NCBI GenBank assembly: GCA_965234725.1 | Contig: CBDDUX010000026.1 | Location: forward strand, 26,371 to 90,370 | Length of the DNA stretch: 64,000 bases | Direction: 5' to 3' | Origin: Thermoplasmatota archaeon | GTDB lineage: Archaea > Thermoplasmatota > Penumbrarchaeia > Penumbrarchaeales > Penumbrarchaeaceae | Shown here: one piece after another, positions 1 through 64,000 of the stretch | How the letters are laid out: every line of letters starts with the position of its first letter | Position numbering within the stretch: the first letter of the stretch is position 1 | Notes under the pieces: generated by a model | The model's input: the letters and a program-made list of their open reading frames with translations, nothing else | Databases searched by the model: none | What the model was told of the DNA's origin: nothing | Position numbers and translations under genes: made by a program

Positions 1-1
1 T

Positions 2-1243
2 AATATCTACAGGATGACCGTGGGGGAGAATATCATTCCGGTGAAGGTGGTAAACAGAGGGAATTTCTTCGATACTATCAGGATGGAGATAGAGACCAGG
101 CCAGATTGGGCTCCCCTCTCATTCTATTCCATGACCATCGGGTCAGGCTCGAACGAGACCACGGTAATGGGGGGTCAGGGTGTCAATGTATCCAACCAGT
201 TCAACAGGAAGTACCTGTTCTCGGAGGACCCTTTGACCGCTCTCGAGGTAACATTCGATCCCAGCCAGACGGCTACTGTCTATTTGAGAGCCAATATTCC
301 CCTTGGTGCCACTGCAAGTTCAGGTGTTGTGACCCTGAAGTACAAATACGGCATCTTCCAGGAACAGAAGGTCCTCCAAGCTGCCATCAAGCTGATCCTT
401 GCTGATATGGAGATCGTGGATATGGACGGGGACGGAGGTGCCGACCTTGATGTCGATCCTCAACCTGATTATAAGGTGGGAGACACCATCAATTTCATGT
501 GGACGCTCAAGAACAATTATCCGTACGAGACCTCAGGCCTCAAATGGTCAATAGAGCTTTCCGGAAAGGTCCTGATAGAAGGTGAGGTTCCACCGATCGG
601 TCCCGGTCAATCGTTAGAGTTCAACGAATCATGGAAGGCGGACAGGTCCACTAAATATTACAACGTGGCCAAGGTAAGGATCTCCGGAAGTGTCTATCCT
701 TCAGATAGTGGCCCGACTGCGAACACAGATGAGAAGATCTACATCGATAAAGGTCCCGGAGAACCCAGGATCGGCCTTATGATCCTCTTCGGAGGGATAA
801 TGGTCCTGATAATAACGGGATTCGTTCTCTTCTATCTCTGGGTGAGAAAGGACCTGGAGAAGAAAGAGGCTGTTGAAAGGCAGAAGTACGAATCCGTTTA
901 CGGAATTAAGCAGAGACCTTCACTTGGCGGAAGCACCGATGGTGAGAGCGGGAAGAAAAGGGCCATGTCGCTTGGAAGTGCTCCGAGACCGGGCTTGCCC
1001 TCATCCAGAGATGAGCCAGATGGAGCCGGTGAAATGGGAAAGGGGAAACCTTCGAAGGACGATCAGGATCGTTCTGAGAAGGGAATGATCGAGAACAAGA
1101 GAGAAAAGAGGAAAGCATCCTCCCTCGAAGGCCTAAGTTCCGAGAAGAAAGGACCCCGGACCGCTGCAGGTCCTGGAGAGGGTAGGTCAAAGAAGAAGAT
1201 CACAGGAGAAAAGGACCTGGAGGAAATGGAAGTTCTGGAATAG
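2..1243 (+). CDS. Surface/membrane protein, C-terminal part (5' end runs off window edge): CARDB-like beta domain, single TM helix, K/E/S/G-rich cytoplasmic tail
   Basis: Open frame continues to position 2 with no upstream stop. Hydrophobic helix IGLMILFGGIMVLIITGFVLFYLW followed by charged low-complexity tail. No signal peptide at first Met, so the N-terminus lies upstream of the window. Confidence 0.5.
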   Translation, partial: NIYRMTVGENIIPVKVVNRGNFFDTIRMEIETRPDWAPLSFYSMTIGSGSNETTVMGGQGVNVSNQFNRKYLFSEDPLTALEVTFDPSQTATVYLRANIPLGATASSGVVTLKYKYGIFQEQKVLQAAIKLILADMEIVDMDGDGGADLDVDPQPDYKVGDTINFMWTLKNNYPYETSGLKWSIELSGKVLIEGEVPPIGPGQSLEFNESWKADRSTKYYNVAKVRISGSVYPSDSGPTANTDEKIYIDKGPGEPRIGLMILFGGIMVLIITGFVLFYLWVRKDLEKKEAVERQKYESVYGIKQRPSLGGSTDGESGKKRAMSLGSAPRPGLPSSRDEPDGAGEMGKGKPSKDDQDRSEKGMIENKREKRKASSLEGLSSEKKGPRTAAGPGEGRSKKKITGEKDLEEMEVLE

Positions 1244-1294
1244 GGATGGATCTATACATAATGCCTAAATAATTCCCCTCCTCTCACCGGCCGG

Positions 1295-2584
1295 GTGAGC
1301 CCCCTTTTGAAATTTGCCATTGAGAGCTTCGGATGCACCATGAACCATGGGGAAGCAAGGTTTGCCGGATCCCTTCTATCCGGGATGGGTCATGATGTGG
1401 TCTACGGCCTCGAGAGGCCCTGGGCGGAAGATCTCGATGGTGTCATCCTGTTCACATGCGATGTGATATCCTCCACCGAGAGGAGGATGTGGAAGTTGAT
1501 GGATAATATCCAGGCTTCCGGGACGAAGCTCTATGCGGCAGGGTGTCTTGCCTCCATCGATGGAGAGAAGGTCCTGGCCCGATATCCTGGCTCATGTGTC
1601 CTTGATACCATGGGACTTGACAGGACAGAAAGATCCGTAAAAAGGGTCTTCGAGAAGGTCTCAGAACACACTATCAGAAGAGATGGACCGATCCCATCAC
1701 GACTTGACCATATCGTTCCCATTTCATCGGGATGCGTTGGGGCATGCACCTATTGCATAACACGAGAAGCGAGAGGTCCCCCCCATTCGAATTCACAGAG
1801 GGAGATAGTCGCAGCTTTGAGGAAGGGACTGGATGAAGGCAGAAAGGAGATCCTCCTCACATCACAGGATACAGGAGCCTGGGGGATCGATCTCGGGAAG
1901 GGAGATGATCTGGGAACTCTGCTCCGGTTCATATCATCCAGTGTTTGTGAAGAAATGAGGATAAGGGTTGGGATGATGAACCCGAACCATCTTCTTGAAA
2001 GAAGTGAAAGCATTCTGAACGGTTACACAGGTGAAAAGATCTTCAAGTTCTTCCACATCCCGGTTCAATCAGGATCAGTACAGGTCCTGAGGAGAATGAA
2101 CAGGAGATATACTCCCTCGCAGGTCATGGAGGTTCTTGGGGAGGTAAGGGCGAGGTATCCGCAGGCAACGATCTCAACTGATGTGATCACAGGTTTCCCC
2201 GGTGAGACGGAGAAGGACCATGAGCTGACAATGGAACTGATATCCAGGATCAGACCTGATATCCTCAATATAACCAGATTCTCCGCAAGGAAAGGAACTC
2301 CTGCGGCTGATATGGATGGGCAGGTGCATGGGGGAATATCCAAGGAGAGGTCCCGGGACCTCCACCGATCGCATGGTGAACTCGTGAAAGGGAACCTTGA
2401 AAGGAGACTGGGACTTCACCCCCATTGCCTTGTAACTGAGGTAGGGAAGGAGGGGACCATGATGGCGAGGGATGGGAACTATACACCCATTGTGATAGGA
2501 GGTGGGAGTGAGCTCCTCGGAAGGTTCGTCGATATCAGGACGGAGCATATCGGACCAACCTATCTTTTCGGGAAGATCGTCTGA
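1295..2584 (+). CDS. Radical SAM methylthiotransferase (MiaB/RimO/MtaB family)
   Basis: N-terminal MTTase domain (FGCTMNHGE), radical-SAM CxxxCxxC (SSGCVGACTYCI), TRAM-like C-terminus. GTG start. Confidence 0.8.
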   Translation: MSPLLKFAIESFGCTMNHGEARFAGSLLSGMGHDVVYGLERPWAEDLDGVILFTCDVISSTERRMWKLMDNIQASGTKLYAAGCLASIDGEKVLARYPGSCVLDTMGLDRTERSVKRVFEKVSEHTIRRDGPIPSRLDHIVPISSGCVGACTYCITREARGPPHSNSQREIVAALRKGLDEGRKEILLTSQDTGAWGIDLGKGDDLGTLLRFISSSVCEEMRIRVGMMNPNHLLERSESILNGYTGEKIFKFFHIPVQSGSVQVLRRMNRRYTPSQVMEVLGEVRARYPQATISTDVITGFPGETEKDHELTMELISRIRPDILNITRFSARKGTPAADMDGQVHGGISKERSRDLHRSHGELVKGNLERRLGLHPHCLVTEVGKEGTMMARDGNYTPIVIGGGSELLGRFVDIRTEHIGPTYLFGKIV

Positions 2585-2618
2585 ATTTCAGGGTATTTTA
2601 GTATTATCCATGGGTAAT

Positions 2619-2630
2619 CTTTAAAATTAT
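2619..2630 (+). promoter_or_regulatory. TATA-box-like element upstream of glnA
   Basis: ctttaaaattat about 40 nt upstream of ATG. Confidence 0.3.
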
Positions 2631-2670
2631 AGCCTTCGTTGCTGAAAGCCCCCGAGGGAGAGGTTTCATC

Positions 2671-4044
2671 ATGGTAGATAAAGAGGAGTTCATCGAGCAG
2701 GCCGATAAGAAGCTGAGGGATGCAGGCATCACCTGGGTATATTGTCAGTTCACGGACCTTGACGGAAGGATCAGGTCCTTCACGGTGCCTGCTTCTGATT
2801 TTCTAAATGGAAAACTATGGGCGGACGGGATGACCTTCGACGGATCGTCGGTCGGTTTTGCCAAGACGGAGAATTCCGACCTGAGGGCCATACCCGACCC
2901 CGAGACACTTCTGATACTACCCTACGGGGAAGGTGTACAGAAAGTGGCCAGGGTTATAACTGACACCTTTACACCTGACGGGAAATTGGCCTATCCGATG
3001 GACCCCAGGAATGCCGCATTGAGGACAAGGAAGAACATTGAAGATATGGGTTTTTCAAAGGTCTGGCTCCAGCCTGAACTGGAATTCTATCTGCTCAAGG
3101 AGGGCGTGAACCCTTCAGCTGTCGGATATCACGGAGATGATATCTACAAGATCCACCCCAAGCAGGGGTACTTTGCGGCCGTTCCTTGGGACAACTCGGA
3201 TGAGTTCAGGAACGAGTTCACCAACAATCTCCTCAAAGCAGGGATGGATATCAAGTTCCACCACCACGAAGGAGGGTCCCAGCAGGTGGAGGTCGAGTTC
3301 AAGCATGTGGATGACATAGTCAGATGCGGTGATGTCTCCATGCTTTACAAGCTGCTGTCCAGATTGACCGCCAGGCAATTTGGATATTCGGTGTCATATA
3401 TTCCCAAGATCTCGAAGATAGATTCAGGGAACGGTATGCACGTTCATATGTGGCTGGATTCCTCGAAGGGTCCCGTATTCCCGGACCCGGAGGATGGCAT
3501 TGGTCTCTCCCAGACCGCACGTTACTATATCGGAGGGATCCTTGATCATGCCAGGGCAACATGCCTCTTCACGAACCCGACGATCAATTCATACAAGAGA
3601 TTGATCCCGGAGTTCGAGGCTCCGGTATATGCCACTTGGGGACAGAGGAACAGGACCGCCATGATCAGGATACCAGGGTCCCCCGGAGGGCAGCGTGTCG
3701 GTGATATAGAGGTCAGGCACGGCGACACATCCTCCAATCCTTACTTTGCGTTCACTATCCTTGTGGAAGCCGGACTTGACGGCATAAGGAAGAAGATAGA
3801 ACCTCCTGCTCCCATTGTTGGAGATCCCAACAAGATGACCCAATCTCAGCGCGATGATCTGGGGATCAAGATGCTTCCCACCTCACTGCACGAGGCCGTT
3901 GAGGCTGCCAGGTCGGATGAGATCATTCAGAGGGCTGTGGGTCCGGAGATCTTCGATGCCTTCGTTGAAAGAAAATGTAAAGAGGTAATGGAGTTCAGGA
4001 ACCATGTCACCGATTGGGAACTTGAGCGCTATCTCCCGCTTTGA
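2671..4044 (+). CDS. glnA: Glutamine synthetase type I
   Basis: 457 aa with GS beta-grasp and catalytic domains (e.g. DGSS..G, NPYF, GMHVHMW-type motifs). ATG preceded by a GGAG-like RBS. Confidence 0.9.
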   Translation: MVDKEEFIEQADKKLRDAGITWVYCQFTDLDGRIRSFTVPASDFLNGKLWADGMTFDGSSVGFAKTENSDLRAIPDPETLLILPYGEGVQKVARVITDTFTPDGKLAYPMDPRNAALRTRKNIEDMGFSKVWLQPELEFYLLKEGVNPSAVGYHGDDIYKIHPKQGYFAAVPWDNSDEFRNEFTNNLLKAGMDIKFHHHEGGSQQVEVEFKHVDDIVRCGDVSMLYKLLSRLTARQFGYSVSYIPKISKIDSGNGMHVHMWLDSSKGPVFPDPEDGIGLSQTARYYIGGILDHARATCLFTNPTINSYKRLIPEFEAPVYATWGQRNRTAMIRIPGSPGGQRVGDIEVRHGDTSSNPYFAFTILVEAGLDGIRKKIEPPAPIVGDPNKMTQSQRDDLGIKMLPTSLHEAVEAARSDEIIQRAVGPEIFDAFVERKCKEVMEFRNHVTDWELERYLPL

Positions 4045-4093
4045 TCCCATCGAAGATATCCGTTATATCCCATGAACACATACACCCATACAT

Positions 4094-5030
4094 GGCCAGG
4101 GGAAAGATAACAGCCGTTGGTGATATGGTATGCGACCTCCTCTGTTCCCCGATATCACATCTGGGAGATGAAGATGTCCAGATAGTACTTGATGATCTCA
4201 ATATGTCTCCCGGAGGGAACACATTGAACTTCGCAATAGCCGCTTCCTCGTTCGGAGCGGAGGTCTCCTTCCACGGGGCCATTGGAGAGGACCCCCTTGG
4301 AACCTTCCTCAGGAGATGGATGGAGAAGGCGAAGGTGAAGGATGATTCCAAAAGAATGAAGGATATAGGCACTTCGACCACAGTGGCCATCCCCACTCTT
4401 TCGGGGGAAAGAAGGCTTCTGACATACACAGGGGCAAATACGAAATTTTTCATTGAACCGGAGAAGCTGGATATCGACGGGTCCACTCATCTGCACTGCG
4501 GGGGTTTCTGGTTCACAAGGAAGATGGCAGAGGGAGGAGTAAAGGCGATCTTCGAAGAGTGCAGGGAGAAAGGAGTGGAGACCTCTTTGGACCCCGCAAC
4601 CGATCCAGGCGGTTTCAGGGGTAGGCTCATGGACCATTTCCGTGAAGTTCTCCCCTTGACGGATATATTGATGGTAAATGTGGATGAACTTACCCAGATC
4701 ACAGGGACAAGGGATATCGGGAAAGGTGCCAATGTCCTCAGGGACCAGGGTGTGGGGACCGTACTAGTCCATAGAGGTGATCGGGGAACCTCTGTAATTG
4801 ATGAACATGGCAGGAAGAACTATCTTCCCTACCCTGTTCTGGTCCCGAAGAATCCCACAGGATGCGGTGATGTGTTCAACGGATGCTTCATAGCTGCCAG
4901 GATAGAGGGGCTGTCAAATGATGAAGCAGTTGAGATGGGAATGGCATCTGCCTCACTGCACATGGCATCCGCGGAACCATACTATCCAGGTCGGGACAGG
5001 GTAATGGAAAGAGTCAAAAGAGGAAAATAA
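4094..5030 (+). CDS. PfkB-family carbohydrate/nucleoside kinase
   Basis: N-terminal GD-containing sugar-binding motif (ITAVGDMVCDLL) and C-terminal PfkB signature (TGCGDVFNGCF). Start placed at internal Met MARGK; track ORF begins at 4041. Confidence 0.7.
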
Positions 5031-5078
5031 CAGATAATAACCAATAAATATGCCCCCTATTAATTGTGAAGCGTTCTT

Positions 5079-5975
5079 ATGGATGTAAAGGACCTTGAAC
5101 TCCTGACAGTTCTGTCCTCTCATGGTGAGGCGGATCCAGAGTTCCTCTCCTCCAAACTGTCCCTTTCTCCGGACAATGTGGAGAGGAGGATAGCCCTGCT
5201 CATACGGTCCGGGACTTTAAGAGGATTCTCGGCATTCTTTGACAGGAGGATGTTCGGTTACGATACAACCTTTTTGAAACTCCATTACAGGATGCGGGAC
5301 CTGGACCGAATAATTGATGAGGTTTCAAAGATGCCCCAGGTTACCCAGGTCTATCCCAATCTGGACGATTTCATGATGGTGGAGGTGGTCCACTGGGATA
5401 TGGAAACTCTGAAGTCCGCCATCAGGGCATTGGAAAGGGCGGCGAAACCCCAGACAGTTTCAGCTCATTTCAGGCCGAGGTTCCTTGATATCATTCCGGA
5501 AACACCCAAGGGAAAGGACCTTGAGTTACTGACCTGTCTCGTGAAGAATGGGAGGACTACTCTGGAAGAACTTGCGGGGATCCTTGGCATCTCTCCAGAT
5601 GATGTCAGGGATAGGACAGCCCGGATGATAAACGATGATGTCTTCTCGGTGAGACCTATCATCCAGGAGGATCTGGTACAACCGTTCCCTACCTTCTCTG
5701 CGATAGTGACGTTCAAGAAAGGGACCTCCTTCCCCTCATGCTACAGCGAGGTCCAGAGGATAGGAAGAGGTATTTGGTCTTGCATGCCTCTTGAGGACCC
5801 TAAGGGAATCTGGATCAGGTCCTTCGGCAGGGACCTCCACGAGATGGACATGATGATAGAAAGGTACAGACGTGAGGATTTTGCCGAAGAGGTCCTTGTG
5901 ATAATACCGGATACAATGATAACGAAGAGGTCTGTGGACCTTCATATCCTGAAGAGGGCGGAGAAAAAGACCTGA
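5079..5975 (+). CDS. Transcriptional regulator with two tandem Lrp/AsnC-like HTH+RAM modules
   Basis: Two repeats of the DLELLT.L...G......L...L..S...V..R pattern (aa 4-70 and approx 150-215), each followed by a small alpha/beta region. Confidence 0.55.
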   Translation: MDVKDLELLTVLSSHGEADPEFLSSKLSLSPDNVERRIALLIRSGTLRGFSAFFDRRMFGYDTTFLKLHYRMRDLDRIIDEVSKMPQVTQVYPNLDDFMMVEVVHWDMETLKSAIRALERAAKPQTVSAHFRPRFLDIIPETPKGKDLELLTCLVKNGRTTLEELAGILGISPDDVRDRTARMINDDVFSVRPIIQEDLVQPFPTFSAIVTFKKGTSFPSCYSEVQRIGRGIWSCMPLEDPKGIWIRSFGRDLHEMDMMIERYRREDFAEEVLVIIPDTMITKRSVDLHILKRAEKKT

Positions 5976-6335
5976 CATTATTTTCGTTATTTCCGTTATT
6001 GTATCATTATATCAGTTCTTGGTCTTTATCTTCGGATAAAATGATAATACCGATTTTTTCATTGTGAAAACTGAAATTTTTCAGCAAAAGGTTTGAGGGG
6101 ACTACATCAGGTCCTTATTTAGTTCTCCTTTGAAGAGAACAGATAAATAACCGTGGCGGAGCTGTGAAATATGAGGAAGTTGGTTCCTTAAAACGGCATC
6201 ACGATTATTATCATTTCGCTGATGATCATTACAATGTATCATATCAGGAAAACTATATATCTGGCTTAATTCTTTGTTTTGACGATCTGGGCGATGAACA
6301 TATCTTATCTCATGAACAATTCGAAGGTATAGAAG

Positions 6336-7355
6336 ATGGATTTTGAAACATTGAAGGGGTCCACCGGGATCAGGAAGGTGCTATTGGCGGGAGGAGCAGG
6401 TTTCATAGGAAGCCACCTTGTAAGATATTTCCTCGATCAGGAATGCATAGAAAGGGTCCTGGTAATCGATAATTTCGTATCCGGCAGTAGAGAAAATCTA
6501 ACCGATTCCGTCATGGACGAGCGTTTGGTTATTTTAGATATGGATATTACGGACCCTTCTGTCATACATAGTTCAGGAGATGGATTCGATCTTGTTTTAC
6601 ATCTGGCAGCTGTCGCCAATCCCAAGGATTACGAGAAGCATCCCGTGGAGACCCTGATGGTCAATTCACGAGGATCGGAGAATATGGTGGCCATCGCCGA
6701 GAGGAACAATGCCAAATACATATTTTTCTCAAGCTCCGAGGTTTATGGGAATCATAATCCCATTCCAAACGACTCTCTGGGAGAAGCATCGCAGAGCAGA
6801 ATAATACTCAACCAGAAAAGGAGCCCCTATGTGGTGGGAAAATGTTTCGGAGAGGAAATGACCATCAACCTCTGCAGAAATAAGGGTCTGGATTATCTGA
6901 TAATACGCCCCTTCAATATCTATGGGCCCAATATGGATCTAATGACCAATTACGGTAGGGTAATTCCCAATTTCTGCCTTTGGGGTTTGAAAGGGGATCC
7001 ATTGAAGATAAACGGCGATGGTACCCAGATACGCTCTTTCTGCTTCATAGATGATTTCATCGAAGCATTCATTTCCCTCCTTAATGAGGGTGTGGCGGGT
7101 AAGAGCATCAATATAGGTTATCCCCATCCGATTTCCATACTGGAACTTGGTAGATTGGTATCCCAGATATTGAATGTGGAGGAGAAATTCCAGTACGGGG
7201 AGAAATATCCTTTCGAACCGTATATGAGGGTTCCGGATATAACGCTGATGAAGAAACTCACGGGTTGGGAACCCCGGATATTTCTTCGATCAGGGTTGGA
7301 GAAGACCATCGAATGGTTCAGGGAGACCGGTATCGAAAAATACGTCAGGATGTAA
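6336..7355 (+). CDS. NAD-dependent sugar-nucleotide epimerase/dehydratase (SDR family, UDP-glucuronate decarboxylase / dTDP-glucose dehydratase-like)
   Basis: Rossmann GGAGFIGSHL at N-terminus, catalytic YxxxK region, 339 aa. Confidence 0.8.
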   Translation: MDFETLKGSTGIRKVLLAGGAGFIGSHLVRYFLDQECIERVLVIDNFVSGSRENLTDSVMDERLVILDMDITDPSVIHSSGDGFDLVLHLAAVANPKDYEKHPVETLMVNSRGSENMVAIAERNNAKYIFFSSSEVYGNHNPIPNDSLGEASQSRIILNQKRSPYVVGKCFGEEMTINLCRNKGLDYLIIRPFNIYGPNMDLMTNYGRVIPNFCLWGLKGDPLKINGDGTQIRSFCFIDDFIEAFISLLNEGVAGKSINIGYPHPISILELGRLVSQILNVEEKFQYGEKYPFEPYMRVPDITLMKKLTGWEPRIFLRSGLEKTIEWFRETGIEKYVRM

Positions 7356-7749
7356 AGGCCGTATAATTTTGATCTTATTGATAAATGAAGTAAAAGAAGT
7401 GGTAAGATTTCATATGATCCAAATCTTCACCGGAAGACCTCTTGATATCGTTAATGGTCTTTCCTTCTTCGGTTCATTTGGTCTTTGCCTCCACGCGGTC
7501 ATAATATTGTCTATTGATCTTCTGGGAATCCTGAGCGTGTTGTTGAATGCGGATATAGGATCAAAGCTGATCAATGATTGGTATATTGACTCGTACCAAA
7601 GCGGAAGTGGTTTCATAGTGGACATGCGATAAGCCTGCAGGAAAGTATTTTATTAAGGTATTGACCGATATACTGAGGTCCAGTATTCCATGATATGCTG
7701 AAAACGGCTGGTGAAAGGAGATCCGCGGTTATTTTGATCCAAGGGAAAG

Positions 7750-9141
7750 GTGAATTACATGATGGACATCTTCAAGATCCTTTACCTCATCTTCCTGGTT
7801 CTTTTCCTTTATTATCTTACAGTCAGGATATTTATCATGAAGAAGTCTCTGGGAAGACGGGAATGGTTCATCACATTGTTAGTGCTGGGATTTTCCCTTG
7901 TATTTTATATCCGCTTCATAATCCATGATCTTGTTTTGGTGGAACCTTCGGATGAAGCCATGTATGTTTCCCTGATTAAGGAAGTATCAAATGGAATGGA
8001 TCCGCCAGCCTCCGGACCGGGTTTCGTATATCTGATTCTGCTTATAAAACGAATTTTCGGTTGGCCGGTGGATATTATCACAGGTGTCCTTGGTCTTATT
8101 GTTGGATCTTTGTACCTACTTCTTCTCTATCAAGTTTACAAAGTGAACTTGAGTTCCCGGGAAACTGCGGTATACTCTTGTTTGATGATACTTAGTACCA
8201 GTTACTTTCTTTGGCCTATGATCGAATCCAGACCTCAGCAGCTAGGGATGTTGCTGGTATTGGTCGGGGCATACTTCTACCATGCGCATCTGGGCAATGG
8301 AAGATATCTTGGATTGCTGATCACCATCACGATATTCACCTTTGTTTTCCATATACTTTCCTTCCTATTCCTCATTTCAATAATGTTAATTCTTTGGTGG
8401 TTAGGATTTATAGAGAACAAGACCAGATTGAAGCAGGGAATATGGCCGGGATTAGTGTTGATATCCGGTCTGCTGATATTCTTCAGTCCCTTGCCCCTAT
8501 ATTCCAGTATGAATGGAGGGGTCGGCTGGATGCTCAGGAGATCCGAACTGGGTTTTTTACAAAACAGTCCTATCCTTGTGGTCCTCTTTGCGATCTCAAT
8601 TTTGTTCTTGGTCGCACTTACAATTTACCTTAAGAATATTAAGGTCCCAGAAGGGTTAATGAGCTTTGGTGGAAAGCATATAGGTAAACTCTGCCCGATC
8701 ATTATTATAGCCACGATTCTCGTTTTATTTGTCCAATTCATGATTAATAGAGATGTTTACAGCAGCAAGTACCGGGGATCGATCCTTCTGTTTATTGTCT
8801 TTCAAATGGGGAATATCGTTTTCGGAGGCTTGTTCATAAGATCATTTCTCAAGTCCATGAGGAATGGTGATTTCGAAGATCCATTCTTCAGGATAGTATC
8901 GATTCTGATGTTCATGGGAATCGCAACACTTCTGATCTCGATCTTCCTTCCGATGAATTTCAACAACTGGATGATAAGGACGGTAAATTACTGGACGGTT
9001 TTCGCAGCACCATTGGTTGCAAGGGAAGTTATGGATATGCCTTCCAAATGGAGGAACCTGTTGGTCATGTTTCTGCCTATTCTTATTATACTGAGTCTGA
9101 TCAATATCTCACGCGATCAGACCATCTTCGGATATCCCTGA
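7750..9141 (+). CDS. Polytopic integral membrane protein (about 12 TM), possible GT-C-type glycosyl/oligosaccharyl transferase-like
   Basis: Highly hydrophobic 463 aa; acidic motif EPSDEAMY in first predicted extracytoplasmic loop; sits between epimerase and surface protein. Confidence 0.45.
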   Translation: MNYMMDIFKILYLIFLVLFLYYLTVRIFIMKKSLGRREWFITLLVLGFSLVFYIRFIIHDLVLVEPSDEAMYVSLIKEVSNGMDPPASGPGFVYLILLIKRIFGWPVDIITGVLGLIVGSLYLLLLYQVYKVNLSSRETAVYSCLMILSTSYFLWPMIESRPQQLGMLLVLVGAYFYHAHLGNGRYLGLLITITIFTFVFHILSFLFLISIMLILWWLGFIENKTRLKQGIWPGLVLISGLLIFFSPLPLYSSMNGGVGWMLRRSELGFLQNSPILVVLFAISILFLVALTIYLKNIKVPEGLMSFGGKHIGKLCPIIIIATILVLFVQFMINRDVYSSKYRGSILLFIVFQMGNIVFGGLFIRSFLKSMRNGDFEDPFFRIVSILMFMGIATLLISIFLPMNFNNWMIRTVNYWTVFAAPLVAREVMDMPSKWRNLLVMFLPILIILSLINISRDQTIFGYP

Positions 9142-9190
9142 AGGACATGTCGCCTTTTCATTTTTCCGATTGTTTTTTCTATTTATCCCT

Positions 9191-11383
9191 TCAATGCTGA
9201 TCCATGTCCTCATTATCCAGGTTCGTGTTCACTCCTGATACCGGAGGTGGTGGAGGCGGCATGGAAGGAACTTGAGGGATGTTCTGTGATTCTACCGAAA
9301 CCTCTTCACCAACATCCTGTGCAGTCTCCCCCATGGTAGCTGAAGGCAGATTCTCGACAGGTTCTGGTTCGGCGATGGAGGGAGTCTCCATCTGATCGCC
9401 AGGAAGGACGTTCTGGGTGATTTCATCTGGATATTCCATCACCTGGGCGCCTTCGTGGGATTCCTCGCGGATCACATCGGTTGGTTCCGCCGGATAGAAT
9501 TCAAGGGGAGCATCCGGAGTGTAACTTCCAACGGCCATGTCCTTATCATTTGGGTCATAAAAACCCTCATATTGGGCTTCCGGTGACATATCTACTCCAC
9601 CATGATCGGTATCGTATTCTTCCTGGCCATAATTATTCATCTCAGTATCTTCCCCAGTCTTCTTTTTCCTTAGAACAAGGACAAGGATCAGGACGATGAT
9701 GATCAACACAACAATGACGGCTATTATGATCGGGAGCCAGGGGAGTCCTTCTTCCTCTTCATTCACAGTGATCCTAACAGTCCCGGTTGTGTTTGACCAT
9801 TCGTCGTCCACAGTAACCGTGAAGATGTAATCTCCTTCTTCAAGATCCAAAACGGTTATTGGATTTCCTGTCTTTTCCCACTCCGGATCGCTGTCATGAG
9901 TCCATGTATAGGTAATTGTTTTATTCTCCGGATCGCTGGCATTCACAGATAATGTGAGGTCATCCCCGACTGTAATCTCGGCCTCACTTGAATCCACCGA
10001 ATGGATCACGGGTGGAAGGTTATCAAGTATGGTCACTTTAATGGATTCTGTTCTGGTATTTCCCATTTCATCCGCTATCTCAACGGTGAAGATATAAACT
10101 CCTGGATCGAATCCGGTCAGATCCAACATGCTGCTTGATTCCGTCCATTCTGGATCCTTGTCATTTTTCCAGGTGTATGTCAGATCCTCCGATTCCGGAT
10201 CATCTGCGACCACCATCAGGGAGAATACATCGCTCTCCAGGACCGTGAGGTTTTGTGTTTTTCCCGTAACCACCGGAAGCAGATTGTGTATTTTCGGGAA
10301 GTTGTCCTCGGGGTTTGGAATACCATCTCCGTCCATGTCATCATCATCGTTGTTAAAAACACCATCATTATCCAGGTCGTTATCTACCACTTCCCCCATA
10401 TCTTCCGGAATGTCGTCCTGGTAATCGCTAACAATTGTTGTCTTTTCTATGGTCCCGGTCTCGATGTCCGTGATCATAACCTCGTACATGTCCAATGTAA
10501 ACTTCCCGGTAGCTCCGTCCTCTTTGGCACTGACGAGAGACTTGACAGGTATGTCACCAGGGTCCATCAATGCTGCTACTGTTGCTCCGGAATCTGTTAT
10601 ATACTCGAATCCAAACTGTGAGGTCATGAAATCACCGCTCCTTGTGGGTGAGAAAAGGAGCTGCCCCCCGTATTCAACCTCAAGATGACAGGAAGGTGTC
10701 TTAAGTACTATGATAAGGAAGCTATCCTCATTATCGGCTGTGATATATGGATAGGGGAACGGGTCGAATGCTGTGAGTGGGGCCCCAGGACTTTCTGTTT
10801 GAAGGTCTCCAACCTTTAAGTTGATGGAATCATCCCCCATCTTGAATCCTGGTTCATCGGTTGTGTTGAATGAAACAGATAATGTGATTCCTTCGCTGAG
10901 GTCGTAGACAGGATTATCACCGTCATTGTAATCCTCAATAAAATCAAGGGCATCATCGATATTTCCGGCAGTATCGTAGTAGGGAACCTCTCCTCCTTCG
11001 GACCCTAGGAAATCATCCTGTGCCTCGAAGCTTATGGTATCAGTGGAGATTAGATCATGAGTCCACTCATGGTCCCCGTCCGAACGATACCATTCGTAGG
11101 ATCCGGTTTCGATATCCGAGTCCGGTATCACTACCTCGATGGTATCGATATCATTGTCTGGATCAAGATTGTATACCTCGAAATTCAGAATTGCCGGTTG
11201 ACCCGCCCCCAGGATAAGTAGCCCTTCTGGAATGGCGGGATCATCAATGTGGCCCTGTTCCATAATGATCTTGGAATTTATCTCTCCCTGTGCGAAGGAA
11301 TCTCCAAAGTCCCCATGAGGCACATCAAGAAATATCACCGTTATTAAAGCTCCAAGCAAGGCCAAGGCAAAAATGATGGTCAT
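9191..11383 (-). CDS. Cell-surface protein with PKD/Ig-like repeats, C-terminal TM anchor and acidic/poly-Pro cytoplasmic tail
   Basis: N-terminal signal MTIIFALALLGALITVIFL; two PKD-like modules (TYTW.NDKDPEW...GVYIFTVEIADEMGN / ITYTWTHDSDPEW...GDYIFTVTVDDEWSN); TM LPIIIAVIVVLIIIVLILVLVL; tail with PPPPPPV. Track ORF extends to 11551. Confidence 0.65.
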   Translation of the reverse strand: MTIIFALALLGALITVIFLDVPHGDFGDSFAQGEINSKIIMEQGHIDDPAIPEGLLILGAGQPAILNFEVYNLDPDNDIDTIEVVIPDSDIETGSYEWYRSDGDHEWTHDLISTDTISFEAQDDFLGSEGGEVPYYDTAGNIDDALDFIEDYNDGDNPVYDLSEGITLSVSFNTTDEPGFKMGDDSINLKVGDLQTESPGAPLTAFDPFPYPYITADNEDSFLIIVLKTPSCHLEVEYGGQLLFSPTRSGDFMTSQFGFEYITDSGATVAALMDPGDIPVKSLVSAKEDGATGKFTLDMYEVMITDIETGTIEKTTIVSDYQDDIPEDMGEVVDNDLDNDGVFNNDDDDMDGDGIPNPEDNFPKIHNLLPVVTGKTQNLTVLESDVFSLMVVADDPESEDLTYTWKNDKDPEWTESSSMLDLTGFDPGVYIFTVEIADEMGNTRTESIKVTILDNLPPVIHSVDSSEAEITVGDDLTLSVNASDPENKTITYTWTHDSDPEWEKTGNPITVLDLEEGDYIFTVTVDDEWSNTTGTVRITVNEEEEGLPWLPIIIAVIVVLIIIVLILVLVLRKKKTGEDTEMNNYGQEEYDTDHGGVDMSPEAQYEGFYDPNDKDMAVGSYTPDAPLEFYPAEPTDVIREESHEGAQVMEYPDEITQNVLPGDQMETPSIAEPEPVENLPSATMGETAQDVGEEVSVESQNIPQVPSMPPPPPPVSGVNTNLDNEDMDQH

Positions 11384-11607
11384 AATCTTTTCGTTTACCT
11401 TGTTTCGATTCAAAAAACCAACTCCTATCTCTCCCATCGGAGGTACAGCGATTACACTAGTGACTGGATACTTAATACTTTGCAGAATAATGTTTTCAAA
11501 CTTATCTATGGTCAGGTTCAGAATCTGATAACTTTCATAATAATTTCTCAAATTTCAGAGGTTGCACTCGGAAAACAACATTAGCTAATAAGACCATCAT
11601 CAGGCGG

Positions 11608-12546
11608 ATGGCCGATATTGGAATAGAAAAAATCGGAGATGGTCCGATCATCTCGGTAATCATACCTGTCCGCAACGGCGAAAAAACCCTCGAAAGATGC
11701 CTGAGATCCATTATGGACCAATCCATCACGGGGTACGAGATCATAGTTGTTGATAATGCATCCGATGATTCCACATCAGACCTGATACATGCATGTTCAT
11801 CGGAGGATCATAGAATTCGTTACGAGTTCGAGGGCAGGAAAGGAAGGGGTCATGCAAGAGCAAAAGGGATCTCATGCTCCAATGGGAGTATTCTTGCTTG
11901 GACAGATTCGGATTGTGAGGTTCCACATGATTGGCTGGAAAGGCTAACCGGCCCAATATTGAGGGGAGAGGAAAAGATCGTCCAAGGAAACGAGGACCAG
12001 ATGAGAGGCGGTTATTGGTCCAGTGAAGCTCAGGATGCAGGACAGAGGCATTTGGACAATCAGGTTCGGAATCCCCCATATATTGATCATGTGGATACGA
12101 AGAACTTAGCAATCAGAAAGGACGTTCTTCTCGGCGTAGGGGGATTTGATAGAAGGCTGAAAGCGCTTGAGGACTTCGAACTCAAGGTCAGATTAAAAAA
12201 GGCCGGTAACCGGATTTTTTACATTAGGGATATTCGAGTTAAACACCACCACAGAGAAAAGTTAGGACAGCTCTTTCGATCCAGATTTGAGCAGGGATAC
12301 TGGGCTGCGGTTATCTTCTACATGCATAGAGACTTCTTCGATTCGGAAAAAGGGCAGGATAATACAATCAAATCCATGTATTTTCTGGACATTATCAAAT
12401 TCCCATTGCATCTTGGTTTATTCCTTATGCGCAAAGGACCGAGAAAGTTTCTTTTCGAGGCGGTATCGGGTCTTATCTGGAGATTGGGTAATATAAAGGG
12501 AAGAATTTTCCATAGAAAAGCTCTGGAGGAAATTCGATTTGCATAA
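11608..12546 (+). CDS. Glycosyltransferase family 2
   Basis: ISVIIPVRNGE...VVDNASDD...TDSDC GT-A/GT2 motifs. Confidence 0.7.
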   Translation: MADIGIEKIGDGPIISVIIPVRNGEKTLERCLRSIMDQSITGYEIIVVDNASDDSTSDLIHACSSEDHRIRYEFEGRKGRGHARAKGISCSNGSILAWTDSDCEVPHDWLERLTGPILRGEEKIVQGNEDQMRGGYWSSEAQDAGQRHLDNQVRNPPYIDHVDTKNLAIRKDVLLGVGGFDRRLKALEDFELKVRLKKAGNRIFYIRDIRVKHHHREKLGQLFRSRFEQGYWAAVIFYMHRDFFDSEKGQDNTIKSMYFLDIIKFPLHLGLFLMRKGPRKFLFEAVSGLIWRLGNIKGRIFHRKALEEIRFA

Positions 12547-13549
12547 ATCGGTCCTTGTCACACTTGCGAATGTTAATTTCCTTGAACAGGCCAAACAGCT
12601 CTTTTCCAGTGCATATCACAATTCCGGTTGGAACGGAGATTTTCTTCTTCTCTCATACGATATTCCGGAAGACAAGCTTCTCTGGTTTAAAAAGTACGGA
12701 ATCGAGGTGTTCCAATGTAAACCCATTGTGCAGGATAAGATAGGTATTTGGCATCCATCCGTAATGTCCAAATTCCATCTCTTCACAGAGATGGTAACAA
12801 AATGGGACCGAGTCGTTTTTCTCGATGCCGATGTCACCGTGGAAGCATTCCTCGGTGAGCTCGGGTCACCAGAGTCCTTCCATGCCGTTGAAGATGTTCA
12901 TCATATTCCTGTAAGGAATCAATTCATCGAAAGGAGATCTGTTTCAGGAGATCCGAAAAAAAGGGAATTGATTACGAGGTTGGAACGGGATTTTGATATG
13001 GACCTGCTGTCTTTCAACTCCGGTATCTTTTCATTTTCCACCAATGTGATAAAGGATGATACGTTCCAAGTCCTTGTGGAACTTTTCAGGGAATATCGTA
13101 CTGTATTGAGATTCCCCGAGCAGGCAATATTGAACCTTTATTTCTCAGGAAATTGGTCTCAACTTCCCCTGGTCTATAATAATTATTATACCAGGATCAG
13201 ACGTCCATGGAGATTCGGTACAGAGATTTTCAACGGGATATGCAACCATTTCATTTTTGAGAAACCCTGGATAGTCAAGGACGAGTATTTCTATTCCAAA
13301 TGGAAGAAAAACCTGGAGATGTCTTCTTCGATTGACCTTGGAAAAAGGAAGACTCCTGCCAGAATCTGGACCGAAGAGGAAATATTATATAAAACAAAAA
13401 TGATAGAAAAACTGATGGTCCAGAGGCCATTGATGACCCGGATCGGTAATGGTGTGTTGATGAGTCTGGAAAGAGCTGCAGGTCTGGCGGGAAAGGTAGT
13501 TGAAAATGCTACACCGACCCTGTATGAAAGGATTAAAAGAGGAAGTTGA
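12539..13549 (+). CDS. GT-A fold glycosyltransferase (GT8-like), paralog A
   Basis: N-terminus TLANVNFLEQAKQLFSSAYHNSGWNGDF and DAD motif (VVFLDADVTV); tandem paralog of next gene. Confidence 0.55.
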   Translation: MHKSVLVTLANVNFLEQAKQLFSSAYHNSGWNGDFLLLSYDIPEDKLLWFKKYGIEVFQCKPIVQDKIGIWHPSVMSKFHLFTEMVTKWDRVVFLDADVTVEAFLGELGSPESFHAVEDVHHIPVRNQFIERRSVSGDPKKRELITRLERDFDMDLLSFNSGIFSFSTNVIKDDTFQVLVELFREYRTVLRFPEQAILNLYFSGNWSQLPLVYNNYYTRIRRPWRFGTEIFNGICNHFIFEKPWIVKDEYFYSKWKKNLEMSSSIDLGKRKTPARIWTEEEILYKTKMIEKLMVQRPLMTRIGNGVLMSLERAAGLAGKVVENATPTLYERIKRGS

Positions 13550-13563
13550 TCGGGCGATGTTAA

Positions 13564-14583
13564 ATGGCAGGTAATCTAGTTGTAACTCTTGCTGACGGCA
13601 ATTACTTCGACCAGGCAAGACAGCTTCTCTCATCCGTCTATCACAATTCCGGATGGAGGGGTGATTATATGGTCCTCGCCAAACATATGGAGATAGAACA
13701 GATAAAATGGTTCAATGAGAAGGGCATAATCGTAAAGGAGATAGAGGATATAGGAAAATGGGAACTTCCGAACCATCCGAGAACCGTTCTTGCTAAATTT
13801 CATCTATTCAATGATGACATGGACAGTTGGAAAAGGATAATCTATCTGGACGCAGATATAACTGTAACCGCGAGTCTAGATCATTTACTGGATCTCAGGG
13901 GTTTTTGGGCTGCTGTGGATTTCCATGAAATGAAGCTCAAGGGACAATTTAAGATCTCCGGGGAGGATGATTTTGGAGATAAGGAAAAGAGGACCCATGA
14001 CCTCTTGTCTTCTCAATACGATCTTGATAGGGTTTCCTTCAATTCGGGAGTAATGGCATTTGATGGAAGTATGACCGGGCAGGAGCAATATGATCGCCTG
14101 ATCGAACTCTATCATGAATACGAATCCATAACCCTTCATGACCAGAGCATTCTCAATCTTCTTTTCTACGAACGATGGAACAGACTTCCACTGGCTTTCA
14201 ACAATTACTTTCTATATGGCAGGAAATCAGGATCGATACGGTTTGTTAAATGTGACGGAATAGTAAATCACTACATCCTTGACAGAGTTTGGAAGACAGA
14301 AAGCAGGGATCACTTCCCCGTCTGGAAGAGGAATCTGGATATGAGTGAGGGTATCAATTTGGAGAGAAGACCACCCCCTGCGGATGTTTGGGATGAGCTC
14401 AGGATCAAGGACGTCTCAGACAAATTGGAAAGTAGCACAATAAGGAATGAAACCATCACTGGAAAGCTGCTTATGGCAGGCACTGCATTAGATCGGGTTA
14501 TAGGAAGAATGGGTCTGATGATCAAGAAGAGGAATCCAAAACTCTACAGAATGATCCATGGAGAGGAGACCGGTGATCAGTGA
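13564..14583 (+). CDS. GT-A fold glycosyltransferase (GT8-like), paralog B
   Basis: Same architecture and conserved blocks as the 12539-13549 product (TLADGNYFDQARQLLSSVYHNSGWRGDY, YLDADITV). Confidence 0.55.
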   Translation: MAGNLVVTLADGNYFDQARQLLSSVYHNSGWRGDYMVLAKHMEIEQIKWFNEKGIIVKEIEDIGKWELPNHPRTVLAKFHLFNDDMDSWKRIIYLDADITVTASLDHLLDLRGFWAAVDFHEMKLKGQFKISGEDDFGDKEKRTHDLLSSQYDLDRVSFNSGVMAFDGSMTGQEQYDRLIELYHEYESITLHDQSILNLLFYERWNRLPLAFNNYFLYGRKSGSIRFVKCDGIVNHYILDRVWKTESRDHFPVWKRNLDMSEGINLERRPPPADVWDELRIKDVSDKLESSTIRNETITGKLLMAGTALDRVIGRMGLMIKKRNPKLYRMIHGEETGDQ

Positions 14584-14692
14584 TTATCTACGCAGGACCG
14601 TATTCAAACTTACTGAGTCCAGTTATTCAAAAAATTTTTCAATTGTCTGAAAACATCAGCAGTATTAAATATCCTTCCCTCGGTGAACTTCC

Positions 14693-15451
14693 GTGAAGAA
14701 TGTTCGATTATTCATGGAACAGAGTATGACCTTGGCAGTCATGGGATTCAAACTCAGAAATGAAGGAAGTTATCTCGGGATCATATGGTATCTTCTTAAC
14801 CCTCTTCTGATGTTCCTTCTTCTCCTTGTGATCTTCTCCAACAATATTGGAGGGGACATCGAACAATATCCGATTTATCTGCTTACCGGTATAATTATGG
14901 TGAATTTTTTCCTTGCAGCAACCTCTGAATCAACAAAGATAATAAGAGCAAACAAGGGAACTATAAGGTCCATACATTACAATCGGGAATCGCTTATCGG
15001 ATCCATAGTCCTTGTCGCGATATTTTCACATCTTTTCGAGCTCGTCATGTTGGCTATTGTCATGTTGGTGTTCGGGATCTCACCTTGGGGTGCCGCCATC
15101 TATCTGCTCGTCCTTCTGGTTTTCAGTCTTTTTACCCTGGGTGTTTGCTTGATCCTTTCATCCATTGCCGTATATTTCATGGACCTTGACAATATATGGT
15201 CATTTGCATCAAAGTTGCTCTGGTTCGCGACGCCTATCTTCTATTCCACATCCGGTAAAGATGGTTTGAGTGTTGTGATATTGTTCAATCCGCTTTACCA
15301 TTTTCTTACCATTGCCAGGAGCTTAATTATTTACCATGAGACACCCTCTTTGTTACTGGTTGCGGGGGCCCTCGGATCAACTGCTGTAATATTGCCGATA
15401 GGTCTGCTCCTTTTCGGTAGGTTCCAGAAGAAATTCGCGGAGATGATCTAA
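14693..15451 (+). CDS. ABC-2 type polysaccharide exporter permease (Wzm/TagG-like)
   Basis: Six predicted TM helices; immediately upstream of, and overlapping, the ATPase gene (TAATG). GTG start. Confidence 0.7.
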   Translation: MKNVRLFMEQSMTLAVMGFKLRNEGSYLGIIWYLLNPLLMFLLLLVIFSNNIGGDIEQYPIYLLTGIIMVNFFLAATSESTKIIRANKGTIRSIHYNRESLIGSIVLVAIFSHLFELVMLAIVMLVFGISPWGAAIYLLVLLVFSLFTLGVCLILSSIAVYFMDLDNIWSFASKLLWFATPIFYSTSGKDGLSVVILFNPLYHFLTIARSLIIYHETPSLLLVAGALGSTAVILPIGLLLFGRFQKKFAEMI

Positions 15452-16185
15452 TGGTATACATTGAAACCCGGGACCTGAAAAAGGATTTTAAAATAGGTTT
15501 CTTGAAGAATCGGGGTGCTCTTTCGAGGACGCTATCTATATTTTCCGGTAAGGAACCGACGAAAAAGCTCAGGGTCCTGGATGGTATATCCTTCAGATTG
15601 GAAGGGGGTGAGATTATGGGGATCATCGGAAAGAACGGGGCCGGTAAGAGTACGTTCATAAGGGTCCTTTCAGGTATCTATCCCAGAACAGGCGGGGAAA
15701 TTGAGGTTGACGGAAACATTGTTCCGATCGTGGGTCTGGGATATGGTTTTCAGGACAGGCTTTCCATGAGGGACAATGTATTCCTTACCTGCTCACTTCT
15801 CGGATTGAGAAGAAATGAGATCCGGCAGAAGTTCTCTTCGATCGTGGAGTTTGCCGAACTCCAGGATTTCGTGATAACAAAACTCTATCAGTTCTCAGAT
15901 GGAATGAAGCATCGTCTCGCATTCTCCGTTGCGATCCACTGTATGCCGGACCTGTTGCTCTTGGATGAAGTATTCGAGATCGGAGACCAGGGATTCAGGG
16001 CAAAATCATCGAAGAAGATAAAGGAACTTGCCCGAAATGGGTCAGGTGTAATTTTGGTGAGCCATGAGTTAAAGATGATAGAGAAGCACTGCAGGAAAGT
16101 TCTGTGGCTGGAGAAGGGGAAGGTCAAGATGATGGGGGAGACCAAAGAAGTTTTAAAACTCTATCGTGAGGCTTTCCCATCTTGA
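15451..16185 (+). CDS. ABC transporter ATP-binding protein (Wzt/TagH/KpsT-like)
   Basis: Walker A GKNGAGKST, signature FSDGMKHRLAF, Walker B LLLDEV. Confidence 0.85.
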   Translation: MVYIETRDLKKDFKIGFLKNRGALSRTLSIFSGKEPTKKLRVLDGISFRLEGGEIMGIIGKNGAGKSTFIRVLSGIYPRTGGEIEVDGNIVPIVGLGYGFQDRLSMRDNVFLTCSLLGLRRNEIRQKFSSIVEFAELQDFVITKLYQFSDGMKHRLAFSVAIHCMPDLLLLDEVFEIGDQGFRAKSSKKIKELARNGSGVILVSHELKMIEKHCRKVLWLEKGKVKMMGETKEVLKLYREAFPS

Positions 16186-17270
16186 ATAGCATTTTCGATG
16201 ATATTTCTGATCTTTATTATATATCTGGATGTATCGAACTCGCTTGCTCGTCTGATACATTCATCTTTGAATTCTTCCGGGTGTTCCCCGATCTCCTTTA
16301 CCGCGCTAGATAACTTTTGGGCATCAATATCGTTTATCAATCTTCCTGTGATTCCATCGATTATGCTTTCTTTGTATCCCCCTTCATTTGGTGCTATCAC
16401 AGGCTTTCCGGAAGCCATGGCCTCCACCGGTGTCATACCAAAATCCTCATCCTTAGATGTGGTGATAAACCCTTTGCAGTTCGAATATAGATCTAAAAGC
16501 TCATTCTGTGGGACCCATTTGAGTATCTCAACATTATCTGGTTTCAAACCCTCGATATAATTCGCATACTGCTGGAAATGTTTTGATTTCTCGTAGCATC
16601 CCACAACGATCAGTTTTTCCTCTGGCATCTTTGAGAATGACTTCATCTGGATATCAACTCTCTTGTGACTTATCAAACGGTTGACGGAAAGCCAGTAATC
16701 TCCGCAGCTCTTGTAGCTGAACCTGGATGTTTCGATAGGGGGATAGATCACTTCCCCCTCCCGTCCCAGATATCTTTTCAGTCTGGAGCAGGTATTTTTT
16801 GAATTGCATGCCAGATTCTGGACATGTTTAAAATATTTCCTATTTAGATGTCTGTTGAGATTGACCCAGAGATCGAATACCGGACGTTGCAGGGGGTGAA
16901 TATTGTTCTGCCTGGTGTACTCGTAAAGATCCCAGATCTCCCTTATCGGCGAATGGACGTACCATAGGTTGGGTTTATTCTTTACAGCTCCGGACATTGC
17001 CCAATCCCCGTCCATTATGTAAAAATCGTATTTATCCTTGAGATCGAGCCTTCTGAACCGGAGTAATGCCATTTGCTGTCTGAAGGGAGCGTTAATCGGT
17101 ACCTTCCCTATGGATATCATGTTCAGATCCTTGAATCCCATTTTTTCTATCTTTTCAATGTCGATATTGGTGGAATAGAAATCAGCTTTCAGCTCTCTAG
17201 AAAGTGTAAGTCCCACCACCTCCGCACCACCTATATTATCCATGTAATTATGAAAAATTGCAACTTTCAT
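16161..17270 (-). CDS. Glycosyltransferase family 4 (GT-B fold)
   Basis: C-terminal E-x7-E region (EDFGMTPVEAMASGKPVIA) typical of GT4. Confidence 0.75.
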   Translation of the reverse strand: MKVAIFHNYMDNIGGAEVVGLTLSRELKADFYSTNIDIEKIEKMGFKDLNMISIGKVPINAPFRQQMALLRFRRLDLKDKYDFYIMDGDWAMSGAVKNKPNLWYVHSPIREIWDLYEYTRQNNIHPLQRPVFDLWVNLNRHLNRKYFKHVQNLACNSKNTCSRLKRYLGREGEVIYPPIETSRFSYKSCGDYWLSVNRLISHKRVDIQMKSFSKMPEEKLIVVGCYEKSKHFQQYANYIEGLKPDNVEILKWVPQNELLDLYSNCKGFITTSKDEDFGMTPVEAMASGKPVIAPNEGGYKESIIDGITGRLINDIDAQKLSSAVKEIGEHPEEFKDECIRRASEFDTSRYIIKIRNIIENAIQDGKASR

Positions 17271-17447
17271 CAGAACTCACCCAGATCGATCTATGCCAGA
17301 GGGCAGATTACACCGATATCGATGGAATGTTGAGCCAGATAATTAATCTATTCCATGGAAATTTTCAAATACTATCCATTCTGAGTATGTAGTTGATGAT
17401 CATCAATTACATAATCAGTGGAAATTTCCTTAAAAAGGTTAGATATA

Positions 17448-17459
17448 TTTTTATAAATA
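17448..17459 (+). promoter_or_regulatory. TATA-box-like element upstream of GT2 gene
   Basis: tttttataaata in the divergent intergenic region between the GT4 (-) and GT2 (+) genes. Confidence 0.3.
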
Positions 17460-17538
17460 TCTCGACTTCTTCTGGTATTATTAATCCAGAGAACGGCTAT
17501 CAATTACAGCCCTCATACCAGGCGAATGGGAAGATATC

Positions 17539-18402
17539 ATGAAAGGTGTGGAAGTCCCCAAAATATCGGTGATCATTCCGGTCAGGAATCGTGAAATAAA
17601 ACTCTCAAGATGTCTTGAAAGTGTCCTTGATCAAACCTTCGGCGATTATGAGGTGATAGTTGTCGATAACGCTTCAACAGACGGAACAAGATCAGTAATA
17701 GAAAAGTTCGCTAGAAAGGATCCTAAAGTGAAATATGTATACGAATCGGTTCTCGGTATTGGCAGCGCTAGGTACAAGGGAGAAATATCATCCAAAGGAG
17801 AAGTCATTCTAATGACCGACAGTGACTGTGAAGTCCCTCCTGATTGGATAGAGCGGATGTCAGCACCTGTACTTGGAGGGAAAATTCCAGCAGTGCAAGG
17901 GTTGAAGCATGCGATAGGCAATCATTATTGGCCTCTGCAGGTGGAACAGGATGAACATAGATTTATGCGGTCATTCTTTGAGCGCACCGGGACTAGTACG
18001 GTAGATACCGCTAATTTCTGTATTGACAGAAAGGTTCTCGAAAAGGTTGGATATACGGATAAAACCATCAATAACCTTAACGACACAGAGCTGGCTGCAA
18101 GGCTAATTCAAAATGGATACACGATCGCACTCTTGGAGACAAGTGTTGGCCATCACTATCCAATTTCGCCGTTTAAACTTGCGAGAATTCCATTCCATAG
18201 AGGGTCTGTTCATTCAATTTTAAGTAGAAGGTACCCCGGGAATCCCTTATTCGGGAAGCAGACATTCAAACTTTTTTTCGATTATCTCCTCGGTCTGATA
18301 TCCGAGGTTTTTAAAATGGAAAAGACTTTTCCCTATGATCTGGTTACTGGAATATCGTGGAGGTTAGGACTTCTATGGGGATACCTAAGAAAACCAAGGT
18401 GA
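17539..18402 (+). CDS. Glycosyltransferase family 2
   Basis: ISVIIPVRNRE...VVDNASTDGT...TDSDC motifs; TATA-like element upstream. Confidence 0.7.
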   Translation: MKGVEVPKISVIIPVRNREIKLSRCLESVLDQTFGDYEVIVVDNASTDGTRSVIEKFARKDPKVKYVYESVLGIGSARYKGEISSKGEVILMTDSDCEVPPDWIERMSAPVLGGKIPAVQGLKHAIGNHYWPLQVEQDEHRFMRSFFERTGTSTVDTANFCIDRKVLEKVGYTDKTINNLNDTELAARLIQNGYTIALLETSVGHHYPISPFKLARIPFHRGSVHSILSRRYPGNPLFGKQTFKLFFDYLLGLISEVFKMEKTFPYDLVTGISWRLGLLWGYLRKPR

Positions 18403-19295
18403 AGGTGTCCGTCGTGATATCTGTTTGGAATAGTGCAAAGACGATTGAGCGATGTCTTACAAGCATTCTCCATCAATCATTCTCTGATTTTGAAATATTG
18501 GTCATCGACGGCAATTCAACTGACGAGACAAAAAAGATCATTGATGAAATCCGGAAAAAATCTCCGAAGGTTCGGTATTTCCACGAGGAATTTCCTTCTA
18601 AAGCCGCTTCATTCAACCGAGGTATTATGGAATCTGAAGCAGAATTAATAATGATTACAAATGCTGATTGCGAGGTTCCAAGAGATTGGATTTCAAGAAT
18701 GATGAAACCATTAACTGCAGGGGAAGATATTGTCCAGGGTGGAAAAAATTTAGCTTCTAAGGGATTCTGGTCAAGAATGCAACAAAAATCCGATGAAAGG
18801 TTCGTTGCGGATAATTCAAGCGATAATTATTCTTTCAACATTGATATGGAAAACATCGCTTTCAGAAGGAGCGTTCTCCTCGATGTTGGTTTATTCAACA
18901 GACATATCAGGAACTTGGAGAATTTTGATATGAGACTTCGATTAATAAAATATGGTTATCGAATATATTTATTAGAAGATATCAGGGTCATTCACCATCA
19001 AAAGAGTAACTTTATAGAACTTTTAAAAAAGATGAGTAGAATGGGCAAATGGACATATTTCATATACTGGATGAACCGGGATGGCATTAGGACAAATGAA
19101 AAAAAATTGTTTAAATCACTCGGACTGTCAAGTTTCCCGTTTTTGATACCACGGACTCTTTTAATATTAATTCGCCATGGAATTTCGGCTTTCATCTATG
19201 AACTAATTTCAGGTACTGCATGGAGTATCGGCGTGCTTAGCGGATTCATCAGGAAAGAGCGTTTCCTCAAATCTATTAAGGCCAATTATTATTGA
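18375..19295 (+). CDS. Glycosyltransferase family 2
   Basis: VSVVISVWNS...LVIDGNSTDET...TNADC motifs; start placed at internal Met to limit overlap with the upstream GT2. Confidence 0.65.
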   Translation: MGIPKKTKVKVSVVISVWNSAKTIERCLTSILHQSFSDFEILVIDGNSTDETKKIIDEIRKKSPKVRYFHEEFPSKAASFNRGIMESEAELIMITNADCEVPRDWISRMMKPLTAGEDIVQGGKNLASKGFWSRMQQKSDERFVADNSSDNYSFNIDMENIAFRRSVLLDVGLFNRHIRNLENFDMRLRLIKYGYRIYLLEDIRVIHHQKSNFIELLKKMSRMGKWTYFIYWMNRDGIRTNEKKLFKSLGLSSFPFLIPRTLLILIRHGISAFIYELISGTAWSIGVLSGFIRKERFLKSIKANYY

Positions 19296-19303
19296 GGTGT
19301 TAT

Positions 19304-20368
19304 ATGATTACATTCACGGAAGAAGTTCTGGAGAACTTAAGGCTCAATGAAAAAGAATTAAGCGAAAGAAAAACAACGCTTGATTCATACCCGATCAAGA
19401 TATATGTTGAGCCCACACAGCGTTGCAACCTAGACTGCTGGATGTGCGACTGGGAAAGAAGAAGATTGAAAGAAGACATGGACATACAACTTTTTAATAA
19501 AATCGAGAAAGAGCTTTTCAGCCATGTAGCTGAAGTTGATTTCTTTCTCAACGGTGAACCTCTCCTTTCTAAAAACTTCCCGGAAATGATCAAATCCTCC
19601 CAGCGTTATTCGTTTTTACCAAAGATATTTACAAATGGTTTGATGCTTGACGAGAAAAAGATGGATCTACTGGCAAGCAACGGTGTCTTTGTCAACATCT
19701 CCTTCGATGGGGCTACTGAAAGCATATATGACAGTGTAAGGGGGAAAGGAAATTTTAGAAGGATCATCCCTAAAATTAAGCAATTATTAGAGATAGGTCG
19801 AGAGATCTCAAATGATCGGTTTCATGTAAGATTGGCTGTGACCTTAGGTATCCATAACATACAGGAAGCGCCAAAAATAATCAGACTTGCCCGGGAGCTA
19901 GGGGTTGATGATGTCATGTTTGGTGCTCTCGATTATGGAATTTATTTTGAGCAGCATCTGACCTCGGATCCTGCAAAAACCGAATTCTTTTTGAAACTCG
20001 CTAAGAAAGAGGCAGATGATTCATCAATAAGGTTCTCGTGCCCGAGAAAGATTGGACCCGTTCTAATTAAAGATCATCATAATTGGGACGACTTCACATT
20101 GGACATAGATAAGTATGCCCCTTTTTCTCTTGAGGCGAATAATCCCTATGGTGGTCAATGTGGTTACCCCTGGGTAGAATCGGTTATCCGTTCTGACGGG
20201 AAGGTTGTAAGTTGCTGTCAGAAGCATCATAATATGGGAGATATCACAAAAAACACTTTTCGGGAGATATGGAACAATAATGAATACATACGTCTCAGGA
20301 ACCAAAATAATTACAACGTATGCCTTGGAGTCAATTGCAACATGACCAGGTACTCCATATGGAAATGA
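19304..20368 (+). CDS. Radical SAM enzyme with C-terminal SPASM-like Cys cluster
   Basis: CNLDCWMC (CxxxCxxC) near N-terminus; C-terminal CGYPW...VSCCQ...C..C cluster; embedded in glycan cluster. Confidence 0.65.
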   Translation: MITFTEEVLENLRLNEKELSERKTTLDSYPIKIYVEPTQRCNLDCWMCDWERRRLKEDMDIQLFNKIEKELFSHVAEVDFFLNGEPLLSKNFPEMIKSSQRYSFLPKIFTNGLMLDEKKMDLLASNGVFVNISFDGATESIYDSVRGKGNFRRIIPKIKQLLEIGREISNDRFHVRLAVTLGIHNIQEAPKIIRLARELGVDDVMFGALDYGIYFEQHLTSDPAKTEFFLKLAKKEADDSSIRFSCPRKIGPVLIKDHHNWDDFTLDIDKYAPFSLEANNPYGGQCGYPWVESVIRSDGKVVSCCQKHHNMGDITKNTFREIWNNNEYIRLRNQNNYNVCLGVNCNMTRYSIWK

Positions 20369-20415
20369 TATTGGCAAGAGACGTAATAGGAAAATCTGAA
20401 TTAATGTCCAAAAGA

Positions 20416-21165
20416 TTACCCCTCAGGAGGTCCTGAATACAGCTTACCAGAATCCGAAAGGGAGACCTTGACATATCTGCCCTTCTTGATCAATGATACA
20501 TATCCCTCCTTTTCAAGGGACCTCAAAACCCTGCTGAGGTAGGCCCTCTTCCTGGCGAGATAGGCCCTCTTTGATTCTCCCTCCCGTATCTCGGTGAAGA
20601 AACCCTTCGATCCCTCCATTGGTTGTATGAGAGCGCCCTCGTGCCTTACACTTCCACCCAAGGACCCCAGGACCTTCAGAAGCTCCTGTCCTGCCGGACT
20701 GGGTCCGATTATCCTGACAGATGGTATCTCCATAACGGATGATACACCGATGGAGAGGACCTCCTGGTCATGGGGTATGGAATATTCCTCGGGTCTAACA
20801 TAATAGGGATGTGATCCGGTCATGAAGCATGATAGAAGGGCCGCTGAGGTGATTATCCTGTTACCCGTGGAGAGGTTGACATATACCTCGAACCCATCGG
20901 ATATCAAACCATTGAACAGGGATGTCAACATCCTGGAAGATGTGTAGAAATCGAATATGTCCAGTGTCATCTCCTCTATGTCAATGGTAGCCGAGACCTT
21001 TTCCTTTATCCTGTCCCCATTCCTTCTTGCCCTCTGCTCGATATCCGATCCCTCATTGCTTCCGTAGATCAGTATGGCCCTGTTGGTGGGAAAGAACTTC
21101 AAGCCCCCAAGGACCCTGTCTATCTCCAGACCCATCGGTATGACGTGGACGGTTCTCTTCTCCAT
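20416..21165 (-). CDS. Csa3-like transcriptional regulator (CARF-type Rossmann-like ligand domain + C-terminal winged HTH)
   Basis: IPMGLEIDRVLGGL and VYVNLSTGNRIITSAALL blocks mirror the two conserved Csa3/CARF motifs; C-terminal KRAYLSRVLRSLEKEGYVSLIKKGRYVKVSLSDSG wHTH. Alternative start at 21270. Confidence 0.5.
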   Translation of the reverse strand: MEKRTVHVIPMGLEIDRVLGGLKFFPTNRAILIYGSNEGSDIEQRARRNGDRIKEKVSATIDIEEMTLDIFDFYTSSRMLTSLFNGLISDGFEVYVNLSTGNRIITSAALLSCFMTGSHPYYVRPEEYSIPHDQEVLSIGVSSVMEIPSVRIIGPSPAGQELLKVLGSLGGSVRHEGALIQPMEGSKGFFTEIREGESKRAYLARKRAYLSRVLRSLEKEGYVSLIKKGRYVKVSLSDSGKLYSGPPEG

Positions 21166-21356
21166 GCTATACGATATTGACGTATAGAGATATCTATTTT
21201 CGTATAGATCAAAAGTCAACTCATCTATACACTCATGGAACCTCCGATACGTAGGACCATTTAAATCCAAACGCGACCATTCAAGCTTTTGCTGTCAGGG
21301 ATGGGGGCAGCTACGGGGAAGGACCATCTCGTCTGTTTATCCGGGAATGATCTTGC

Positions 21357-23213
21357 ATGGTGGAAGCATTGGCCGTCAACGATGAAGGGGACCCAGTTTA
21401 TCAGGGAATGCATTCCGATATCATTCAGTCCATGGACAAGAAGATGGACATTCTAGCCCTCGTCCCCTCGGTCGGTTCCCTGGCCAGGAGCTTCATCGGA
21501 AAGACCTTTTTAGAGGCCAGAAGGAGGAGGAAGAAACCGATATTCCTGACCTCCTCCCATGATGCATCATGGATACATTCTGCTATTATGGAAGCAAGGG
21601 GTGTGGACCGCGGGAGGGAAGGCATCGTCTCCATAGGAAAGGATGTGATGTCCTGCATGGAATTCGATTCCAGGATAGATCCGGGCGACATGATCAACCA
21701 CTGCTTCAGGAAAGGGACGATCGAGACATGTCCGTTCCAGTCCGGTTTCGATCTCGATATCTACAGGGACCTCAAACGGAGCGGAGGCGCCCTTCTCCAT
21801 GACATGACAGAAGAGATGAGGCAGAATGGAATGTGTCCGGCCAGGACAGCACTGGATCTCGTTGTCGAAGCTGAGGCTGTTGTGGCCCACCCATCGTTCC
21901 TTTTCACTGAGGACTGGAAAGGTGTCATGGAACTTTTGGAAAGGGATGGAAGCGGTTGCATCCTTGTGATACATGACCCGGCCTATCTGGTAGAGTTCCT
22001 TGATAACAGGTTCTCCTACGAGTTCACATCTGATGACCTAACCAAAGATAAATGGACCATAGAAGGCCTGACCGTTGAGGAACAATCCGGTCTATATCTC
22101 CTGGTTGAGCTTCTATCGGAATTAGCTGCCAGGACAGATCCCATGAAGCAGATCGAGAGAAGCCTTCTCATACAGAATCACAGGGACAGGGCGCTGGTCA
22201 ATGGAAGTGCCGGACTAGTTGCTGTTATCTCTGCTTTGAAACGCGTCCTTGAGACCGGGATCCAGGGTAGTATCTCTCGAAGGAGGAGTATTAAGGACCT
22301 CTACATGTTCCTCAAACTTTGGATGGGCCAGTATACTGGAGTGTCAAGGGCCAGGAGGGAGTCTGAGGATGGTGACAGTGTCGAGGTCTCTCTGGTGGAT
22401 ATTTCGTTGATGACCCAGCCTATCCTCCAGACGTTCTCCACTGTAATACTGTTCGGAGATACGCTCTATCCCCATTCGATATACAGTTACACACTTGGTA
22501 TGAGGTCCGAGAGGATCATGAACAGAACATATATTGACAGATCGACAATGGATGGCACCCATGTCATTTCCATAGGGAATGTTGACATCTCCTATAAGCA
22601 CAGGTCAGAGGCCTCCTATGCAAGGGTGGTGGAGGGTCTCTCCAGAATATGTGAGACCACTCCGGGACTCAAGATCGCCGTCTTCCCCTCATATTACATC
22701 CTGGAGCAGGTAATGGGATCCATGGCTGAGAACGTCTTTGGCTACCCGGTGATAGATGAGACTAGGGGGATGTCAAAGGAAGCAAGGGGACATCTGCTTA
22801 CAGAGGTAAAGACCGGTGGGGACATACTTGCACTTACTGTTCAGGGAAGCTTCCTTGTGAGGTCCGTGGAGGATGGTTCCATCAGTCCTGATGCAGTGAT
22901 ATTGGTAGGGCTCCACATACCTCCTCCCGATGCTGGATCCACACAGAAGAAGGTTCACCTCCAGAAGAAGTACACACCCAATATCGGGCACATCATTACT
23001 GTCTTGATGCCTGCGATAACAAAGGTCTTGAGGATGGTCAATACCATGATGTCCTCGGACATGGACCGAAGGAACATGGTGATCCTGATGGACCGTAGAT
23101 ATCAGGACCGCAGGGTCCTTGAATGCCTTCCGAGGTTCTACGATATCAAGCTCCTTTCTTCTCCAGGAGAGTTCGACGGAAGCAGGATCCTTGAGGGAGG
23201 TGATGGTGGTTGA
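21357..23213 (+). CDS. XPD/Rad3-family (SF2, Fe-S) helicase paralog with degenerate catalytic motifs
   Basis: Walker A ARSFIGKT, 4-Cys Fe-S insertion, CPARTALDLVVEAEAVVAHPSFLF (matches XPD post-Fe-S block), motif II DEAH replaced by HDPAY, motif V/HD2 block ILALTVQGSFLVRSVEDG...VILVGLHIPPPD, motif VI arginines absent. Confidence 0.65.
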   Translation: MVEALAVNDEGDPVYQGMHSDIIQSMDKKMDILALVPSVGSLARSFIGKTFLEARRRRKKPIFLTSSHDASWIHSAIMEARGVDRGREGIVSIGKDVMSCMEFDSRIDPGDMINHCFRKGTIETCPFQSGFDLDIYRDLKRSGGALLHDMTEEMRQNGMCPARTALDLVVEAEAVVAHPSFLFTEDWKGVMELLERDGSGCILVIHDPAYLVEFLDNRFSYEFTSDDLTKDKWTIEGLTVEEQSGLYLLVELLSELAARTDPMKQIERSLLIQNHRDRALVNGSAGLVAVISALKRVLETGIQGSISRRRSIKDLYMFLKLWMGQYTGVSRARRESEDGDSVEVSLVDISLMTQPILQTFSTVILFGDTLYPHSIYSYTLGMRSERIMNRTYIDRSTMDGTHVISIGNVDISYKHRSEASYARVVEGLSRICETTPGLKIAVFPSYYILEQVMGSMAENVFGYPVIDETRGMSKEARGHLLTEVKTGGDILALTVQGSFLVRSVEDGSISPDAVILVGLHIPPPDAGSTQKKVHLQKKYTPNIGHIITVLMPAITKVLRMVNTMMSSDMDRRNMVILMDRRYQDRRVLECLPRFYDIKLLSSPGEFDGSRILEGGDGG

Positions 23214-23983
23214 GGTTCTGTGTGCTAGGTTCTTCTTCATCGGGAAACTCCACCCTTGTCACCCACAAGGACACGACCATTCTCATAGATGCTGGACTTC
23301 CTCTCCGCTATACCGTAGAAAATATAATATCCATCACAGGAAAGGATTCTCTGGATGGCATATTCATAAGCCACGAACACTCCGACCATACAAGGAGCCT
23401 TAAACCGCTTGCTCAGAGATACGGATGTCCTGTCTTCCTTTCCCCTCCGGTATCGTGGTATATCGGTCCCGGGGAGGGTATGGACATCAGGAAGGTCAGG
23501 GACGGATGGAAGGTGGGGGTCGGACCACTGATGATAACTCCTTTCATAGTATCCCATGATGCCATAGATCCGTACGGGTTCATCATTGAGGACGAATACG
23601 GTTCCATGGGTCTTGTAACAGACCTTGGATGCTATGACGATAACATTTGCGACAGATTGAGGAACAGGGATGCACTCGTTGTGGAATCGAATTATGATCT
23701 GGACATGCTCGTGAACGGAAGGTATCCCCATTACCTGAAGAAGCGGATCCAGGATGGCAAAGGCCATCTATCGAACCAACAGTGCAGGGACCTTCTCGAG
23801 AACATAGTAGGGCCGAGGACCCGTGATATTGTCCTTGCACACCTTTCCGAGGAGAACAACGATCCCCTCCTTGCAATGGAAACTTCTCTTGAGGTCCTTG
23901 AATGCATGGAGTCGCCACCTTCGCTCCATGTATCCTATCCAAAGCATCCCACATCTGTCCTCGATCTATCCCGGACACCCTGA
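23210..23983 (+). CDS. MBL-fold metallo-hydrolase (YycJ/PhnP-like)
   Basis: HEHSDH (HxHxDH), downstream SHD, D and H ligands; TTG start overlaps upstream stop (TTGA). Confidence 0.75.
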   Translation: MRFCVLGSSSSGNSTLVTHKDTTILIDAGLPLRYTVENIISITGKDSLDGIFISHEHSDHTRSLKPLAQRYGCPVFLSPPVSWYIGPGEGMDIRKVRDGWKVGVGPLMITPFIVSHDAIDPYGFIIEDEYGSMGLVTDLGCYDDNICDRLRNRDALVVESNYDLDMLVNGRYPHYLKKRIQDGKGHLSNQQCRDLLENIVGPRTRDIVLAHLSEENNDPLLAMETSLEVLECMESPPSLHVSYPKHPTSVLDLSRTP

Positions 23984-24111
23984 TATCCACCGTACGATTC
24001 GATTCTGTACTAATCAGTTTATATATTCTTATAAGAGTAAGTTATCCCATAGACAGAAGGCAGAAGCGGTATGATCAATGAAAAAATTTACAGATCACCG
24101 CATCTGGCAAT

Positions 24112-27009
24112 TTGGAGGCATATCATATGTACCCCTCAACGGCTCCTAGAAGGACCGGAAACATGGAACCGCCCGGAAGAAGATATCAACATAGCAGTAA
24201 CGGACCGCAGTATGCACGGACAGGTCCCGGACCAGAGCGATCAAGACCAGCCCATTCGGGATATGACACAAGAGGCCATCGAAGGTATAGGGCCGTTGAA
24301 GAGGCTGCTCCGGATGGGGAGATCTCAAGATGGGCAGGCGAGAACAGGGGTCTGCTGACGGCAGTTCTGGTGATCTCCATCTCATTCATCATGGTCCTGG
24401 CTGGTCTGATGGTATGGGCGAACAATGATGATAATGGTCCTTCAGGACCGACCTATTCGATAACCGAGTTCAGGGGCGGATCCTCCGAGGTCCTGGTAAA
24501 TGCGACCTTTCTGGGGAATGATGCCTTCATCACCGTACCCTGGAATGCTACTGTGACGGATGCTTCCCTTAGGATATCGGGTGCCCTTCCACCTGAGAGA
24601 AGAACATTTGAGGCCGGAAAGAACCCCATCGATCTGGATGTGGGTGATATCGATCTCGACCTAAGGGCAGATGCCGTTGTATTGAACTACGGGGATTCCA
24701 CACTTATGGTCATGCGCAACCTGGGAGATGGCAGATTCCAGAGAGGAAGGACGATCCAGGTAGGAAACGCTCCGATCAGGGTCGAGCTGACATATCTGAA
24801 CAATGATGCCTACCTGGATGCGGTGGTCCTTTCCGAGGATTCCCGGGATATGAGGGTCCTGATAAACGATCAGGTCGGAGGATTCATGAACAGGGGAGAC
24901 CCGTTCCTTCTTCCAACCCTTCCATCGGATATCGGTGTCATAGACCTTGAGGGAGACGGTGATAACGATATAATTGTGTCAACTGTGAAAGACAACAATG
25001 TGACAATGTACATTAATGATGGCAATGGCATTCTAACCCAGGGTTCCAAGCTCCTTACCGAAGGGAACCCAACTCGCCTGGGGATATCCGATATGGATGG
25101 GGACGGCCTTTCAGATATCGTCGTTTCAAACCGCAGGGACCTGGATGAGAATCTGACACCCAGGGACAAGGAAAAGAAACCTGTCAATTGGTTCAACTCC
25201 ATATCGGTCTTCAAGAACATGGGTGATCTCACTTTCACGAAGTTGGTTGATGATATAAGGTCTGAAAAAGGAGTAAGCTCAATTGCATTGGGGGATTTAA
25301 ACGGAGACGGGTCGGATGATATTGCGATGTCCAACCTGGGATATCATAATATTTCCTATGTTCTCAGCGATGGAAAGGGTGATTTCATCAGAGGTGACCC
25401 GTGGGAGCTTGACGTTGTCGAGCTCAGGTCCATGGACCCGATAGAGATGAAGCTTGAAGACCTGGATTCCGATGGTGATCTGGACCTTTGGGCACTTACC
25501 AAATCGGCTGATTCGGTCCTCTTCTATTGCAACATTGGGAATGGGGAGTTCCTTCCCTACTCCCAGATATTCGTTGGTGTTAACCCCACATCCTTCGAGA
25601 TGATAGACATGGATGCCGATGGGGACAAGGATATCATGACCTCGGACTGGAGAGGCTGGGATATGTTGTACAATGGCAATTCCACGATCTCTGTCATAGA
25701 GAACATGAGAGATGGGGTCTTCAAGACATACAGACAGTACACCACAGGTAACAGTCCCAGGGGCGTATTTGCCAGGGACATCGACATGGACGGTGATCCT
25801 GATATTGCATCTGCCAACTACTTCGGGTCCACCGTTTCGATCTTGGAGAACGATGGTCTTGGGAGATTTTCCGAGGACAGGGAATACCCCATAGGTTTGG
25901 AACCCTACGCGGTAGTGCTTGAAGATTTCGACGGTGACGGTCTGGTTGACGGGGCATCTGCTGATGAGGCAAATTTCAGGATAGTACTCCTTAAGTCCAA
26001 TGGTGATGGTGGTTTCACCACTGACAGGTACCTCTATGATATCGGAGCATACCCGTTTTCACTGAGGACAGGGGATATTGATGACGACGGGGATATGGAC
26101 CTCTTCACTTCCAACTATTTCCAGAATTCCACCACTCTCCTGTTCAATGATGGTTCCGGTGATTTCCAGACCATGTTCAAGAACACCAAGACCATATTCC
26201 TCGGGGACAAAATGCCCTATGATTCCATAATGGAGGACCTGGATGGTGACGGTCTCAAGGACCTGATAACTGTCAACAGAGGTGATTCCCTCGATCCAAC
26301 GGATACCATTAGCGTTATGCTGAACGATGGTTCATTCACCTTCGATGTGATGAACGAATACAAGGTGGGAAAGGAGCCCACCTCGGCTGTTGTGATGGAC
26401 CTTGACATGGACGGTGATCTGGACATAGGGACGGCTGATACAATGGGAGATAGTTTCACGGTCCTACGGAATAACGGGGATGGAGTTTTCGAAGCTTGGG
26501 AATCACACCCTGTTGCCGATAGGCCGCAGTACATCAATTCATTCGATTTCGATGGTGACGGTTGGCCAGACATCCTTGTCAGCTCATCGGATTCGAATTC
26601 TCTGTCCTTCTTCAGGAACGAGGAGGGTGCAGGTTTCACATGGTTCACCGATCAGAACATAGGGGCCTATCCTTATGCCATAGAGATGGCGGATTTCAAT
26701 TCTGATGGGAGAATGGATATGGTATTGACCTCCGTCAACACCAACTCGGTCATTGTTACCGGATGCTACTACTATCCACATGGTCTAATGATCAACATTG
26801 GAAAGGATTCCTCGATAGAGGTCCAACATGATGGAATGCTTTCGCCGGATGTTGTTCTTCAACTGGAAATGAAGAATGAGCTGAACAGATATATCAAGGC
26901 TAACAGGGTGGAGGGAGAGGACCTTAACATTCCTTTGAGCATAATATGCCAGCAGGAAGGTATTGTCAGGTTGTCAAACCTGCTCGTGGTCTACTCCCTT
27001 GATGGTTGA
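24112..27009 (+). CDS. FG-GAP/VCBS repeat (integrin-alpha-like beta-propeller) membrane protein
   Basis: Arg-rich N-terminal cytoplasmic segment, TM LLTAVLVISISFIMVLAGLMVW, then many DxDGDGxxD FG-GAP calcium-binding repeats. Confidence 0.7.
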   Translation: MEAYHMYPSTAPRRTGNMEPPGRRYQHSSNGPQYARTGPGPERSRPAHSGYDTRGHRRYRAVEEAAPDGEISRWAGENRGLLTAVLVISISFIMVLAGLMVWANNDDNGPSGPTYSITEFRGGSSEVLVNATFLGNDAFITVPWNATVTDASLRISGALPPERRTFEAGKNPIDLDVGDIDLDLRADAVVLNYGDSTLMVMRNLGDGRFQRGRTIQVGNAPIRVELTYLNNDAYLDAVVLSEDSRDMRVLINDQVGGFMNRGDPFLLPTLPSDIGVIDLEGDGDNDIIVSTVKDNNVTMYINDGNGILTQGSKLLTEGNPTRLGISDMDGDGLSDIVVSNRRDLDENLTPRDKEKKPVNWFNSISVFKNMGDLTFTKLVDDIRSEKGVSSIALGDLNGDGSDDIAMSNLGYHNISYVLSDGKGDFIRGDPWELDVVELRSMDPIEMKLEDLDSDGDLDLWALTKSADSVLFYCNIGNGEFLPYSQIFVGVNPTSFEMIDMDADGDKDIMTSDWRGWDMLYNGNSTISVIENMRDGVFKTYRQYTTGNSPRGVFARDIDMDGDPDIASANYFGSTVSILENDGLGRFSEDREYPIGLEPYAVVLEDFDGDGLVDGASADEANFRIVLLKSNGDGGFTTDRYLYDIGAYPFSLRTGDIDDDGDMDLFTSNYFQNSTTLLFNDGSGDFQTMFKNTKTIFLGDKMPYDSIMEDLDGDGLKDLITVNRGDSLDPTDTISVMLNDGSFTFDVMNEYKVGKEPTSAVVMDLDMDGDLDIGTADTMGDSFTVLRNNGDGVFEAWESHPVADRPQYINSFDFDGDGWPDILVSSSDSNSLSFFRNEEGAGFTWFTDQNIGAYPYAIEMADFNSDGRMDMVLTSVNTNSVIVTGCYYYPHGLMINIGKDSSIEVQHDGMLSPDVVLQLEMKNELNRYIKANRVEGEDLNIPLSIICQQEGIVRLSNLLVVYSLDG

Positions 27010-27024
27010 TCGGAACAGTTTATA

Positions 27025-29064
27025 TCATGCCAACCTGAAATGCTCTCCACAGAAGGGACATTCCCCCTTCTGTGCGACCTTTTCAGTAAGGTTCCTGTTG
27101 CATCCGGGACAGAGGTAGATGGTGACCTCTTTCTCCCCTGTGCTGAACATCTCTCCGCAGTGAGGACAGACGGACGATCCAAGTTCCTCTTCTGAGAGTA
27201 TCCCGCTGCAGTGCGGGCAGTGATATTCAACGGATCCTTCATCTTCCATTCTTGAGAGTCTTTTTTTCTCCTCTTCCAGTTCATCCTTCATCTTCTTGAG
27301 GTTCTCCTGGGCCTTCTTGATCGATGCAGACCTCTGATCCAGGTCCTTTCTCTCTGACCCAAGCCCATCCTTTGTGGAATCGAGTTCGTTCTTGTATACA
27401 TCGAGGTCTCTTCTATTTGCTTCAAGCTCTAGCCTGATGTTCGAGATCTCCTTCCTTTCATCCTCAAGCTTGGACCTATCGTCTTCCAGCTTCAACAATT
27501 CAGCGGAGGATTCCTCGATCTCCTTTCTGGCTGCAGCGATCTCCTCCTGTTCTACCGTGAGGTTCTGTTGGAACTGTTTCAGGGATTCACCGTACTGTTT
27601 CCACTTATCGGCATCCAGTTTCAACTGTTCTTCCCAGGTTTTTAACTCTACCTCTTTGCTTTCAAGTGACTTCTCCATGTCTGTCGGGTCCTTGGCTTGT
27701 TCGATGGTTCCAGGAGTAGCTTCCAGTTTCGCTTTAAGGCTCACGTTCTCCTCCTGAAGCTTGACGATCATGGCCTCAAGGTTCTCGGAATTGTGCCTTA
27801 CTTTGCGGAGCTCTTCTTCCAGGAGGCTTGATCTGACCAGCTCTTCCTGCTTATCGTCTTCATTTTCGGTCTTTGCGGAATTTTCCAGCTCCTTTTTAGC
27901 CGCTTCGAACTCCTGTTGGACCTTGTTGAACTCTTCTTGTTCCTTGGTCAGGTCCTGCTGGTACTGTTTGAGGGACTCTCCATACTGTCTCCATTTTTCT
28001 GCACTTTCCTCGATCTGGGCCTCCCTCTGGGTAAGTTCCATCTCACGCTCTTCAAGGGCGGCGGTGTCAACCTTTTCCTCCTCACCACCGGTTTCCTGGG
28101 CTTGTTTCAACTGTGAGTTCTGCTCCTGAAGTTTCATCACAGCCTCCTGGAGCTTCTCAAGGGTGGCATCCTTCTTGTTGATCTCCTCTCTGAGTGACTC
28201 GATCTCTATTGATGTGGATGATCCAGGTGGAACAGATGAGGATCCCTTTTCATCGAACTCACTTCTTTGTCTTTCGAATTCTTCTTTTACCCTGTTGAAC
28301 TCTTCTTGCTGTTGGGTGAGGTCCTGATGATAGTTTTTGAGGGTCTCACCGTATTCCTTCCATCTTGTGGCCTTTTCCTCAAGCTCGGCCTCTCTGGAAG
28401 CCAGGACGGATGCCATCTCTCTGAGTGATGCATCTTCTTCATTGCTTTCCTTGGGGTTTTCCTTTTCTTTCAACTCCCTGTTCAGTTCCTGGAGCTTTAC
28501 AACTGCTTCCTGGAGTTTGATGACTGTTGCCTTTGATCCCTCAAGCTCCTCCCTCAGAGCATCTATCTCTCCGCTATCCACAGAATTATCCTTCACACCT
28601 TCTGTCCCACTTTCTGGTCCCAGGGTCTTGGACCTTTCATATTCTTCTCTTTCCTTGTTGAACTCTTCCTGCTGTTGGGTGAGGTCCTGATGATAGTTCT
28701 TGAGGGTCTCACCGTATTCCTTCCATTTCTCAGCGTTTGTTTCGACCTCTCTCTCCTTTCCCAGAAGCTCCTCCTCTCTTGAGGCCAGCTCCTTGGAAGC
28801 GGTCTGATACTGGTCTCCTGTTTCCTTGAGTTTCAGATTGTATTCCTCAAGTTCCTTCCGATAGTTCTCGAGGTCGACCCTCGCCTTCTCGATCTCCTTT
28901 TCCCTCTCGGAAAGGGATGACTTCATCTCATTGATCTCCAGTAGTCTCTCCCGCAATTTCGCCTTCATCGGATCAATGTCCGCGGCTTTATCGGTCGTTT
29001 TCTCATCATTACTGCTGGCATTTGCCTCGGGCATATGATTCACTCCATTCCTTAAATTGACCAA
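27025..29064 (-). CDS. Long coiled-coil protein with C-terminal double zinc ribbon
   Basis: E/K/Q-rich heptad sequence with four internal about 100-aa repeats (KWKEYGETLKNYHQDLTQQQEEFN); C-terminus CPHC...CPHC...CPGC...CPFC. Confidence 0.6.
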   Translation of the reverse strand: MVNLRNGVNHMPEANASSNDEKTTDKAADIDPMKAKLRERLLEINEMKSSLSEREKEIEKARVDLENYRKELEEYNLKLKETGDQYQTASKELASREEELLGKEREVETNAEKWKEYGETLKNYHQDLTQQQEEFNKEREEYERSKTLGPESGTEGVKDNSVDSGEIDALREELEGSKATVIKLQEAVVKLQELNRELKEKENPKESNEEDASLREMASVLASREAELEEKATRWKEYGETLKNYHQDLTQQQEEFNRVKEEFERQRSEFDEKGSSSVPPGSSTSIEIESLREEINKKDATLEKLQEAVMKLQEQNSQLKQAQETGGEEEKVDTAALEEREMELTQREAQIEESAEKWRQYGESLKQYQQDLTKEQEEFNKVQQEFEAAKKELENSAKTENEDDKQEELVRSSLLEEELRKVRHNSENLEAMIVKLQEENVSLKAKLEATPGTIEQAKDPTDMEKSLESKEVELKTWEEQLKLDADKWKQYGESLKQFQQNLTVEQEEIAAARKEIEESSAELLKLEDDRSKLEDERKEISNIRLELEANRRDLDVYKNELDSTKDGLGSERKDLDQRSASIKKAQENLKKMKDELEEEKKRLSRMEDEGSVEYHCPHCSGILSEEELGSSVCPHCGEMFSTGEKEVTIYLCPGCNRNLTEKVAQKGECPFCGEHFRLA
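28293..28364. repeat. Intragenic 72-nt repeat copy 1 (coiled-coil module)
   Basis: 72 nt, 70/72 identical to 28656-28727; encodes the EYGETLKNYHQDLTQQQEEFN module on the minus strand. Confidence 0.8.
28656..28727. repeat. Intragenic 72-nt repeat copy 2 (coiled-coil module)
   Basis: Near-identical to 28293-28364; more diverged copies at approx 27921-27992 and 27570-27620. Confidence 0.8.
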
Positions 29065-29105
29065 GCCTCACTGTGCAAGGTCCTATATCTTTTTCACTTC
29101 ATTTT

Positions 29106-31385
29106 CTAGGTCCCTTCCTTTTGGGAGGGTCCATCGTCAAGATCTCCATTGGAAGTTATCTCCTTTGGATCTGAATGTTTTTTCATTGTTACCTTGAATT
29201 CCTTTAATTTCTTCTGGATGCGCTCCCATTTCTCCTTGAGTGAGGCTTCTCTTTCATTCAATGAGGCCTCTTTACCCTGCAGGGAACTTTCCCAGCTCTC
29301 AAGGAAACCCTTCTGACCATCCAGCTGTTCCTTTCTACCTTCAATTTCAATATTTGAGGCCTCAAGGAGCTTCTTGTATTCCTCGAGTCTTTTGGAATAA
29401 TCCTCCCAATCCTTCTTGACCTTTTCAAGCTCAGCGGCTTTTTCAACAATCTTGTTCTCTTTAAGAACAAGTTCCTCCTTGAAGGTATCCGATTCCTGTT
29501 TTTCAGAGGCTAAATTTGCCCTGGTCGAATCAAGTTTGGAACTTTGCTCAGCTAAGTCCTTCTCAGCTGATGCGATCTCTTTCTCCCTTTTGTCAAGGTT
29601 CTCTTCTTTGGGCCTGATGACATTTTCCCTCTCCTCCAGTTCCCTTCCCTTCTCCTCCAGTTCCCCTGATCTCTCCTCTGCCTTTTCCTTTATTGATGTC
29701 AATTCAGTGGAAAGTTTTTCCAAAGATGAGGTCTGCTCATTGAGCTCGATCTCCTTTTTTTCCGCATTCTCTTCTCTTTTCTTCATAACAAGGTCCAAAC
29801 GGTCCAATTCTTTTTTCCGCTTGGAAAGATCCTTTTCTCTCTCGGATATTCCATTTTCCCTCTCATCAAGTTCTGCAGAATGGTCCACAAGTGACCTTTC
29901 GGTCTCCTCGATCTCCTGGGTCCTTTTTTCAAGGTCCTCCTCTTTTTCTTTAATGATCACCAAATTATCTCTGATACTGGACCGATCCTCTTCGAGTTTC
30001 TCTTCGATTTCCTTGATACGTTGTTCCTTCTCTGAGAATTTAACCACCCTTTTTCCAAGGTCCGCTTCCGCAGCAGCGAGATCGTTCACATTCTGCTTCT
30101 GTTTCTCATCTCTCAAATCAAGTTCGTTTGAACGGTTCTGTAATGAATCCTCTCTATTCTTGATATCATTTTGAAGTGCCTTCAACTCTTCTTCCTTTTT
30201 CTCAAGGGAAGAAAAGATCTCATCCAATTCCCTGGACCTTGTATCAAGGGCTGCGCTTCGGGAATCTACATCCTCCAGCTTCTTCCTCCATTCTCTCCTC
30301 TCTGCCACTATGTGCTCTTTTTCGATCCTTGCTGAACCGATCAATGAATCGAGTTCCTCTTCCTTTCCCTTGAGGACCGATGTCAATTCCTCATTCTGTT
30401 CGAGGTTCTTCTTCGAGATGTTGAGTTCTATTTCCTTTTCGTTCAGGGATGCCTGTCTTTCATTCAGATCATTCTCCCTCTCATCCAGGTTCCTGAACCG
30501 ATCGAGTATGTCCTTTGATCCCTCTCTTTTCCTTTCGAGTTCCTCTGAATCATGGGAGATCTCAAGAGCCTTTTCCTCAAGTTCTCCTCTGTATCTCTCA
30601 AGTTCCTCTCTGAACTTGAGATTTGATTCCCTGTCCTCTTCCATCTCTTTTTTAAGAGTGTTGACCTTTTCTCTCTCTTCATCCATTTCGGCGTTGAGCC
30701 TCCGGATCTCATCTTCCTTTTCCTCCAGAAGGTCCGCGGCCTGGTGATCGTTCATGGAAGTCCCAGAGACCATTTTCAGTTCTTTGGAAAGCTCCTGGTT
30801 CTTGGTATTGAGGTCGGAGATTATCTCTGCCTGGTTTTCGATCCTCAGTTTTAGTTCGTTCAATTCCTTGATATGCCTCTGGTGGATCTCCTCTGAGCCA
30901 TCTGTTTTGCTGGTTGAAGTTGCTTCCCTTGCTTCCTTGAGGTCACTCTGGAGCTCTATCATCTTCTTTTTAAGGTTCTCGTTTTCTTCCATCAATTTAT
31001 TAAATGAGGCAGGGTCGACCTCCATTTCCTTGATCTGGTTCTGTTTCTTTATGATCGATCGAAGCTGTCTGTTTATTGATCCATAGATCTTGATCTCCTC
31101 ATCCCTGTCCTTCCCATCATTTAGCTCTTTCAGGTCTTCTTCCTTGGATCGAAGGTCTTGAGATATGGCATCAAGTAGTGCAAGTGTCTCTTTGTCATCA
31201 GAACCTTTCTCAACGGAACGCTTCCTTGCATCCCCTTCCAATACGCTGGAATCAGGCATGACAGTGAATATACCCTGGCATTTCATGCAGCTATATGCCT
31301 TGGGACCCGTGGATACTTCTGCCCAGAGCTTTGACTTGCAGAAGGGGCAGGTGAAGATCTTTCTGTTCGAACCTTTAATATCCAA
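29106..31385 (-). CDS. Long coiled-coil protein with N-terminal zinc ribbon
   Basis: N-terminal CPFC...C..C ribbon, then 700 aa of E/K/L/R heptad coiled coil; same strand and adjacent to the 27025-29064 gene. Confidence 0.6.
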   Translation of the reverse strand: MDIKGSNRKIFTCPFCKSKLWAEVSTGPKAYSCMKCQGIFTVMPDSSVLEGDARKRSVEKGSDDKETLALLDAISQDLRSKEEDLKELNDGKDRDEEIKIYGSINRQLRSIIKKQNQIKEMEVDPASFNKLMEENENLKKKMIELQSDLKEAREATSTSKTDGSEEIHQRHIKELNELKLRIENQAEIISDLNTKNQELSKELKMVSGTSMNDHQAADLLEEKEDEIRRLNAEMDEEREKVNTLKKEMEEDRESNLKFREELERYRGELEEKALEISHDSEELERKREGSKDILDRFRNLDERENDLNERQASLNEKEIELNISKKNLEQNEELTSVLKGKEEELDSLIGSARIEKEHIVAERREWRKKLEDVDSRSAALDTRSRELDEIFSSLEKKEEELKALQNDIKNREDSLQNRSNELDLRDEKQKQNVNDLAAAEADLGKRVVKFSEKEQRIKEIEEKLEEDRSSIRDNLVIIKEKEEDLEKRTQEIEETERSLVDHSAELDERENGISEREKDLSKRKKELDRLDLVMKKREENAEKKEIELNEQTSSLEKLSTELTSIKEKAEERSGELEEKGRELEERENVIRPKEENLDKREKEIASAEKDLAEQSSKLDSTRANLASEKQESDTFKEELVLKENKIVEKAAELEKVKKDWEDYSKRLEEYKKLLEASNIEIEGRKEQLDGQKGFLESWESSLQGKEASLNEREASLKEKWERIQKKLKEFKVTMKKHSDPKEITSNGDLDDGPSQKEGT

Positions 31386-31778
31386 TCACATCACCACACG
31401 AACATAATGATCCAGGGACCTTTCCCCCATATGTAGGATATATTTTAATACGTTTTGTTGGATAATGCCAAATTCGATCGAACATCCATTGATTTATTGA
31501 ATTAGAAGGTGACGATGATCGATGGATCGATCGTTCCTTCGGATATTTTTTTCGGGCTTTTGGTGACTTGTCTGATGATATACCAGAAACTTAATGAATG
31601 TTTACAAGTGTGGCCAATCCTAGGCATATCGAAAAGCAAGTTACTACCCATGTCCCTTCATATGATCCGGACTGGGAGTGGATCGAGACTTATAGTATAG
31701 ACATGAAATGGTGGTGGGATCGTGCCGATCCCCTGGGCAGGGATCAACTCTTTCTAAAAACAGCATGAAGGCTAAAGA

Positions 31779-32105
31779 ATGATCGTGTCTAAGAAACTGA
31801 AATGGAATCCGAACAAATGGAAGGAAAAACCCAGGTATGAGCTGGACCTCTCTATAAACAAGAGACGTATTCACATTTTTTACCATCACTCAGAGATCTC
31901 CGAGGGGAGATTGATCAACGATATTGAAGAAAGGAGCGGTCAAGAGGTAGTTGTCTATATACCGGAAATGCCCAAAATTGGAGAGGATATCACCTTCTAT
32001 CTATGTATAATAGGATATCTACCCAATTACTCAAAACTCTGTCCTCCGGAATCTGGGTGCTGTCCCCATTGCGGAGAAAGAATATCGGGATACAGTGAGG
32101 CATAA
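31779..32105 (+). CDS. Small Cys-rich (zinc-ribbon-like) hypothetical protein
   Basis: C-terminal CPPESGCCPHCGE cluster; upstream of J-domain gene on same strand. Confidence 0.25.
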   Translation: MIVSKKLKWNPNKWKEKPRYELDLSINKRRIHIFYHHSEISEGRLINDIEERSGQEVVVYIPEMPKIGEDITFYLCIIGYLPNYSKLCPPESGCCPHCGERISGYSEA

Positions 32106-32223
32106 TATCTCCTTCAAGTAGATCCGGATCAATTTCCAGATCATAACCTCTTTTTAAAAATGATCGGATAATTCACAGGATTATAGTTTGTGACATAAAC
32201 TTTTTAAACACATCCAGGATTAG

Positions 32224-34335
32224 ATGACTATGATCAACCAGGGAACCCTGGGCCCAACACCTCAGGCACGCCGAGCTTTCGTGGCATTGGGTTTATGCCT
32301 GGTATTCTTCCTTTCGGTCCTTTTACCAACCGGAAATGTGATGGGAATGGGATCCCGTGCTCTGGTAACCTACATCGGATCGATCGAAGGGGACGGAGAT
32401 GATGGAGAGACGGTCCTTGCAGGTTATCGATGGTATACCTGTAATTTCACATTCATAGACTGGATCGAGGGAATTGACTCTTCCCTGGTCACAATTGAGA
32501 GGGGAGAGGGAGAGGATGAGGAGCTTTTCCATTTCGATCCGGAGGGATCCAATCTTACATTTTTGGAGACCTCAAAGACTATCGATGTAAAGGACCCGAT
32601 GATCGTACTTCAGAACGGTAGGAACCTAACCCTCACCTTCAAGATCTGGATCCACTTGAACTGGACATTTCAGACACAGGTGACATTGAAACCGCGCATA
32701 TGGAGCAATGGTTCTGAGGTCGGCCTCGATTCACCCCAGTTACTGAGGTTTGATATCTATGGATATCTTCAGCCTGTCAGAGACCTGATAAGGGTGGTAG
32801 ACCACTTAGGAAATGATATCCGGACAGGAGAAGCGGTCCTTTCAAACTCCACCATATCATTAACCGGACTCAATTTCGAATATGATGATAACTCAGAGAG
32901 ATTCTCCGGGCTCAGGCCGGACCCTGAAAGGGTCCATCCGCAAGTGGAATATGGGACCATGTCCACGAACGCTACCTTCATGACAAACGGATTTCAGGCA
33001 GAGATCATGGTTCCGGACCTTGAAAGCGGAAACCTGATGCTATCCATAGACATTCCGGGTGTGAGGAGTGAATGGAAACTCGCCCTCTCGGCATGGTCCT
33101 TCTCTCTTGACATCGACGGGATAGGACCGAAGATAGAGATCACCAAACCAGCCCCTGGAAAGACACAATCCGATAAGGAATTCGTATGGAACATCACGGT
33201 GACCGACCGACCCGTTACAGCTGGTGTTTATGTAAACGGTTCAACTGTCAGATATCGGGTCTGGACCATAGAATCGAACTGGTCACAGTGGTACGATATT
33301 CCTTCCTCAACTGATGCAAGGTCCATCTTCTTTTCCGGTTCTGCTACAGGTATTCCAGGGACCGGGACCACAATGATCCAATTTATGGCCGAGGATGTTC
33401 TTGGCAATGTCAATATCACAGAACCATACCCTGTGAAGATAAACAAGGCCCCTTCCCTGAACATCTCAGAGGTCATAATAGGCCTGGAATTGCCCAATAA
33501 TAGTTCATTGGAGTTAGACGGATCGGACTATGTCAGCGATCCGGACGGGGATGCCATATTCTACAAATGGTATCTTGATGATTCCGAACCACTCTCCACC
33601 CTTGCAAATTTCAGAAAACCCCTATTTGATGTGGAACCCGGTGTCCATACCATCAAACTGGAGATAAGTGATGGCCACGAAGAGGTCTCACAGTCCTTTA
33701 CATTCAATGTCACCAAGGCTAAGGACCGAGATGAGGGAAAAACCTGGTTCGAGGAGTTGATGGAAGATGAGAACCTTTTCTGGTATCTTCTTCCCATCGC
33801 CCTTATTGCTATATTGATACCTCTCATCGTACTCATCCTTTTCATATCAAGGAAGGCCAGGGAAAGGAGGGGGGACGATTTCATCATCGATGAGGATAGG
33901 GCCATGGACATGTCCCAGGCAGAGGAGACGGCAAAGCGGATATTGGATAATATGACCGCCAGGGAATCCGTTGATTTTCAGACATCCTCCTATGCTGTTA
34001 CCATAGATGAGGGATTCGATTTCGATTATGATCTCTATGAGGTCCTTGGCCTTGAATCGAACGCAACTGAAACTGAGATCAAGAAGAAATACCGCAAATT
34101 GGCGGCATTCTATCATCCCGACATGGTCGCACAGCACGGGGAGGTGTCCGGGGAGGATTCCGCCGAGGAGATGATGAGGATAAACAAGGCAAAGGAGGTC
34201 CTTCTTAATCCAGAAAGGAGGGTTATCTATGACTCCTACATCAATGACTTGGATTTCTCCATGGATATCGGGGACATGGGGGACATGGGGGATATGGGGG
34301 ATGACGATCCCGACTTCGATGATGAATGGACTTGA
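32224..34335 (+). CDS. Type-I membrane protein with large extracytoplasmic domain and cytoplasmic C-terminal J (DnaJ) domain
   Basis: N-terminal signal/TM, TM LLPIALIAILIPLIVLILFI at approx aa 515-535, J domain DLYEVLGLESNATETEIKKKYRKLAAFYHPDM...AEEMMRINKAKEVLLNPERRVIYD with HPD; (MGD)n acidic tail. Confidence 0.7.
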   Translation: MTMINQGTLGPTPQARRAFVALGLCLVFFLSVLLPTGNVMGMGSRALVTYIGSIEGDGDDGETVLAGYRWYTCNFTFIDWIEGIDSSLVTIERGEGEDEELFHFDPEGSNLTFLETSKTIDVKDPMIVLQNGRNLTLTFKIWIHLNWTFQTQVTLKPRIWSNGSEVGLDSPQLLRFDIYGYLQPVRDLIRVVDHLGNDIRTGEAVLSNSTISLTGLNFEYDDNSERFSGLRPDPERVHPQVEYGTMSTNATFMTNGFQAEIMVPDLESGNLMLSIDIPGVRSEWKLALSAWSFSLDIDGIGPKIEITKPAPGKTQSDKEFVWNITVTDRPVTAGVYVNGSTVRYRVWTIESNWSQWYDIPSSTDARSIFFSGSATGIPGTGTTMIQFMAEDVLGNVNITEPYPVKINKAPSLNISEVIIGLELPNNSSLELDGSDYVSDPDGDAIFYKWYLDDSEPLSTLANFRKPLFDVEPGVHTIKLEISDGHEEVSQSFTFNVTKAKDRDEGKTWFEELMEDENLFWYLLPIALIAILIPLIVLILFISRKARERRGDDFIIDEDRAMDMSQAEETAKRILDNMTARESVDFQTSSYAVTIDEGFDFDYDLYEVLGLESNATETEIKKKYRKLAAFYHPDMVAQHGEVSGEDSAEEMMRINKAKEVLLNPERRVIYDSYINDLDFSMDIGDMGDMGDMGDDDPDFDDEWT
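34270..34300 (+). repeat. 9-nt tandem repeat (GGGGAYATG)x3+ encoding (MGD)n at the C-terminus of the J-domain protein
   Basis: ggggacatg ggggacatg ggggatatg ggggatg read directly. Confidence 0.7.
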
Positions 34336-34365
34336 TGGTAATCTGAGGGTAATTACCCCTTGTCC

Positions 34366-34378
34366 CTTTATATAAAAG
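34366..34378 (+). promoter_or_regulatory. TATA-box-like element upstream of giant pilin-like gene
   Basis: ctttatataaaag about 35-45 nt upstream of TTG start; AAGGAG RBS at 34398-34403. Confidence 0.35.
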
Positions 34379-34411
34379 ATCGGAACCTAAACAGTTCAAG
34401 GAGTTGATGAT

Positions 34412-37400
34412 TTGAAGAGATTATCGTCCGTTTGGAAGAACAACGGATCGAAGGATAGGTTTTTAGCGGTATCCGAAGCCGTTGGAACGGTCCTCCTTCT
34501 TGGCATATCCATCACGCTAGCAGGCGGTATTGCGGTATGGACCTCCAATATTGAAGAAGGTGAAGAAGGTATCTATGTCGATCTTTGGGCAAATGTTCAG
34601 GGAAACGACCTGGTTATTGTCCACAGAGGTGGGGATCACCTTGACGGAGTGAATACAAAGATAATGATCACAGATTCATCGAGATACAGTGTTATAGAAA
34701 ATACTTACACTGTCATGTCAGGAACGAACGATGATACCTGGTCTCCTGGAGAGGAGTTGGTTATCGATATAACAAATCCTTCTGTTACAGATACGTTCAA
34801 AATAATAGTTACAACCACCAGAGATAATGGTGAAGCTGTTGTTATTTTCAACAATGAATTGCAGAGGTCTAATTCCAATACCGGTCTCCCTGACCTTGCG
34901 ATCACAATGATAAATCTGAGAGACTCAGAAGATAATATCGTAACCACTATTCTGGACAATGGAGCATACGTCATCCAGATAAGGGTTTCGAATTTCGGAT
35001 CTGATATGACGACCGTCCATCATTCGGATCTTGGAAATGGTGCTATATCAAATCTCAAGATATTTGACTCGAATGAACCCATAGATATGGCCTCGGTCAC
35101 TTACAGTCATTATACAACCGGAGATGTAGAGGTCTTTGGTCCTGACGACCTGGGGAAAATGAAGAATGGAGATTACATGGTATTTGATTTCATTTGGCAG
35201 GTCTCCGGCAGCATTCCAAGATCACTTGGTCTCCATAGATTCAATGTGAAGGTCATTCCTGTTTATACTGGAGAGCTGAATTACAGGAACAATTACATCG
35301 AGAAGAAATTCAATGTTGATAAGGAACTGACACCTCTCGATATCCATGGTCCGGACCCAGGTATCTACGATATTCTTTTCTCGAACGAAGCTCCAAACAG
35401 TGGTGAGGAGGTTACTGTTACAGTGATCATCCAGAATTCCGGTGATGAAGGGATCGAGATCACGCATGGAGTTAATTTGATAGTCACAACTTGGGAACCG
35501 GAAAGGTACCATGACTCTTATGATGAAAGTGAGATCCATGATTGGAAGATGGATTATGAAGGATACTATGGCATGTGGAGGAGTGAATACAGTGAGGTGA
35601 TCCCTGTAACCGAGGATGACACATTCCCTACCTGTGTCAGAACAAACATCGAACTTCTCCCCGGAGCGTATCTATTCTTCTATTTCACCCTGGAAGCAAG
35701 GGTTGACGTCCCTGGAGGTGAACAGTGGGTTTTCGCAGCGATCGATGCCTTCAATGATAATTCTCAACCCCAGGGGATCGGATATTATCCAGGAGGAGAT
35801 GATCCAGGCGACAATATGAGGCTCGGAAAGATCCAGGTCCTTCCGAGGATCCTGGTGGTCGATGATGACGGATCTCCAACAGGAACCGAGGGTGACATGA
35901 CATCAACAGTTCTTGAAGCTCTCATAGGAGCTGGTGTGACAGTGGACAAGGTTTTCACTTCCCAGGAGGTAAGCGATCATTCTGATACCAGGGATGCACC
36001 GGCTTTCTCCTACAATCAAGCGGAGATATCCGCACCTGCAATGGAAGATTATGATATTGTTATGTGGGTGACCGGATTCGAGACGGATCCTCTTACCAAT
36101 GTTCCAAACGATCCTGTGAAGGATATTGGAGGAAATATCCAGGAGATAATGAAATATCTTGATTCAAACAGATATTTCCTCTTGGTTGGCACTGATCCTT
36201 TCAACGGATTGATGTCCTACTTCAATTCAAAGTCCACAACAGATCGTATTGTGGAAGACGACCCGAGCTTGGATGCCACTGCCTTCCTCTACAAATACAT
36301 GGGGATACAGCAGGTTACAACAGATGTTAACATTTCTGCAGGTGATCCCCCAACGTTACATGGAATGGACATATTCGTGGACCTTCAATTATCATCACTT
36401 GAAGGGGACCTGATAATCACACATAAGTCCGGAGATGATATCAGTGGCACTAATACAAATATTGTGATCTACGATCAGTTTGCGACACCTGTGATATCAG
36501 GTTCATATTCAGATTTTTCAGGTACCTTTGGAGAGGATTGGTCATCAGGGACCGAAGTAAGCATCGATCTGTCAACTTTGACACTTTCCGACACCTATGA
36601 TATTGTCATCACGACCCCGAGGGACCTGGGAAGTACCATGATAGTACACAAGAACGAGTTCACAATGTCCGATGAGATCGGAGAAAATCCTTCGATAAAA
36701 TATGGTGATATTTACCCGGGAGGTATATCAAGCAGGGATGAGACAATTGAACTCCTCACCCAGACTCCAGGAAATGGATTGATGAACCTCTTTGTAATAA
36801 GGAGTAGCTATGAGGAGAATCTCTTCGAGATACCTGTGGGAACATTAACGAACTCGGATGAAGTTGTCAAGGCAGATCCAAGTTTCAATTCGATAAGGTC
36901 CTTTGGTACACCTGATGAAGACCTATTCGATGCTGCATACCGATCGGTCGTGCTTGGCTGGGACATTACCCAGATAAAGTATCTCAACGAGAAAGTCGAC
37001 CTTTTCTCTGATATACTCAAGTGGTTCGACTGGGAGGTGGAGGTTGGAAGGGACCTTGCTGTTACAAGGATGAACCTTTATATCATCTCAGAGGATGAAG
37101 AGGGAAATTGGTTCAACGATCCTGTGGACGAGGATAATGCTCCCAAGTACCTGGACACTGTTCTTATTGAAGCATATGTGAGGAACAACGGACCCAATCT
37201 GGAAAGTTCTTCAGTAATGTTCTATGTCACAGGTCCAGATGGTTTGGAGCTTCCGATAACACCGAACATTCCAGATCCCAGAGATGACCTCGAGCCCGAA
37301 TATTATGATAATCCATATGACATGAACGGTCTTTCAGGAGGGGGGGCCGAGGAAAGCGTTTTCAAATTATGGCTTGCGGTGGGAGTAGGGACATACACAT

Positions 37401-40400
37401 TCAGGGTCGTTGTTGATCCATTCCACCTTATATCTGAGATAAGTGAGGAGAATAATGATATCTCGTACTCCACATCGACAATAACATCTTTCGTAACCAA
37501 GAACAACATCCTTGTTGTCGACGATGACATGTCAACTGATAATTTCCCTGTTGGCATGGACGTTGGAACCATGGATCTGAGGAGGATCTCGTATGCTTCC
37601 CTTGGAGGAGAACCCTCACAGGTGATAGAGGATACACTTGTTTCTCTGGAATATGATTTCGATAACCATGTTGTGGAAAATGATAATGTAGGGGGTGTAT
37701 GGGATTATGCAAGTGGACTTTCCATTCTTGATCTCAAGAGATACAACTCGATAGTATGGGTCCTTGGAGATTCAGGGTTAAAAGATGCAACAAACAGGGA
37801 AACTCTCACCGACAAGGACATGGAAGCCATCAAGAGGTATCTGGACGGTGATTATCAGGAGGCCAAATACCTGCCGGAAGACCATCATGAAAACCTTATG
37901 TTGATAGGGACGAACCTTACCCATGACCTTAGTGTTTCAAATGATGAGATAACCATGCTCTCAGGGAATTATTTCCTATTTGACCTGATGGAGGAATATT
38001 TCGGCATACTTCCGAATGTTCCGGCTACTAATATCGGAACCACTCTTGTGGGGCCAACAGAAGGAGAGATCCTTGATGAGGTATATCATGGAATTGATTT
38101 CGAGTTTGGAGAGCTTGACTCAGTATATGAATATTCAACTCTGGATCTGGCACCTCCAATGGATACCTATGCAGAGGTTACACCTGGTCTTTGGGCCGGG
38201 GCAGATCTCATATCCGCACAGTACAAATATGACAATATCGAATCTGCAATGGCGATCCAGAGGAACTTCCAGGTCATAGTGCATACATGGCAACTGACAA
38301 GGGCCTCTGTGCTTGCTAGAGAGAGCCCCCTCAGAGAATTGGTGTATCTACCGCTTCACTGGTTCGATACGCCTGAGGACGATCCGGAGCTTCTCGGTAG
38401 GTCCTCAGATATATTTCTTGATAACACGAATCCTGTGATCGGAAATTCATATGTGATCCAGGTTGAGGTTGCAAATCTTGGAGGAGCTGCAGGCGGTGGT
38501 ACAATCGGATTCATGGATGGGGCATCGCTTATCCAGTCCGAGAACCTCTATCTGAATGCAGATACCACAACAACCGTTGAAGCTATCTGGAAACCACTCT
38601 ATGCTGGTGAAAGGACCTTGACCATATGGTTGGATCGTTACAACGATACTTCCGAGGTCTTCGATATTCAGAACAATGCACCATCAATTACCATCGATGT
38701 GTTCTTCTTCTGGGACGATATGGAAGCCGGAGATGACAACTGGGACCATGATTCGACCATCCTGAGGATAAACGGTGAAGGAACACTTGATTATATGAGT
38801 GAACCAACCTCTACGAACATCGAGAACAAGTGGCTGGCAATGAATGGTTTCAATGTGAATACCGATGTTGAGAATACAGTTGTTCAAGGTGAGTACTACA
38901 GCTCTCCCAATTCATTTTACATGTATGAACCCAGCCTTTCCGGTACCTCGAGAAAGGATATGGATCTTGTAATGATGCTCGACACATCAGAATCAATGGA
39001 TGATGGTGGTTGGGATCTAGCAATTGAAGATTATCAACCAATTGGGAATATGAAATTGGCGGCAAAGAATATTATAGATCAGTTGACACCAACAGATCGA
39101 ATTGCAATCTATTCTTTCAATGGACTTGGTGCTCCAGTCCAGAGGTTTTCATTCACATATATGACACAGACCAATCGTGAGAATGCAAAGGATGAGATAG
39201 ACTCCTTGACAGCAAGTGGGGACACTCCTCTTTGGGACGGGATAGGTGAGGTTATCAACTATGTTTTAACCAATCAGAGGACGTCGAATGTTTATACATC
39301 GATAATTTCTTTGACAGATGGGGATGACTTTGGAAAATTTGAAAGAGAGGATGGAAGCACTGTTTATTGCCCAGGTTCTGAAAGATCTACATATTACGGA
39401 TCTCATACTTGGGGAAATGCCCTTGGTTTGAAATGGGGAGATTCCAGTATTGACTTCAGAAATCAGGGATCGGCCAATGGAGATGATATTCTCAGGGTTG
39501 GTGGGGAAGGAGGAGTACCTTTGACCGGGTCATGGCTTGATCTTCAAGATTCAACAAGGACCGGACTATTGTATTCACCTATCCCTGTATTTACTGTTGG
39601 ATTGGGGATATCCCCTCATGAAGCTGATCCACTGAATCCAACAATTGGTACGAATTATTTCTTTACTACAGAATATGACCTTTGGCGTGTTGCTGAGACT
39701 TCCAAGGGGGAATATTATTATGCATCTGATTCCACGATCCTTGGAAAGATATTCCAGGAGATATTCAATCAAGTGGAACAGAATGCGCAATCATCTACTC
39801 GTGGTGAACCTTCAAGAGCCGCAGGACTCTGGACAGATGGGAATGAGGTTGCCAGCAACAAATACATGCACACCAGTATAGTTGACCTGAAATATGCGGA
39901 TACGGCAATACTTTCATTCAACCATAAATACAACATGAAGGTCGGTTCCAACGGCGGAGTGATCCTTATTGGAACAGATACAGACGGTGATGGGTCCTGG
40001 GATTTCGAATATGTTCAGCCAGATCAGGCTTATACCGGAAATTTCCTCACTTCACAATGGGACAATCTAAAAGACAGTTATGGAAACAGGATGCGTTGGT
40101 GCTGGAACGGACTTTCCGGTGGAGGAAGCCTCGGATGGGATCATGTGACCGTCGATCTTGAAGAATTCCTAGGTGAAGAGGTGATCGTCGCATTCATCTA
40201 TTACTATCTAGGGGGAGGAACAGGATACGGTTGGATGATAGACGATGTTGACATCAAGATATCCACATTTGATACCAATCTGGACAAGGGTTTATCCGTT
40301 GACAGCTGGACCCTTCAAAATGTGACCGATGTTGGGTCTACCAGGGGAGTTGGATCATACAGTGGATATAATTCCTGGTTCATAGGCGATCCCAACAATG

Positions 40401-41146
40401 GTGGGGATCTCAAACCTGGAGTTGATAACTCACTGTATACCAGGCAGATAGACCTCACCAACACCAGGGAAGCTACTCTTGAGGCGCAGCTCAGGTTCAA
40501 TATCGACACAGATCCCGGCAGACCTCCGGATGGTTTCCGGGTGGAAGTGTCTATAGATAACAAACAGACATGGGTTCCTCTGAATCTTGGTGTACGATCA
40601 TCCTGGGGAGTTTCAGGGACCGAAGCCGATGCTGATGACGGGATCCCGGATGATCAGAAATCCTATACGGGTCTTGACCTCGAGGGGAACGGAAATAACT
40701 GGGTTCCGGCAAATACATTGACAAGGTTGAGTACCAATCTGGATTCCTTCACCGGGAATGTTATAAACATTAGGTTCCGGGTGATAACGAACACAGACCT
40801 CACTCATTATGCAGATCCTAACGAGGACCTTGGTATCTATATCGATGATGTCTTCGTCTATGGTTCGTCGCTTCACGCAACGAGATCTGAAATTGGATCG
40901 ACAGAAGAGATCTTATCCGAAGTTGATGAAATTGTAGAACCTGTTGATGTAACGATACCCATGGAAAGTGAATGGGAAGAAGAACCTATGATCGAAACTG
41001 TAGAGGCCATTCACGAAGACAGTGAGATCGGATCTGAAGATAGAGGGATCGGATCCTATCTCATATGGGTAATTGTTCCCTTCCTTCTGATATTGATGGC
41101 GGTACCAGTTGTATTTGTTCAGGTAGGTAGAGTGAAGAGGGATTGA
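34412..41146 (+). CDS. Giant (2244 aa) pilin-like adhesin: class-III (archaeal type IV pilin, PF07790-like) N-terminus, CARDB-like repeats, vWA/MIDAS domain, C-terminal TM anchor
   Basis: N-term KDRFLAVSEAVGTVLLLGISITLAGGIAVW; repeated PDPGIYDI...GEEVTVTV CARDB-like modules; MIDAS DTSESM; C-terminal helix YLIWVIVPFLLILMAVPVVFV. TTG start with AAGGAG RBS. Confidence 0.65.
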   Translation: MKRLSSVWKNNGSKDRFLAVSEAVGTVLLLGISITLAGGIAVWTSNIEEGEEGIYVDLWANVQGNDLVIVHRGGDHLDGVNTKIMITDSSRYSVIENTYTVMSGTNDDTWSPGEELVIDITNPSVTDTFKIIVTTTRDNGEAVVIFNNELQRSNSNTGLPDLAITMINLRDSEDNIVTTILDNGAYVIQIRVSNFGSDMTTVHHSDLGNGAISNLKIFDSNEPIDMASVTYSHYTTGDVEVFGPDDLGKMKNGDYMVFDFIWQVSGSIPRSLGLHRFNVKVIPVYTGELNYRNNYIEKKFNVDKELTPLDIHGPDPGIYDILFSNEAPNSGEEVTVTVIIQNSGDEGIEITHGVNLIVTTWEPERYHDSYDESEIHDWKMDYEGYYGMWRSEYSEVIPVTEDDTFPTCVRTNIELLPGAYLFFYFTLEARVDVPGGEQWVFAAIDAFNDNSQPQGIGYYPGGDDPGDNMRLGKIQVLPRILVVDDDGSPTGTEGDMTSTVLEALIGAGVTVDKVFTSQEVSDHSDTRDAPAFSYNQAEISAPAMEDYDIVMWVTGFETDPLTNVPNDPVKDIGGNIQEIMKYLDSNRYFLLVGTDPFNGLMSYFNSKSTTDRIVEDDPSLDATAFLYKYMGIQQVTTDVNISAGDPPTLHGMDIFVDLQLSSLEGDLIITHKSGDDISGTNTNIVIYDQFATPVISGSYSDFSGTFGEDWSSGTEVSIDLSTLTLSDTYDIVITTPRDLGSTMIVHKNEFTMSDEIGENPSIKYGDIYPGGISSRDETIELLTQTPGNGLMNLFVIRSSYEENLFEIPVGTLTNSDEVVKADPSFNSIRSFGTPDEDLFDAAYRSVVLGWDITQIKYLNEKVDLFSDILKWFDWEVEVGRDLAVTRMNLYIISEDEEGNWFNDPVDEDNAPKYLDTVLIEAYVRNNGPNLESSSVMFYVTGPDGLELPITPNIPDPRDDLEPEYYDNPYDMNGLSGGGAEESVFKLWLAVGVGTYTFRVVVDPFHLISEISEENNDISYSTSTITSFVTKNNILVVDDDMSTDNFPVGMDVGTMDLRRISYASLGGEPSQVIEDTLVSLEYDFDNHVVENDNVGGVWDYASGLSILDLKRYNSIVWVLGDSGLKDATNRETLTDKDMEAIKRYLDGDYQEAKYLPEDHHENLMLIGTNLTHDLSVSNDEITMLSGNYFLFDLMEEYFGILPNVPATNIGTTLVGPTEGEILDEVYHGIDFEFGELDSVYEYSTLDLAPPMDTYAEVTPGLWAGADLISAQYKYDNIESAMAIQRNFQVIVHTWQLTRASVLARESPLRELVYLPLHWFDTPEDDPELLGRSSDIFLDNTNPVIGNSYVIQVEVANLGGAAGGGTIGFMDGASLIQSENLYLNADTTTTVEAIWKPLYAGERTLTIWLDRYNDTSEVFDIQNNAPSITIDVFFFWDDMEAGDDNWDHDSTILRINGEGTLDYMSEPTSTNIENKWLAMNGFNVNTDVENTVVQGEYYSSPNSFYMYEPSLSGTSRKDMDLVMMLDTSESMDDGGWDLAIEDYQPIGNMKLAAKNIIDQLTPTDRIAIYSFNGLGAPVQRFSFTYMTQTNRENAKDEIDSLTASGDTPLWDGIGEVINYVLTNQRTSNVYTSIISLTDGDDFGKFEREDGSTVYCPGSERSTYYGSHTWGNALGLKWGDSSIDFRNQGSANGDDILRVGGEGGVPLTGSWLDLQDSTRTGLLYSPIPVFTVGLGISPHEADPLNPTIGTNYFFTTEYDLWRVAETSKGEYYYASDSTILGKIFQEIFNQVEQNAQSSTRGEPSRAAGLWTDGNEVASNKYMHTSIVDLKYADTAILSFNHKYNMKVGSNGGVILIGTDTDGDGSWDFEYVQPDQAYTGNFLTSQWDNLKDSYGNRMRWCWNGLSGGGSLGWDHVTVDLEEFLGEEVIVAFIYYYLGGGTGYGWMIDDVDIKISTFDTNLDKGLSVDSWTLQNVTDVGSTRGVGSYSGYNSWFIGDPNNGGDLKPGVDNSLYTRQIDLTNTREATLEAQLRFNIDTDPGRPPDGFRVEVSIDNKQTWVPLNLGVRSSWGVSGTEADADDGIPDDQKSYTGLDLEGNGNNWVPANTLTRLSTNLDSFTGNVINIRFRVITNTDLTHYADPNEDLGIYIDDVFVYGSSLHATRSEIGSTEEILSEVDEIVEPVDVTIPMESEWEEEPMIETVEAIHEDSEIGSEDRGIGSYLIWVIVPFLLILMAVPVVFVQVGRVKRD

Positions 41147-41158
41147 GGAGGTGAACCC

Positions 41159-44100
41159 TTGAATAGGAATTATCCAAAAATCATGAAAAAGAAAGGGAAA
41201 AGCGATCTCCTGGGTGTTTCGGAAGCCATAGGCACGGTTCTCCTTCTCGGGATCACGGTTGCCATGACCGGTGGGATCGCATTGTACACCTCTCAGATAG
41301 ATGGTATGGATGAAGGTCTTTTCGTGGACCTCTATGCATCCCTATCAGGTGAAACACTCTCAATAACACATCGCGGTGGCGATGTTCTTACCGGGACAGA
41401 AACATACATAACAATACAGAATTCTGACGGGACTGAATTTCGGAGCATAAAGTATTTTGATCCAGGACAGGGAAGGAGTGATGAATTCTGGGAATCAGGT
41501 GAATCACTTGATATTTCTCTTGTAGGAACCACGCTCGATATCACGATCTTAGTTACAACTGTTCGAAATGATGGTATTAGCATTGTAGCAATGAAGACCG
41601 AGCTTTCCAAATCATCCCTTGATCCCAACAGTCCTGACCTTGCAATAACTCGGATCTCCATCCAGCAGTCTGGAACAACAGGTATCGATGGCTATATTCT
41701 GGATCACGGTCCATTTCTGATAATTGTCAATGTGAAGAACATTGGTGGATCCATGACAGAGAAATGGGTGGAACCATTGAGCGATTCGGAAGTCTCGAAT
41801 CTGATGATATATGATGATAGTGATTCGCTTGAATTGTCTTCACTCAGTTACACTCACAGGGATAGTTCAGGAAACGTGAAATCACCTTCAGACATGATAT
41901 TGTTGAATGATGAATATCTTGAGATAGTATTCACATGGAACAGAGAGAAGGGTGATTACAGAGCTCTAGGTGACCATGTATTGACAGTCAAGGTCAATCC
42001 ATACAGTTCAAGTGAACTGGATTATCGCAACAACATCATGACAAGGTCCTACACGGTTGACAAGGATACAACACCTGAACCTATTCCGGGACCTGACCCG
42101 GGTATCTATGATATCTATTTCTCGGATGATGCTCCAAGAAGCGGAGATACCATAACTGTTACAGTTGTAGTTCAGAATTCTGGTTCGGAAATATTAACTC
42201 CTGATATGAACGTCCATCTGATAGTTTCCCTGTGGGCACCTGCACAGAAAAGGATCCCGATGGTCGGTTACGAGGAGGAGGTAACTGTCTATGATTGGAT
42301 GATGGATGATCCGGCCCATTATCAATCATGGAGAATGGGTAATGATACCCTGGCTGTGGAGACAGACCTTATCTTCCCAACCTGCACGATAAATGATATT
42401 GAACTTCTCCCCGGAGCATATATTTTCTTCCATTTCTCACTCGAAGCGAGAGTGGATATTCCGGGAGGTCATCAGACAGTCTATGCTGTCGTCAATCCAT
42501 ACGATGGTTATGATCCAGTGGACCCTATGGGTCTGATGTATGACGAGGGAGATAATCATAAGGATAATACCGGACTCGGTATCTTCCAGGTATTCCCAAA
42601 GATCCTGCTTGTTGATGACGATGGTGCATCCTCGGGGACCGCGGGTGACATGACGACAATAGTAACAGAAGCGCTCACAGGTTCCGGTGTCAAGACGGAT
42701 GCTATAGTTGTAGCACAGCAGGTGGAGGACGATCTCGGTATGAGGAATGCACCTGCCTATCAATATGACCGGACCAATGTACCGTTCCCGGCCATGGAGG
42801 ATTATGATATAGTAATTTGGATAACCGGTCAAAGAACGGATGCACTGACCAATGATCCAATTGCTGCATATGGAGGCAACATTCAGGAATTGATGAAGTA
42901 TCTCGATGATAATGGATATTTCCTCCTCGTCGGATCACATCCACTTGATGGATTGACACATTATTTCAACGGTGCAAATAACACTCTGATGCCGGGGACA
43001 GGATGGTCAGGTAACCCTGAATATGAAGATGCACAGAACTTCATCTACAATTATCTCGGCATACAGAGAGTCTACTCTGGTGAGGACCTGCCTCTTGGAA
43101 ACGATGATAGAATGGTTGGAATTGATGGAGACGAGGGAAACATCACAGAGGTCGATGGAGGAGGAGAATACAACATTGAATTCAATGATATGGCAGAGTT
43201 CAACGCCATGTCGACCCTCTTCCTTCCAAGAAGTGTTCAGACAGAGAAGGACCTTCAACCGTATTTCGAGATCCCTGCAGGCGTTCTTACGTATCAGGAT
43301 GAGATCTCAGGCGGGACCGAGACCGATCATGTCAATACTGTCAGGTCATGGTCTGTCCCGGATCCTGTGACCGGAGCAATATACAAATCAGTGGTCATGG
43401 GGTGGGATGTCAGAGAGATCAAGTATCTCAACCAGGAGATCGATATCTTTGCACGAACCATGAAATGGCTTGACTGGGAGATCCAGATAGGAAGGGATCT
43501 TGCAATAACCAAGATGGAGCTCAGTCTGCTTTCCCAGGATGAGAACAATGACTGGATCAAGGTGCCTATAGATAACGATGAGGTCGTTCCAAAATATCTC
43601 GATACCATCGAGATAGAGGTGTCGGTTCGTAACAATGGACTCCTGGAGGAATCCACTACACTGATATTCTACGTCACCGGACCCAATGGAATTGAGGTTC
43701 CGGTCACGACTGATCTTCCAGAACCAAGATCGGAGGAATTCATTCCCGAAGAGAAAATAAATGATAACAACCCGATAGATCTTGCATACATTTCAGGAGG
43801 TGGCGGAGAGGTGACAAGGTACAAATTATGGCTCGCTCTGGGTTCGGGAATTTACAATTTCAGGGTCATGGTTGACCCATATCACCTCATTGATGAGGTT
43901 AACGAGGATAACAACGACATCAGCTATTCAACAACAACACTTGCATCTTTTGTTGCAGAGAACAATATTCTGATAGTGGATGATGATGGTTCATCCGATA
44001 ACTTCCTGGCCGAAGATCTTCCATTGGCTACGTGGAACGGACTTGTTATCAATTATCCATTGGGAGAACCTTCAGAGCTTATTGCCGATTCACTTGTTGA

Positions 44101-47100
44101 ACTCGATTTCGACCATGAAGTGTTCACCACCGAGAACTATCATGATTCCTCGGATTGGATAATGGGAAGCGGACCCCTGGTGGAGGAATTGAAGAGGTTC
44201 AATTCGATCATATGGGTCAGTGGGAATTCTGGAAGTGTGGTTTCTCTTGATAGAGAAACGCTGACAGATTCCGATATCATTGCCATTGAGAAATATCTCA
44301 GCGGATTATATGACGAGGCACAGTTCCTGGGTGATGATCACAATGAGAACCTGATGTTGACAGGAAGTCATGTCCTAGAGGATATTTCAGGGTCCGGTGA
44401 CCATTCAATTTCGGGGGTCGGGATAGAGACATCCACCCATGAATTCCTCAGGAATTTCCTGGGAGTGCATCCTGAAACAACATCACCTCCACAGGAAACC
44501 GGAAGTATCATTTTCGGTGCAAGGTCGGGAAGTATGCTCTCGGATATCTATTTTGGATTGGAAATATTCGATGAAGATATCGAAGGAGGAGACTTCAACT
44601 ATCAGGATCTCACAACGTTCAACAGACCATTCTCAACTGTCAGAAACGCTTTCATGACATTTGACGGAACTATGAACATTGATACAGCTTCGGTCCAGTT
44701 CTCTCATCATGATGATGAGGCTGGTGATTATTTCAGATCTGTATTCCATTCATGGGACCTTGCAGAGTTGCAAAAATCGGGTGATGGTTCCATTGAACAT
44801 CCTTTCCAGGAATCGATATTTCTCACTCTCAGATGGTTCGATACACCGATCATTCAACCTGAGATACTATCGAGGAACATCATGGTGGATATCAATCATG
44901 ATAATCCCTCACTTGGGAATTCCTATCTTGTTTCTTTAAAAGTTGCAAACCTCGGAGGAGCATCCGGAGGTGGGACCGTAAGGTTCATGGATGGAGATAC
45001 ACTTTTTTCGACCAGGTTCATTTTCCTCGATCCGGGAGATCAGGTCACAATTGAAGCCATATGGGAACCACAATATGCAGGTAACAGGATAATCAAGGTC
45101 TGGCTTGATCGGTTCGATGATTATGATGAGGTTTTCGATTCGATCAATAACATACCTCAAAGATCGATCACTGTATACTATTTCTGGGACGACATGGAGA
45201 CATATGGTTCCAACAATTTTGAACATGATGCATTAGTTGCGATGATCAACGGTGAGAATCCTCTTGATTACTACGATCCATTGGACCCTGACCCTCAGAC
45301 CAATGTTATTGACTCATGGGACAGATCAATGTCATACGGGGTCAGAGAAGCGGACGACACTTCCAAGAGCGCCCCTTATTCCTATAGATTGGAGGAATCC
45401 AAAGGAGCAGTGCTAAATAGAGCTGACGTGATAATCAGCTTTGTCATAGATGATTCAGCGTCGATGACCAAAAGGACATCAACTGCTGGAAACACATGGC
45501 TTCAAGAGGCGAAGGATGCAGCACAGATACTTCTAAATGAACTTTCCGATGCATCAATTTGTGTTAGTATCTGGGATTTCAAGGGTAACGCTGAGAGAAG
45601 ATGGTCTGGCCCGACAGATAGAGGAACATCTGAAGGTGGTATTTCTACAACAAACAGAAGAGATCCTGTTAGACTTGGAGATGATTTCGGGGGTATTGAT
45701 GGACGTACTCTGGTAAGCAATGAAATAGATAGCATGTCAAATCCATCCGGAACCACGATCATTTGGGATTCCATAGGTGAAGCCTACAAGGATATCGAAT
45801 ACTGGTCAGTTTACTATCCGGATCTGACCCCGGTTGTTGTCGTATTATCAGATGGAATGGATATTCAGGCTTCAGATGGTTCATCATTGAGCCTGTTGAC
45901 AGTGGACAATACTGTGGAAGGTGGAAGCACATACTGGGCACCATGGGGTTCGATGGCAGATGGTGAACAATATTATCAGTATCATCTTGGAAAATACTCC
46001 ACGGACCTTTCAGATCTGAGTGCATCTACTTACTGGATGTATGCGATGAACCTGGGTTCCATGGACCATTACAGATATGGTCTCCTTGATTCTGATATAC
46101 CCATATATACGATAGGTCTTGGTCTGGAGCATCATGATCCGCCTTACCTTCCTGAAATTTCCACAAATCCTGTTACTACAATAGGAGACCACATCCTCGA
46201 TTACACTAATGCTCACTGTTCTGCAACGGGAACGGGTATTGGTGAATCAGGTACCCTGGAATATAATCTCTGGAGGATAGCTGATTCCTCGGATGCCAAG
46301 TATTTTTATGCTCCAACTGCAGATGAACTGGCAGATATTTTCCAGGAGCTTGGACAGTTGCTTGCAAAACCACAGGACCAGACAAGGAGTTCGGAACCTA
46401 CCAGGCAGGATGAGGTCCCCAATGAAAACAAATGGGCGGTCACAAGTGAATTTGATGTATCTGGTGCTGAAACCGCAAGCTTGAGTTTCTGGCACAAGTA
46501 CAATATCGTTGACGGTGCAAACGGTGGATACGTCATGGTTGGCTATTTGGATGATACAGTGGATACTGATGCAGATGGTGATCCTACCAACGATTGGGAT
46601 TGGAAGTACATGACCCCGGTAAATGGATTCTATTCGGGAAGCCTCTATCCTGGTCTTGAAAGGAAGGATTCTTTCGGCAATACTATAAATTGGGGTTACA
46701 ACGGTAGGAGCGGTGAAGGTACATTTGATTGGGACAATGCGGATTTCAATATCCTTGATTTTGTACCTCCTGGATACAGGGACAGGGTCAAAGTTATGTT
46801 CTACTACATACAGTATGGTGGAGGAACAGGTGATGGATGGTGGTTCGATGATGTCAAGATAGTGATGTCAAGAGCCGAAGAATCACCTGTGGATGCTGAT
46901 TCTATTGATACATGGAGGTTTCTGGAAGGAACAACAGAAAGCGGAACCGTTCACAGCGGAACCCATTCATGGTTTGCAGGGGGCATAACAACAGCATATG
47001 ATCTGCATGAGGGGATAGATAATTCACTGTATACCAGACCCATCGATCTTACAAATGCAAGAAATGCATATTTAGAATTCTACACCAGGTTCAACATCCA

Positions 47101-47710
47101 GTATGAAGCCGGAAGGCCACCAGACGGATTCAGAGTGGAGATATCTAAGAACAACGGATTGAGCTGGGCACCTCTGAACTTCGGAGTCAGATCCTCATGG
47201 AGGGTTAGCGGGACTGAAGCCGATCTGACAGATGGTGAGTTGGACGGAAAATCATTCACCGGGGCATCCGAGAGATCCGATGTCCACAACTGGGTTCCTG
47301 CATCATCAATATCAAGGCTTACTCTGGATCTGGGTGGTTATACCGGTTATGTGGTAACTTTGAGATTCAGGATTGTGACCAACATTGATGGTATCCATTA
47401 TGAGGATGTCAATTCGTTCAGAGGAGTATATCTCGATGATATCAAGGTGTTCGGTGAATCACTGGAATCATCACCTACAAGGTCTCAGAGTATGGAAAAC
47501 CCGGATATCGATGAAATGATATTGGAAAGCTTATCAAAGGGATCTGATGATGGATCGACCTCGGAAATTATTGAGGTTCCCGAACCGCAAGAATCTGTTG
47601 AAAGGGCAAAAGTACAGAACACATTATATGGACCCACTTTACTTATCTTGTTATTAATCATAATATCTATCATCTGGATGGTCGGAAGACGCTTGGGGGT
47701 TCATAGATGA
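41159..47710 (+). CDS. Giant (2183 aa) pilin-like adhesin, paralog of 34412-41146
   Basis: N-term KSDLLGVSEAIGTVLLLGITVAMTGGIALY; collinear with paralog (CARDB-like modules, ILLVDDDG blocks, MIDAS DDSASM, C-terminal TM LLILLLIIISIIWMV). Alternative ATG start at 41183. Confidence 0.65.
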   Translation: MNRNYPKIMKKKGKSDLLGVSEAIGTVLLLGITVAMTGGIALYTSQIDGMDEGLFVDLYASLSGETLSITHRGGDVLTGTETYITIQNSDGTEFRSIKYFDPGQGRSDEFWESGESLDISLVGTTLDITILVTTVRNDGISIVAMKTELSKSSLDPNSPDLAITRISIQQSGTTGIDGYILDHGPFLIIVNVKNIGGSMTEKWVEPLSDSEVSNLMIYDDSDSLELSSLSYTHRDSSGNVKSPSDMILLNDEYLEIVFTWNREKGDYRALGDHVLTVKVNPYSSSELDYRNNIMTRSYTVDKDTTPEPIPGPDPGIYDIYFSDDAPRSGDTITVTVVVQNSGSEILTPDMNVHLIVSLWAPAQKRIPMVGYEEEVTVYDWMMDDPAHYQSWRMGNDTLAVETDLIFPTCTINDIELLPGAYIFFHFSLEARVDIPGGHQTVYAVVNPYDGYDPVDPMGLMYDEGDNHKDNTGLGIFQVFPKILLVDDDGASSGTAGDMTTIVTEALTGSGVKTDAIVVAQQVEDDLGMRNAPAYQYDRTNVPFPAMEDYDIVIWITGQRTDALTNDPIAAYGGNIQELMKYLDDNGYFLLVGSHPLDGLTHYFNGANNTLMPGTGWSGNPEYEDAQNFIYNYLGIQRVYSGEDLPLGNDDRMVGIDGDEGNITEVDGGGEYNIEFNDMAEFNAMSTLFLPRSVQTEKDLQPYFEIPAGVLTYQDEISGGTETDHVNTVRSWSVPDPVTGAIYKSVVMGWDVREIKYLNQEIDIFARTMKWLDWEIQIGRDLAITKMELSLLSQDENNDWIKVPIDNDEVVPKYLDTIEIEVSVRNNGLLEESTTLIFYVTGPNGIEVPVTTDLPEPRSEEFIPEEKINDNNPIDLAYISGGGGEVTRYKLWLALGSGIYNFRVMVDPYHLIDEVNEDNNDISYSTTTLASFVAENNILIVDDDGSSDNFLAEDLPLATWNGLVINYPLGEPSELIADSLVELDFDHEVFTTENYHDSSDWIMGSGPLVEELKRFNSIIWVSGNSGSVVSLDRETLTDSDIIAIEKYLSGLYDEAQFLGDDHNENLMLTGSHVLEDISGSGDHSISGVGIETSTHEFLRNFLGVHPETTSPPQETGSIIFGARSGSMLSDIYFGLEIFDEDIEGGDFNYQDLTTFNRPFSTVRNAFMTFDGTMNIDTASVQFSHHDDEAGDYFRSVFHSWDLAELQKSGDGSIEHPFQESIFLTLRWFDTPIIQPEILSRNIMVDINHDNPSLGNSYLVSLKVANLGGASGGGTVRFMDGDTLFSTRFIFLDPGDQVTIEAIWEPQYAGNRIIKVWLDRFDDYDEVFDSINNIPQRSITVYYFWDDMETYGSNNFEHDALVAMINGENPLDYYDPLDPDPQTNVIDSWDRSMSYGVREADDTSKSAPYSYRLEESKGAVLNRADVIISFVIDDSASMTKRTSTAGNTWLQEAKDAAQILLNELSDASICVSIWDFKGNAERRWSGPTDRGTSEGGISTTNRRDPVRLGDDFGGIDGRTLVSNEIDSMSNPSGTTIIWDSIGEAYKDIEYWSVYYPDLTPVVVVLSDGMDIQASDGSSLSLLTVDNTVEGGSTYWAPWGSMADGEQYYQYHLGKYSTDLSDLSASTYWMYAMNLGSMDHYRYGLLDSDIPIYTIGLGLEHHDPPYLPEISTNPVTTIGDHILDYTNAHCSATGTGIGESGTLEYNLWRIADSSDAKYFYAPTADELADIFQELGQLLAKPQDQTRSSEPTRQDEVPNENKWAVTSEFDVSGAETASLSFWHKYNIVDGANGGYVMVGYLDDTVDTDADGDPTNDWDWKYMTPVNGFYSGSLYPGLERKDSFGNTINWGYNGRSGEGTFDWDNADFNILDFVPPGYRDRVKVMFYYIQYGGGTGDGWWFDDVKIVMSRAEESPVDADSIDTWRFLEGTTESGTVHSGTHSWFAGGITTAYDLHEGIDNSLYTRPIDLTNARNAYLEFYTRFNIQYEAGRPPDGFRVEISKNNGLSWAPLNFGVRSSWRVSGTEADLTDGELDGKSFTGASERSDVHNWVPASSISRLTLDLGGYTGYVVTLRFRIVTNIDGIHYEDVNSFRGVYLDDIKVFGESLESSPTRSQSMENPDIDEMILESLSKGSDDGSTSEIIEVPEPQESVERAKVQNTLYGPTLLILLLIIISIIWMVGRRLGVHR

Positions 47711-48570
47711 GAAAACTACTGAAAATGGATAACAACGGTGACGCTGTCATGGTTACCGCTGTACTTTTGATGTCGCTATTTCTCTCTGCAGGTTCACAGC
47801 TTCTGATATCATACGGGGAGGACCTTGGAAAAGACAATGACCGGGAGCATATGACAGATGTTGAGGAATCGATGCTAAGGCTTCGGACCTCCATGAAATC
47901 CCTTCTGAAAGCAGAGGATACCGATACGTTGATGGTTAACAGATTCACACTCGGAACTATGGGTAATCCATATTTGGCGGTTGCCCGGTCATCGGGAACT
48001 CTCACACATACAAATGATCCTTCGGATTTCCATATGGAAGTAGTGATCGAAGATGGAGGTTCGGAGGATGTCCTCAATACGGTGAGTGGTGCCCTGATCT
48101 TTGAATCAAATAATTACTACTATCATGACCAGGACCTGACAATTATTTCAGGCGGTGTTATCAAGGAACAACACGGTTTCGAGACGATGTCGTCCTATCC
48201 TGACTTATCAATATCGCATACAATCAGTGGATATTCATTGGATATGTTTCTATTCGGTATGGCAGGAGATTACTGGAAGGTTTCCGGGATAGAATCATTG
48301 ATCCTGTCGGTTTCAATGATAGGTTATTCCCAGATAGACAGGATAATGGGACCTGGAGAGGTTCTATCAGTAAGGATAAACGGCATGGGGGAGAGATCAT
48401 GGTACGAGATGATGGAAGGGACCTTCCAGACCTTCGGTCTTATCTCGGGTGTGGATTATCAGATAAACGTCCCGGTCGATTGGGACGATGCAGGTCAGGA
48501 ACTTGAAGTGGAATTTCTGACACTTGAATCACTATCAGCAAGAATTTGTGAAATGGAGGTGACATTATGA
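47707..48570 (+). CDS. Pilin-like (class-III signal) minor subunit candidate
   Basis: N-terminal charged leader then hydrophobic AVMVTAVLLMSLFLSAGSQLL; ATGA overlap with upstream and downstream genes. Confidence 0.5.
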   Translation: MRKLLKMDNNGDAVMVTAVLLMSLFLSAGSQLLISYGEDLGKDNDREHMTDVEESMLRLRTSMKSLLKAEDTDTLMVNRFTLGTMGNPYLAVARSSGTLTHTNDPSDFHMEVVIEDGGSEDVLNTVSGALIFESNNYYYHDQDLTIISGGVIKEQHGFETMSSYPDLSISHTISGYSLDMFLFGMAGDYWKVSGIESLILSVSMIGYSQIDRIMGPGEVLSVRINGMGERSWYEMMEGTFQTFGLISGVDYQINVPVDWDDAGQELEVEFLTLESLSARICEMEVTL

Positions 48571-49397
48571 AACTGACAAGGTCCAGGAACGATGAAGGTG
48601 TAACAAACGTGGTTTCATTGATAATGATAGCAGCAATAATCGTCTCCTTCATGGGAATGGTCTTCACAACATATCTACCTGCATGGGGAAAGGATATCGA
48701 GGTACAGACCCTGAACGATGTGATGGATTCCTTCATGGACCTTAAGTCTGGAATGGATACATTATCAGTTGGTGGAGATCAGGGAACCTCCATAACAACA
48801 AAGTTTGCACTCGGGTCCGAGGGTGGACCCATGTTCGGTTTCGGAAGGATGACAGGATCCATAACCCTTGACAATGAAGGGGGAGAAATGTCAGTCAGCG
48901 ACGCAACAACGACCTATGCTCAGACAAGAGGAACCCTCAGTTACAGCTCATATAATGTCTATGTGGAAGAACAGGACATCATACTCGAAGGTGGGGCCAT
49001 CTTCAGGGACCAGGCTGTATCATCTGTTGTCAAAGGCCCACCGAACTTACTTGTCGACAGGGACTCGGCAACTGGTAGCATTAAATTGTATATTCTCCTC
49101 CAGAACCTTCAAGGAACCGAGATCGGATTTGCAGGCACGGGAAGCTACATGGTGAAGACAAGCCTCCTTACAGCTGAATTCTCAGAATATTCTCTCGGCG
49201 GAGTTGATGTGACCATAGAGATCGCAACAGAACACGATGGACTATGGCAGGATATTGTAGATGATATGATGACAGAACAGGGAATACCGGGAACTGATTA
49301 TTCCACCTCGTATGCAGGAGGAGTATTCTCATTCACGATAGATAATGTTGATAATATGTCCATAAGAACGTCATTCTTCAAGATAGGAGTGACCTAG
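48567..49397 (+). CDS. Pilin-like (class-III signal, PF07790/DUF7289-like) minor subunit candidate
   Basis: N-term DEGVTNVVSLIMIAAIIVSFMGMVFTTYLPAWG, a typical archaeal pilin N-terminal domain. Confidence 0.55.
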   Translation: MKLTRSRNDEGVTNVVSLIMIAAIIVSFMGMVFTTYLPAWGKDIEVQTLNDVMDSFMDLKSGMDTLSVGGDQGTSITTKFALGSEGGPMFGFGRMTGSITLDNEGGEMSVSDATTTYAQTRGTLSYSSYNVYVEEQDIILEGGAIFRDQAVSSVVKGPPNLLVDRDSATGSIKLYILLQNLQGTEIGFAGTGSYMVKTSLLTAEFSEYSLGGVDVTIEIATEHDGLWQDIVDDMMTEQGIPGTDYSTSYAGGVFSFTIDNVDNMSIRTSFFKIGVT

Positions 49398-49456
49398 GCA
49401 AGATGTATCTATTCAAAATTGAATTTCATACTAAGCATTTCATTTAATATGTAATT

Positions 49457-50473
49457 TCATACTAAGTAAAGTTCTCCTTCTATCAAAGCGCCTTTGATGG
49501 TCTCACCTTCGATGGTCCTGTTCTTTAGAAGGAGCTCAACGGTCCTCATGGTGCTTGGATGGAGCACCTGAACCTCATTTCCAATGTTGGAAACCACCAC
49601 GAGATCGCACTCTACCTCGTCCTTTTTCATCTTTCTCAGAGACATTGCTATTGTGGGGTCCATTGTCTCTTCCCTGTGTCCCTTCAGTGACCTTACAGTC
49701 ACCCTTCTGGACATCTTTACAACCTTCAATGGTTCTCCCTCCCTGATGAGGTAATCTCCTACAAGGAAACCCGGAAGCCTGACCAGGTAGGTATGTCTGT
49801 AGATATCCCGGCCTTCCCTTCTTCCGAACAGGGAGGCTGACCATTTGTAATCACCACCGTAGATCTCATATAGCTTCATTGACAGCTGTTTTGCGAAGGA
49901 GTTCTCACCCATGTAGAAATCATAACCCCCTCTTACCTTCTCTTCCTTGGTGATGAACACATTCGGGTCCATGAGGGACATCTGGTCCGTTGAATCCCTA
50001 ACCCTGTCCAGGAGGTCCTCGATCTCCTGGTCAGTGAGGCCTTCCAAGCCTCTCAACTGTATGATGGCTTCAAAGTAGTTACCGCTCTGTTTCGAGCAAA
50101 AAGGACATTGGGAAAGGGATATCCTCACCTCTGTGGCTATGTCTTTTTTGATCACAATTCCCCTGTATGTGGATTCGGTGTTACCCGATATCCGGAACAG
50201 TGTATTGTCGAAATGGTCAACGGAGAGTTCGGTCTTATGGTTCTTGATATCATCCAAGACATGGATGGAAGAAAATGCGACCTTGCAGGCTGCATTGGAG
50301 AGGTCACCCGGACATTCCTCCCAGGAATGACCCCTGAGTATACGGTTGCAGGTTGGACATACGGTCCCATGGATCACAGGGTCAAGGCTGATAGGGTTCA
50401 CAGTCTCCAGAATGCACTCTTCACATAGGTTGTCAGCAAACTGCTCCCTGATCCCACATCTTAGACAAAGCAT
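49457..50473 (-). CDS. NMD3-family (60S ribosomal subunit export adaptor-like) protein
   Basis: N-terminal paired CxxC zinc clusters (CLRCG...CEEC; CPTC...C) followed by NMD3-like OB/beta domains, 338 aa. Confidence 0.7.
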   Translation of the reverse strand: MLCLRCGIREQFADNLCEECILETVNPISLDPVIHGTVCPTCNRILRGHSWEECPGDLSNAACKVAFSSIHVLDDIKNHKTELSVDHFDNTLFRISGNTESTYRGIVIKKDIATEVRISLSQCPFCSKQSGNYFEAIIQLRGLEGLTDQEIEDLLDRVRDSTDQMSLMDPNVFITKEEKVRGGYDFYMGENSFAKQLSMKLYEIYGGDYKWSASLFGRREGRDIYRHTYLVRLPGFLVGDYLIREGEPLKVVKMSRRVTVRSLKGHREETMDPTIAMSLRKMKKDEVECDLVVVSNIGNEVQVLHPSTMRTVELLLKNRTIEGETIKGALIEGELYLV

Positions 50474-50508
50474 CTAGCCTGACTCTACGAAATGATACTA
50501 AAATGCTT

Positions 50509-50733
50509 TCATTCTTCCTTGTCCCTGATGAGCCCGATGGACCTGTGGTCGGTCAGGGAGGGTCTGGATAAAATGGAATCAGAGTTGAGGTCCCTCAATG
50601 GGAACATATGGCAGGCTGTGCAGGACGTCCCGTCGCATAGACCCTGGACCTTTCCGCACCAGAGGCTCTTGACCAGCCTGTCTCTTTGAAGGGGATCATC
50701 GAACTCTGGCCGGCGCTTCTTGATCTCATCCAT
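50509..50733 (-). CDS. Small Cys-rich hypothetical protein (possible zinc ribbon)
   Basis: C-x7-C-x5-C-x2-C-H cluster; same strand as flanking ahcY and NMD3 genes. Confidence 0.25.
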   Translation of the reverse strand: MDEIKKRRPEFDDPLQRDRLVKSLWCGKVQGLCDGTSCTACHMFPLRDLNSDSILSRPSLTDHRSIGLIRDKEE

Positions 50734-50821
50734 AGAAATAACACCCTGGAATATTTTAGTAAAGGACAGAACCGATATAAAATAATTAACCTGGGTAATC
50801 TGAATAATCCAAATGTGACCA

Positions 50822-52081
50822 TCAGGTCCCTTCTTCCCACGATGAGAGATATCTTCTCTGTTCTTCCGTCAGAACATCCAGTGTGGAACCCATTGTCTTT
50901 AGCTTTATCTGGGCTATCCGTTCATCAAGCTCTCTGGGAAAAGATATGACACCTGGTTGAAGACCACCCTTGGCGATGATCTCCGCTCCTGACATCTGGA
51001 TTGCGAATGACATGTCCATGATCTCCACCGGGTGACCCTGACCGGATGCGAGGTTCACAAGTCTTCCCTCGCTGAGCAGATGTATTTTTTTCCCCGAGAT
51101 AACAAAGGATTCCACATGTTCCCTAGTCCTGGTGTAGGGATAATTTCTAAGGTATTCTACATCGATCTCGTTGTCGAAATGTCCTGCGTTGGCCAGAGTA
51201 CAGCCATCCTTCAATTTGCCTATCACGTCCCTATCAATGACATCCTTGCAACCTGTCGCTGTCACTACCATGTCAGCATAGGGGGCAGCTTCCTTCATCG
51301 ACCGGACCTCGAATCCATCGTGGGCGGCCTCAACTGCCTTGACCGGATCTATCTCTGTAATCGTGACTATAGCTCCCATCCCTCTCATTCTCATGGCAAT
51401 ACCTCTCCCACACCACCCGTATCCTGCGACGATAACTCTCCTACCTGCAATCGTCAGGTTCGTGGCGTTCAGTATCCCATCCATTGTGGACTGTCCGGTT
51501 CCGTACCTGTTATCGAAGAAATGCTTCATCGCACAATCGTTGACATTCATTACCGGGATCTCCAGCTTCCCCTCCTTTTCCATGGCCTTCAACCTGATCA
51601 CACCGGTGGTGGTCTCCTCACAACCTCCGAGGACATCTCCGATCAATTCTCTCCTTTCCGTATGCAGGAGCTTAACGAGATCACCGCCATCGTCTATCAG
51701 GATTTCCGGCCTCATGTCAAAGGCCCAGTTCAAAGCGTGGTAGTAATCTTCTTTTGACTCTCCGTGTCTCGCTCTTACTTCGACCCCCCTCTCCATCAAG
51801 GCCAGGGAAACGCTGTCATCCGTTGAAAGAGGGTTGCAGGATGTCAACCTCACTATAGCACCCGCATCCATCAAGGAGAGGGCAAGCACACCTGTCTTCG
51901 CTTCTGTGTGGAGGGACATCGCTATTCTTTTTCCCTTAAGCGTGGCATTCTCTTTGATCTCTTTCTTTAAGGTCGAAAGGACAGGCATGAAGGACAAGGC
52001 CCAATCCAGTCTTCTGCTTCCTTTCTCGATCAGCGATCCCCTCTCTTCAGATGAGAGGTCCTCGAAAAGCAAAGGTTCCAT
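50822..52081 (-). CDS. ahcY: Adenosylhomocysteinase
   Basis: NAD-binding IAGRRVIVAGYGWCGRGIA and conserved AhcY catalytic blocks, 419 aa. Confidence 0.9.
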   Translation of the reverse strand: MEPLLFEDLSSEERGSLIEKGSRRLDWALSFMPVLSTLKKEIKENATLKGKRIAMSLHTEAKTGVLALSLMDAGAIVRLTSCNPLSTDDSVSLALMERGVEVRARHGESKEDYYHALNWAFDMRPEILIDDGGDLVKLLHTERRELIGDVLGGCEETTTGVIRLKAMEKEGKLEIPVMNVNDCAMKHFFDNRYGTGQSTMDGILNATNLTIAGRRVIVAGYGWCGRGIAMRMRGMGAIVTITEIDPVKAVEAAHDGFEVRSMKEAAPYADMVVTATGCKDVIDRDVIGKLKDGCTLANAGHFDNEIDVEYLRNYPYTRTREHVESFVISGKKIHLLSEGRLVNLASGQGHPVEIMDMSFAIQMSGAEIIAKGGLQPGVISFPRELDERIAQIKLKTMGSTLDVLTEEQRRYLSSWEEGT

Positions 52082-52085
52082 GATA

Positions 52086-53246
52086 TCACAGCCCTGCCAG
52101 GTCTCTCAGCTCCCCTGCCCTGTCTGTCCTTTCCCAGCTGAAACCATCCCTTCCGAAATGGCCGTAGGCTGCAGTTTCTCTATATATGGGTCTAAGGAGG
52201 TCAAGTTCCTTGATTATCGAGATCGGTCTGAGATCGAAGTTCTCCTGGATCAAGGTTTCAATGGTCTCTTCAGGTACCACAGATGTCCCGTAAGTATCCA
52301 CCATGAGTGATACAGGTTCGGCCACTCCAATGGCATAGGCTATCTGCACCTCGGCACTTTCCGAAAGACCCGCAGCAACTATGTTCTTTGCAATATATCT
52401 GGCCATATAGGACCCGGACCTGTCCACCTTGGATGGGTCCTTTCCAGAGAACGCTCCTCCTCCATGTGATCCTACTCCGCCGTATGTATCCACTATGATC
52501 TTCCTACCCGTAAGACCGGTATCCGCTTGAGGTCCGCCTATGATGAAGGAACCTGTTTCATTTACATGGAAATTAGTATCATCTCTCAACATCTCATCTG
52601 GTATCGAGGGACTGATGACCTTTTCAATGATATCATCTTTAATGGTCCTGTGGTCCACACCTTCCCTGTGTTGGGAGGCTACCACAACCGCTGTAACGGA
52701 GATGGGTTTCCTATTGAGATAGTCCACTGTCACCTGGGATTTACCGTCCGGCCCGATGTAATCTATAATTCCCTTCTTCCTTACCTCTGCAAGTCTTTTT
52801 GTGATCCTGTGTGCGAATAGAAGTGTGGATGGGATCATCTCCTTTGTTTCATTGGTTGCATATCCGAACATCAAACCCTGGTCGCCAGCTCCCTGTTCAT
52901 GATGGAGTCCCTCACCTGTTACACCCTGTCGAATATCATTTGATTGTTCATGGATGGATGTAAGGACCGCGCAGGATTTATAATCGAATCCCAGGGCGGG
53001 ATCATCGTATCCGATCTCCTTCACGGTATCTGTAACAACTTTACGTACATCCACATAGGCAGTTGTAGAGATCTCTCCTGCCACAAGTGCCAATGAGGAG
53101 GTGAGAAGTGTCTCGCATGCCACTTTTCCAAGAGGGTCCTGTTCCAGGACATCATCCAGTATGGCATCCGATATCTGGTCCGCCATTTTATCAGGATGGC
53201 CCTCAGTTACCGATTCCGAGGTGAACCTGTAGGGACGGCTTCTTAT
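52086..53246 (-). CDS. metK: S-adenosylmethionine synthetase, bacterial/eukaryotic type
   Basis: [25 protein letters not shown]-terminal signature, [16 protein letters not shown], full three-domain MetK. Start moved to internal Met (MIRSRP). Confidence 0.9.
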
Positions 53247-53271
53247 CATGATATCTATAATGGTGTCGAAA

Positions 53272-54336
53272 TCATTTATTTTTCGGTTGAACACGGACCA
53301 TTTTCATGGGGATCGGGAGGTTGACATACCATATCCTCTCATCATCGAAGGCTCCGACCTGTATTCTATCCATCCCAATGTTTGCCCTTTGTGATAAGGC
53401 CTGACCATATCCGATGAGGTCCCTGAGGGTCATAGGATCATCGATCCTTCCCTGAGCATATTTGAGGCAGATCACCTTCTCTCCGTCGAACTGGAGTAGG
53501 TCCAGGAAACCGAAGGTCTTAAGCTCCTTTCCAAAATTATAGTAAAGGGGAAGGTTCCTGCAAAGAGACCTATCATCGTTGATCAGGATAGATCTTAGTG
53601 GATCCGATTCGTTGTTCTCTTCAGCTATCCTGATCATCCTGGCTTCAGGAGGCCCTTCTTTGAACTCCCTTTTCTGAAACAGTTCCAAGGACCGGTCCAC
53701 TATGTTGGTTCCGATGGGTTCTCCGGTCAGGTTGGATTGCTCGATCCCCCTGTAAGCCCTGTAGATATAATCGGATAGGGATCCCAGATCCTCAGGAAGT
53801 GAGGATACTTTCGTACGATGTAAAGAGAAGATGTGTTTCAGGTATACCTTTGGCATCAACGGAAGCCTGGGTTCATTTCTCTTCCTTATCCTTAGGTATG
53901 TGAATATATCAGAATAATTGTTCTTCCAGTAGTGAATAGTGTTCCTTGGAACCCTTTCATTGAAGGTTCGCAGGAGCATCTGGGACACTTGACCGAGTGA
54001 GTAACCCTGATTATAGAGGGACAATCCGCGAAGTACAAGAACGGACCTTGCATTCATATGTGGAAGGGATGCCTTTGAAAAGACCCTTTGACAGTCTCTG
54101 CACAGATATATCTGGACAGGACCTTTCTTGGTCCTCCTATTGCCGTGCTTGATAACATTTGTTCCCGTGCAGTAATTGCAATTCAACGGTTCGAATCCTA
54201 TCTCCGATATGATAAAACCTTCTACCCTGTTATCCCAAATTGGACATTTGTTCCATTTACGATTGAAATTACTGAAATCTTTTTCTATAGGGTAAGCTTT
54301 GGATACCCATGGAAGACCCGACCGAGGTCCGGCCAT
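53272..54336 (-). CDS. Hypothetical zinc-ribbon + HTH protein, N-terminus resembles IS1595 / IS1-InsA transposase zinc-ribbon domain
   Basis: [35 protein letters not shown] zinc ribbon followed by helix-rich region; no clear DDE triad recognised. Confidence 0.45.
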
Positions 54337-54665
54337 GGGGTTCCTTCAAGGTGATCCACGATGGCAGTAAGTTCAAAGTGAAGATAATTGAGGTCCTTCC
54401 AGGTAAAAGACTGAGTTATCAGAGGCATAGTAGAAGGGCCGAGAGGTGGACGGTAGTGTCAGGAGAGGCCAACGTTATCATTGACGGTTCGGAATCGATC
54501 CACTCCCCTGGAGATGTTGTCATGATCGGTCTTGGTCAGAAGCACCGCCTCATCAACGACCGAACCGAAGTTCTCATACTTGTCGAGGTACAGATCGGTG
54601 ATTACTTCGGAGAAGATGACATAGAAAGGTTCGAGGACGATTTTGGAAGGGTAGAACTGGGTTAA
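54309..54665 (+). CDS. Cupin-domain protein (mannose-6-phosphate isomerase type II C-terminal cupin-like)
   Basis: RPWGSFKVI...KVKIIEVLPGKRLSYQRHSRRAERWTVVSGEA cupin motifs, 118 aa. 5' end overlaps divergent gene, so true start uncertain. Confidence 0.6.
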   Translation: MEDPTEVRPWGSFKVIHDGSKFKVKIIEVLPGKRLSYQRHSRRAERWTVVSGEANVIIDGSESIHSPGDVVMIGLGQKHRLINDRTEVLILVEVQIGDYFGEDDIERFEDDFGRVELG

Positions 54666-54789
54666 AAATATAAAAGGTTAGGATATTTTCAATCCTGATA
54701 AAAAACCTCAAACACTATTTATATTGCACCGGTCGATCGAACTTCGATATCTAATATGCCGTTTGGCTACCCAGACAGAGGAAGATGAA

Positions 54790-55641
54790 ATGTCCAGGGA
54801 GAAACCAAGGATCAAGGTCATCCTGATAGCACAGGATTACGAGATGAGGATAGCTTCAGATATCCTCCTCCTAACCTATTACATGGATAAGGAGCTTGGA
54901 ATTGAACCCTGGATAACGATCTTCGATAACGGTTCCAAGGATAGGACAAGTATAATTGCAAGGAAACTTGGAGCGACCCTTATCAGGTCCAATGAGAGAA
55001 GAATAAAGAAGGATATTGTCGAAGAGGTTATGGCCACTGGTATAAAGAACAATATCAACACACTGATAATCATTGACGTCCAGGGTGGGAACACAGCTGA
55101 TGATGCGATCAGTCTCATGGCAAGGTCCATCGCTGAGGGCGTTCGGTTCGCATCCGCATATATAAGACCCGAAAAAGGAATGAGCGGGATCGGATGCTGG
55201 GCAATAGACAAGGGAATACTTGTCAAGATCGGGAGGGGGGAGGAGCTGGACATTCAGAAAAGGATACTGGAACTCGCTTCCAAACAGGACCTTGAACTTT
55301 GGGCGATATCTGAAGAGATCTCTCTTCAGTCCAAGAAGAACAGACGTAAACTTTTCCAACTTTTCAAGAGGTCACCTGGTGAAGTGATGACCGGTCTTAT
55401 CAAGTATCATCCGCTTTCGGTCTATGGTCTGACAGGACTGATACTATTATGCCTGGCATTGTTCAGTGGGTTCTATACAGTGGATTATTTCTACAGCCAC
55501 AACGAGTTGAACTACTTCCCGGCTTTCATAACCATGGCCCTTGCAATGATTGGTGGATTTTTCATGGTGGCTGGTCTTTTCCTGAACACATTGAACATAC
55601 TTGCTGAGAGATTGGAGGCAATGGCCAAGTGGAACGAGTGA
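54790..55641 (+). CDS. GT2-like (DPM1/GtrB-like) paralog with degenerate DxD motif and C-terminal TM helices
   Basis: Collinear with next gene (IKVILIAQDYE...ITIFDNGSKDRT) but IIIDVQGGN replaces the DGDGQHD catalytic block. Confidence 0.5.
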   Translation: MSREKPRIKVILIAQDYEMRIASDILLLTYYMDKELGIEPWITIFDNGSKDRTSIIARKLGATLIRSNERRIKKDIVEEVMATGIKNNINTLIIIDVQGGNTADDAISLMARSIAEGVRFASAYIRPEKGMSGIGCWAIDKGILVKIGRGEELDIQKRILELASKQDLELWAISEEISLQSKKNRRKLFQLFKRSPGEVMTGLIKYHPLSVYGLTGLILLCLALFSGFYTVDYFYSHNELNYFPAFITMALAMIGGFFMVAGLFLNTLNILAERLEAMAKWNE

Positions 55642-55646
55642 GACTG

Positions 55647-56582
55647 ATGGGCATAAGGAGAAGGTTGAAGGTCGCGGTCGCGATTCCCGCAAAGAACGAG
55701 CAGAGGACAATAGGTACTATCGTTACCATCTCAAGGGAATATGCTGACAAGGTCGTTGTGATCAATGACGGATCCACGGATAAAACAGCTCTAGTCGCTC
55801 TATTGGCCGGTGCCGAAGTATTGTCTCATCGGATCAACAAAGGAAAGGGAGCTGCCATTGCCACAGCCCTTAAATGGGCCATGAAAGAAGAGATGGATAT
55901 ACTGGTATTCATAGATGGTGACGGTCAGCACGATCCAGGTGCTATCCCGGATCTGGTAGGACCTATTGTGAGAGGAGAGACGGACATCACCATCGGATCA
56001 AGATGGCATCATGATCAAGGCCTCAAGGAGATGCCAATTCACCGACTCCTCGGGAATTGGATCCTCAGCACAGCCACATCCCTGTCGCTTTCAAAGATGA
56101 TAAGAGATTCCCAATCCGGTTTCAGGGCCTTCCATAAAAGGACCTTCCCCGCTTTCATGCAGTCGATCGAGATGGGATTCGCAGTGGAATCCGAGATGAT
56201 AGCACTGGCTGACAAGGCAGGTTTCGGATGGAAGGAATTGGGAATAAAAGCTTCCTATAATGACCTTGATGCCAATACCGAGAGCTCTTGGTATCATGGT
56301 CTATCGGTACTTGGAAAGGCACTTAAGGTCATGAGGCTCCAGAAACCAGGGAGGTTCTTTGGAGCTTTCTCCTTATTATCCTTCCTGATCGTAGTGGCCC
56401 TTGCTTTCTATGGAAGGATTTCCCATCCTGATGAGAAGCTCCTTCCCCTTTACCTCCTTTACTTGATTTCTTTCTTTATTATTTGCGGTGGATTTTTTAT
56501 GTTCTCAGCTATAATTGTTTCAGGTATGGACAGGATATCCGAGAGGATATTCAAATTGATGATATCACTCCTTAAGAGATGA
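55647..56582 (+). CDS. Dolichyl-phosphate sugar synthase-like glycosyltransferase family 2 (DPM1/GtrB-like) with C-terminal TM anchor
   Basis: VAVAIPAKNEQ...VVVINDGSTDKT...VFIDGDGQHD...GFRAF motifs plus two C-terminal TM helices. Confidence 0.75.
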   Translation: MGIRRRLKVAVAIPAKNEQRTIGTIVTISREYADKVVVINDGSTDKTALVALLAGAEVLSHRINKGKGAAIATALKWAMKEEMDILVFIDGDGQHDPGAIPDLVGPIVRGETDITIGSRWHHDQGLKEMPIHRLLGNWILSTATSLSLSKMIRDSQSGFRAFHKRTFPAFMQSIEMGFAVESEMIALADKAGFGWKELGIKASYNDLDANTESSWYHGLSVLGKALKVMRLQKPGRFFGAFSLLSFLIVVALAFYGRISHPDEKLLPLYLLYLISFFIICGGFFMFSAIIVSGMDRISERIFKLMISLLKR

Positions 56583-56826
56583 TAGTTCAAATAATGATAA
56601 TGGGTCAATACGCTTTTAATATCGATGATCAGAGTCCCTTTCAATGGAAATGATGGTGGAGATCAAGGCATCCGTCCGGTCCTTGGGCTCATGTATTCTC
56701 GCTTCCTGTGACAGCTGCAGGTCCTATGGTTTCGGTGATAACGAGTATGAGGCGGTCCTCAGATTGAAATCAAATATCAATCAGATGTACGGATGTATAT
56801 TCCCCATGGATAATATCAATATTTAA

Positions 56827-57060
56827 TTTTATTATTTAGGGTATTAAGAGTATTAGTAAATAATTATAATGAAGCTTTTTATAAACATGTTTTATATTGG
56901 ATATATACATGTTGAACAATATTTGACCTACTAAAAAGTATATAATATAATAGTGCAAATATGTAATTTTATATGCATATTTAATCTATGAATCAGTCAT
57001 TATCACTTTTGATAACAAATGACTTTATATATGACATGTATGATATATTGAATACCCCAT
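56827..57060. promoter_or_regulatory. Strongly AT-rich (about 80% AT) intergenic island with three ACATGT-N(3-7)-ATATTG motif copies (56885, 56907, 57034) and terminal cccccggggg palindrome (57061-57070)
   Basis: Composition sharply different from flanking DNA; repeated palindromic ACATGT cores. Confidence 0.3.
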
Positions 57061-57077
57061 CCCCCGGGGGTTGAACT

Positions 57078-57248
57078 ATGACTACAAACAATGTGATATC
57101 CCTCAAAGAGGTAGAACTGGAGGTAGACAAGAAGAGCCTCCTAAGGAATTGGGACTCGATCTCATCGATCGGTAATCCCGCCTTCGAGACCAATTCGAGG
57201 GAGATCCTTCTTTTCAGGTATCCCGATAGAAAAATGGAAAGGGCCTGA
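57078..57248 (+). CDS. Small protein (56 aa), member of local micro-ORF family with C-terminal SREILLFRYP motif
   Basis: MTTNNVISLKEVELEVDKKSLLRNWDSISSIGNPAFETNSREILLFRYPDRKMERA; N- and C-terminal similarity to the 60084 and 63068 ORFs; preceded by cccccggggg palindrome. Confidence 0.4.
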   Translation: MTTNNVISLKEVELEVDKKSLLRNWDSISSIGNPAFETNSREILLFRYPDRKMERA

Positions 57249-57406
57249 TCACAAGAATGGATGAAATCCTCAAATTGGTCGTAGATAGAAAGGTTCAAGA
57301 GCAGTTCTATTTAGGATCATTTCAGGTTTAATACTATTAAATATTTAAATTTGGAAATGTCTTTCAATGTCAGGTTTAATATAACATGTTCAACATATTC
57401 TAATTT

Positions 57407-57715
57407 ATGGTGGGTGATAGCAAAGGCTGTAGAACCCCCGTTAAAAAGAAGGGTTCCAAGGATCCTGATTGTCTTGAGGAGGTCATCGATCGATTCAATA
57501 AAGGTATCGATGATGTCGATGAGGCTATAATGGACGAGGATAGTCTGACCAATGGTCACGATAAGGTCTCACTCAAGGATTCCATCATCGAGAACCACTT
57601 CACCAAACCATCAGATATCGAGAAGGATATCTCTTGGAAAGAAGAGGAGACAATACCTATTCACGAACTCGTCATCAGGAATCCGAAGGATCGGGGCCTG
57701 AAGAAGAGAAAGTGA
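57407..57715 (+). CDS. Hypothetical acidic small protein (102 aa)
   Basis: ORF immediately upstream of HicB-like gene; C-terminus ETIPIHELVIRNPKDRGLKK loosely echoes the family motif and HicA tvPvH block, but no GSH motif. Confidence 0.3.
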   Translation: MVGDSKGCRTPVKKKGSKDPDCLEEVIDRFNKGIDDVDEAIMDEDSLTNGHDKVSLKDSIIENHFTKPSDIEKDISWKEEETIPIHELVIRNPKDRGLKKRK

Positions 57716-57782
57716 TCCATATTCTTATCATTATCGATAATCTGATGAACGGTATTTTAAGCAAGGTAACCGATGATTACCT

Positions 57783-57965
57783 ATGAGGGCATCTTTGGAG
57801 CTTCCTACAAGGATAAGGAAGAAGGGTGATACCTTTATTGCCGAATGTGCTGAGATGGGTTTACATGAAATTGGAAATACCGAGGAAGAGGCCAGAGAGA
57901 GATTGATGATCAAAGCTAGGAAGTTTCTTTTATCATCTATGGTGGAAAATTCCATACTGACATGA
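57783..57965 (+). CDS. HicB-like (UPF0150) antitoxin-fold small protein
   Basis: RIRKKGDTFIAECAEMGLHEIGNTEEEARERL matches the canonical HicB N-terminal pattern (..eg.y.AecPel.g....G.T.eEAlenl). Confidence 0.5.
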   Translation: MRASLELPTRIRKKGDTFIAECAEMGLHEIGNTEEEARERLMIKARKFLLSSMVENSILT

Positions 57966-58015
57966 ACGTGAAAGAGATACCCTTAAATAAATCCGTTCGT
58001 TGCAACCGCCCGGAG

Positions 58016-58108
58016 ATGAATGTGGTGGAGACTTCTACTGACTTTGACCATGATGATGCCAACAGGAGGGAAAGGAGAATTGTCATCCTTTCCTATCCAA
58101 TTTCCTGA
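58016..58108 (+). CDS. Micro-ORF (30 aa) of the same family, ending RRIVILSYPIS
   Basis: MNVVETSTDFDHDDANRRERRIVILSYPIS; shares terminal motif at codon level with synonymous differences. Confidence 0.3.
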   Translation: MNVVETSTDFDHDDANRRERRIVILSYPIS

Positions 58109-58203
58109 AATGATCTAGACAATTGGCAATTGAACAGTACATTTGGTTTGATTTTCAATTGATGTAACTGAGATGGTCTTGTTTAAATAATTAATAGGAT
58201 TAG

Positions 58204-58302
58204 ATGTTCTTGATGGATCTATTATTGGAGAGGAGGAACGATGAGGTCGAAAGACCTCTGAAGAGAGAGATCGTGATCCTCACATATCCCCTAGGAAATT
58301 GA
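58204..58302 (+). CDS. Micro-ORF (32 aa) of the same family, ending REIVILTYPLGN
   Basis: MFLMDLLLERRNDEVERPLKREIVILTYPLGN; in-frame stop immediately upstream. Confidence 0.3.
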   Translation: MFLMDLLLERRNDEVERPLKREIVILTYPLGN

Positions 58303-58566
58303 ACCTGATATTCATTGAACACAGCCTAGGTTTTCCCATGTACAAATCGAACCAAGGCCCATGCTTTCCTACCTTCATACTGATAGAAATGTTACCTAAA
58401 TTGATACTGAACATAAAAGTTTTATATACCCAGAGCAACAATTATTTATTAGGTGATCAAATGGATGCTTCATACAGGCTTCGACAGTTCAAGGATCAAG
58501 CCTCAAGGCTCCATTCGATCTACCTGACAAATGTCCCTTTCTCCAAGGACAAGAAAAGGACATAGA

Positions 58567-58575
58567 TTTTTTTTT
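58567..58575 (+). terminator. T9 run, candidate archaeal intrinsic terminator
   Basis: ttttttttt directly after stop of the 58299-58565 ORF. Confidence 0.3.
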
Positions 58576-58704
58576 CTGGAAAAAACCTCTATTAGGAACG
58601 AAAAGACACCCCGGAGGGGCCCTCTGAAACCCACTATGGGCTCCTTCAATTCGACCTGATCAATGTGTAACAGGTTTTAAAGATAATATTACCATTCGGA
58701 TATT

Positions 58705-58926
58705 ATGAACGATAAGGAGATGTTCCTCAAGAAGATGAGGGCGATGTCCTTGATAAAAGCCGAGCTGATGAGTTCCGGAAAGGATCCCGAGATAATACAA
58801 CGGTTACTGATGGATGAATATGACCGGAAGGAGGAAAACGGGATCTCGAAGATGATAGAGAGGATCGACCTCGACAATGGAGAGGACTTTAAAGGATTGA
58901 TGAAAATGGTATTTAAAAGGATCTGA
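58705..58926 (+). CDS. Hypothetical small helical protein (73 aa)
   Basis: K/E/M-rich ORF in the same island; no recognisable domain. Confidence 0.3.
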   Translation: MNDKEMFLKKMRAMSLIKAELMSSGKDPEIIQRLLMDEYDRKEENGISKMIERIDLDNGEDFKGLMKMVFKRI

Positions 58927-59871
58927 TCCTCTTTGGAAATCTGAACATCTATCGAGACCTTTCGCAAATTAGTAATCTTACTATCTATCCGGAATGATCT
59001 GATTTTTGGTATGAAAATTGGGCATCATAGTATCGCCCTTTTTTCATACCCACGCAAAGCAGTGTCTGTAATTGACGCTCTGTTTTGCTGTGTTTCGAAC
59101 TTTCGATGTGATGTAGTTATGACGGGAGAAAGTTACGAAAAAACTCGCTCCACATTTTCATAATCTTTTTTGAACAACAGTTCATGAGAGTTTTGTGATA
59201 CTTTGTTCAATATTCTGATAATTGAAGACCAAAATTAAAATACCCACTTGATCAATGGATAATGTGGTAACACTGTGGGACCCTGCTCAGGACTACCACC
59301 CGGAAATCCATTTTTTTCAAGGTCCCAAAGATACCTCTATTGAAACCACGAGGGAAATAGCAAAATATGTCGCACCGGGGCCCGGATCTATGGCGGGAAA
59401 CGGGCCCACTTCTTCTTCTGAGTATTCATCCTTCAGAGTTGCATCCTGAAAGTAGAACGATATGTGCATCCGTTATTCAGTGTTCAACCGGGTTCTTGTT
59501 GAGAGAACAATAGGTATTTGAACTGTTCAATATACGATTGTTCACATCCGTTTTTTACTTTTGATAATCCAATAAACTGGTTTATATATGTTTAGACATT
59601 TATTCCATCTGGTGTGGCCTATTTATATCGTTAGGGGGAAAATGGCAAAGCTTCCATTGAACCTCTCTTTCATTATTGACCAGTGCCGATGATAAACAGA
59701 GAGTGTGAGCTCCGTGATGGAAGTTGCGGTACTATCAGCGAAAGCCTTCAGGGAAGATCCTTTCTTTAGATAAATATTGGAACAACCGTTATTTGAACAC
59801 TTTTTTTGAAATTTCGTATTATTATCATTCGATGTAATCCATCGGGTTCCCTTTATATAGTTCAGCAATAG

Positions 59872-59982
59872 ATGGTTTCCACAGTGAGAAAAATGGGAAC
59901 CAACGGAAACAAAGGATCAACAACGGAAGAGAGCGATCTTCACCACCAGCGACAGATCGTGATACTCACCTATACCTTCTGA
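59872..59982 (+). CDS. Micro-ORF (36 aa) of the same family, ending RQIVILTYTF
   Basis: MVSTVRKMGTNGNKGSTTEESDLHHQRQIVILTYTF. Confidence 0.3.
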   Translation: MVSTVRKMGTNGNKGSTTEESDLHHQRQIVILTYTF

Positions 59983-60083
59983 AAATATTGGTTCCTGCTG
60001 ACCGATCCTTCTTTTAGGTCCATTGACAGTTTCCTTGACATTGTTGATAGTCGAATTTATATATTTGAAAGGACTGGCTTGGT

Positions 60084-60281
60084 TTGCATCCAATATCCCC
60101 CAAAGGTGATAGCATGACCAAGAAGATCCAGCCAATGAGAGAGATCGAGATGGAGATAGGCAGAGCAGGTCTTATCTCCAACATGGATAAGATGGAATCT
60201 TCGTTCGGTGGGGACATGTTCACCCATTCAAGGGAGATCATTCTTTTCCGATATCCACCCAAGGCCGGAATGAAGCTTTGA
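60084..60281 (+). CDS. Small protein (65 aa), family member ending SREIILFRYPPKAGMKL
   Basis: Aligns with the 57078 ORF over I..+E+E+E+......L..N.D....S.G...F..SREI+LFRYP. Confidence 0.4.
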   Translation: MHPISPKGDSMTKKIQPMREIEMEIGRAGLISNMDKMESSFGGDMFTHSREIILFRYPPKAGMKL

Positions 60282-60445
60282 TATGGGATTGACCTTCAAT
60301 ATAACCCCCAATTTTTTAATAATTTAGTTCAATTTCTTTGTGTACATTTGGTCGGGACTGTTTTCCTCCATGGTTACCACTCTCGATTTTTATTTTTTAA
60401 ACGTTTAAGACAAGGCCTTCATATAGGTATTAATAATTGTAAAAG

Positions 60446-61429
60446 GTGTTTTATTTGGTAGAACATAGGGATATCCTGAAACTGGATATTGAAAGGGAGA
60501 TAGATAGGATAAGATCCTTTCTCAATGACCATTTCAATGAATATAGAAAAGATGGTGCCATTATCGGTCTTAGCGGTGGAATTGATTCCGCAGTGGTTTC
60601 CGCACTCCTTGTGGATACGATAGGTAAGGAAAAGGTGAAAGGTATCATCCTTCCCGAAAAGGAATCGAACCCTATCAGCAAAGAACTTGGGATCCAACAG
60701 GCTGAGAAATTGGGTATCGAATACGAGGTATTCGATATAACCGGGGTCCTAGAGGCCTTTGGAACATACAGTATGAGAGATGAGGCGGTCAGAGAAGTAT
60801 TTCCCGATCATACAGAAGAATGCAGGATGAAACTCGTTCTTCCCGGGGGCCTCATGGAAAATTACACTTACAACATCTTTTCCTTGACGGTGACCTATCC
60901 AGATGGAAGGGAGGAAACAAAAAGACTTCCAAAGAAGGTCATTAACAGGATACTTGCCGCAACAGATACAAAGCAAAGGACCAGGATGATGGCCTTATAC
61001 TATCATGGTGAGAGTCTATTTCGTTCTGTTGTGGGAACGACAAATCGTCCGGAGACCTTACAGGGTTTCTTCGTGAAATACGGTGATGGTGGAGTGGATA
61101 TCGAACCCATTGCCCATCTTTACAAGAACCAGGTATACCAGCTTGCAGACCATTACGGGGTCGTCAAAGAGATAATAGAAAGAGAACCCTCCCCTGATAC
61201 GTTTTCCTTCCCTGTAAGCGATGAGGAATTCTTCTTCAGGATCCCGTACGAGATCCTTGATCTTGTCCTCTATTGTTGGGAGAGGGGTATCGGAATTCCA
61301 GAGGCATCAAAAATTACTGATCTTAAAGAGGAGCAAGTTGAAAGGGTATACCGTGACCTTACCTCGAAATTCAAAGCTACCAAGCACTTGAGAGAAATGA
61401 CTCCCTCTCTGTTGAAAATGGGATTTTAA
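60446..61429 (+). CDS. nadE: NH3-dependent NAD+ synthetase
   Basis: PP-loop GLSGGIDSAVV, 327 aa, NadE-like C-terminal region. Confidence 0.85.
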   Translation: MFYLVEHRDILKLDIEREIDRIRSFLNDHFNEYRKDGAIIGLSGGIDSAVVSALLVDTIGKEKVKGIILPEKESNPISKELGIQQAEKLGIEYEVFDITGVLEAFGTYSMRDEAVREVFPDHTEECRMKLVLPGGLMENYTYNIFSLTVTYPDGREETKRLPKKVINRILAATDTKQRTRMMALYYHGESLFRSVVGTTNRPETLQGFFVKYGDGGVDIEPIAHLYKNQVYQLADHYGVVKEIIEREPSPDTFSFPVSDEEFFFRIPYEILDLVLYCWERGIGIPEASKITDLKEEQVERVYRDLTSKFKATKHLREMTPSLLKMGF

Positions 61430-61460
61430 CGTTCATTAGGTCAATAAGAAGGTCAGTTCA

Positions 61461-62633
61461 ATGAAGGTCCTTTTCCTTCCAAAGGAAGGTCACCCCCTTA
61501 AACGTGTTAGATTGACCGAGCTTTTCATGCGGGAATTTGTGTCATTAGGTAATGAGATAGATTGGGTACTGACCTCATTTGAAAATGAAAGGAGTAACAT
61601 TCATGTTCCCTTCGGAGGAGGTCTTCTATCCAATCTCATTCTACCTTTCTATAGAATGAAGAAGTTAAGAATTTCAGAGAAGATCCTTAGGAAGGAGAAA
61701 CCTGATATCATCATAGCAAATGATGGGATAATTGAAGGTTTGATAGCATCGAGATTATCAAGAAAGTACGACATCCCATTTTGCTACTACCTCTCATCCC
61801 TTTTCACAGATATGGAGAAGAACGAGTTTCTTGCAGGTGGAAAACCAAAAAATCTCGTGAAATGGTTGGCAATGGTGATCAAGGAACCATTGAGGACCCG
61901 TGTTATCAAGAGATGTAATGTATTCCATCCAATTTCGGATGCCATGGGTCGACCATTTATTAAGATATGTACTGGTATTATCCATCCTCTTCCTCTCTGT
62001 CCTTCACATATATTTTTAGAGACAGAAGTGGGGTCGACAAGTGACTTTGACATTGGAATTGAATTGGTATATACAGGCCAGGTCACACCGAATAGAAAGA
62101 TAGAGCTTCTTTTAGAGATCGTCAAGGCCCTCAAGGAAGGAACTGATAAGAATGTTAATTTGACAATAGTAGGCAGGATCTTCTACAGTAGTTATGAGAG
62201 ATTCCTTAAGAAGAAAATGGCTCAATTAGGGATAGAGGATCATGTTGAGATCATCCCTGAGGTCCCAATCAGTAGAATACCAGCAATAATCAGGAAGTCA
62301 AACATCGGACTCTGTCTCCTACCACCGATAAGATCATTTATTGTTTCCTCCCCGACCAAGGTTGTTGAATATCTATCTCTTGGAATACCTGTTGTCGCAA
62401 ATAAAGAGATAGAGGATCAAAAGGTAATAATTCAAAATTCCAAGGGTGGTTTCTCGCCTGCATATGATAAGAAAGAGATAGTTGATTCTATTCTTGCATT
62501 AGTAGGGGAGGCGGATATGGCTGTTGAGATGGGCCTTAAGGGTAGGAGATGGATACAGGAGAACAGGAACTATCAAAAAATGGCAGTGGAACTGGATTCT
62601 CTATACAATGGGATAATAGGAGATAGACCATGA
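61461..62633 (+). CDS. Glycosyltransferase family 4
   Basis: GT-B C-terminal domain with sugar-nucleotide binding region (LGIPVVANKEIE...); ATGA overlap with downstream gene. Confidence 0.7.
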   Translation: MKVLFLPKEGHPLKRVRLTELFMREFVSLGNEIDWVLTSFENERSNIHVPFGGGLLSNLILPFYRMKKLRISEKILRKEKPDIIIANDGIIEGLIASRLSRKYDIPFCYYLSSLFTDMEKNEFLAGGKPKNLVKWLAMVIKEPLRTRVIKRCNVFHPISDAMGRPFIKICTGIIHPLPLCPSHIFLETEVGSTSDFDIGIELVYTGQVTPNRKIELLLEIVKALKEGTDKNVNLTIVGRIFYSSYERFLKKKMAQLGIEDHVEIIPEVPISRIPAIIRKSNIGLCLLPPIRSFIVSSPTKVVEYLSLGIPVVANKEIEDQKVIIQNSKGGFSPAYDKKEIVDSILALVGEADMAVEMGLKGRRWIQENRNYQKMAVELDSLYNGIIGDRP

Positions 62634-63007
62634 GGATAATCGGTATTGGAGTCGATGTCATCGATATTGATAGGGCTCGGGAATTATTTGAAAAGGAGAG
62701 GACCCTAGAGAGGGTTTTTACTGATAATGAGATCAATGCAAGCAGTCAGAGGGCTGACAGGTTGAAGAACCTTGCCGGATGGTTCGCCCTGAAGGAAGCA
62801 GTCCTGAAATCCCTAAAGGCTCCAAGGGACACTGGCATTTTATTGCAGGATATCGAGGTCCTCCATGGTGAGAACGGTGAACCAGTATGTGATCTGCATG
62901 GAAAGGCAAGGGATATCTTCCTGGATTCCGGAGGGGAAGAGTTGATGGTCTCCGTTTCCCATTCTGAAAAGTCAGCCGTGGGAGTCGCCATCTGTATAGG
63001 AAGCTAA
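62630..63007 (+). CDS. acpS: Holo-[acyl-carrier-protein] synthase-type 4'-phosphopantetheinyl transferase
   Basis: MRIIGIGVDVIDIDR...ERVFT..E...WFALKEAVLKSL...DIEVLHGENGEP...VSVSHSEKSAVGVAI, all hallmark AcpS blocks, 125 aa. Confidence 0.75.
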   Translation: MRIIGIGVDVIDIDRARELFEKERTLERVFTDNEINASSQRADRLKNLAGWFALKEAVLKSLKAPRDTGILLQDIEVLHGENGEPVCDLHGKARDIFLDSGGEELMVSVSHSEKSAVGVAICIGS

Positions 63008-63067
63008 CATGTCTGGCCACAGCTATAATGATACGAATTGTGTTTAGATCTTGGTGAGAAATTGGAG

Positions 63068-63208
63068 ATGAAGACAAACACCGGCAGAACAACTTTCATA
63101 GATAACAATGAAATAGAAAATTACCGGATATTCGACCTGGAAGGAAGTGATACTAGGGATTGTTCACGTCCATGCAGGCAGATAATCATGCTCAGGTATC
63201 CCGAGTGA
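63068..63208 (+). CDS. Micro-ORF (46 aa) family member ending CRQIIMLRYPE
   Basis: MKTNTGRTTFIDNNEIENYRIFDLEGSDTRDCSRPCRQIIMLRYPE. Confidence 0.35.
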   Translation: MKTNTGRTTFIDNNEIENYRIFDLEGSDTRDCSRPCRQIIMLRYPE

Positions 63209-63276
63209 TTCCAAGATTAGGGTAATAATATAATTTCACTGGACCAGTTAAATAGATAGGGTTTTACTGTAATATT

Positions 63277-63399
63277 ATGGATAATGAAGACTCCAATGAG
63301 AATAAAAGGAGAATTAACTCTAAGGAGGTCAAGATCAGTTTTCTTTCTTATCCTTTTGAAATAAAAAAGGTGAAAAAAGATAGCGTTGAGATCGAATGA
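63277..63399 (+). CDS. Micro-ORF (40 aa), divergent family member with internal KEVKISFLSYPFE
   Basis: MDNEDSNENKRRINSKEVKISFLSYPFEIKKVKKDSVEIE. Confidence 0.3.
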   Translation: MDNEDSNENKRRINSKEVKISFLSYPFEIKKVKKDSVEIE

Positions 63400-63452
63400 G
63401 ATGAAATTTTCTTTTTTATTAGGGTAATAAAAATTGAGGATAGGATATTTTC

Positions 63453-64000
63453 ATGATCATCGCTATTTTTCTTAACACACCTGCTCAAGTTCATTTTTAC
63501 AAGAATATTTGGAGGAAATTAAGAGATGATGGTCATAAAGTATACCTTATTGCTAGGGATTACGGTGAGACCATCCCACTTTTAAAGGAGATGAATATTG
63601 ACCATTTCCAGTATCTTTCTCCTCCGGAATCTAAAATTGGAAAGGTCCTGTCTCTTCCTTTTGCAGTCATTCGGGTAAATAGATATCTCAAAAATAAAAA
63701 GGTCGACCTAATCACTGGATTCGGTGTCTATGATGTATTGGTTTCCATTTTAAGAAGGAAACCAGTAATTGTGTTCTCAGATTCTGAACCTAGAATAAAT
63801 AAGAAGACATTTTCTATCCAATTTGATTTACTTAAACCTTTTACAAATCTTTTCATTACTCCCTCATCCTTCGGCCAGGATATGGGGAAGAATCATAGAA
63901 AGATCAATTCTTTTAAAGAGTTAGCTTACCTCCATCCAAAGTATTATTCACCAAGTGGTGATATCTATTCACTACTTGGTATTGAAAAAGGTGAGAAATT
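63453..64000 (+). CDS. Hypothetical protein, 3' end runs off window edge (glycan-cluster associated, Rossmann-like N-terminus)
   Basis: ATG at 63453, open frame to window end (MIIAIFLNTPAQVHFYKNIWRKLRDDGHKVYLIARDYGE...). Confidence 0.4.
   Translation, partial: MIIAIFLNTPAQVHFYKNIWRKLRDDGHKVYLIARDYGETIPLLKEMNIDHFQYLSPPESKIGKVLSLPFAVIRVNRYLKNKKVDLITGFGVYDVLVSILRRKPVIVFSDSEPRINKKTFSIQFDLLKPFTNLFITPSSFGQDMGKNHRKINSFKELAYLHPKYYSPSGDIYSLLGIEKGEK

Follow-up and report, generated by a model that had tools for sequence, protein, structure and literature searches.

We propose here that the minus-strand gene REG, located in the 64-kb stretch of DNA that was analysed as a whole (the window), encodes a CRISPR-independent regulator and is a chromosomal core gene. 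REG combines a CARF domain with a winged helix (wHTH). The reading that we favour, and hold to be reasonably probable, is that it represses its own gene, may gate the divergently oriented operon and is modulated by a ligand. As a rule, CARF domains are taken to receive the cyclic oligoadenylates (cOA) of type III CRISPR systems. Within the 64-kb window, no CRISPR-type repeat array was found, no cas or cyclase Pfam match occurred among the ORFs of at least 150 aa, and REG showed no association with either type III CRISPR-cas or a different source of cOA, in agreement with the first-pass annotation, which had described the surroundings as free of cas genes and arrays. Within the window, REG also does not lie in or next to a CRISPR-cas locus, the location that serves as a criterion for Csa3. 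That annotation had, however, treated an orphan CARF protein as a surprise, a view that we do not share. The family is catalogued in Pfam and in NCBI annotation, and its one characterised member, HFX_2341 from Haloferax mediterranei, is reported to be a vertically inherited global repressor that is unlinked to CRISPR and also occurs in CRISPR-negative species (PMC11434293). A position of REG far from CRISPR is therefore expected, and the finding in the window is mostly a re-annotation. Like HFX_2341, REG is situated away from CRISPR-cas and behaves as a vertically inherited core gene. It differs in length (249 aa compared to 308 aa) and in having a lineage-specific divergent operon, encoding an XPD-like protein and an MBL-fold hydrolase, together with a candidate operator, both unreported in the Haloferax study (PMC11434293). 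What the family shows is that highly conserved CARF pockets are kept in archaeal core-genome regulators without a link to CRISPR. This could be put to the test in the Thermoplasmatota clade, which presents a compact system with a 191-bp region containing candidate operators, a well-modelled 249-aa regulator and a two-gene candidate target. The features are collected in Table 1.

Table 1. Features of REG, its control region and the divergent operon (coordinates refer to the window).
Feature	Position	Strand	Remarks
ORF as first read	20416..21270	minus	284 aa; TTG start at 21270
REG CDS	20416..21165	minus	249 aa; start is M36 of the ORF; HFX_2341/DUF6293 family
C-terminal DUF6293_C region	20443..20730	minus	Pfam 1.5e-08; weak MarR and HTH_27; AF2 model
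CARF-type Rossmann-like domain, residues ~1-130	20776..21165	minus	Pfam HFX_2341_N, Foldseek
Motif 2, NLSTGNR	20857-20877	minus	Invariant in orthologues
Motif 1, PMGLEIDR	21115-21138	minus	Invariant in orthologues
In-frame 5' extension of the ORF, read as non-coding	21166..21270	minus	REG-proximal part of the divergent control region
Inverted repeat TATAC-N9-GTATA (family KATAC-N9-GTATM)	21168..21186		Candidate operator; separated by 2 nt from the REG start codon
A+T-rich TATA-like stretch	21187..21199	minus	~22-34 nt upstream of the REG ATG; read from alignments
Half-site S2, ATACGAAA in REG orientation	21200..21208		Near-invariant across loci
Half-site S1b, GTAT[AC]	21224..21231		+35 from the distal TATA
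Half-site S1, CTACGTATC in REG orientation	21246..21254		~7 bp from the distal TATA box
Distal TATA box, ATTTAAAT	21259..21266		~90 nt from the XPD-like ATG; most conserved intergenic block
Conserved G-rich element, GGGATGGGGG (at other loci GGGAATGGGGCC)	21297..21311	plus	Between the distal TATA and the XPD-like start
XPD-fold protein	21357..23213	plus	Degenerate ATPase motifs, four conserved cysteines
MBL-fold hydrolase	23210..23983	plus	Intact HEHSDH metal motif; Lactamase_B and Lactamase_B_2 ~1e-13 (Pfam)

The minus-strand reading frame that had been annotated is present; its TTG start does not hold. The public protein P0001 is identical to REG (100%), comprises 249 aa and begins at M36, and the starts of 36 homologues cluster within a few residues of this methionine, apart from P0005 (a 274-aa call with an extension that is not conserved) and a few truncated sequences. 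The 105 nt of the extension contain a conserved TATA box and operator-like repeats. Since the homologues start near M36 and conserved promoter and operator elements are found upstream of it, we read the 35 extra codons as promoter DNA and not as coding sequence. Both domains of the HFX_2341/DUF6293 family are recognised in REG above the Pfam gathering score: HFX_2341_N (PF19810) with 76.3 bits (cut-off 30, E 3.5e-21), spanning residues 41-163 of the 284-residue ORF and profile positions 2-120 of 120, and DUF6293_C (PF22665) with 35.4 bits (cut-off 27, E 1.5e-08). The latter match agrees with the winged HTH that had been predicted for the C-terminus, and Pfam MarR and HTH_27 match the same region weakly. 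The PADLOC CARF3 model covers REG over its full length (2.9e-32). The Csa3 profiles behave differently. Csa3_N of Pfam reaches 20.7 bits and TIGR01884 (cas_HTH) 24.7 bits, below their cut-offs of 27 and 60.2, and the PADLOC Csa3 model scores 1e-5 as against 3e-32 for CARF3. Because both Csa3 models stay under their cut-offs, REG is not Csa3 proper. Thus, the initial description as Csa3-like is appropriate for fold and superfamily but not for the family, and a search with CARF and Csa3 profiles, as had been advised, confirms the CARF part only. Judged by these matches, REG represents a Thermoplasmatota orthologue group within the HFX_2341/DUF6293 family. This group forms a distinct subfamily, as only 8 of 733 representative family clusters score at or below 1e-30. 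The homologues of REG carry the annotation 'DUF6293 family protein', and identity to the distant members sampled is about 21-29%.

The AF2 model of REG (pLDDT 89.5) places a winged helix in the C-terminal part, made of three helices (157-168, 176-184, 199-220) that are followed by a beta hairpin (223-236). In Foldseek searches the best PDB matches are Csa3 (2wte/6wxq/6w11, with and without cA4), the Crn1 CARF-wHTH ring nucleases, Csm6 and Can2, and nearly all of the top 50 are CARF proteins, among them also Cam1 and Cad1, with E values down to 1.4e-08. As modelled, the sensor domain of REG, which has the CARF fold, is N-terminal, and the winged helix is C-terminal. CARF proteins have a signature [DN]-x-[ST]-x3-[RK] after strand 4 and a conserved loop after strand 1. 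The strand-4 signature is found in REG as N97-L-S99-T-G-N-R103, and P-M-G-L-E-x-D-R is conserved as well; the two blocks regarded as diagnostic in the first reading are hence both present, and both are invariant in an alignment of 21 orthologues. In 52 family-wide sequences, G12 and N97 are kept in at least 90%. The two REG motifs correspond to the pocket motifs of Csa3 that contact cA4, T-h-G-F-(N/D)-E-x4-R and L-x2-G-h-R (PMC8699464). No part of the protein is better conserved than the pocket motifs, in the clade as in the family, and this argues for a working pocket. Csa3a (Sso1445; 2WTE, 6W11, 6WXQ) is the top structural match, has the same domain order and shares equivalent motifs, G-h-E...R and L-x2-G-h-R (PMC8699464). 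However, it has only 15% identity to REG and is CRISPR-associated, while REG has no cas genes or arrays nearby.

With the REG start at 21165, the intergenic region covers 21166-21356, that is 191 bp, and replaces the 86-bp shared promoter (21271-21356) that had been assumed. It is rigidly conserved in 16 related Thermoplasmatota loci, which align without gaps and have 100-104 nt between the distal TATA and the REG ATG. The control elements lie mostly inside the stretch earlier taken as coding. The inverted repeat KATAC-N9-GTATM has a single match in the 64-kb window, where 0.15 are expected. Each of 8 related loci has one copy, without exception located in the REG 5' region, 3-25 nt upstream of the REG match or ATG. 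Measured from the distal TATA, the repeat keeps a fixed position. We regard it as a candidate autoregulatory operator. Next to it, the proximal TATA-like stretch reads ATATAT in most orthologues, and we infer from its position that it is a candidate promoter of a leaderless REG mRNA. Five ATACG/CGTAT half-sites are spaced at +15, +35, +59, +79 and +93 from the distal TATA. Four of the five read GTATA in this genome and GTATC in most orthologues, a common shift that fits a single protein reading them. In S2, at +59/+61 in most loci, the ATAC never varies, and at least 70-90% of the 16 sequences keep the G and AAA that flank it. S1 has a highly conserved core TACGTA at the same position in related loci, and its exact sequence is the sole copy within the window. 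The distal TATA (TTTAAA), often situated inside the palindrome GATTTAAATC, is at a guess the candidate promoter of the XPD-like/MBL operon. The idea that REG acts on the shared region is supported by the phased half-sites and the inverted repeat. The strongest element sits on REG's own promoter and points to autoregulation. Hence only autoregulation is well grounded: REG probably represses its own promoter, whereas the arrangement of sites makes it no more than possible that REG controls the divergent operon. Structured RNA was considered and rejected. For a leader in REG sense, RNAalifold on 16 sequences returned 0 pairs, and on the XPD-sense sequences, including the G-rich element, only a 3-bp stem (-0.2 kcal/mol), and Rfam had no match in the window. 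The lack of a consensus structure in RNAalifold favours DNA operators. A conserved small ORF starting from the ATG inside GGGATGGGG was likewise dismissed, since frames and lengths vary between loci when read by eye.

These elements can be arranged in a simple mechanism. REG would be a Csa3-like dimeric transcription factor encoded by a vertically inherited core gene. Its dimer would bind KATAC-N9-GTATM between the proximal TATA-like box and its own ATG, and in this bound state repress its own transcript, which is probably leaderless. Another three ATACG/CGTAT half-sites keep fixed positions, with paired sites about 20 bp apart, and reach to about 7 bp from the distal TTTAAA, which would most likely drive the divergent operon. 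The same REG could in this way also gate the two proteins of that operon, the MBL hydrolase and the XPD-like protein of Fe-S type with its dead ATPase, and a small, probably nucleotide-derived, ligand in the conserved CARF pocket would modulate occupancy. The Csa3a target offers a parallel, because its CAPPa site TCCC-N8-GGGA, just upstream of BRE/TATA (PMC8699464), resembles the REG repeat in having short inverted arms 8-9 bp apart beside a TATA box. Against the mechanism speaks that DNA binding by Csa3a in vitro was non-specific and independent of cA4 (PMC8699464).

The order of the genes is as first described, with REG divergent to the XPD-like/MBL pair. The top Foldseek match of the XPD-like protein is the XPD of T. 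acidophilum (1.8e-25, TM 0.70), and it matches the PADLOC model typeIV_DinG (1.8e-18) through its generic fold. In alignments of its orthologues the GKT Walker A is absent and the DEAH box is changed to xDPx; all of them have degenerate motifs III, V and VI, and C100, C116, C125 and C160 are invariant. Judging from these motifs, the protein cannot be an ATP-driven helicase. It has the full-length XPD fold and the four Fe-S-domain cysteines in common with XPD/Rad3 and DinG proteins, including CasDinG, but is set apart by the loss of working ATPase motifs, and no type IV cas genes were found beside its gene. The MBL start overlaps the XPD-like stop by 4 nt; in related loci the two genes overlap or abut and MBL always follows XPD-like. 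The pair accompanies REG in all related loci with sufficient upstream sequence (15 loci from genomes and 3 of the 5 from metagenomes), so that the neighbourhood conservation asked about in the first-pass annotation does exist. However, in 15 of the 16 genome loci GlnA and an AsnC-type regulator follow directly on the 3' side of REG, and these two, a MiaB-like radical SAM gene and an FG-GAP protein are flanking genes that are equally syntenic. With housekeeping genes to either side just as syntenic, the conservation does not discriminate. In the nearest outgroup homologues of REG (42% and 37% identity), an XPD-like gene is missing from the directly upstream position. Going by gene order, the adjacency of REG and the XPD-like gene may be inherited gene order only.

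The synteny leads to the most serious competitor of the local model. REG could be a global regulator like HFX_2341 that regulates itself and has its other targets elsewhere, with the XPD-like/MBL pair as a syntenic neighbour under its own control. We consider this possible but rather doubtful. The analogy is with the characterised family member, which is global and not local: deletion of HFX_2341 de-represses many genes, chiefly nutrient transporters (PMC11434293). In the lineage, synteny extends over an entire block of more than 20 kb that runs from the MiaB-like gene and GlnA to coiled-coil genes and includes the AsnC-type regulator, the outgroups lack the XPD-like neighbour, and the unique inverted repeat is on the REG side of the intergenic region. 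Yet S1 and S1b abut the distal TATA and equal the proximal half-sites in conservation, neither a second inverted repeat nor a second S1 exists within the 64-kb window, where the operator motifs as a regulon have no extra copies beyond chance, and in 5 of the 8 distant family contexts that were sampled the gene again has a compact operon as its divergent partner. This pairing suggests that local regulation is common in the family. Another reading would join REG, XPD-like and MBL in one dedicated signalling module, where the CARF domain senses a nucleotide messenger produced upon DNA damage or infection, MBL degrades the messenger or is a nuclease effector, and the dead XPD is an Fe-S sensor of DNA lesions or DNA ends. 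This seems unlikely to us, even though REG and the pair co-occur in all clade loci, the MBL metal motif is intact, and Sulfolobus Csa3a activates DNA-repair genes according to work cited in PMC11434293 (refs 20 and 21). The XPD-like family was found only in the clade, with REG wherever upstream sequence is present; word-index, plasmid tblastn and metagenome scans beyond the same lineage gave only generic DinG helicases at about 23% identity. Against the module speak that no cyclase or synthase is present in the block or the 64-kb window, that MBL falls far below the thresholds of cyclic-nucleotide phosphodiesterase models (Apyc1 13.8 bits at a cut-off of 50, NF041851 E 0.007), that PADLOC gives no defence-system match beyond a generic DinG fold, and that the block shows the vertical behaviour of a core genome, unlike a defence island.

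A third reading denies REG its ligand or its function in transcription: the CARF-like domain might be a ligand-free dimerisation scaffold, or REG a Crn1-type ring nuclease. The ring nucleases of this type (Sso2081, Sso1393, Sis0811) share CARF and wHTH with REG and rank high in the fold search, the best PDB sequence match of REG is weakly to Sso2081 (E 0.04), and no ligand source was found in the 64-kb window. Crn1 enzymes have a catalytic Lys in a GGRK loop and a Ser after strand 1. By motif text, unaligned, the N-terminal motif of REG reads G-L-E, in contrast to the Ser-containing motif of Crn1. In the HMM alignment of the weak Sso2081 match, R103 of REG is opposite the Lys of GGRK, and Csa3 also has Arg (PMC8699464). 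A further difference from Crn1 is the conserved, operator-like inverted repeat at the promoter of REG itself; the cognate appearance of this repeat and the wHTH argue for DNA binding, and the conservation of the pocket motifs speaks against a scaffold. We regard this explanation as very improbable.

In the distant family contexts the five divergent pairings, including that of Nitrosopumilus, involve a Multi_ubiq-E2-E1 operon, which is followed by a TIR-domain gene in two cases. It is a speculative thought, to which we give little weight, that the HFX_2341-family CARF regulators constitute a CRISPR-independent archaeal second-messenger pathway, in which a nucleotide signal gates divergent, lineage-specific 'cargo' operons, here XPD-like and MBL, elsewhere Multi_ubiq-E2-E1. 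If this were true, the module described here would be a new type of ligand-gated response to DNA damage or conflict. Literature searches for a link of CARF/Csa3 to ubiquitin-like operons and for XPD and MBL in Thermoplasmatota returned nothing relevant. An identity of the block as a defence system was rejected, as PADLOC recognised no system. Its hits in the block are the typeIV_DinG fold match of the XPD-like protein, a sub-significant match of MBL and those of two long coiled-coil proteins, which match JetC and LmuB through their coiled coils.

REG, the minus-strand gene divergent from the XPD-like/MBL operon, encodes a CARF-winged helix (CARF-wHTH) regulator with no CRISPR system locally. 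It matches the Pfam profiles HFX_2341_N (76.3 bits, cut-off 30) and, for the winged helix, DUF6293_C (35.4 bits, cut-off 27), and the PADLOC 'CARF3--CARF' models cover its full length (best E 2.9e-32). The Csa3-specific models stay under threshold (Pfam Csa3_N 20.7 vs. 27; TIGR01884 24.7 vs. 60.2). Hence, the domain architecture of the 'Csa3-like CARF/wHTH' protein described in the first-pass annotation stands, but REG lies outside Csa3 proper and belongs to a family that is already known and catalogued and has in part been characterised. The AlphaFold2 model is confident (21 orthologues as input; pLDDT 89.5, pTM 0.81) and has S. solfataricus Csa3, apo and cA4-bound, as top PDB matches, followed by the CARF-wHTH ring nucleases Sis0811 and Sso1393 and then by Csm6, Can2 and Cam1. 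Both CARF-like blocks noticed earlier are real (PMGLEIDR and NLSTGNR, invariant across 21 orthologues) and are counterparts of the two Csa3 pocket motifs in contact with cA4 (PMC8699464). An exhaustive profile search with REG recovered 733 representative clusters at E<=1e-3, among them 314 at <=1e-10 and only 8 at <=1e-30. REG therefore sits in a tight Thermoplasmatota subfamily within a broad archaeal family, and its homologues are named 'DUF6293 family protein' or 'HFX_2341 family transcriptional regulator' in the sources. The name-giver, HFX_2341, has an HHpred link to Csa3a and a vertical phylogeny; the nearest array is 178 kb away, and full-length homologues occur in CRISPR-negative haloarchaea. 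Deletion of HFX_2341 de-represses many genes, while its over-expression represses cas genes (PMC11434293). Thus, a CARF-wHTH protein far from CRISPR is the normal state of the family, and the orphan position noted earlier is expected. That no CRISPR-cas lies nearby was read correctly: the 64-kb window holds no CRISPR-like repeat array, an Rfam search of it matched no family, and its ORFs of at least 150 aa gave no cas, Cas10 or CD-NTase-type Pfam match.

The minus-strand ORF reported at 20416..21270 is present (284 codons, counted from a TTG), and its start has to be moved. P0001, a public protein identical to REG, has its first residue at M36 of the ORF and a length of 249 aa. Most of the 36 homologues have lengths of 243-262 aa, and N-termini across the set fall within a few residues of this position; one exception, the public homologue P0005, is a 274-aa call whose N-terminal extension is not conserved. 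Because P0001 and the homologues begin at or near M36, we place the REG coding sequence at 20416..21165. The 105 nt formerly taken as codons 1-35 would then, judged by sequence comparison, be regulatory DNA, and the supposed 86-bp divergent region grows to 191 bp. We collected 17 related genome loci and five metagenome loci, 16 of which cover this control region. Anchored on the near-invariant GATTTAAA box, they align without gaps over ~105 nt, with the REG ATG at +100 to +104 from the box in 16/16 loci. ATACG/CGTAT half-sites are conserved at fixed +15, +35, +59, +79 and +93, forming two direct pairs with 20 bp spacing plus a proximal inverted pair, KATAC-N9-GTATM. This inverted repeat occurs once in the 64-kb window (0.15 expected). 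Eight related loci have one copy each, invariably within the REG 5' region and 3-25 nt upstream of the REG match or ATG. The spacing of an ATATAT-type stretch, ~22-30 nt upstream of the REG ATG, would suit a leaderless archaeal transcript. The window genome has GTATA in four of the five half-sites where most orthologues have GTATC; a single protein recognising the half-sites would account for this shared change more readily than independent drift. RNAalifold gave no consensus RNA structure over the half-site stretch. The geometry resembles the CAPPa palindrome of Csa3a, TCCC-N8-GGGA, which adjoins BRE/TATA (PMC8699464). The best-supported mechanism would thus be autoregulation, with REG repressing its own promoter via the proximal inverted repeat as candidate operator.

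Coordinates of the features discussed; L-numbered loci come from other genomes and carry their own coordinates.
Feature	Position	Remark
AsnC-type/(PfkB)/GlnA/MiaB-like block	14-5975	window counterparts
Glycosylation island	5976-20415	~14.4 kb, lower GC (0.39-0.45), between AsnC-type gene and REG
Tandem duplication in REG	20530-20571	21 nt
Control region	21166-21356	
Proximal inverted repeat	21168-21186	proximal half-site pair
Half-site S1b	21224..21231	
Half-site S1	21246..21254	
Distal TATA, GATTTAAA	21259-21266	alignment anchor
G-rich element	21297-21311	GGGATGGGGG in window, GGGAATGGGGCC in other loci; conserved, between distal TATA and XPD-like start
XPD-fold protein	21357-23213	618 aa
Coiled-coil pair	27025-31385	minus strand; 679 and 759 aa
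Giant-protein pair	34412-47710	2244 and 2183 aa
Low-GC stretch	56600-60400	~3.8 kb, GC 0.40
Multi_ubiq-type context L018	5312-6747	
Multi_ubiq-type context L020	3798-6732	
Multi_ubiq-type context L021	3137-6732	
Multi_ubiq-type context L023	3132-6750	
Multi_ubiq-type context L026	3994-6795	

Whether REG also controls the divergent operon is a separate matter. The distal TATA is most plausibly the promoter element of the XPD-like gene, ~90 nt away, and the close half-sites S1 and S1b might let REG control this TATA. The G-rich element presumably sits in the XPD-like leader; neither a convincing RNA hairpin nor a conserved small ORF was found there. REG, XPD-like, MBL and FG-GAP genes are adjacent in 15/15 genome loci with enough upstream sequence, an order repeated in two more assemblies and in three of five metagenome loci (the remaining two are cut upstream). 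The neighbourhood conservation looked for as a sign of regulation is therefore present, but it is weaker evidence than it appears, because conservation is just as strong on REG's opposite flank, where 15/16 genome loci carry an AsnC-type regulator, (PfkB), GlnA, a MiaB-like radical-SAM gene and one more after REG. REG is thus part of a vertically inherited core block, and its closest outgroup homologues (42% and 37% identity) lack an XPD-like gene directly upstream. On the other hand, local action on a compact, divergently oriented cargo operon seems common in the HFX_2341/DUF6293 family, as suggested by five of eight sampled distant contexts, in which the regulator is divergent and adjoins a Multi_ubiq/Prok-E2_E/ThiF (E1) operon; this pattern modestly raises the prior for the XPD-like/MBL operon as target. 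Regulation of the operon by REG is plausible, at somewhat less than an even chance. The family members in the five contexts, one of them in Nitrosopumilus adriaticus, have 21-29% identity. A TIR_2 gene follows the operon in two, a Prok-JAB fusion occurs in one, and one has an integrase and AbiEi/AbiEii genes alongside. They may represent a CARF-regulated ubiquitin-like conjugation module; within our incomplete literature coverage we found no report of this association.

The XPD-like protein has a full XPD fold (Foldseek 1.8e-25, TM 0.70 to T. acidophilum XPD; model pLDDT 72.8). In all orthologues, Walker A GKT is absent, xDPx stands where the DEAH box is expected and motifs III, V and VI have degenerated, while C100, C116, C125 and C160 are invariant at Fe-S domain positions. 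From these lost motifs and four cysteines the protein is predicted to be ATPase-dead and probably Fe-S-bearing. The family was seen solely in this Thermoplasmatota lineage, always with the MBL hydrolase next. In the window the two genes share 4 nt at the XPD-like stop codon. The MBL protein keeps the HEHSDH metal motif and scores far under threshold against cyclic-nucleotide phosphodiesterase models. In REG, the tandem duplication yields a heptad repeat, KRAYLAR/KRAYLSR, which maps to helix 199-220 of the model and is visible in orthologues too. AsnC-type gene and REG are directly adjacent in 15/16 related genome loci; the glycosylation island (glycosyltransferases, ABC exporter, epimerase, PKD-domain protein, radical SAM/SPASM gene) was inserted between them in the window genome, and the closest relative (L001) carries other cargo at this junction. 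Elsewhere in the window, the low-GC stretch contains no ORF of at least 150 aa and no Rfam or tRNA match. The two coiled-coil proteins are extremely charged and syntenic across the lineage, with double zinc ribbons at the end of the first and weak coiled-coil-type matches alone, to JetC and LmuB models. Each of the adjacent giant proteins combines an archaeal type IV pilin N-terminus with CARDB domains, to which the first adds VWA and MAM-like domains; with a DUF7289 gene following, the pair looks like a surface-structure locus.

Follow-up and report, generated by a model that had tools for sequence, protein, structure and literature searches.

Within a 64,000-nt stretch of DNA from a Thermoplasmatota archaeon (hereafter the window), two neighboring genes, P1 and P2, encode long coiled-coil proteins with cysteine-rich ends, and the question raised by this locus is what such a pair represents and what it might do. 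P1 and P2 make up one rare, lineage-specific, unnamed protein from uncultured Thermoplasmatota archaea, a very long helical rod that bears a zinc-binding knob at each end. The best explanation, held with a probability of roughly one half, is that the two together form a single lineage-specific cytoplasmic rod protein that has been fissioned, whose modules are gene-converted and which probably acts as a tether or scaffold.

Architecture of the Rod Protein

The P1 open reading frame (29106..31385, minus strand; 759 aa) encodes the N-terminal part of the divided rod and begins with a TTG codon, preceded by an in-frame TGA and a Shine-Dalgarno-like GGTGA at 31395-31391. A TATA-like box, TATTAAAATATAT (31438..31450, minus strand), can be read from the sequence approximately 55-65 nt upstream of the start codon and is a candidate archaeal promoter for the P1-P2 unit. 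The encoded protein opens with a C4 zinc ribbon, after which segmented heptad coiled coil extends for approximately 670 aa. The ribbon domain (aa 8-50; 31236..31364, minus strand) has the form CPFC-x16-CMKC-x3-FTVxPD, with cysteines at C13-x2-C16...C33-x2-C36 and a net charge of about +5; it is modeled by AlphaFold2 (AF2) as five beta-strands (block-mean pLDDT 74-82), is conserved in the relatives P0008 (locus L001), P0024 (L083), and L119, and matches Pfam Zn_ribbon_TFIIB at 18.2 bits, short of the cut-off of 22. The predicted helices span residues 63-86, 93-120, 125-158, 164-206, 213-341, 357-569, and 596-736. Overall identity to the P1-like protein of locus L156 is 36%, with a C-terminal block (aa 655-735; 29181..29423, minus strand; DWEDYSKRLEEYKKLLE...GRKEQ...WE...EKWERIQKKL) clearly better conserved than the remainder; P2 may dock onto this block, which includes a fifth, diverged copy of the W-motif described below for P2.

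The P2 open reading frame (27025..29064, minus strand; 679 aa) likewise has a TTG start, although translation more likely begins at the ATG at 29034 (27025..29034, minus strand; 669 aa); a GGAGTG (29046-29041) precedes this ATG, and the same context is conserved in locus L002. P2, which supplies the C-terminal part of the divided rod, comprises a segmented coiled coil of four modules followed by a tandem double zinc ribbon (27028..27228, minus strand). AF2 (pLDDT 76.5) places helices at residues 16-137, 154-191, 200-263, 274-315, 324-439, and 450-597, after which comes a small beta domain at 603-669. The last 67 residues hold four CPxC knuckles in two units of [YF]xCPxC-x13-CxxC-x3-F, all eight cysteines of which are invariant in an alignment of eight sequences, and the domain carries a net charge of -5. 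Taken in isolation, the double ribbon matches Pfam Zn_ribbon_6 at 25.7 bits (cut-off 25), and a profile search of the PDB with it returned generic ribbons only, with weak matches to RpoP, DUF1610 (entry 6ydh), and YfgJ.

That both proteins are almost wholly heptad coiled coil and capped by zinc ribbons, as a preliminary description of the locus had proposed, is borne out by heptad statistics, AF2 models, and cysteine motifs alike. The hydrophobic excess at heptad a/d positions is 0.468 in P1 and 0.490 in P2, vs. 0.25 +/- 0.02 in 100 shuffles; in the spectra, a 3.5-residue period is the strongest peak of P1 and one of the strongest of P2; and AF2 renders nearly the entire rod of both proteins helical, as six to seven long helices separated by low-confidence linkers that read as disordered joints. 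No hydrophobic or transmembrane segment was found in the rod proteins, which, given also the missing Walker A motif and the strongly acidic net charges (-48 and -62 for the two proteins), are read as cytoplasmic. Relative to L002, dN/dS is 0.17 for each of P1 and P2 (dS 0.47) and 0.10 for the C-ribbon domain, so both are real genes under purifying selection. Conservation sits at the ends, with ribbons 35-45% identical across lineages and rods barely alignable, and total length varies from 802 and 957 aa in single-gene forms to 1,297 aa for the two L083 proteins together and 1,438 aa for those of the window. The N ribbon is basic in four of four lineages (+3 to +5), and the C ribbon ranges from -5 to +2. 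The family is tiny (19 matches among 1.84 billion representatives), and neither Pfam nor NCBIfam has a model for it except generic zinc ribbons.

An SMC- or Rad50-like role in chromosome organization or DNA repair, of which the SMC-like version had been listed among the possible functions, is suggested by matches to the NCBIfam SMC and ASRP models and the PADLOC JetC and LmuB models (E-values 1e-8 to 1e-15), by the frequent binding of nucleic acids by zinc ribbons, and by the IMG label "chromosome segregation ATPase" for the orthologue P0008, an automatic name that arises because SMC-type models score best among named models. The matches, however, are confined to the coiled-coil arms and reach 16-55 bits against cut-offs of 300-729; moreover, there is no ATPase head, Walker A is absent from 12 of 12 family proteins, no CxxC hook interrupts the rod, and the rods are strongly acidic with a neutral to acidic C ribbon. 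Such a role is therefore highly improbable. As for membership of the SMC family itself, the lack of Walker A, the arm-only matches, and the missing hook effectively refute it.

A Single Ancestral Gene Split in Two

The preliminary description missed the fission and the single-gene ancestry of the pair, having recorded two adjacent genes on one strand; that arrangement holds, with a spacing of 41-71 nt and no obvious T-run terminator between P1 and P2, which may be co-transcribed. The spacer at the fission point (29035..29105, minus strand) runs from the P1 stop codon (TAG, 29108-29106) to the ATG at 29034 and presents stops in all three frames ahead of the GGAGTG at 29046-29041, a stop/restart arrangement that is also present in L002, L156, and L083/L084/L100. 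Two relatives instead carry a single open reading frame with both the N ribbon and the C double ribbon, namely P0008 (957 aa) at L001 and the L119 gene (802 aa). Collinearity between L001 and the window extends from the radical-SAM/GlnA genes as far as the giant Pilin_N protein, and the single rod gene of L001 takes the place that P1 and P2 have here. The two-gene state occurs in the window, L156, L083, and L100 (L084 encodes the same two proteins as L083), where the P2-like N-termini are homologous ([SP][VI]EELR..L+E); the gene was divided at a homologous point in the window and in three further split loci, which represent two more lineages. In L083 and L100, the halves still share one frame, with a single TGA between them. 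In a neighbor-joining tree of the adjacent FG-GAP gene, the two single-gene loci are basal and the split loci form one clade, the polarity of the fission being drawn from this seven-taxon, midpoint-rooted tree of a neighboring gene. As syntenic basal relatives carry one gene with both ends, P1 and P2 are, judging from these comparisons, halves of one ancestral gene that underwent fission in one sub-lineage.

The ancestral gene would have been cut at a linker in the ancestor of the sub-clade, through a stop codon and, after it, a newly arisen ribosome-binding site and start codon, with the halves adjacent ever since. The two proteins may re-associate non-covalently, perhaps via the conserved C-terminal block of P1; simple antiparallel pairing is disfavored because the halves are unequal in L083 (451 aa for the P1-like and 846 aa for the P2-like protein).

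Repeat Modules and the Near-Identical Tract

P2 had been described as four modules of approximately 100 aa; four copies are indeed found, each of approximately 120 aa by the present analysis. The W-motif KW+xYGExLKxYxQxLTxxQEEF recurs at P2 aa 114, 235, 358, and 488 (period 121-130 aa), and a module HMM detects exactly four strong copies (E about 1e-24 to 1e-26 each), whose A-motifs, numbered from the ATG and all on the minus strand, lie at aa 84-136 (28627..28785; E = 1.6e-25), 206-257 (28264..28419; E = 6.7e-26), 328-381 (27892..28053; E = 2.2e-24), and 458-510 (27505..27663; E = 2.3e-24). Modules 1 and 2 share a near-identical tract, encoding KWKEYGETLKNYHQDLTQQQEEFN at 28656..28727 and RWKEYGETLKNYHQDLTQQQEEFN at 28293..28364 (both minus strand), in which 69 of 72 nt agree rather than the 70 counted previously. 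Other pairs of P2 modules fall far below this level (72-84% over 116 nt).

The tract had been attributed to a very recent duplication, with ongoing expansion or contraction by recombination. The high identity is, however, limited to approximately 73-90 nt, the remainder of modules 1 and 2 being approximately 47% identical (210/369 over whole modules), which speaks against a recent duplication; and the module count is invariant at four in the window, L002 (approximately 88% nucleotide identity), and L156, whose FG-GAP neighbor is 60-67% identical, an invariance that the preliminary description itself had named as counting against expansion or contraction. L156 possesses its own near-identical tract (174/181 nt) in modules 3 and 4, and modules group by genome, not by position. 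Copies 1 and 2 of the window differ at 3 core sites, orthologous copies at 5 and 7, and the two copies of L002 at 9, the closer paralogous similarity in the window thus involving very few sites (3 vs. 5-7). Recombination does act on the modules, as had been supposed, and the divergent module remainders, the constant count, and the different pair affected in L156 point to short-tract gene conversion and concerted evolution of the modules. P2 modules would swap short stretches centered on the aromatic W-motif while their number stays at four.

The same repeats bear on a cytoskeletal role, in which the protein would self-assemble like crescentin or FilP, laterally or head-to-tail and perhaps through contacts between N and C ribbons, into filaments at the cell cortex that lend support to cell shape; the host archaea are probably wall-less. 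Long segmented heptad rods with linkers fit this picture, the W-motif and an accompanying "LQEAV.KLQEEN" could furnish lateral contact sites, and the L119 orthologue weakly matches the crescentin rod model. That match (31.8 bits) nevertheless lies far under the cut-off of 100, P1 and P2 do not match the model, strong negative charge disfavors lateral packing absent counter-ions or partners, and a poorly conserved rod with conserved ends is the reverse of typical intermediate filament-like rods. A filament is accordingly considered rather unlikely.

Genomic Neighborhood

The pair lies, as the preliminary description stated, between an FG-GAP protein and an adhesin cluster. An FG-GAP beta-propeller membrane protein (24112..27009, plus strand) is convergent with P2, while a J-domain membrane protein (32224..34335, plus strand), whose Ig/PKD-like part is extracellular and whose C-terminal J domain is cytoplasmic, is divergent from P1 and separates the pair from the Pilin_N giant proteins (34412-47710). 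In all six syntenic loci of relatives that extend far enough on this side, the FG-GAP gene adjoins the rod gene(s); L084 has a cut, unscreened open reading frame in this position. L001 and L083 likewise have the J-domain protein beside their rod gene(s). In L119, the most distant member, the neighbors differ, save for a nearby FG-GAP gene that two genes separate from the rod gene.

A cytoplasmic scaffold that links the cell interior to the J-domain protein, the "integrin-like" FG-GAP protein, and the giant pilin-like adhesins would accord with the gene order (FG-GAP, rod gene(s), J-domain, Pilin_N giant), which the window, L001, and L083 share despite protein identities of only 32-50%, as well as with the divergent arrangement of P1 and the J-domain gene and the nearby FG-GAP gene of L119. 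Yet collinearity among relatives spans the entire region, including glnA, a helicase, and an MBL gene, so linkage to these neighbors may reflect common descent rather than selection for a functional cluster. In addition, the approximately 76-aa N-terminal extension of the window FG-GAP protein has no counterpart in L001 and is probably an over-called start, leaving little cytoplasmic tail for binding, and L119 is without a J-domain neighbor. Such coupling is fairly improbable.

A Proposed Two-Part Tether and Its Relation to Known Systems

The tether or cytoskeleton-like roles named in the preliminary description both stay within the range of readings weighed here, and the favored one, a tether or scaffold, can be outlined from its parts: a basic N-terminal C4 ribbon, approximately 1,200 residues of acidic, segmented coiled coil of the two-stranded type, in modules of approximately 120 aa with flexible Pro/Gly/Ser linkers between them, and a C-terminal tandem double ribbon. 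The protein would serve as a tether or scaffold that is long, flexible, and made of two parts, its rapidly evolving middle acting as a length-adjustable spacer and its two conserved, chemically different ends as binding modules. Candidate ligands are a membrane, an anionic surface, or nucleic acid for the basic N end and a protein partner for the neutral-to-acidic C end.

EEA1 and the golgins similarly combine a very long coiled-coil rod, serving as spacer or flexible tether, with small end domains, and both end domains of EEA1 bind zinc; no sequence relationship to them is known, however, their zinc folds (C2H2 and FYVE) differ, and their endomembrane context is eukaryotic. Generic archaeal C(P)xCG ribbons (Zn_ribbon_6, DZR, HVO_2753-type small proteins, and RpoP) share the CPxC-x13-CxxC pattern that P2 bears twice in tandem, but occur as free-standing small proteins or enzyme domains, none joined to a modular coiled-coil rod. 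Crescentin and FilP/Scy (Pfam Rod_CreS) resemble P1-P2 as cytoplasmic, non-enzymatic, segmented heptad rods with linkers, yet they are without zinc ribbons, yield no significant profile match, and differ from P1-P2, which is conserved at the ends and not in the rod. SMC, Rad50, and archaea-specific SMC-related proteins (TIGR02168, TIGR02169, and NF045487) have comparable coiled-coil arms and provide the best-scoring named models (32-55 bits vs. 300-729), whereas P1-P2 has no ABC ATPase head, hinge, or zinc hook.

The FtsZ1 membrane anchor CdpC of Haloferax volcanii (HVO_0399, Pfam DUF7093; 346 aa) binds membrane through an N-terminal zinc ribbon and FtsZ1 through a C-terminal one across a fast-evolving linker; both ribbons are essential, conservation across lineages is limited to them, and distant multi-ribbon relatives are reported from all Thermoplasmatota classes (bioRxiv 10.64898/2026.07.16.738847). 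P1-P2 could be a coiled-coil version of such an anchor, with the N ribbon on the membrane and the C double ribbon on FtsZ or another divisome protein, given that it is likewise archaeal, cytoplasmic, and two-ended, with a ribbon at each end of a long fast-evolving middle, a basic N end, and a neutral to acidic C end, and that multi-ribbon CdpC relatives are reported across its phylum. A division role is nonetheless improbable: in CdpC the linker is disordered, the N ribbon is C3H and bears an amphipathic membrane helix, and the C end is one C4 ribbon, whereas the P1-P2 family has 800-1,300 aa of structured, modular coiled coil, a C4 N ribbon without an N-terminal amphipathic helix, and a tandem C double ribbon; DUF7093 is absent from the complete match list of the P1 N domain and from the top 25 matches of the C domain; no division genes lie near P1-P2; and a core divisome anchor should be widespread, whereas the rod family is extremely rare. 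Without a DUF7093 match, the likeness is one of layout, and by layout CdpC is the closest described architecture to P1-P2.

Gene Models and Domain Organization

The N-terminal half of the rod protein (P1) is encoded on the minus strand at 31385-29106 as an open reading frame of 759 aa with a TTG start, and is followed head to tail by the C-terminal half (P2; 29064-27025, minus strand; 679 aa counted from TTG). The TTG of P1, which has an in-frame TGA immediately before it and GGTGA 5 nt upstream, is the only start to include the first CPFC knuckle, a feature also found in homologues. For P2, ATG 29034 (669 aa) is more probably the start than TTG; it lies 6 nt past GGAGTG, in a context identical in L002, a Logan contig with ~88% DNA identity to the window. 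The cysteines of P1 (C13PFC16...C33MKC36) constitute a C4 ribbon preceded by a polar segment (residues 1-12, MDIKGSNRKIFT), P2 terminates in four CPxC knuckles, and CxxC motifs are confined to these terminal domains in both proteins. In isolation, the P2 C-terminal domain reaches 25.7 bits against Pfam Zn_ribbon_6 (PF07191; cut-off 25), a double zinc ribbon family, and 20.9, under the cut-off, in a full-length scan; the corresponding domain of the one-gene orthologue in locus L119 matches both DZR (PF12773; 27.7 vs 27.3) and Zn_ribbon_3 (34.3 vs 27), and the eight cysteines are invariant in all eight aligned sequences. Against single-ribbon families (Zn_ribbon_TFIIB, PF13453; Zn_ribbon_4, PF13717), the N-terminal domains remain below the cut-offs (18.2 vs 22 for P1; 25.3 vs 30.3 for the orthologue in locus L083), and AlphaFold2 places five beta-strands at P1 aa 8-50 (block-mean pLDDT 74-82).

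Charged residues make up 41-46% of P1 and P2. The a/d hydrophobic excess is 0.47-0.49 (0.25 +/- 0.02 in shuffles), values above 0.5 occur in 42-52% of 28-residue windows (~2.5% in shuffles), and a 3.5-residue period is the top spectral peak in P1 and one of the top peaks in P2. The AlphaFold2 models are helical over nearly the entire rod, with 6-7 long segments split by low-confidence Pro/Gly/Ser linkers, no globular domain within the rods, and small beta-domains that coincide exactly with the cysteine motifs; P1 and P2 are accordingly modeled as segmented rods, not as a single continuous coil. Four copies of a motif, KW+xYGExLKxYxQxLTxxQEEF (W at aa 114, 235, 358, and 488), punctuate P2, matching the exactly four strong copies detected by a module HMM; the modules also have a second motif in common, L.EA[IV].KLQEEN..L, and a diverged fifth W-motif (W660) occurs near the P1 C-terminus. 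The anatomy given in a preliminary description of the sequence, namely the reading frames, cysteine motifs, four modules, and near-total heptad coiled coil of both proteins, is thereby recovered with minor corrections.

Fission of an Ancestral Rod Gene

An exhaustive phmmer search of 1.84 billion representatives with P2 returned 19 matches only, among them P0008 (957 aa), which unites a P1-type N ribbon and a P2-type C double ribbon in one chain. Its locus, L001, has the same gene order as the window (radical-SAM, GlnA, PfkB-like, HTH, helicase, MBL, FG-GAP, rod gene, J-domain membrane protein, giant Pilin_N protein), with orthologues 32-73% identical. Further family members were found via exact-protein look-ups and a degenerate DNA pattern built by hand to recognize the second ribbon; the pattern's 93 matches were mostly bacterial PriA and included four true family members. 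The rod is encoded by two genes in L083, L084, L100, and L179 (451 aa + 846-848 aa) and in L156 (a P1-like ORF of at least 354 aa + 732 aa), and by a single gene of 802 aa with six KW.ESY..LKEKYDKL modules in L119; in L167 the contig end cuts an ORF of at least 673 aa. The succession of ribbon, coiled coil, and ribbon that the preliminary description proposed to look for in homologues is carried by the single genes of L001 and L119. L085 was considered as a two-gene locus and rejected, as its ORFs (at least 389 aa + 291 aa) share a 4-nt overlap and the contig stops short of the informative region; in this NCBI MAG contig (L085:1000-1330) the downstream frame reads ..LRGQLEKYRQQLENTSKQ ahead of its ATG, with coiled coil continuing upstream, so that the two ORFs probably represent one frameshifted gene of at least 680 aa.

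A homologous position ([SP][VI]EELR..L+E...) marks the start of the P2-like protein in the window, L156, L083, and L100, and it maps just past a Pro/Gly-rich linker of the one-gene L001 protein. Given the neighbor-joining tree of the FG-GAP protein, (L119 one-gene, (L001 one-gene, ((L083, (L156, window)), (L167, L085)))), a single fission in the ancestor of the window, L156, and L083 is the most economical history. Both ORFs lie in one frame in L083 and in L100, with a lone TGA between them that is followed within a few codons by AAGGAGG and a start codon, and the junction (L083:9940-10010, L100:280-360; ..KDLLK* D[DE]LYHQGGWL LF.G..) is conserved across these two diverged assemblies; the TGA may be what is left of the nonsense mutation behind the split, or it may be read through to give the full-length protein. 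Two stop codons separate the in-frame ORFs of L002, and in the window and L156 the spacer has meanwhile gained indels and stop codons in every frame. Because the split is present in independently assembled samples, it is not an assembly artefact of the window. The "operon of two proteins" proposed earlier is retained as two adjacent genes and reinterpreted as the product of fission of one ancestral gene. Splitting at the linker is tolerated, with the halves kept adjacent, and since one-gene and two-gene versions share a genomic slot, the family offers a natural experiment.

Full-length P1 and P2 searches of 5.8 billion proteins, in which coiled-coil words saturated the word index, yielded no match, nor did exact look-ups of two window proteins, a P2 scan of genome contigs, or a giant-adhesin alignment against metagenomes; an FG-GAP alignment against genome contigs retrieved only generic bacterial FG-GAP proteins (at most 33% identity). 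GlnA proteins at least 90% identical to those of the L085 and L083 lineages carry the nr names "Thermoplasmata archaeon" and "Candidatus Thermoplasmatota archaeon," and NMD3 and archaeal pilin families also occur in the window. The P1/P2 family is real, rare, and lineage-specific.

Probable Gene Conversion Within the Module Array

Near-identity between two 72-nt tracts of P2 (28293-28364 in module 2 and 28656-28727 in module 1) had been attributed to recent duplication. The tracts are present, at 69/72 rather than 70/72 identical positions, and identity ends abruptly: the two module copies agree at 210/369 positions over their whole length and at ~47% outside a ~73-nt core, a confinement that favors gene conversion over duplication. 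L002 keeps the gene order of the window, starting at the end of the FG-GAP gene and running across P2 to within P1, and it has the P1 stop, P2 start, and four modules of the window; the module array predates the divergence of the two. Within the core, the window copies differ at 3 sites, the two L002 copies at 9, and orthologous copies at 5 and 7; of the core sites, two sort the copies by genome and another two by position. In L156, whose FG-GAP neighbor is 60-67% identical to that of the window, the P2-like gene (4904-7102, minus strand) has four modules with spacing unlike the window's and a 174/181-nt identical tract with sharp boundaries in modules 3 and 4 (~5200-5800), so that the homogenized pair differs from the window's. 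Modules group by genome, not position. The simplest reading of these sequence comparisons is recurrent short-tract gene conversion centered on the W-motif at stable copy number, a clear case of such conversion within a coding repeat; the expansion or contraction envisaged earlier is at odds with the four modules found in the window, L002, and L156 alike.

Between the window and L002, dN/dS is 0.17 for both P1 and P2 and 0.10 for the ribbon domain (dS ~0.47), which identifies P1 and P2 as real genes under purifying selection. Single-T insertions at 1430 and 2379 break the P2 frame of L002; as dN/dS between them is 0.14 in the window's frame, they are probably assembly errors rather than signs of a pseudogene.

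Relationship to Known Coiled-Coil Families

Long archaeal coiled-coil proteins are routinely auto-named "chromosome segregation ATPase," as is P0008 in IMG, and an SMC-like function had been listed among the options for P1 and P2. Similarity to SMC and ASRP models in NCBIfam does exist (32-55 bits), but it is limited to coiled-coil arms and falls far below the cut-offs of 300-729; likewise, the PADLOC models JetC and LmuB match arm regions only (at most 34 bits), short of full length, and none of their partner genes was found among seven proteins screened around P1 and P2. Walker A ([AG]xxxxGK[ST]), and with it an SMC-, Rad50-, or ASRP-type ATPase head, is absent from 12/12 family proteins, and P1 and P2 contain neither a hinge domain nor a mid-rod CxxC zinc hook. 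These results speak against an SMC-like protein, and the ATPase name is the usual coiled-coil artefact and wrong for this family. SMC-like antiparallel pairing of equal halves was also set aside, because the L083 halves measure 451 and 846 aa. An intermediate filament-like role, as in crescentin, would suit a long coiled coil; however, Rod_CreS (PF19220) has no match in P1 or P2 and scores 31.8 in the L119 protein against a cut-off of 100. Nothing specific was found for P1 or P2 in Pfam, NCBIfam, PADLOC, or PHROGs (the latter two giving arm-type similarity or no match), a PDB sequence-profile search and Foldseek with the P2 model returned generic zinc-finger/ribbon matches, none at E <= 0.001, and Rfam and tRNA scans gave no match.

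Genomic Context

The rod genes lie between an integrin-like FG-GAP gene (24112-27009, plus strand) and a J-domain membrane protein gene (32224-34335, plus strand). In its longest form, the FG-GAP ORF opens with ~76 Arg/Pro/Gly-rich residues (24112-24340) that lack a counterpart in the L001 orthologue, and the true start is probably further downstream. The J-domain protein has a signal or transmembrane segment at its N-terminus, followed by Ig/PKD-like extracellular sequence, another transmembrane segment, and, at the cytoplasmic C-terminus, the J domain, an unusual route for Hsp70 to the membrane; in L001 and L083, too, its gene lies beside the rod gene(s). Its intergenic distance to P1 (31386-32223) is 839 nt vs ~160-220 nt in those two loci; the interval holds a 108-aa ORF (31779-32105, plus strand; C-terminal end CPPESGCCPHCGE) with no match in Pfam, PADLOC, or PHROGs. 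Beyond it, 34412-49397 encodes two giant proteins (2,244 and 2,183 aa) with archaeal type IV pilin N-termini and CARDB, VWA, and MAM-like domains, followed by two small pilin-like proteins that include a DUF7289 member; there is no gene for an assembly ATPase near the giant pilin-like genes.

On the other side, 20416-23983 carries a CARF3/Csa3-like regulator, a DinG/XPD-like helicase, and an MBL-fold protein. The helicase-MBL pair is kept in every relative locus covering the region (L001, L083, L085, L156, L167, and L179), the CARF-like gene among relatives only in L083, L179, and L180, and the window contains neither a CRISPR array nor cas genes. Between an HTH regulator and the helicase, a ~15-kb stretch of lower GC (6000-20400; 0.39-0.45) bears glycosyltransferase, epimerase, and surface-protein genes; as it is missing at that position in L001, L085, and L167, and in L179 is represented only by the CARF/Csa3-like gene, it is probably an inserted glycosylation island. 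Finally, ~3.9 kb at 56583-60445 with no ORF above 102 aa, GC ~0.40, no clear repeats, and no Rfam match at gathering score is unusual in an otherwise densely coding archaeal window.

A scaffold for the adhesion cluster would fit these conserved neighbors as a less likely alternative. Since relatives share the gene order of the entire region and the neighbors differ in L119, genomic context is weak evidence on targets.

Proposed Function and Comparison With CdpC

Across lineages the rod proteins align at their ends only: identity is 32-37% across ~90-100 aligned residues for the N ribbon (45% in a 51-aa BLAST core) and 29-45% for the C double ribbon, while total length ranges from 802 and 957 aa in single genes to 1,297 aa (L083) and 1,438 aa (window) in pairs. 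Selection is concentrated on the ends, and within the P1 rod the last ~80 helical residues are best conserved (window/L156 clade). The N ribbon carries a charge of +3 to +5 in all four lineages and the C domain -5 to +2, the whole proteins being strongly acidic; no hydrophobic segment was found. The rod protein is cytoplasmic, non-enzymatic, acidic, and modular, with two different zinc-ribbon ends. Such a molecule could serve as a two-ended tether or scaffold, in which each ribbon end would bind a different target, the rod would set the distance between the two, and the P1 and P2 halves would re-associate; the FG-GAP protein, the membrane J-protein, and the giant pilin-like adhesins are candidate targets.

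More speculatively, and with a probability that we place at only about 15%, the family may represent an undescribed archaeal structural system, wherein a ribbon-capped modular rod under the membrane (~150-200 nm if fully extended) would couple either the divisome or the surface machinery, namely the three candidate targets just named, to the interior of probably wall-less Thermoplasmatota cells, with the split halves re-assembling and the recombining modules tuning length. Thermoplasmatota is a phylum with almost no cell biology, and the family provides a clean, testable architecture in the form of a modular rod with two different zinc-ribbon ends.

The closest described architecture is that of Haloferax volcanii CdpC, whose N ribbon binds the membrane and whose C ribbon binds FtsZ1, and whose linker is long and fast-evolving, only the ribbons being conserved in its relatives (bioRxiv 10.64898/2026.07.16.738847). 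Zinc-ribbon ends, conserved ribbons, and a fast-evolving middle are common to both families and would favor a CdpC-like division anchor. Against such an anchor, the CdpC N ribbon is C3H with an N-terminal amphipathic membrane helix and its linker is intrinsically disordered (bioRxiv 10.64898/2026.07.16.738847), whereas P1 has a C4 ribbon without such a helix and the P1/P2 middle is almost wholly helical and heptad-periodic. Likewise, CdpC belongs to DUF7093, which is absent from the complete 14-family Pfam list for the isolated P1 N-terminal domain and from the top 25 Pfam families for the isolated C-terminal domains (E <= 10 in each case). With regard to membrane and FtsZ1 binding by the CdpC ends, the related observation in P1/P2 is that the two ribbon ends differ in charge. 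Because these defining features are missing, the P1/P2 family is a CdpC analogue at most. If its ends do engage a membrane on one side and a partner from the cytoskeleton or the cell surface on the other, as in CdpC, it would constitute a second, coiled-coil type of archaeal two-ended tether; otherwise it would be a structural protein that is rare, lineage-specific, and of modest interest in general.

Follow-up and report, generated by a model that had tools for sequence, protein, structure and literature searches.

Four intact open reading frames, A to D, lie on one strand of the window (the whole 64-kb stretch of DNA that was analysed) behind a gene for a J-domain protein, J. Reading of the ORFs placed A–D at the same positions as the earlier note, and the genes with their candidate start signals are as follows.

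32224–34335, plus strand: J, a 703-residue type I membrane protein (Pfam DnaJ, 64 bits)
34367–34378, plus strand: TATA-like box TTTATATAAAA ahead of A, read from the sequence
34398–34403, plus strand: Shine-Dalgarno AAGGAG ahead of the TTG start of A at 34412
34412–41146, plus strand: A, a 2244-residue giant pilin-like protein resembling an adhesin (ORF and Pfam)
41159–47710, plus strand: B, a 2183-residue paralog of A (ORF, Pfam, blastp and hydropathy)
47707–48570, plus strand: C, a 287-residue pilin-like partner, DUF7289 paralog (blastp against D)
48567–49397, plus strand: D, a 276-residue DUF7289 protein (Pfam)

ORFs as long as these cannot have arisen by chance. B starts with TTG at 41159, preceded by GGAGGTGA, and ATGA start/stop overlaps, read from the sequence, join B to C (47707–47710) and C to D (48567–48570); together with the common strand, these bear out the proposal of four consecutive, translationally coupled genes. 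The TATA-like box may serve as the promoter, as judged from its sequence and position. Scans of the window for tRNAs and Rfam families returned nothing, and those for sigma-70 promoters and terminators are uninformative for an archaeon. Protein A is on record with an identical sequence in NCBI and ENA (P0001). An assembly artefact was rejected, as the identical A–D locus occurs on independent contigs, and so was a mobile island, given an even GC content and strict synteny with housekeeping genes; the locus adjoins NMD3, AdoHcy hydrolase and SAM synthetase. The A–D cluster is inherited vertically.

A and B had been described as giant collinear paralogs carrying several CARDB-like modules, two ILVVDDDG modules, a vWA domain with an intact DxSxS MIDAS and a beta-sandwich C-terminal region, and each of these elements was recovered. 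The two proteins are collinear and 37–43% identical. In Pfam, A matches Pilin_N (39.1 bits, cut-off 25.2), CARDB, VWA/VWA_2 and InhA-like_MAM, while B matches Pilin_N (26.7 bits, same cut-off) and CARDB, with VWA_2 below its cut-off. The modules are laid out as follows.

34412–34867, plus strand: A residues 1–152, n-region, helix and Pilin_N beta domain (Pfam Pilin_N, residues 19–89)
34874–35827, plus strand: A residues 155–472, two CARDB-like beta modules (hhalign)
35825–37045, plus strand: A residues 472–878, GATase1-like module 1, starting ILVVDDDG (hhalign)
36347–36697, plus strand: A residues 646–762, second pilin beta domain, inserted in GATase1-like module 1
37043–37495, plus strand: A residues 878–1028, CARDB domain (Pfam, residues 915–1016, 45.8 bits)
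37493–38377, plus strand: A residues 1028–1322, GATase1-like/ThuA-like/GIFT-like module 2 (ILVVDDD), non-catalytic
38375–38707, plus strand: A residues 1322–1432, CARDB-like module 4 (hhalign, with a faint Pfam match to Big_3_5)
38945–39796, plus strand: A residues 1512–1795, vWA domain with MIDAS (Pfam VWA, residues 1518–1639)
40274–40867, plus strand: A residues 1955–2152, second MAM-like beta-sandwich (Pfam InhA-like_MAM, residues 1979–2133)
40868–41143, plus strand: A residues 2153–2244, acidic linker, TM helix (residues 2210–2238) and basic tail GRVKRD
43952–44851, plus strand: B GATase1-like module 2, architecture as in A
47612–47704, plus strand: B residues 2152–2182, C-terminal TM helix (hydropathy)

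Among the CARDB-like modules of A, module 4 was matched by module 1 with an hhalign probability of 88% and by module 2 with 75% over 30 columns; the match of module 1 to module 3 was weak (41%). The ILVVDDD modules, two per giant (residues 480 and 1033 in A, 482 and 937 in B), are homologous to one another (hhalign probability 99.5 for module 1 against module 2 of A) and by fold similarity belong with the class I glutamine amidotransferase-like fold, of the ThuA-like or GIFT-type non-catalytic kind. Catalytic amidotransferase activity was rejected, their conserved columns holding no Cys. The pilin beta domain inserted in module 1 of A resembles the N-terminal one (hhalign probability 99.5); the insertion is found in few homologs only and B is without it. 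The MIDAS of A comprises D1524, S1526, S1528, T1605 and D1636, and that of B has DDSAS at residues 1431–1435 (45449–45463) with the downstream T and D also in place; these residues are kept in 29–34 of 35 homologs of the giants. In A the vWA domain sits as an insertion in the first MAM-like domain (residues 1432–1512 and 1795–1955), which is related to the second (MAM-A against MAM-B, hhalign 95%), and each giant has two such domains. A sequence search of A against all PDB chains gave no match. With this architecture the giants look like adhesins.

The smaller partners belong to another family. D matches DUF7289 (PF23960) with 47 bits against a cut-off of 27, and C gives a faint match to the same family (12.8 bits, below the cut-off); the two are paralogous (blastp E 8e-15) and neither is matched by the Pilin_N profile. 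Orthologs of C are present in the related loci searched, and family alignments show that C and D each have their own invariant N-terminal motif, that of C being (R/K/N)GDAVMVT. The AF2 model of D (pLDDT 84) has a 57-residue N-terminal helix (residues 13–69) followed by a beta domain, for which no resembling solved structure was found; likewise, the D-family profile matched none of the PDB chains.

All four proteins have a short basic n-region, G or A at position −1 and a hydrophobic helix directly after it. In A, the putative cleavage site A19|V20 is followed by the conserved helix VSEAVGTVLLLGISITLAGGIAV. The junctions read KDRFLA|VSEAVGTVLLLG in A, KSDLLG|VSEAIGTVLLLG in B, NNG|DAVMVTAVLLMSLFLS in C (NNG|DAVMVTAVLL) and DEG|VTNVVSLIMIAAIIVSFMGMVFTTYLPAWGKD in D (DEG|VTNVVSLIMI). 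The earlier note had assigned PF07790-like N-termini to all four; this stands for A and B, with Pilin_N scores above the cut-off, and fails for C and D, whose N-termini are analogous (basic n-region, G, hydrophobic helix) but lie outside Pilin_N, in DUF7289 proteins. The residue at −1 and the following helix are kept family-wide. In the giants the N-terminal helix is better conserved than any other segment: its mean identity is 73%, while the n-region has 23% and the C-terminal TM 17%. Even homologs of ~21–35% identity keep V20, S21, E22, G25, T26, L28 and L30 with little or no variation. Since no other segment is as conserved, an ordinary cleaved Sec signal peptide is argued against. Archaeal class III signals typically have K or R at position −2 (PMC3387779); among the proteins of the window, that position holds L in A and B, N in C and E in D. 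Most orthologs of C and a few homologs of A/B have R or K there, and neither residue is found at −2 in many further Pilin_N proteins that share the motif.

As the earlier note had stated, families of pilus ATPases, platform proteins and prepilin peptidases were all missing from the ORFs scanned in the 64-kb window (ORFs 14–1243 and 7750–9141 had no Pfam match). Pilus machinery was also absent from the 10 kb past the 3′ end of the window, where glycosylation genes only were found, and from the flanks (up to 10 kb) of ~25 related loci; furthermore, a regular-expression scan of 456 ORFs from 80 metagenome loci revealed no T2SSE-type Walker A motif. An exhaustive search with a Pilin_N-type profile returned 4,018 cluster representatives, and about half of the best 150 of these exceed 1000 residues. 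A word-indexed search with the N-terminal 152 residues of A found one fragment only, and no candidate emerged for a small major-pilin gene with the A/B N-terminal domain, the best-scoring small matches appearing to be pieces of large proteins. A DUF7289-like gene directly adjoins Pilin_N genes in a further 12 metagenome loci. Partners of ~500–640 residues in the metagenome loci were Pilin_N-DUF11 proteins in 8 of 8 cases scanned, 6 of them also matching VWA, and a three-gene archaeal module recurs (loci L032–L068), made up of a small Pilin_N protein, a DUF7289 protein and a ~500-residue Pilin_N-DUF11-vWA protein. The A–D cluster is a lineage-specific enlargement of this widespread module.

Both giants end in a hydrophobic helix with a basic tail (residues 2210–2242 in A and 2152–2182 in B), with a hydropathy of 2.91 for the TM helix of A. 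The linker and TM region are poorly conserved (17–20% identity) but the helix and basic tail are kept in every complete close homolog, so that the C-terminal TM helix proposed earlier is real. In a search for archaeosortase/exosortase-type sorting signals, the isolated C-termini of A and B matched no NCBIfam model at E values up to 10. The C-termini of two of three homologs were likewise without an NCBIfam match, and the third gave a sub-threshold match to LPXTG_anchor (E 0.16; 12.7 bits, cut-off 15.9). Known C-terminal sorting signals (PGF-CTERM, PEF-CTERM and similar) were rejected, as no NCBIfam model matched, and no conserved motif precedes the C-terminal TM, across which identity is 17%. 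The charge distribution fits a cytoplasmic N-terminus, an external ectodomain and a cytoplasmic C-terminus, and tethering at both ends is thus borne out as a topology signal. Neither giant size nor a C-terminal anchor is confined to this cluster: giant Pilin_N proteins are common, and dual anchors are seen again in other Pilin_N families, with a TM helix and basic tail ending 7 of the 62 other large proteins listed.

These C-termini bear on whether A–D could be true tip or minor-pilin adhesins carried on a type IV filament, with machinery encoded elsewhere and either the anchor removed or the ectodomain of ~15 domains reaching from the membrane to a short fibre. Pilin_N homology and the conservation of the helix are consistent with this, and stand-alone tip clusters exist in bacteria (PMC12075869). 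Moreover, giants of deeper relatives (P0029–P0035 and loci L005 and L025) have no C-terminal TM, so the ancestor could have been fibre-borne, and the acidic, poorly conserved linker before the TM could be a cleavage region. However, the retention of the TM and basic tail in all complete close homologs, the absence from the C-terminus of any sorting-signal model match or conserved motif and the want of a small pilin gene in the cluster make a filament location distinctly unlikely.

N-glycosylation sequons are strongly depleted in A–D; the C family, for example, has 0 against 31 expected across 16 orthologs. J is sequon-enriched (17 observed against 4.5 expected). As the depletion is common to all four proteins, it was taken to argue that A–D act together outside the cell. 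N-glycosylation is frequent among the archaeal pilins and archaellins characterized so far, and the avoidance of sequons by A–D also counts against a place on a pilus. Examined as S-layer or coat glycoproteins, A and B have the C-terminal TM anchor and strongly depleted sequons. A coat function would make the Pilin_N-like N-terminus a mere uncleaved signal-anchor or Sec signal, the giants a membrane-anchored S-layer substitute and C and D stalk or spacer subunits in the membrane. Vertical inheritance in a housekeeping neighbourhood, the absence of pilus machinery from the locus and the non-canonical position −2 all agree with such a function, as do the C-terminal TM anchors, usual in S-layer and surface proteins of archaea (PMC3387779), and the unordered protein shells that Thermoplasmatales have in place of S-layers (PMC12448462). 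The very high coverage of the contig (cov 1482.9) indicates an abundant organism, which also fits. Nevertheless, one would not expect a merely anchoring or cleaved segment to be conserved above all else in a 2,200-residue protein, and the invariant helix motif is common to thousands of Pilin_N proteins; vWA-MIDAS and lectin-like modules suggest ligand binding and not a lattice, and archaeal coat proteins are normally glycosylated. A Sec-dependent coat appears unlikely.

J consists of an N-terminal signal/TM, a sequon-rich ectodomain of ~480 residues, a TM at residues 516–546 and a cytoplasmic J domain (residues 603–670) with the HPD motif. In 8 of 8 distinct loci with upstream DNA its gene immediately precedes that of the giant, and the order J-A-(B)-C-D is kept in ~20 species-level MAG loci of uncultured Thermoplasmatota, including relatives of ~30% identity. 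The results support A–D as a single conserved unit of function whose members all have pilin-like N-termini. The J protein and the sequon depletion are both absent from the earlier note. In Mycoplasma pneumoniae, TopJ is a J-domain co-chaperone needed for adhesin and terminal-organelle function. J resembles it as a dedicated J-domain protein tied to large surface adhesins in a possibly wall-less cell; however, TopJ is cytoplasmic whereas J is a type I, glycoprotein-like membrane protein, and the match of the NCBIfam TopJ models is confined to the J domain (55 bits against a family cut-off of 300), so J is not a member of that family.

Within the close clade the synteny extends to an FG-GAP (integrin-alpha-like) membrane protein and two long coiled-coil zinc-ribbon proteins besides J. 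Alongside vWA-MIDAS giants, this set is suggestive of integrin-like outside-in signalling or mechanosensing, in which ligand or tension on the giants would act through J on Hsp70 and the coiled-coil proteins. Such signalling is very improbable, as the FG-GAP and coiled-coil genes are gone from the neighbourhood in L005, distant relatives keep only J, A/B, C and D together, and the wider synteny may just reflect relatedness.

We favour, with a probability of roughly 45%, the reading that the operon encodes a cell-anchored adhesion complex of pilin-like subunits, in which one or two modular giants (A, B) are joined by the DUF7289 partners C and D and assisted by J. From the gene content, domain architecture, conservation and topology signals, we infer the following course of processing, bundling, ligand binding and J assistance. 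The cluster would descend from the three-gene archaeal module described above, which would equal minor-pilin ‘tip’ sets such as bacterial TadE/F/G in role. Sec would insert A–D so that their N-termini stay cytoplasmic, a prepilin-type peptidase from another part of the genome would cut them at the conserved G/A, and their conserved N-terminal helices would gather in a parallel bundle. Among the modules of A and B, those of the vWA-MIDAS, MAM-like, GATase1/GIFT-like and CARDB types may bind ligands, and J, through its cytoplasmic J domain, probably recruits Hsp70 and so aids export or assembly of the giant proteins. The giants of this clade would have gained the C-terminal TM helix and basic tail and would therefore stay tethered to the cell with a 2,100-residue extracellular loop, so that the complex would act in adhesion from the cell surface, as a pseudopilus-like stub anchored there, and not at the tip of a long fibre. 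Weighing against a cell-anchored complex of pilin-like subunits are the lack of a pilus ATPase, platform protein or peptidase in the window and the flanks of ~25 related loci, a position −2 without the typical K/R (PMC3387779) and the failure to find a small major-pilin gene with an A/B-type N-terminal domain. A bolder form of the proposal, a filament-independent minor-pilin set whose permanent four-helix membrane bundle presents one or two hairpin-anchored, glycan-free, 2,100-residue vWA adhesins in a J/Hsp70-dependent manner, and thus a new class of archaeal surface organelle that arose from type IV filaments but has left them, is doubtful.

The claim of an undescribed type of adhesion apparatus could not be upheld in that form: A–D are no new apparatus standing alone, as the same gene families are adjacent in the widespread archaeal module and parallels exist in TadE/F/G and in modular pilins. 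The archaeal module has the same families and adjacency, its vWA pilin being the direct small counterpart of A and B; that pilin, however, is of ~500 residues and has no C-terminal TM, GATase1-like or MAM-like modules or sequon depletion, and the module contains a ~150-residue pilin for which the A–D cluster has no gene. A vWA domain is found in TadG of Tad pili (PMC4858521). The Myxococcus Kil ‘Tip’ clusters stand alone and combine an alpha1N bundle with a large exposed pilin (PMC12075869). A–D share with TadE/TadF/TadG and Kil ‘Tip’ the small cluster of pilin-like genes that can lie apart from assembly machinery, the single large subunit, whose variable or vWA region is exposed, beside two smaller partners and the predicted association via a bundle of N-terminal alpha1 helices. 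In contrast, no sequence similarity was detected and the Pfam matches of A–D include no TadE or other Tad-type family; the large subunit is 4–5 times bigger, duplicated and C-terminally anchored, and the cluster is linked to no filament or machinery.

PilB of Streptococcus sanguinis is a modular type IV pilin made of a pilin module and a vWA module (PMC8179133), and A and B likewise combine a class III-type N-terminus and pilin module with a grafted vWA domain, its MIDAS complete, as an adhesion module. PilB, however, is bimodular and encoded inside a pilus operon, whereas the archaeal A and B have ~15 modules in 2,200 residues and a C-terminal anchor; the largest modular pilin cited in a survey limited to bacterial IPR012902 pilins has 860 residues (PMC8179133). 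Haloferax PilA and the Methanococcus Epd minor pilins are archaeal Pilin_N proteins (PF07790, formerly DUF1628; PMC4858521, PMC3875500), homologous to A and B in the N-terminal signal, the helix and the first beta domain. The members characterised so far are small subunits of filaments, encoded close to PilB/PilC-type machinery or put together by it, and usually have K/R at −2; A and B differ in being giant, dual-anchored and sequon-depleted, with no machinery nearby.

Archaeal adhesion is poorly understood, and large Pilin_N proteins are very common yet uncharacterised experimentally; the three-gene Pilin_N, DUF7289 and Pilin_N-DUF11-vWA module is similarly common in archaea and experimentally unstudied. 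The A–D locus offers a clean, conserved test case for prepilin-type processing at V20, and further predicts that four pilin helices form a bundle, that the vWA domains bind ligands in a metal-dependent way and that the system depends on J, as well as A–D proteins free of N-glycans in a cell that would glycosylate their neighbours. The locus also ties archaeal Pilin_N-vWA/DUF7289 modules to bacterial TadE/F/G tip complexes, and so bears on the relation between Tad and archaeal pili.

The four-gene cluster described in the earlier note was confirmed. The sequence derives from a 110.9-kb metagenome contig (ENA ERZ26802894 NODE_55, coverage about 1480x), and the A-D locus is also present on an independent Logan contig. 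The genes concerned are:

32224-34335, plus strand: J, a type I membrane protein (signal/TM, ectodomain, TM, cytoplasmic J domain with HPD motif)
34412-49397, plus strand: four ORFs, the giant paralogs A (2244 aa) and B (2183 aa) and their small partners C (287 aa) and D (276 aa)

ATGA overlaps join B to C at 47707 and C to D at 48567, GGAGGTGA precedes the TTG start of B, and the TTG start of A is preceded by AAGGAG and a TATA-like TTTATATAAAA. Given these overlaps and start-site signals, A-D look like a single operon, probably under its own promoter.

Pfam matches were obtained for Pilin_N, CARDB, VWA and InhA-like MAM in A, and for Pilin_N and CARDB in B, with VWA_2 below threshold. The architecture was refined by profile-profile comparison, using sub-alignments drawn from 35 homologs. 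In both giants a signal and helix lead into a Pilin_N beta domain and two CARDB-like modules; the middle comprises alpha/beta module 1, CARDB, alpha/beta module 2 and a CARDB-like module; and the C-terminal part opens with a MAM-like domain that houses the vWA domain as an insertion, continues with another MAM-like domain and, past an acidic linker, closes with the TM helix and basic tail. The two alpha/beta modules are homologous (probability 99.5). In A and a few homologs, module 1 is interrupted by a second pilin beta domain:

36347-36697 (A aa 646-762), plus strand: second Pilin_N beta domain, without helix, within the first GATase1-like module of A

This insertion is limited to a few close homologs (P0002 and P0006, with two matched stretches each). 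Both A and B have the full set of five MIDAS residues, which are kept in 29-34 of the 35 homologs. A reading of A-D as an integrin-like signalling device we consider very improbable.

The N-terminal motif of the A/B family, [G/A]|VSEA[V/I]GT[V/I]LLLGIS, is essentially invariant. No other part of the giants is as well conserved as the helix at aa 19-46, with a mean pairwise identity of 73% (n-region, 23%; C-terminal TM, 17%). Such conservation would be expected if the helix is kept as a pilin alpha1 helix, and not if it is cut off as a Sec signal peptide. K/R at position -2, described as characteristic of the substrates of archaeal prepilin peptidases (PMC3387779), is not present in the giants, and processing is only putative. 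Genes for a type IV filament ATPase, platform protein or prepilin peptidase were found neither in the window nor just beyond it, nor in any related flank. Plain Sec-dependent coat or adhesin proteins, merely borrowing a hydrophobic N-terminus, would be compatible with these two absences and would fit the conserved helix poorly; we regard them as a rather unlikely explanation.

At the other end, the TM helix and basic tail occur in every complete close homolog, A type and B type alike; deeper relatives lack both and end directly after the second MAM-like domain. From the charge distribution, both termini are predicted to be cytoplasmic, with a 2,100-residue extracellular loop. No NCBIfam sorting-signal model scored above threshold on the TM segment, and no conserved motif was found there among the homologs. 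A genuine fibre-tip complex that loses its anchor would be in line with the deeper, anchorless relatives and at odds with the lack of a sorting-signal match on this segment; we judge it unlikely.

D matches Pfam DUF7289; C matches it only faintly but is paralogous to D (E 8e-15). The D family has an invariant N-terminus, G|V(T/S)NVVSLIMI...YLPAWGKD, and a conserved LGSxGGPxFGFGR loop; the N-terminal motif of the C family is (R/K/N)G|DAVMVT. J, which the earlier note does not mention, has a sequon-rich ectodomain of about 480 aa and lies directly upstream of a giant gene in all eight distinct loci having upstream DNA (L003, L004/L021, L005, L015, L026-L029). It might recruit Hsp70 to help the giants to be exported or assembled.

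Counts of N-glycosylation sequons (N-x-S/T) were tested against composition-preserving shuffles.

Observed and expected sequons in the cluster proteins and families
A: observed 5, expected 21, z about -4
B: observed 3, expected 17, z about -4
C family: observed 0, expected 31, z -6.5
D family: observed 15, expected 90, z -8.9
J (window): observed 17, expected 4.5, z about +7

Depletion with z below -2 was seen in 24/28 close homologs of A and B, and the remaining window proteins were neutral. Among deeper giants without the C-terminal TM, five of seven were sequon-enriched and two neutral; small modules of other lineages summed to a neutral count, and their DUF7289-like set showed mild enrichment. 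Counts below neutral expectation imply that A-D are probably exposed to the glycosylation machinery and selected to remain glycan-free, and the shared depletion ties the four proteins together functionally. On either side of the region lies a large surface-glycan block, made up of genes for glycosyltransferases, sugar-nucleotide metabolism, ABC-2 exporters and radical SAM/SPASM proteins:

11608-20368: first surface-glycan block
54309-63007: second surface-glycan block, continuing in locus L106

This heavy investment of the organism in surface glycans stands in contrast to the glycan-free design of A-D. Between glycosylation genes, a 3.8-kb stretch of lower G+C (56600-60440, about 0.40) holds only small ORFs (40-102 aa), one of which (57783-57965, MRASLELPTRIRKKGDTFIAECAEMGLHEIGNTEEEARERL...) appears to resemble a HicB-type antitoxin.

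Among 5.8 billion proteins, homologs of A make up no more than about 35 clusters, and all those with a named source are labelled Thermoplasmatota. When one genome per GTDB species was scanned with the D profile, the 18 loci found were all Thermoplasmatota. MAGs that carry the cluster include GCA_048569615.1 and GCA_029762535.1. Gene order is strictly kept, from helicase and MBL hydrolase through the FG-GAP membrane protein, the two coiled-coil zinc-ribbon proteins and J to A, (B), C and D, and on to NMD3, AdoHcy hydrolase and SAM synthetase, with only one giant in several species. Since relatives of about 30% identity (L005, L025) retain J, two giants, C', D' and NMD3, the J-A-(B)-C-D unit is old and vertically inherited. 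Several neighbours were also characterized:

20416-21270, minus strand: HFX_2341-like/Csa3-like Rossmann and winged-helix protein, a probable regulator, adjoining the helicase gene that heads the syntenic block
24112-27009, plus strand: 965-aa membrane-anchored protein with 12 FG-GAP_3 repeat matches (integrin-alpha-like beta-propeller), neighbouring the vWA giants in close relatives and not in L005
27025-29064 and 29106-31385, both minus strand: long, highly charged coiled-coil proteins (679 and 759 aa), one with a C-terminal double zinc ribbon and the other with an N-terminal zinc ribbon

The coiled-coil pair keeps its synteny with the cluster in close relatives at only 25-40% identity, and a distant giant pair (L006) is likewise flanked by zinc-ribbon proteins.

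An exhaustive profile search with the N-terminal domain returned 4,018 cluster representatives. Of the best 150, about half are longer than 1,000 aa, and a TM helix and basic tail also close 7 of 62 further large hits; large size and dual anchoring are therefore recurrent among Pilin_N proteins, features of which no description was found in the searched literature. A separate family of about 1,400 aa (P0122, P0151, P0157, P0210, P0212) is also dual-anchored and pilin-like, with a conserved C-terminal segment (...INV.TG..DL..LLPF.G..GIV...) before its basic tail. KaiC-like ATPase genes (PF06745) adjoin Pilin_N/DUF7289 or giant Pilin_N genes at two unrelated loci, recalling the KaiC-family regulators proposed for archaeal pili (PMC4858521):

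L032 2565-4719, minus strand: three KaiC-like ATPase genes in a row
L006 7861-8571, plus strand: one KaiC-like ATPase gene

Scanning metagenomes for the N-terminal motif gave 199 relatives, of which the 82 read in detail span about 130 to over 2,700 aa. A DUF7289-like gene directly adjoins Pilin_N genes in 12 of these loci; the scanned partners of ~500-640 aa were Pilin_N-DUF11 proteins in 8/8 cases, with a VWA match as well in 6/8, and several loci also contain a Pilin_N protein of ~150 aa. This Pilin_N/DUF7289 module represents the window's cluster in a small, ancestral form. It is analogous to TadE/TadF/TadG, to the free-standing Tip clusters of Myxococcus Tad pili, in which an alpha1N bundle is predicted to link the subunits (PMC12075869), and to vWA modular pilins such as S. 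sanguinis PilB (PMC8179133).

The earlier note had proposed an undescribed archaeal adhesion apparatus, which holds only in part, since the cluster enlarges a common archaeal module. Our preferred reading, to which we give a probability of roughly 45%, is that A-D form an adhesin complex of pilin type with its origin in a minor-pilin/tip-like module; in this clade the giants' C-terminal anchors would tether the complex to the cell, and J may assist it.
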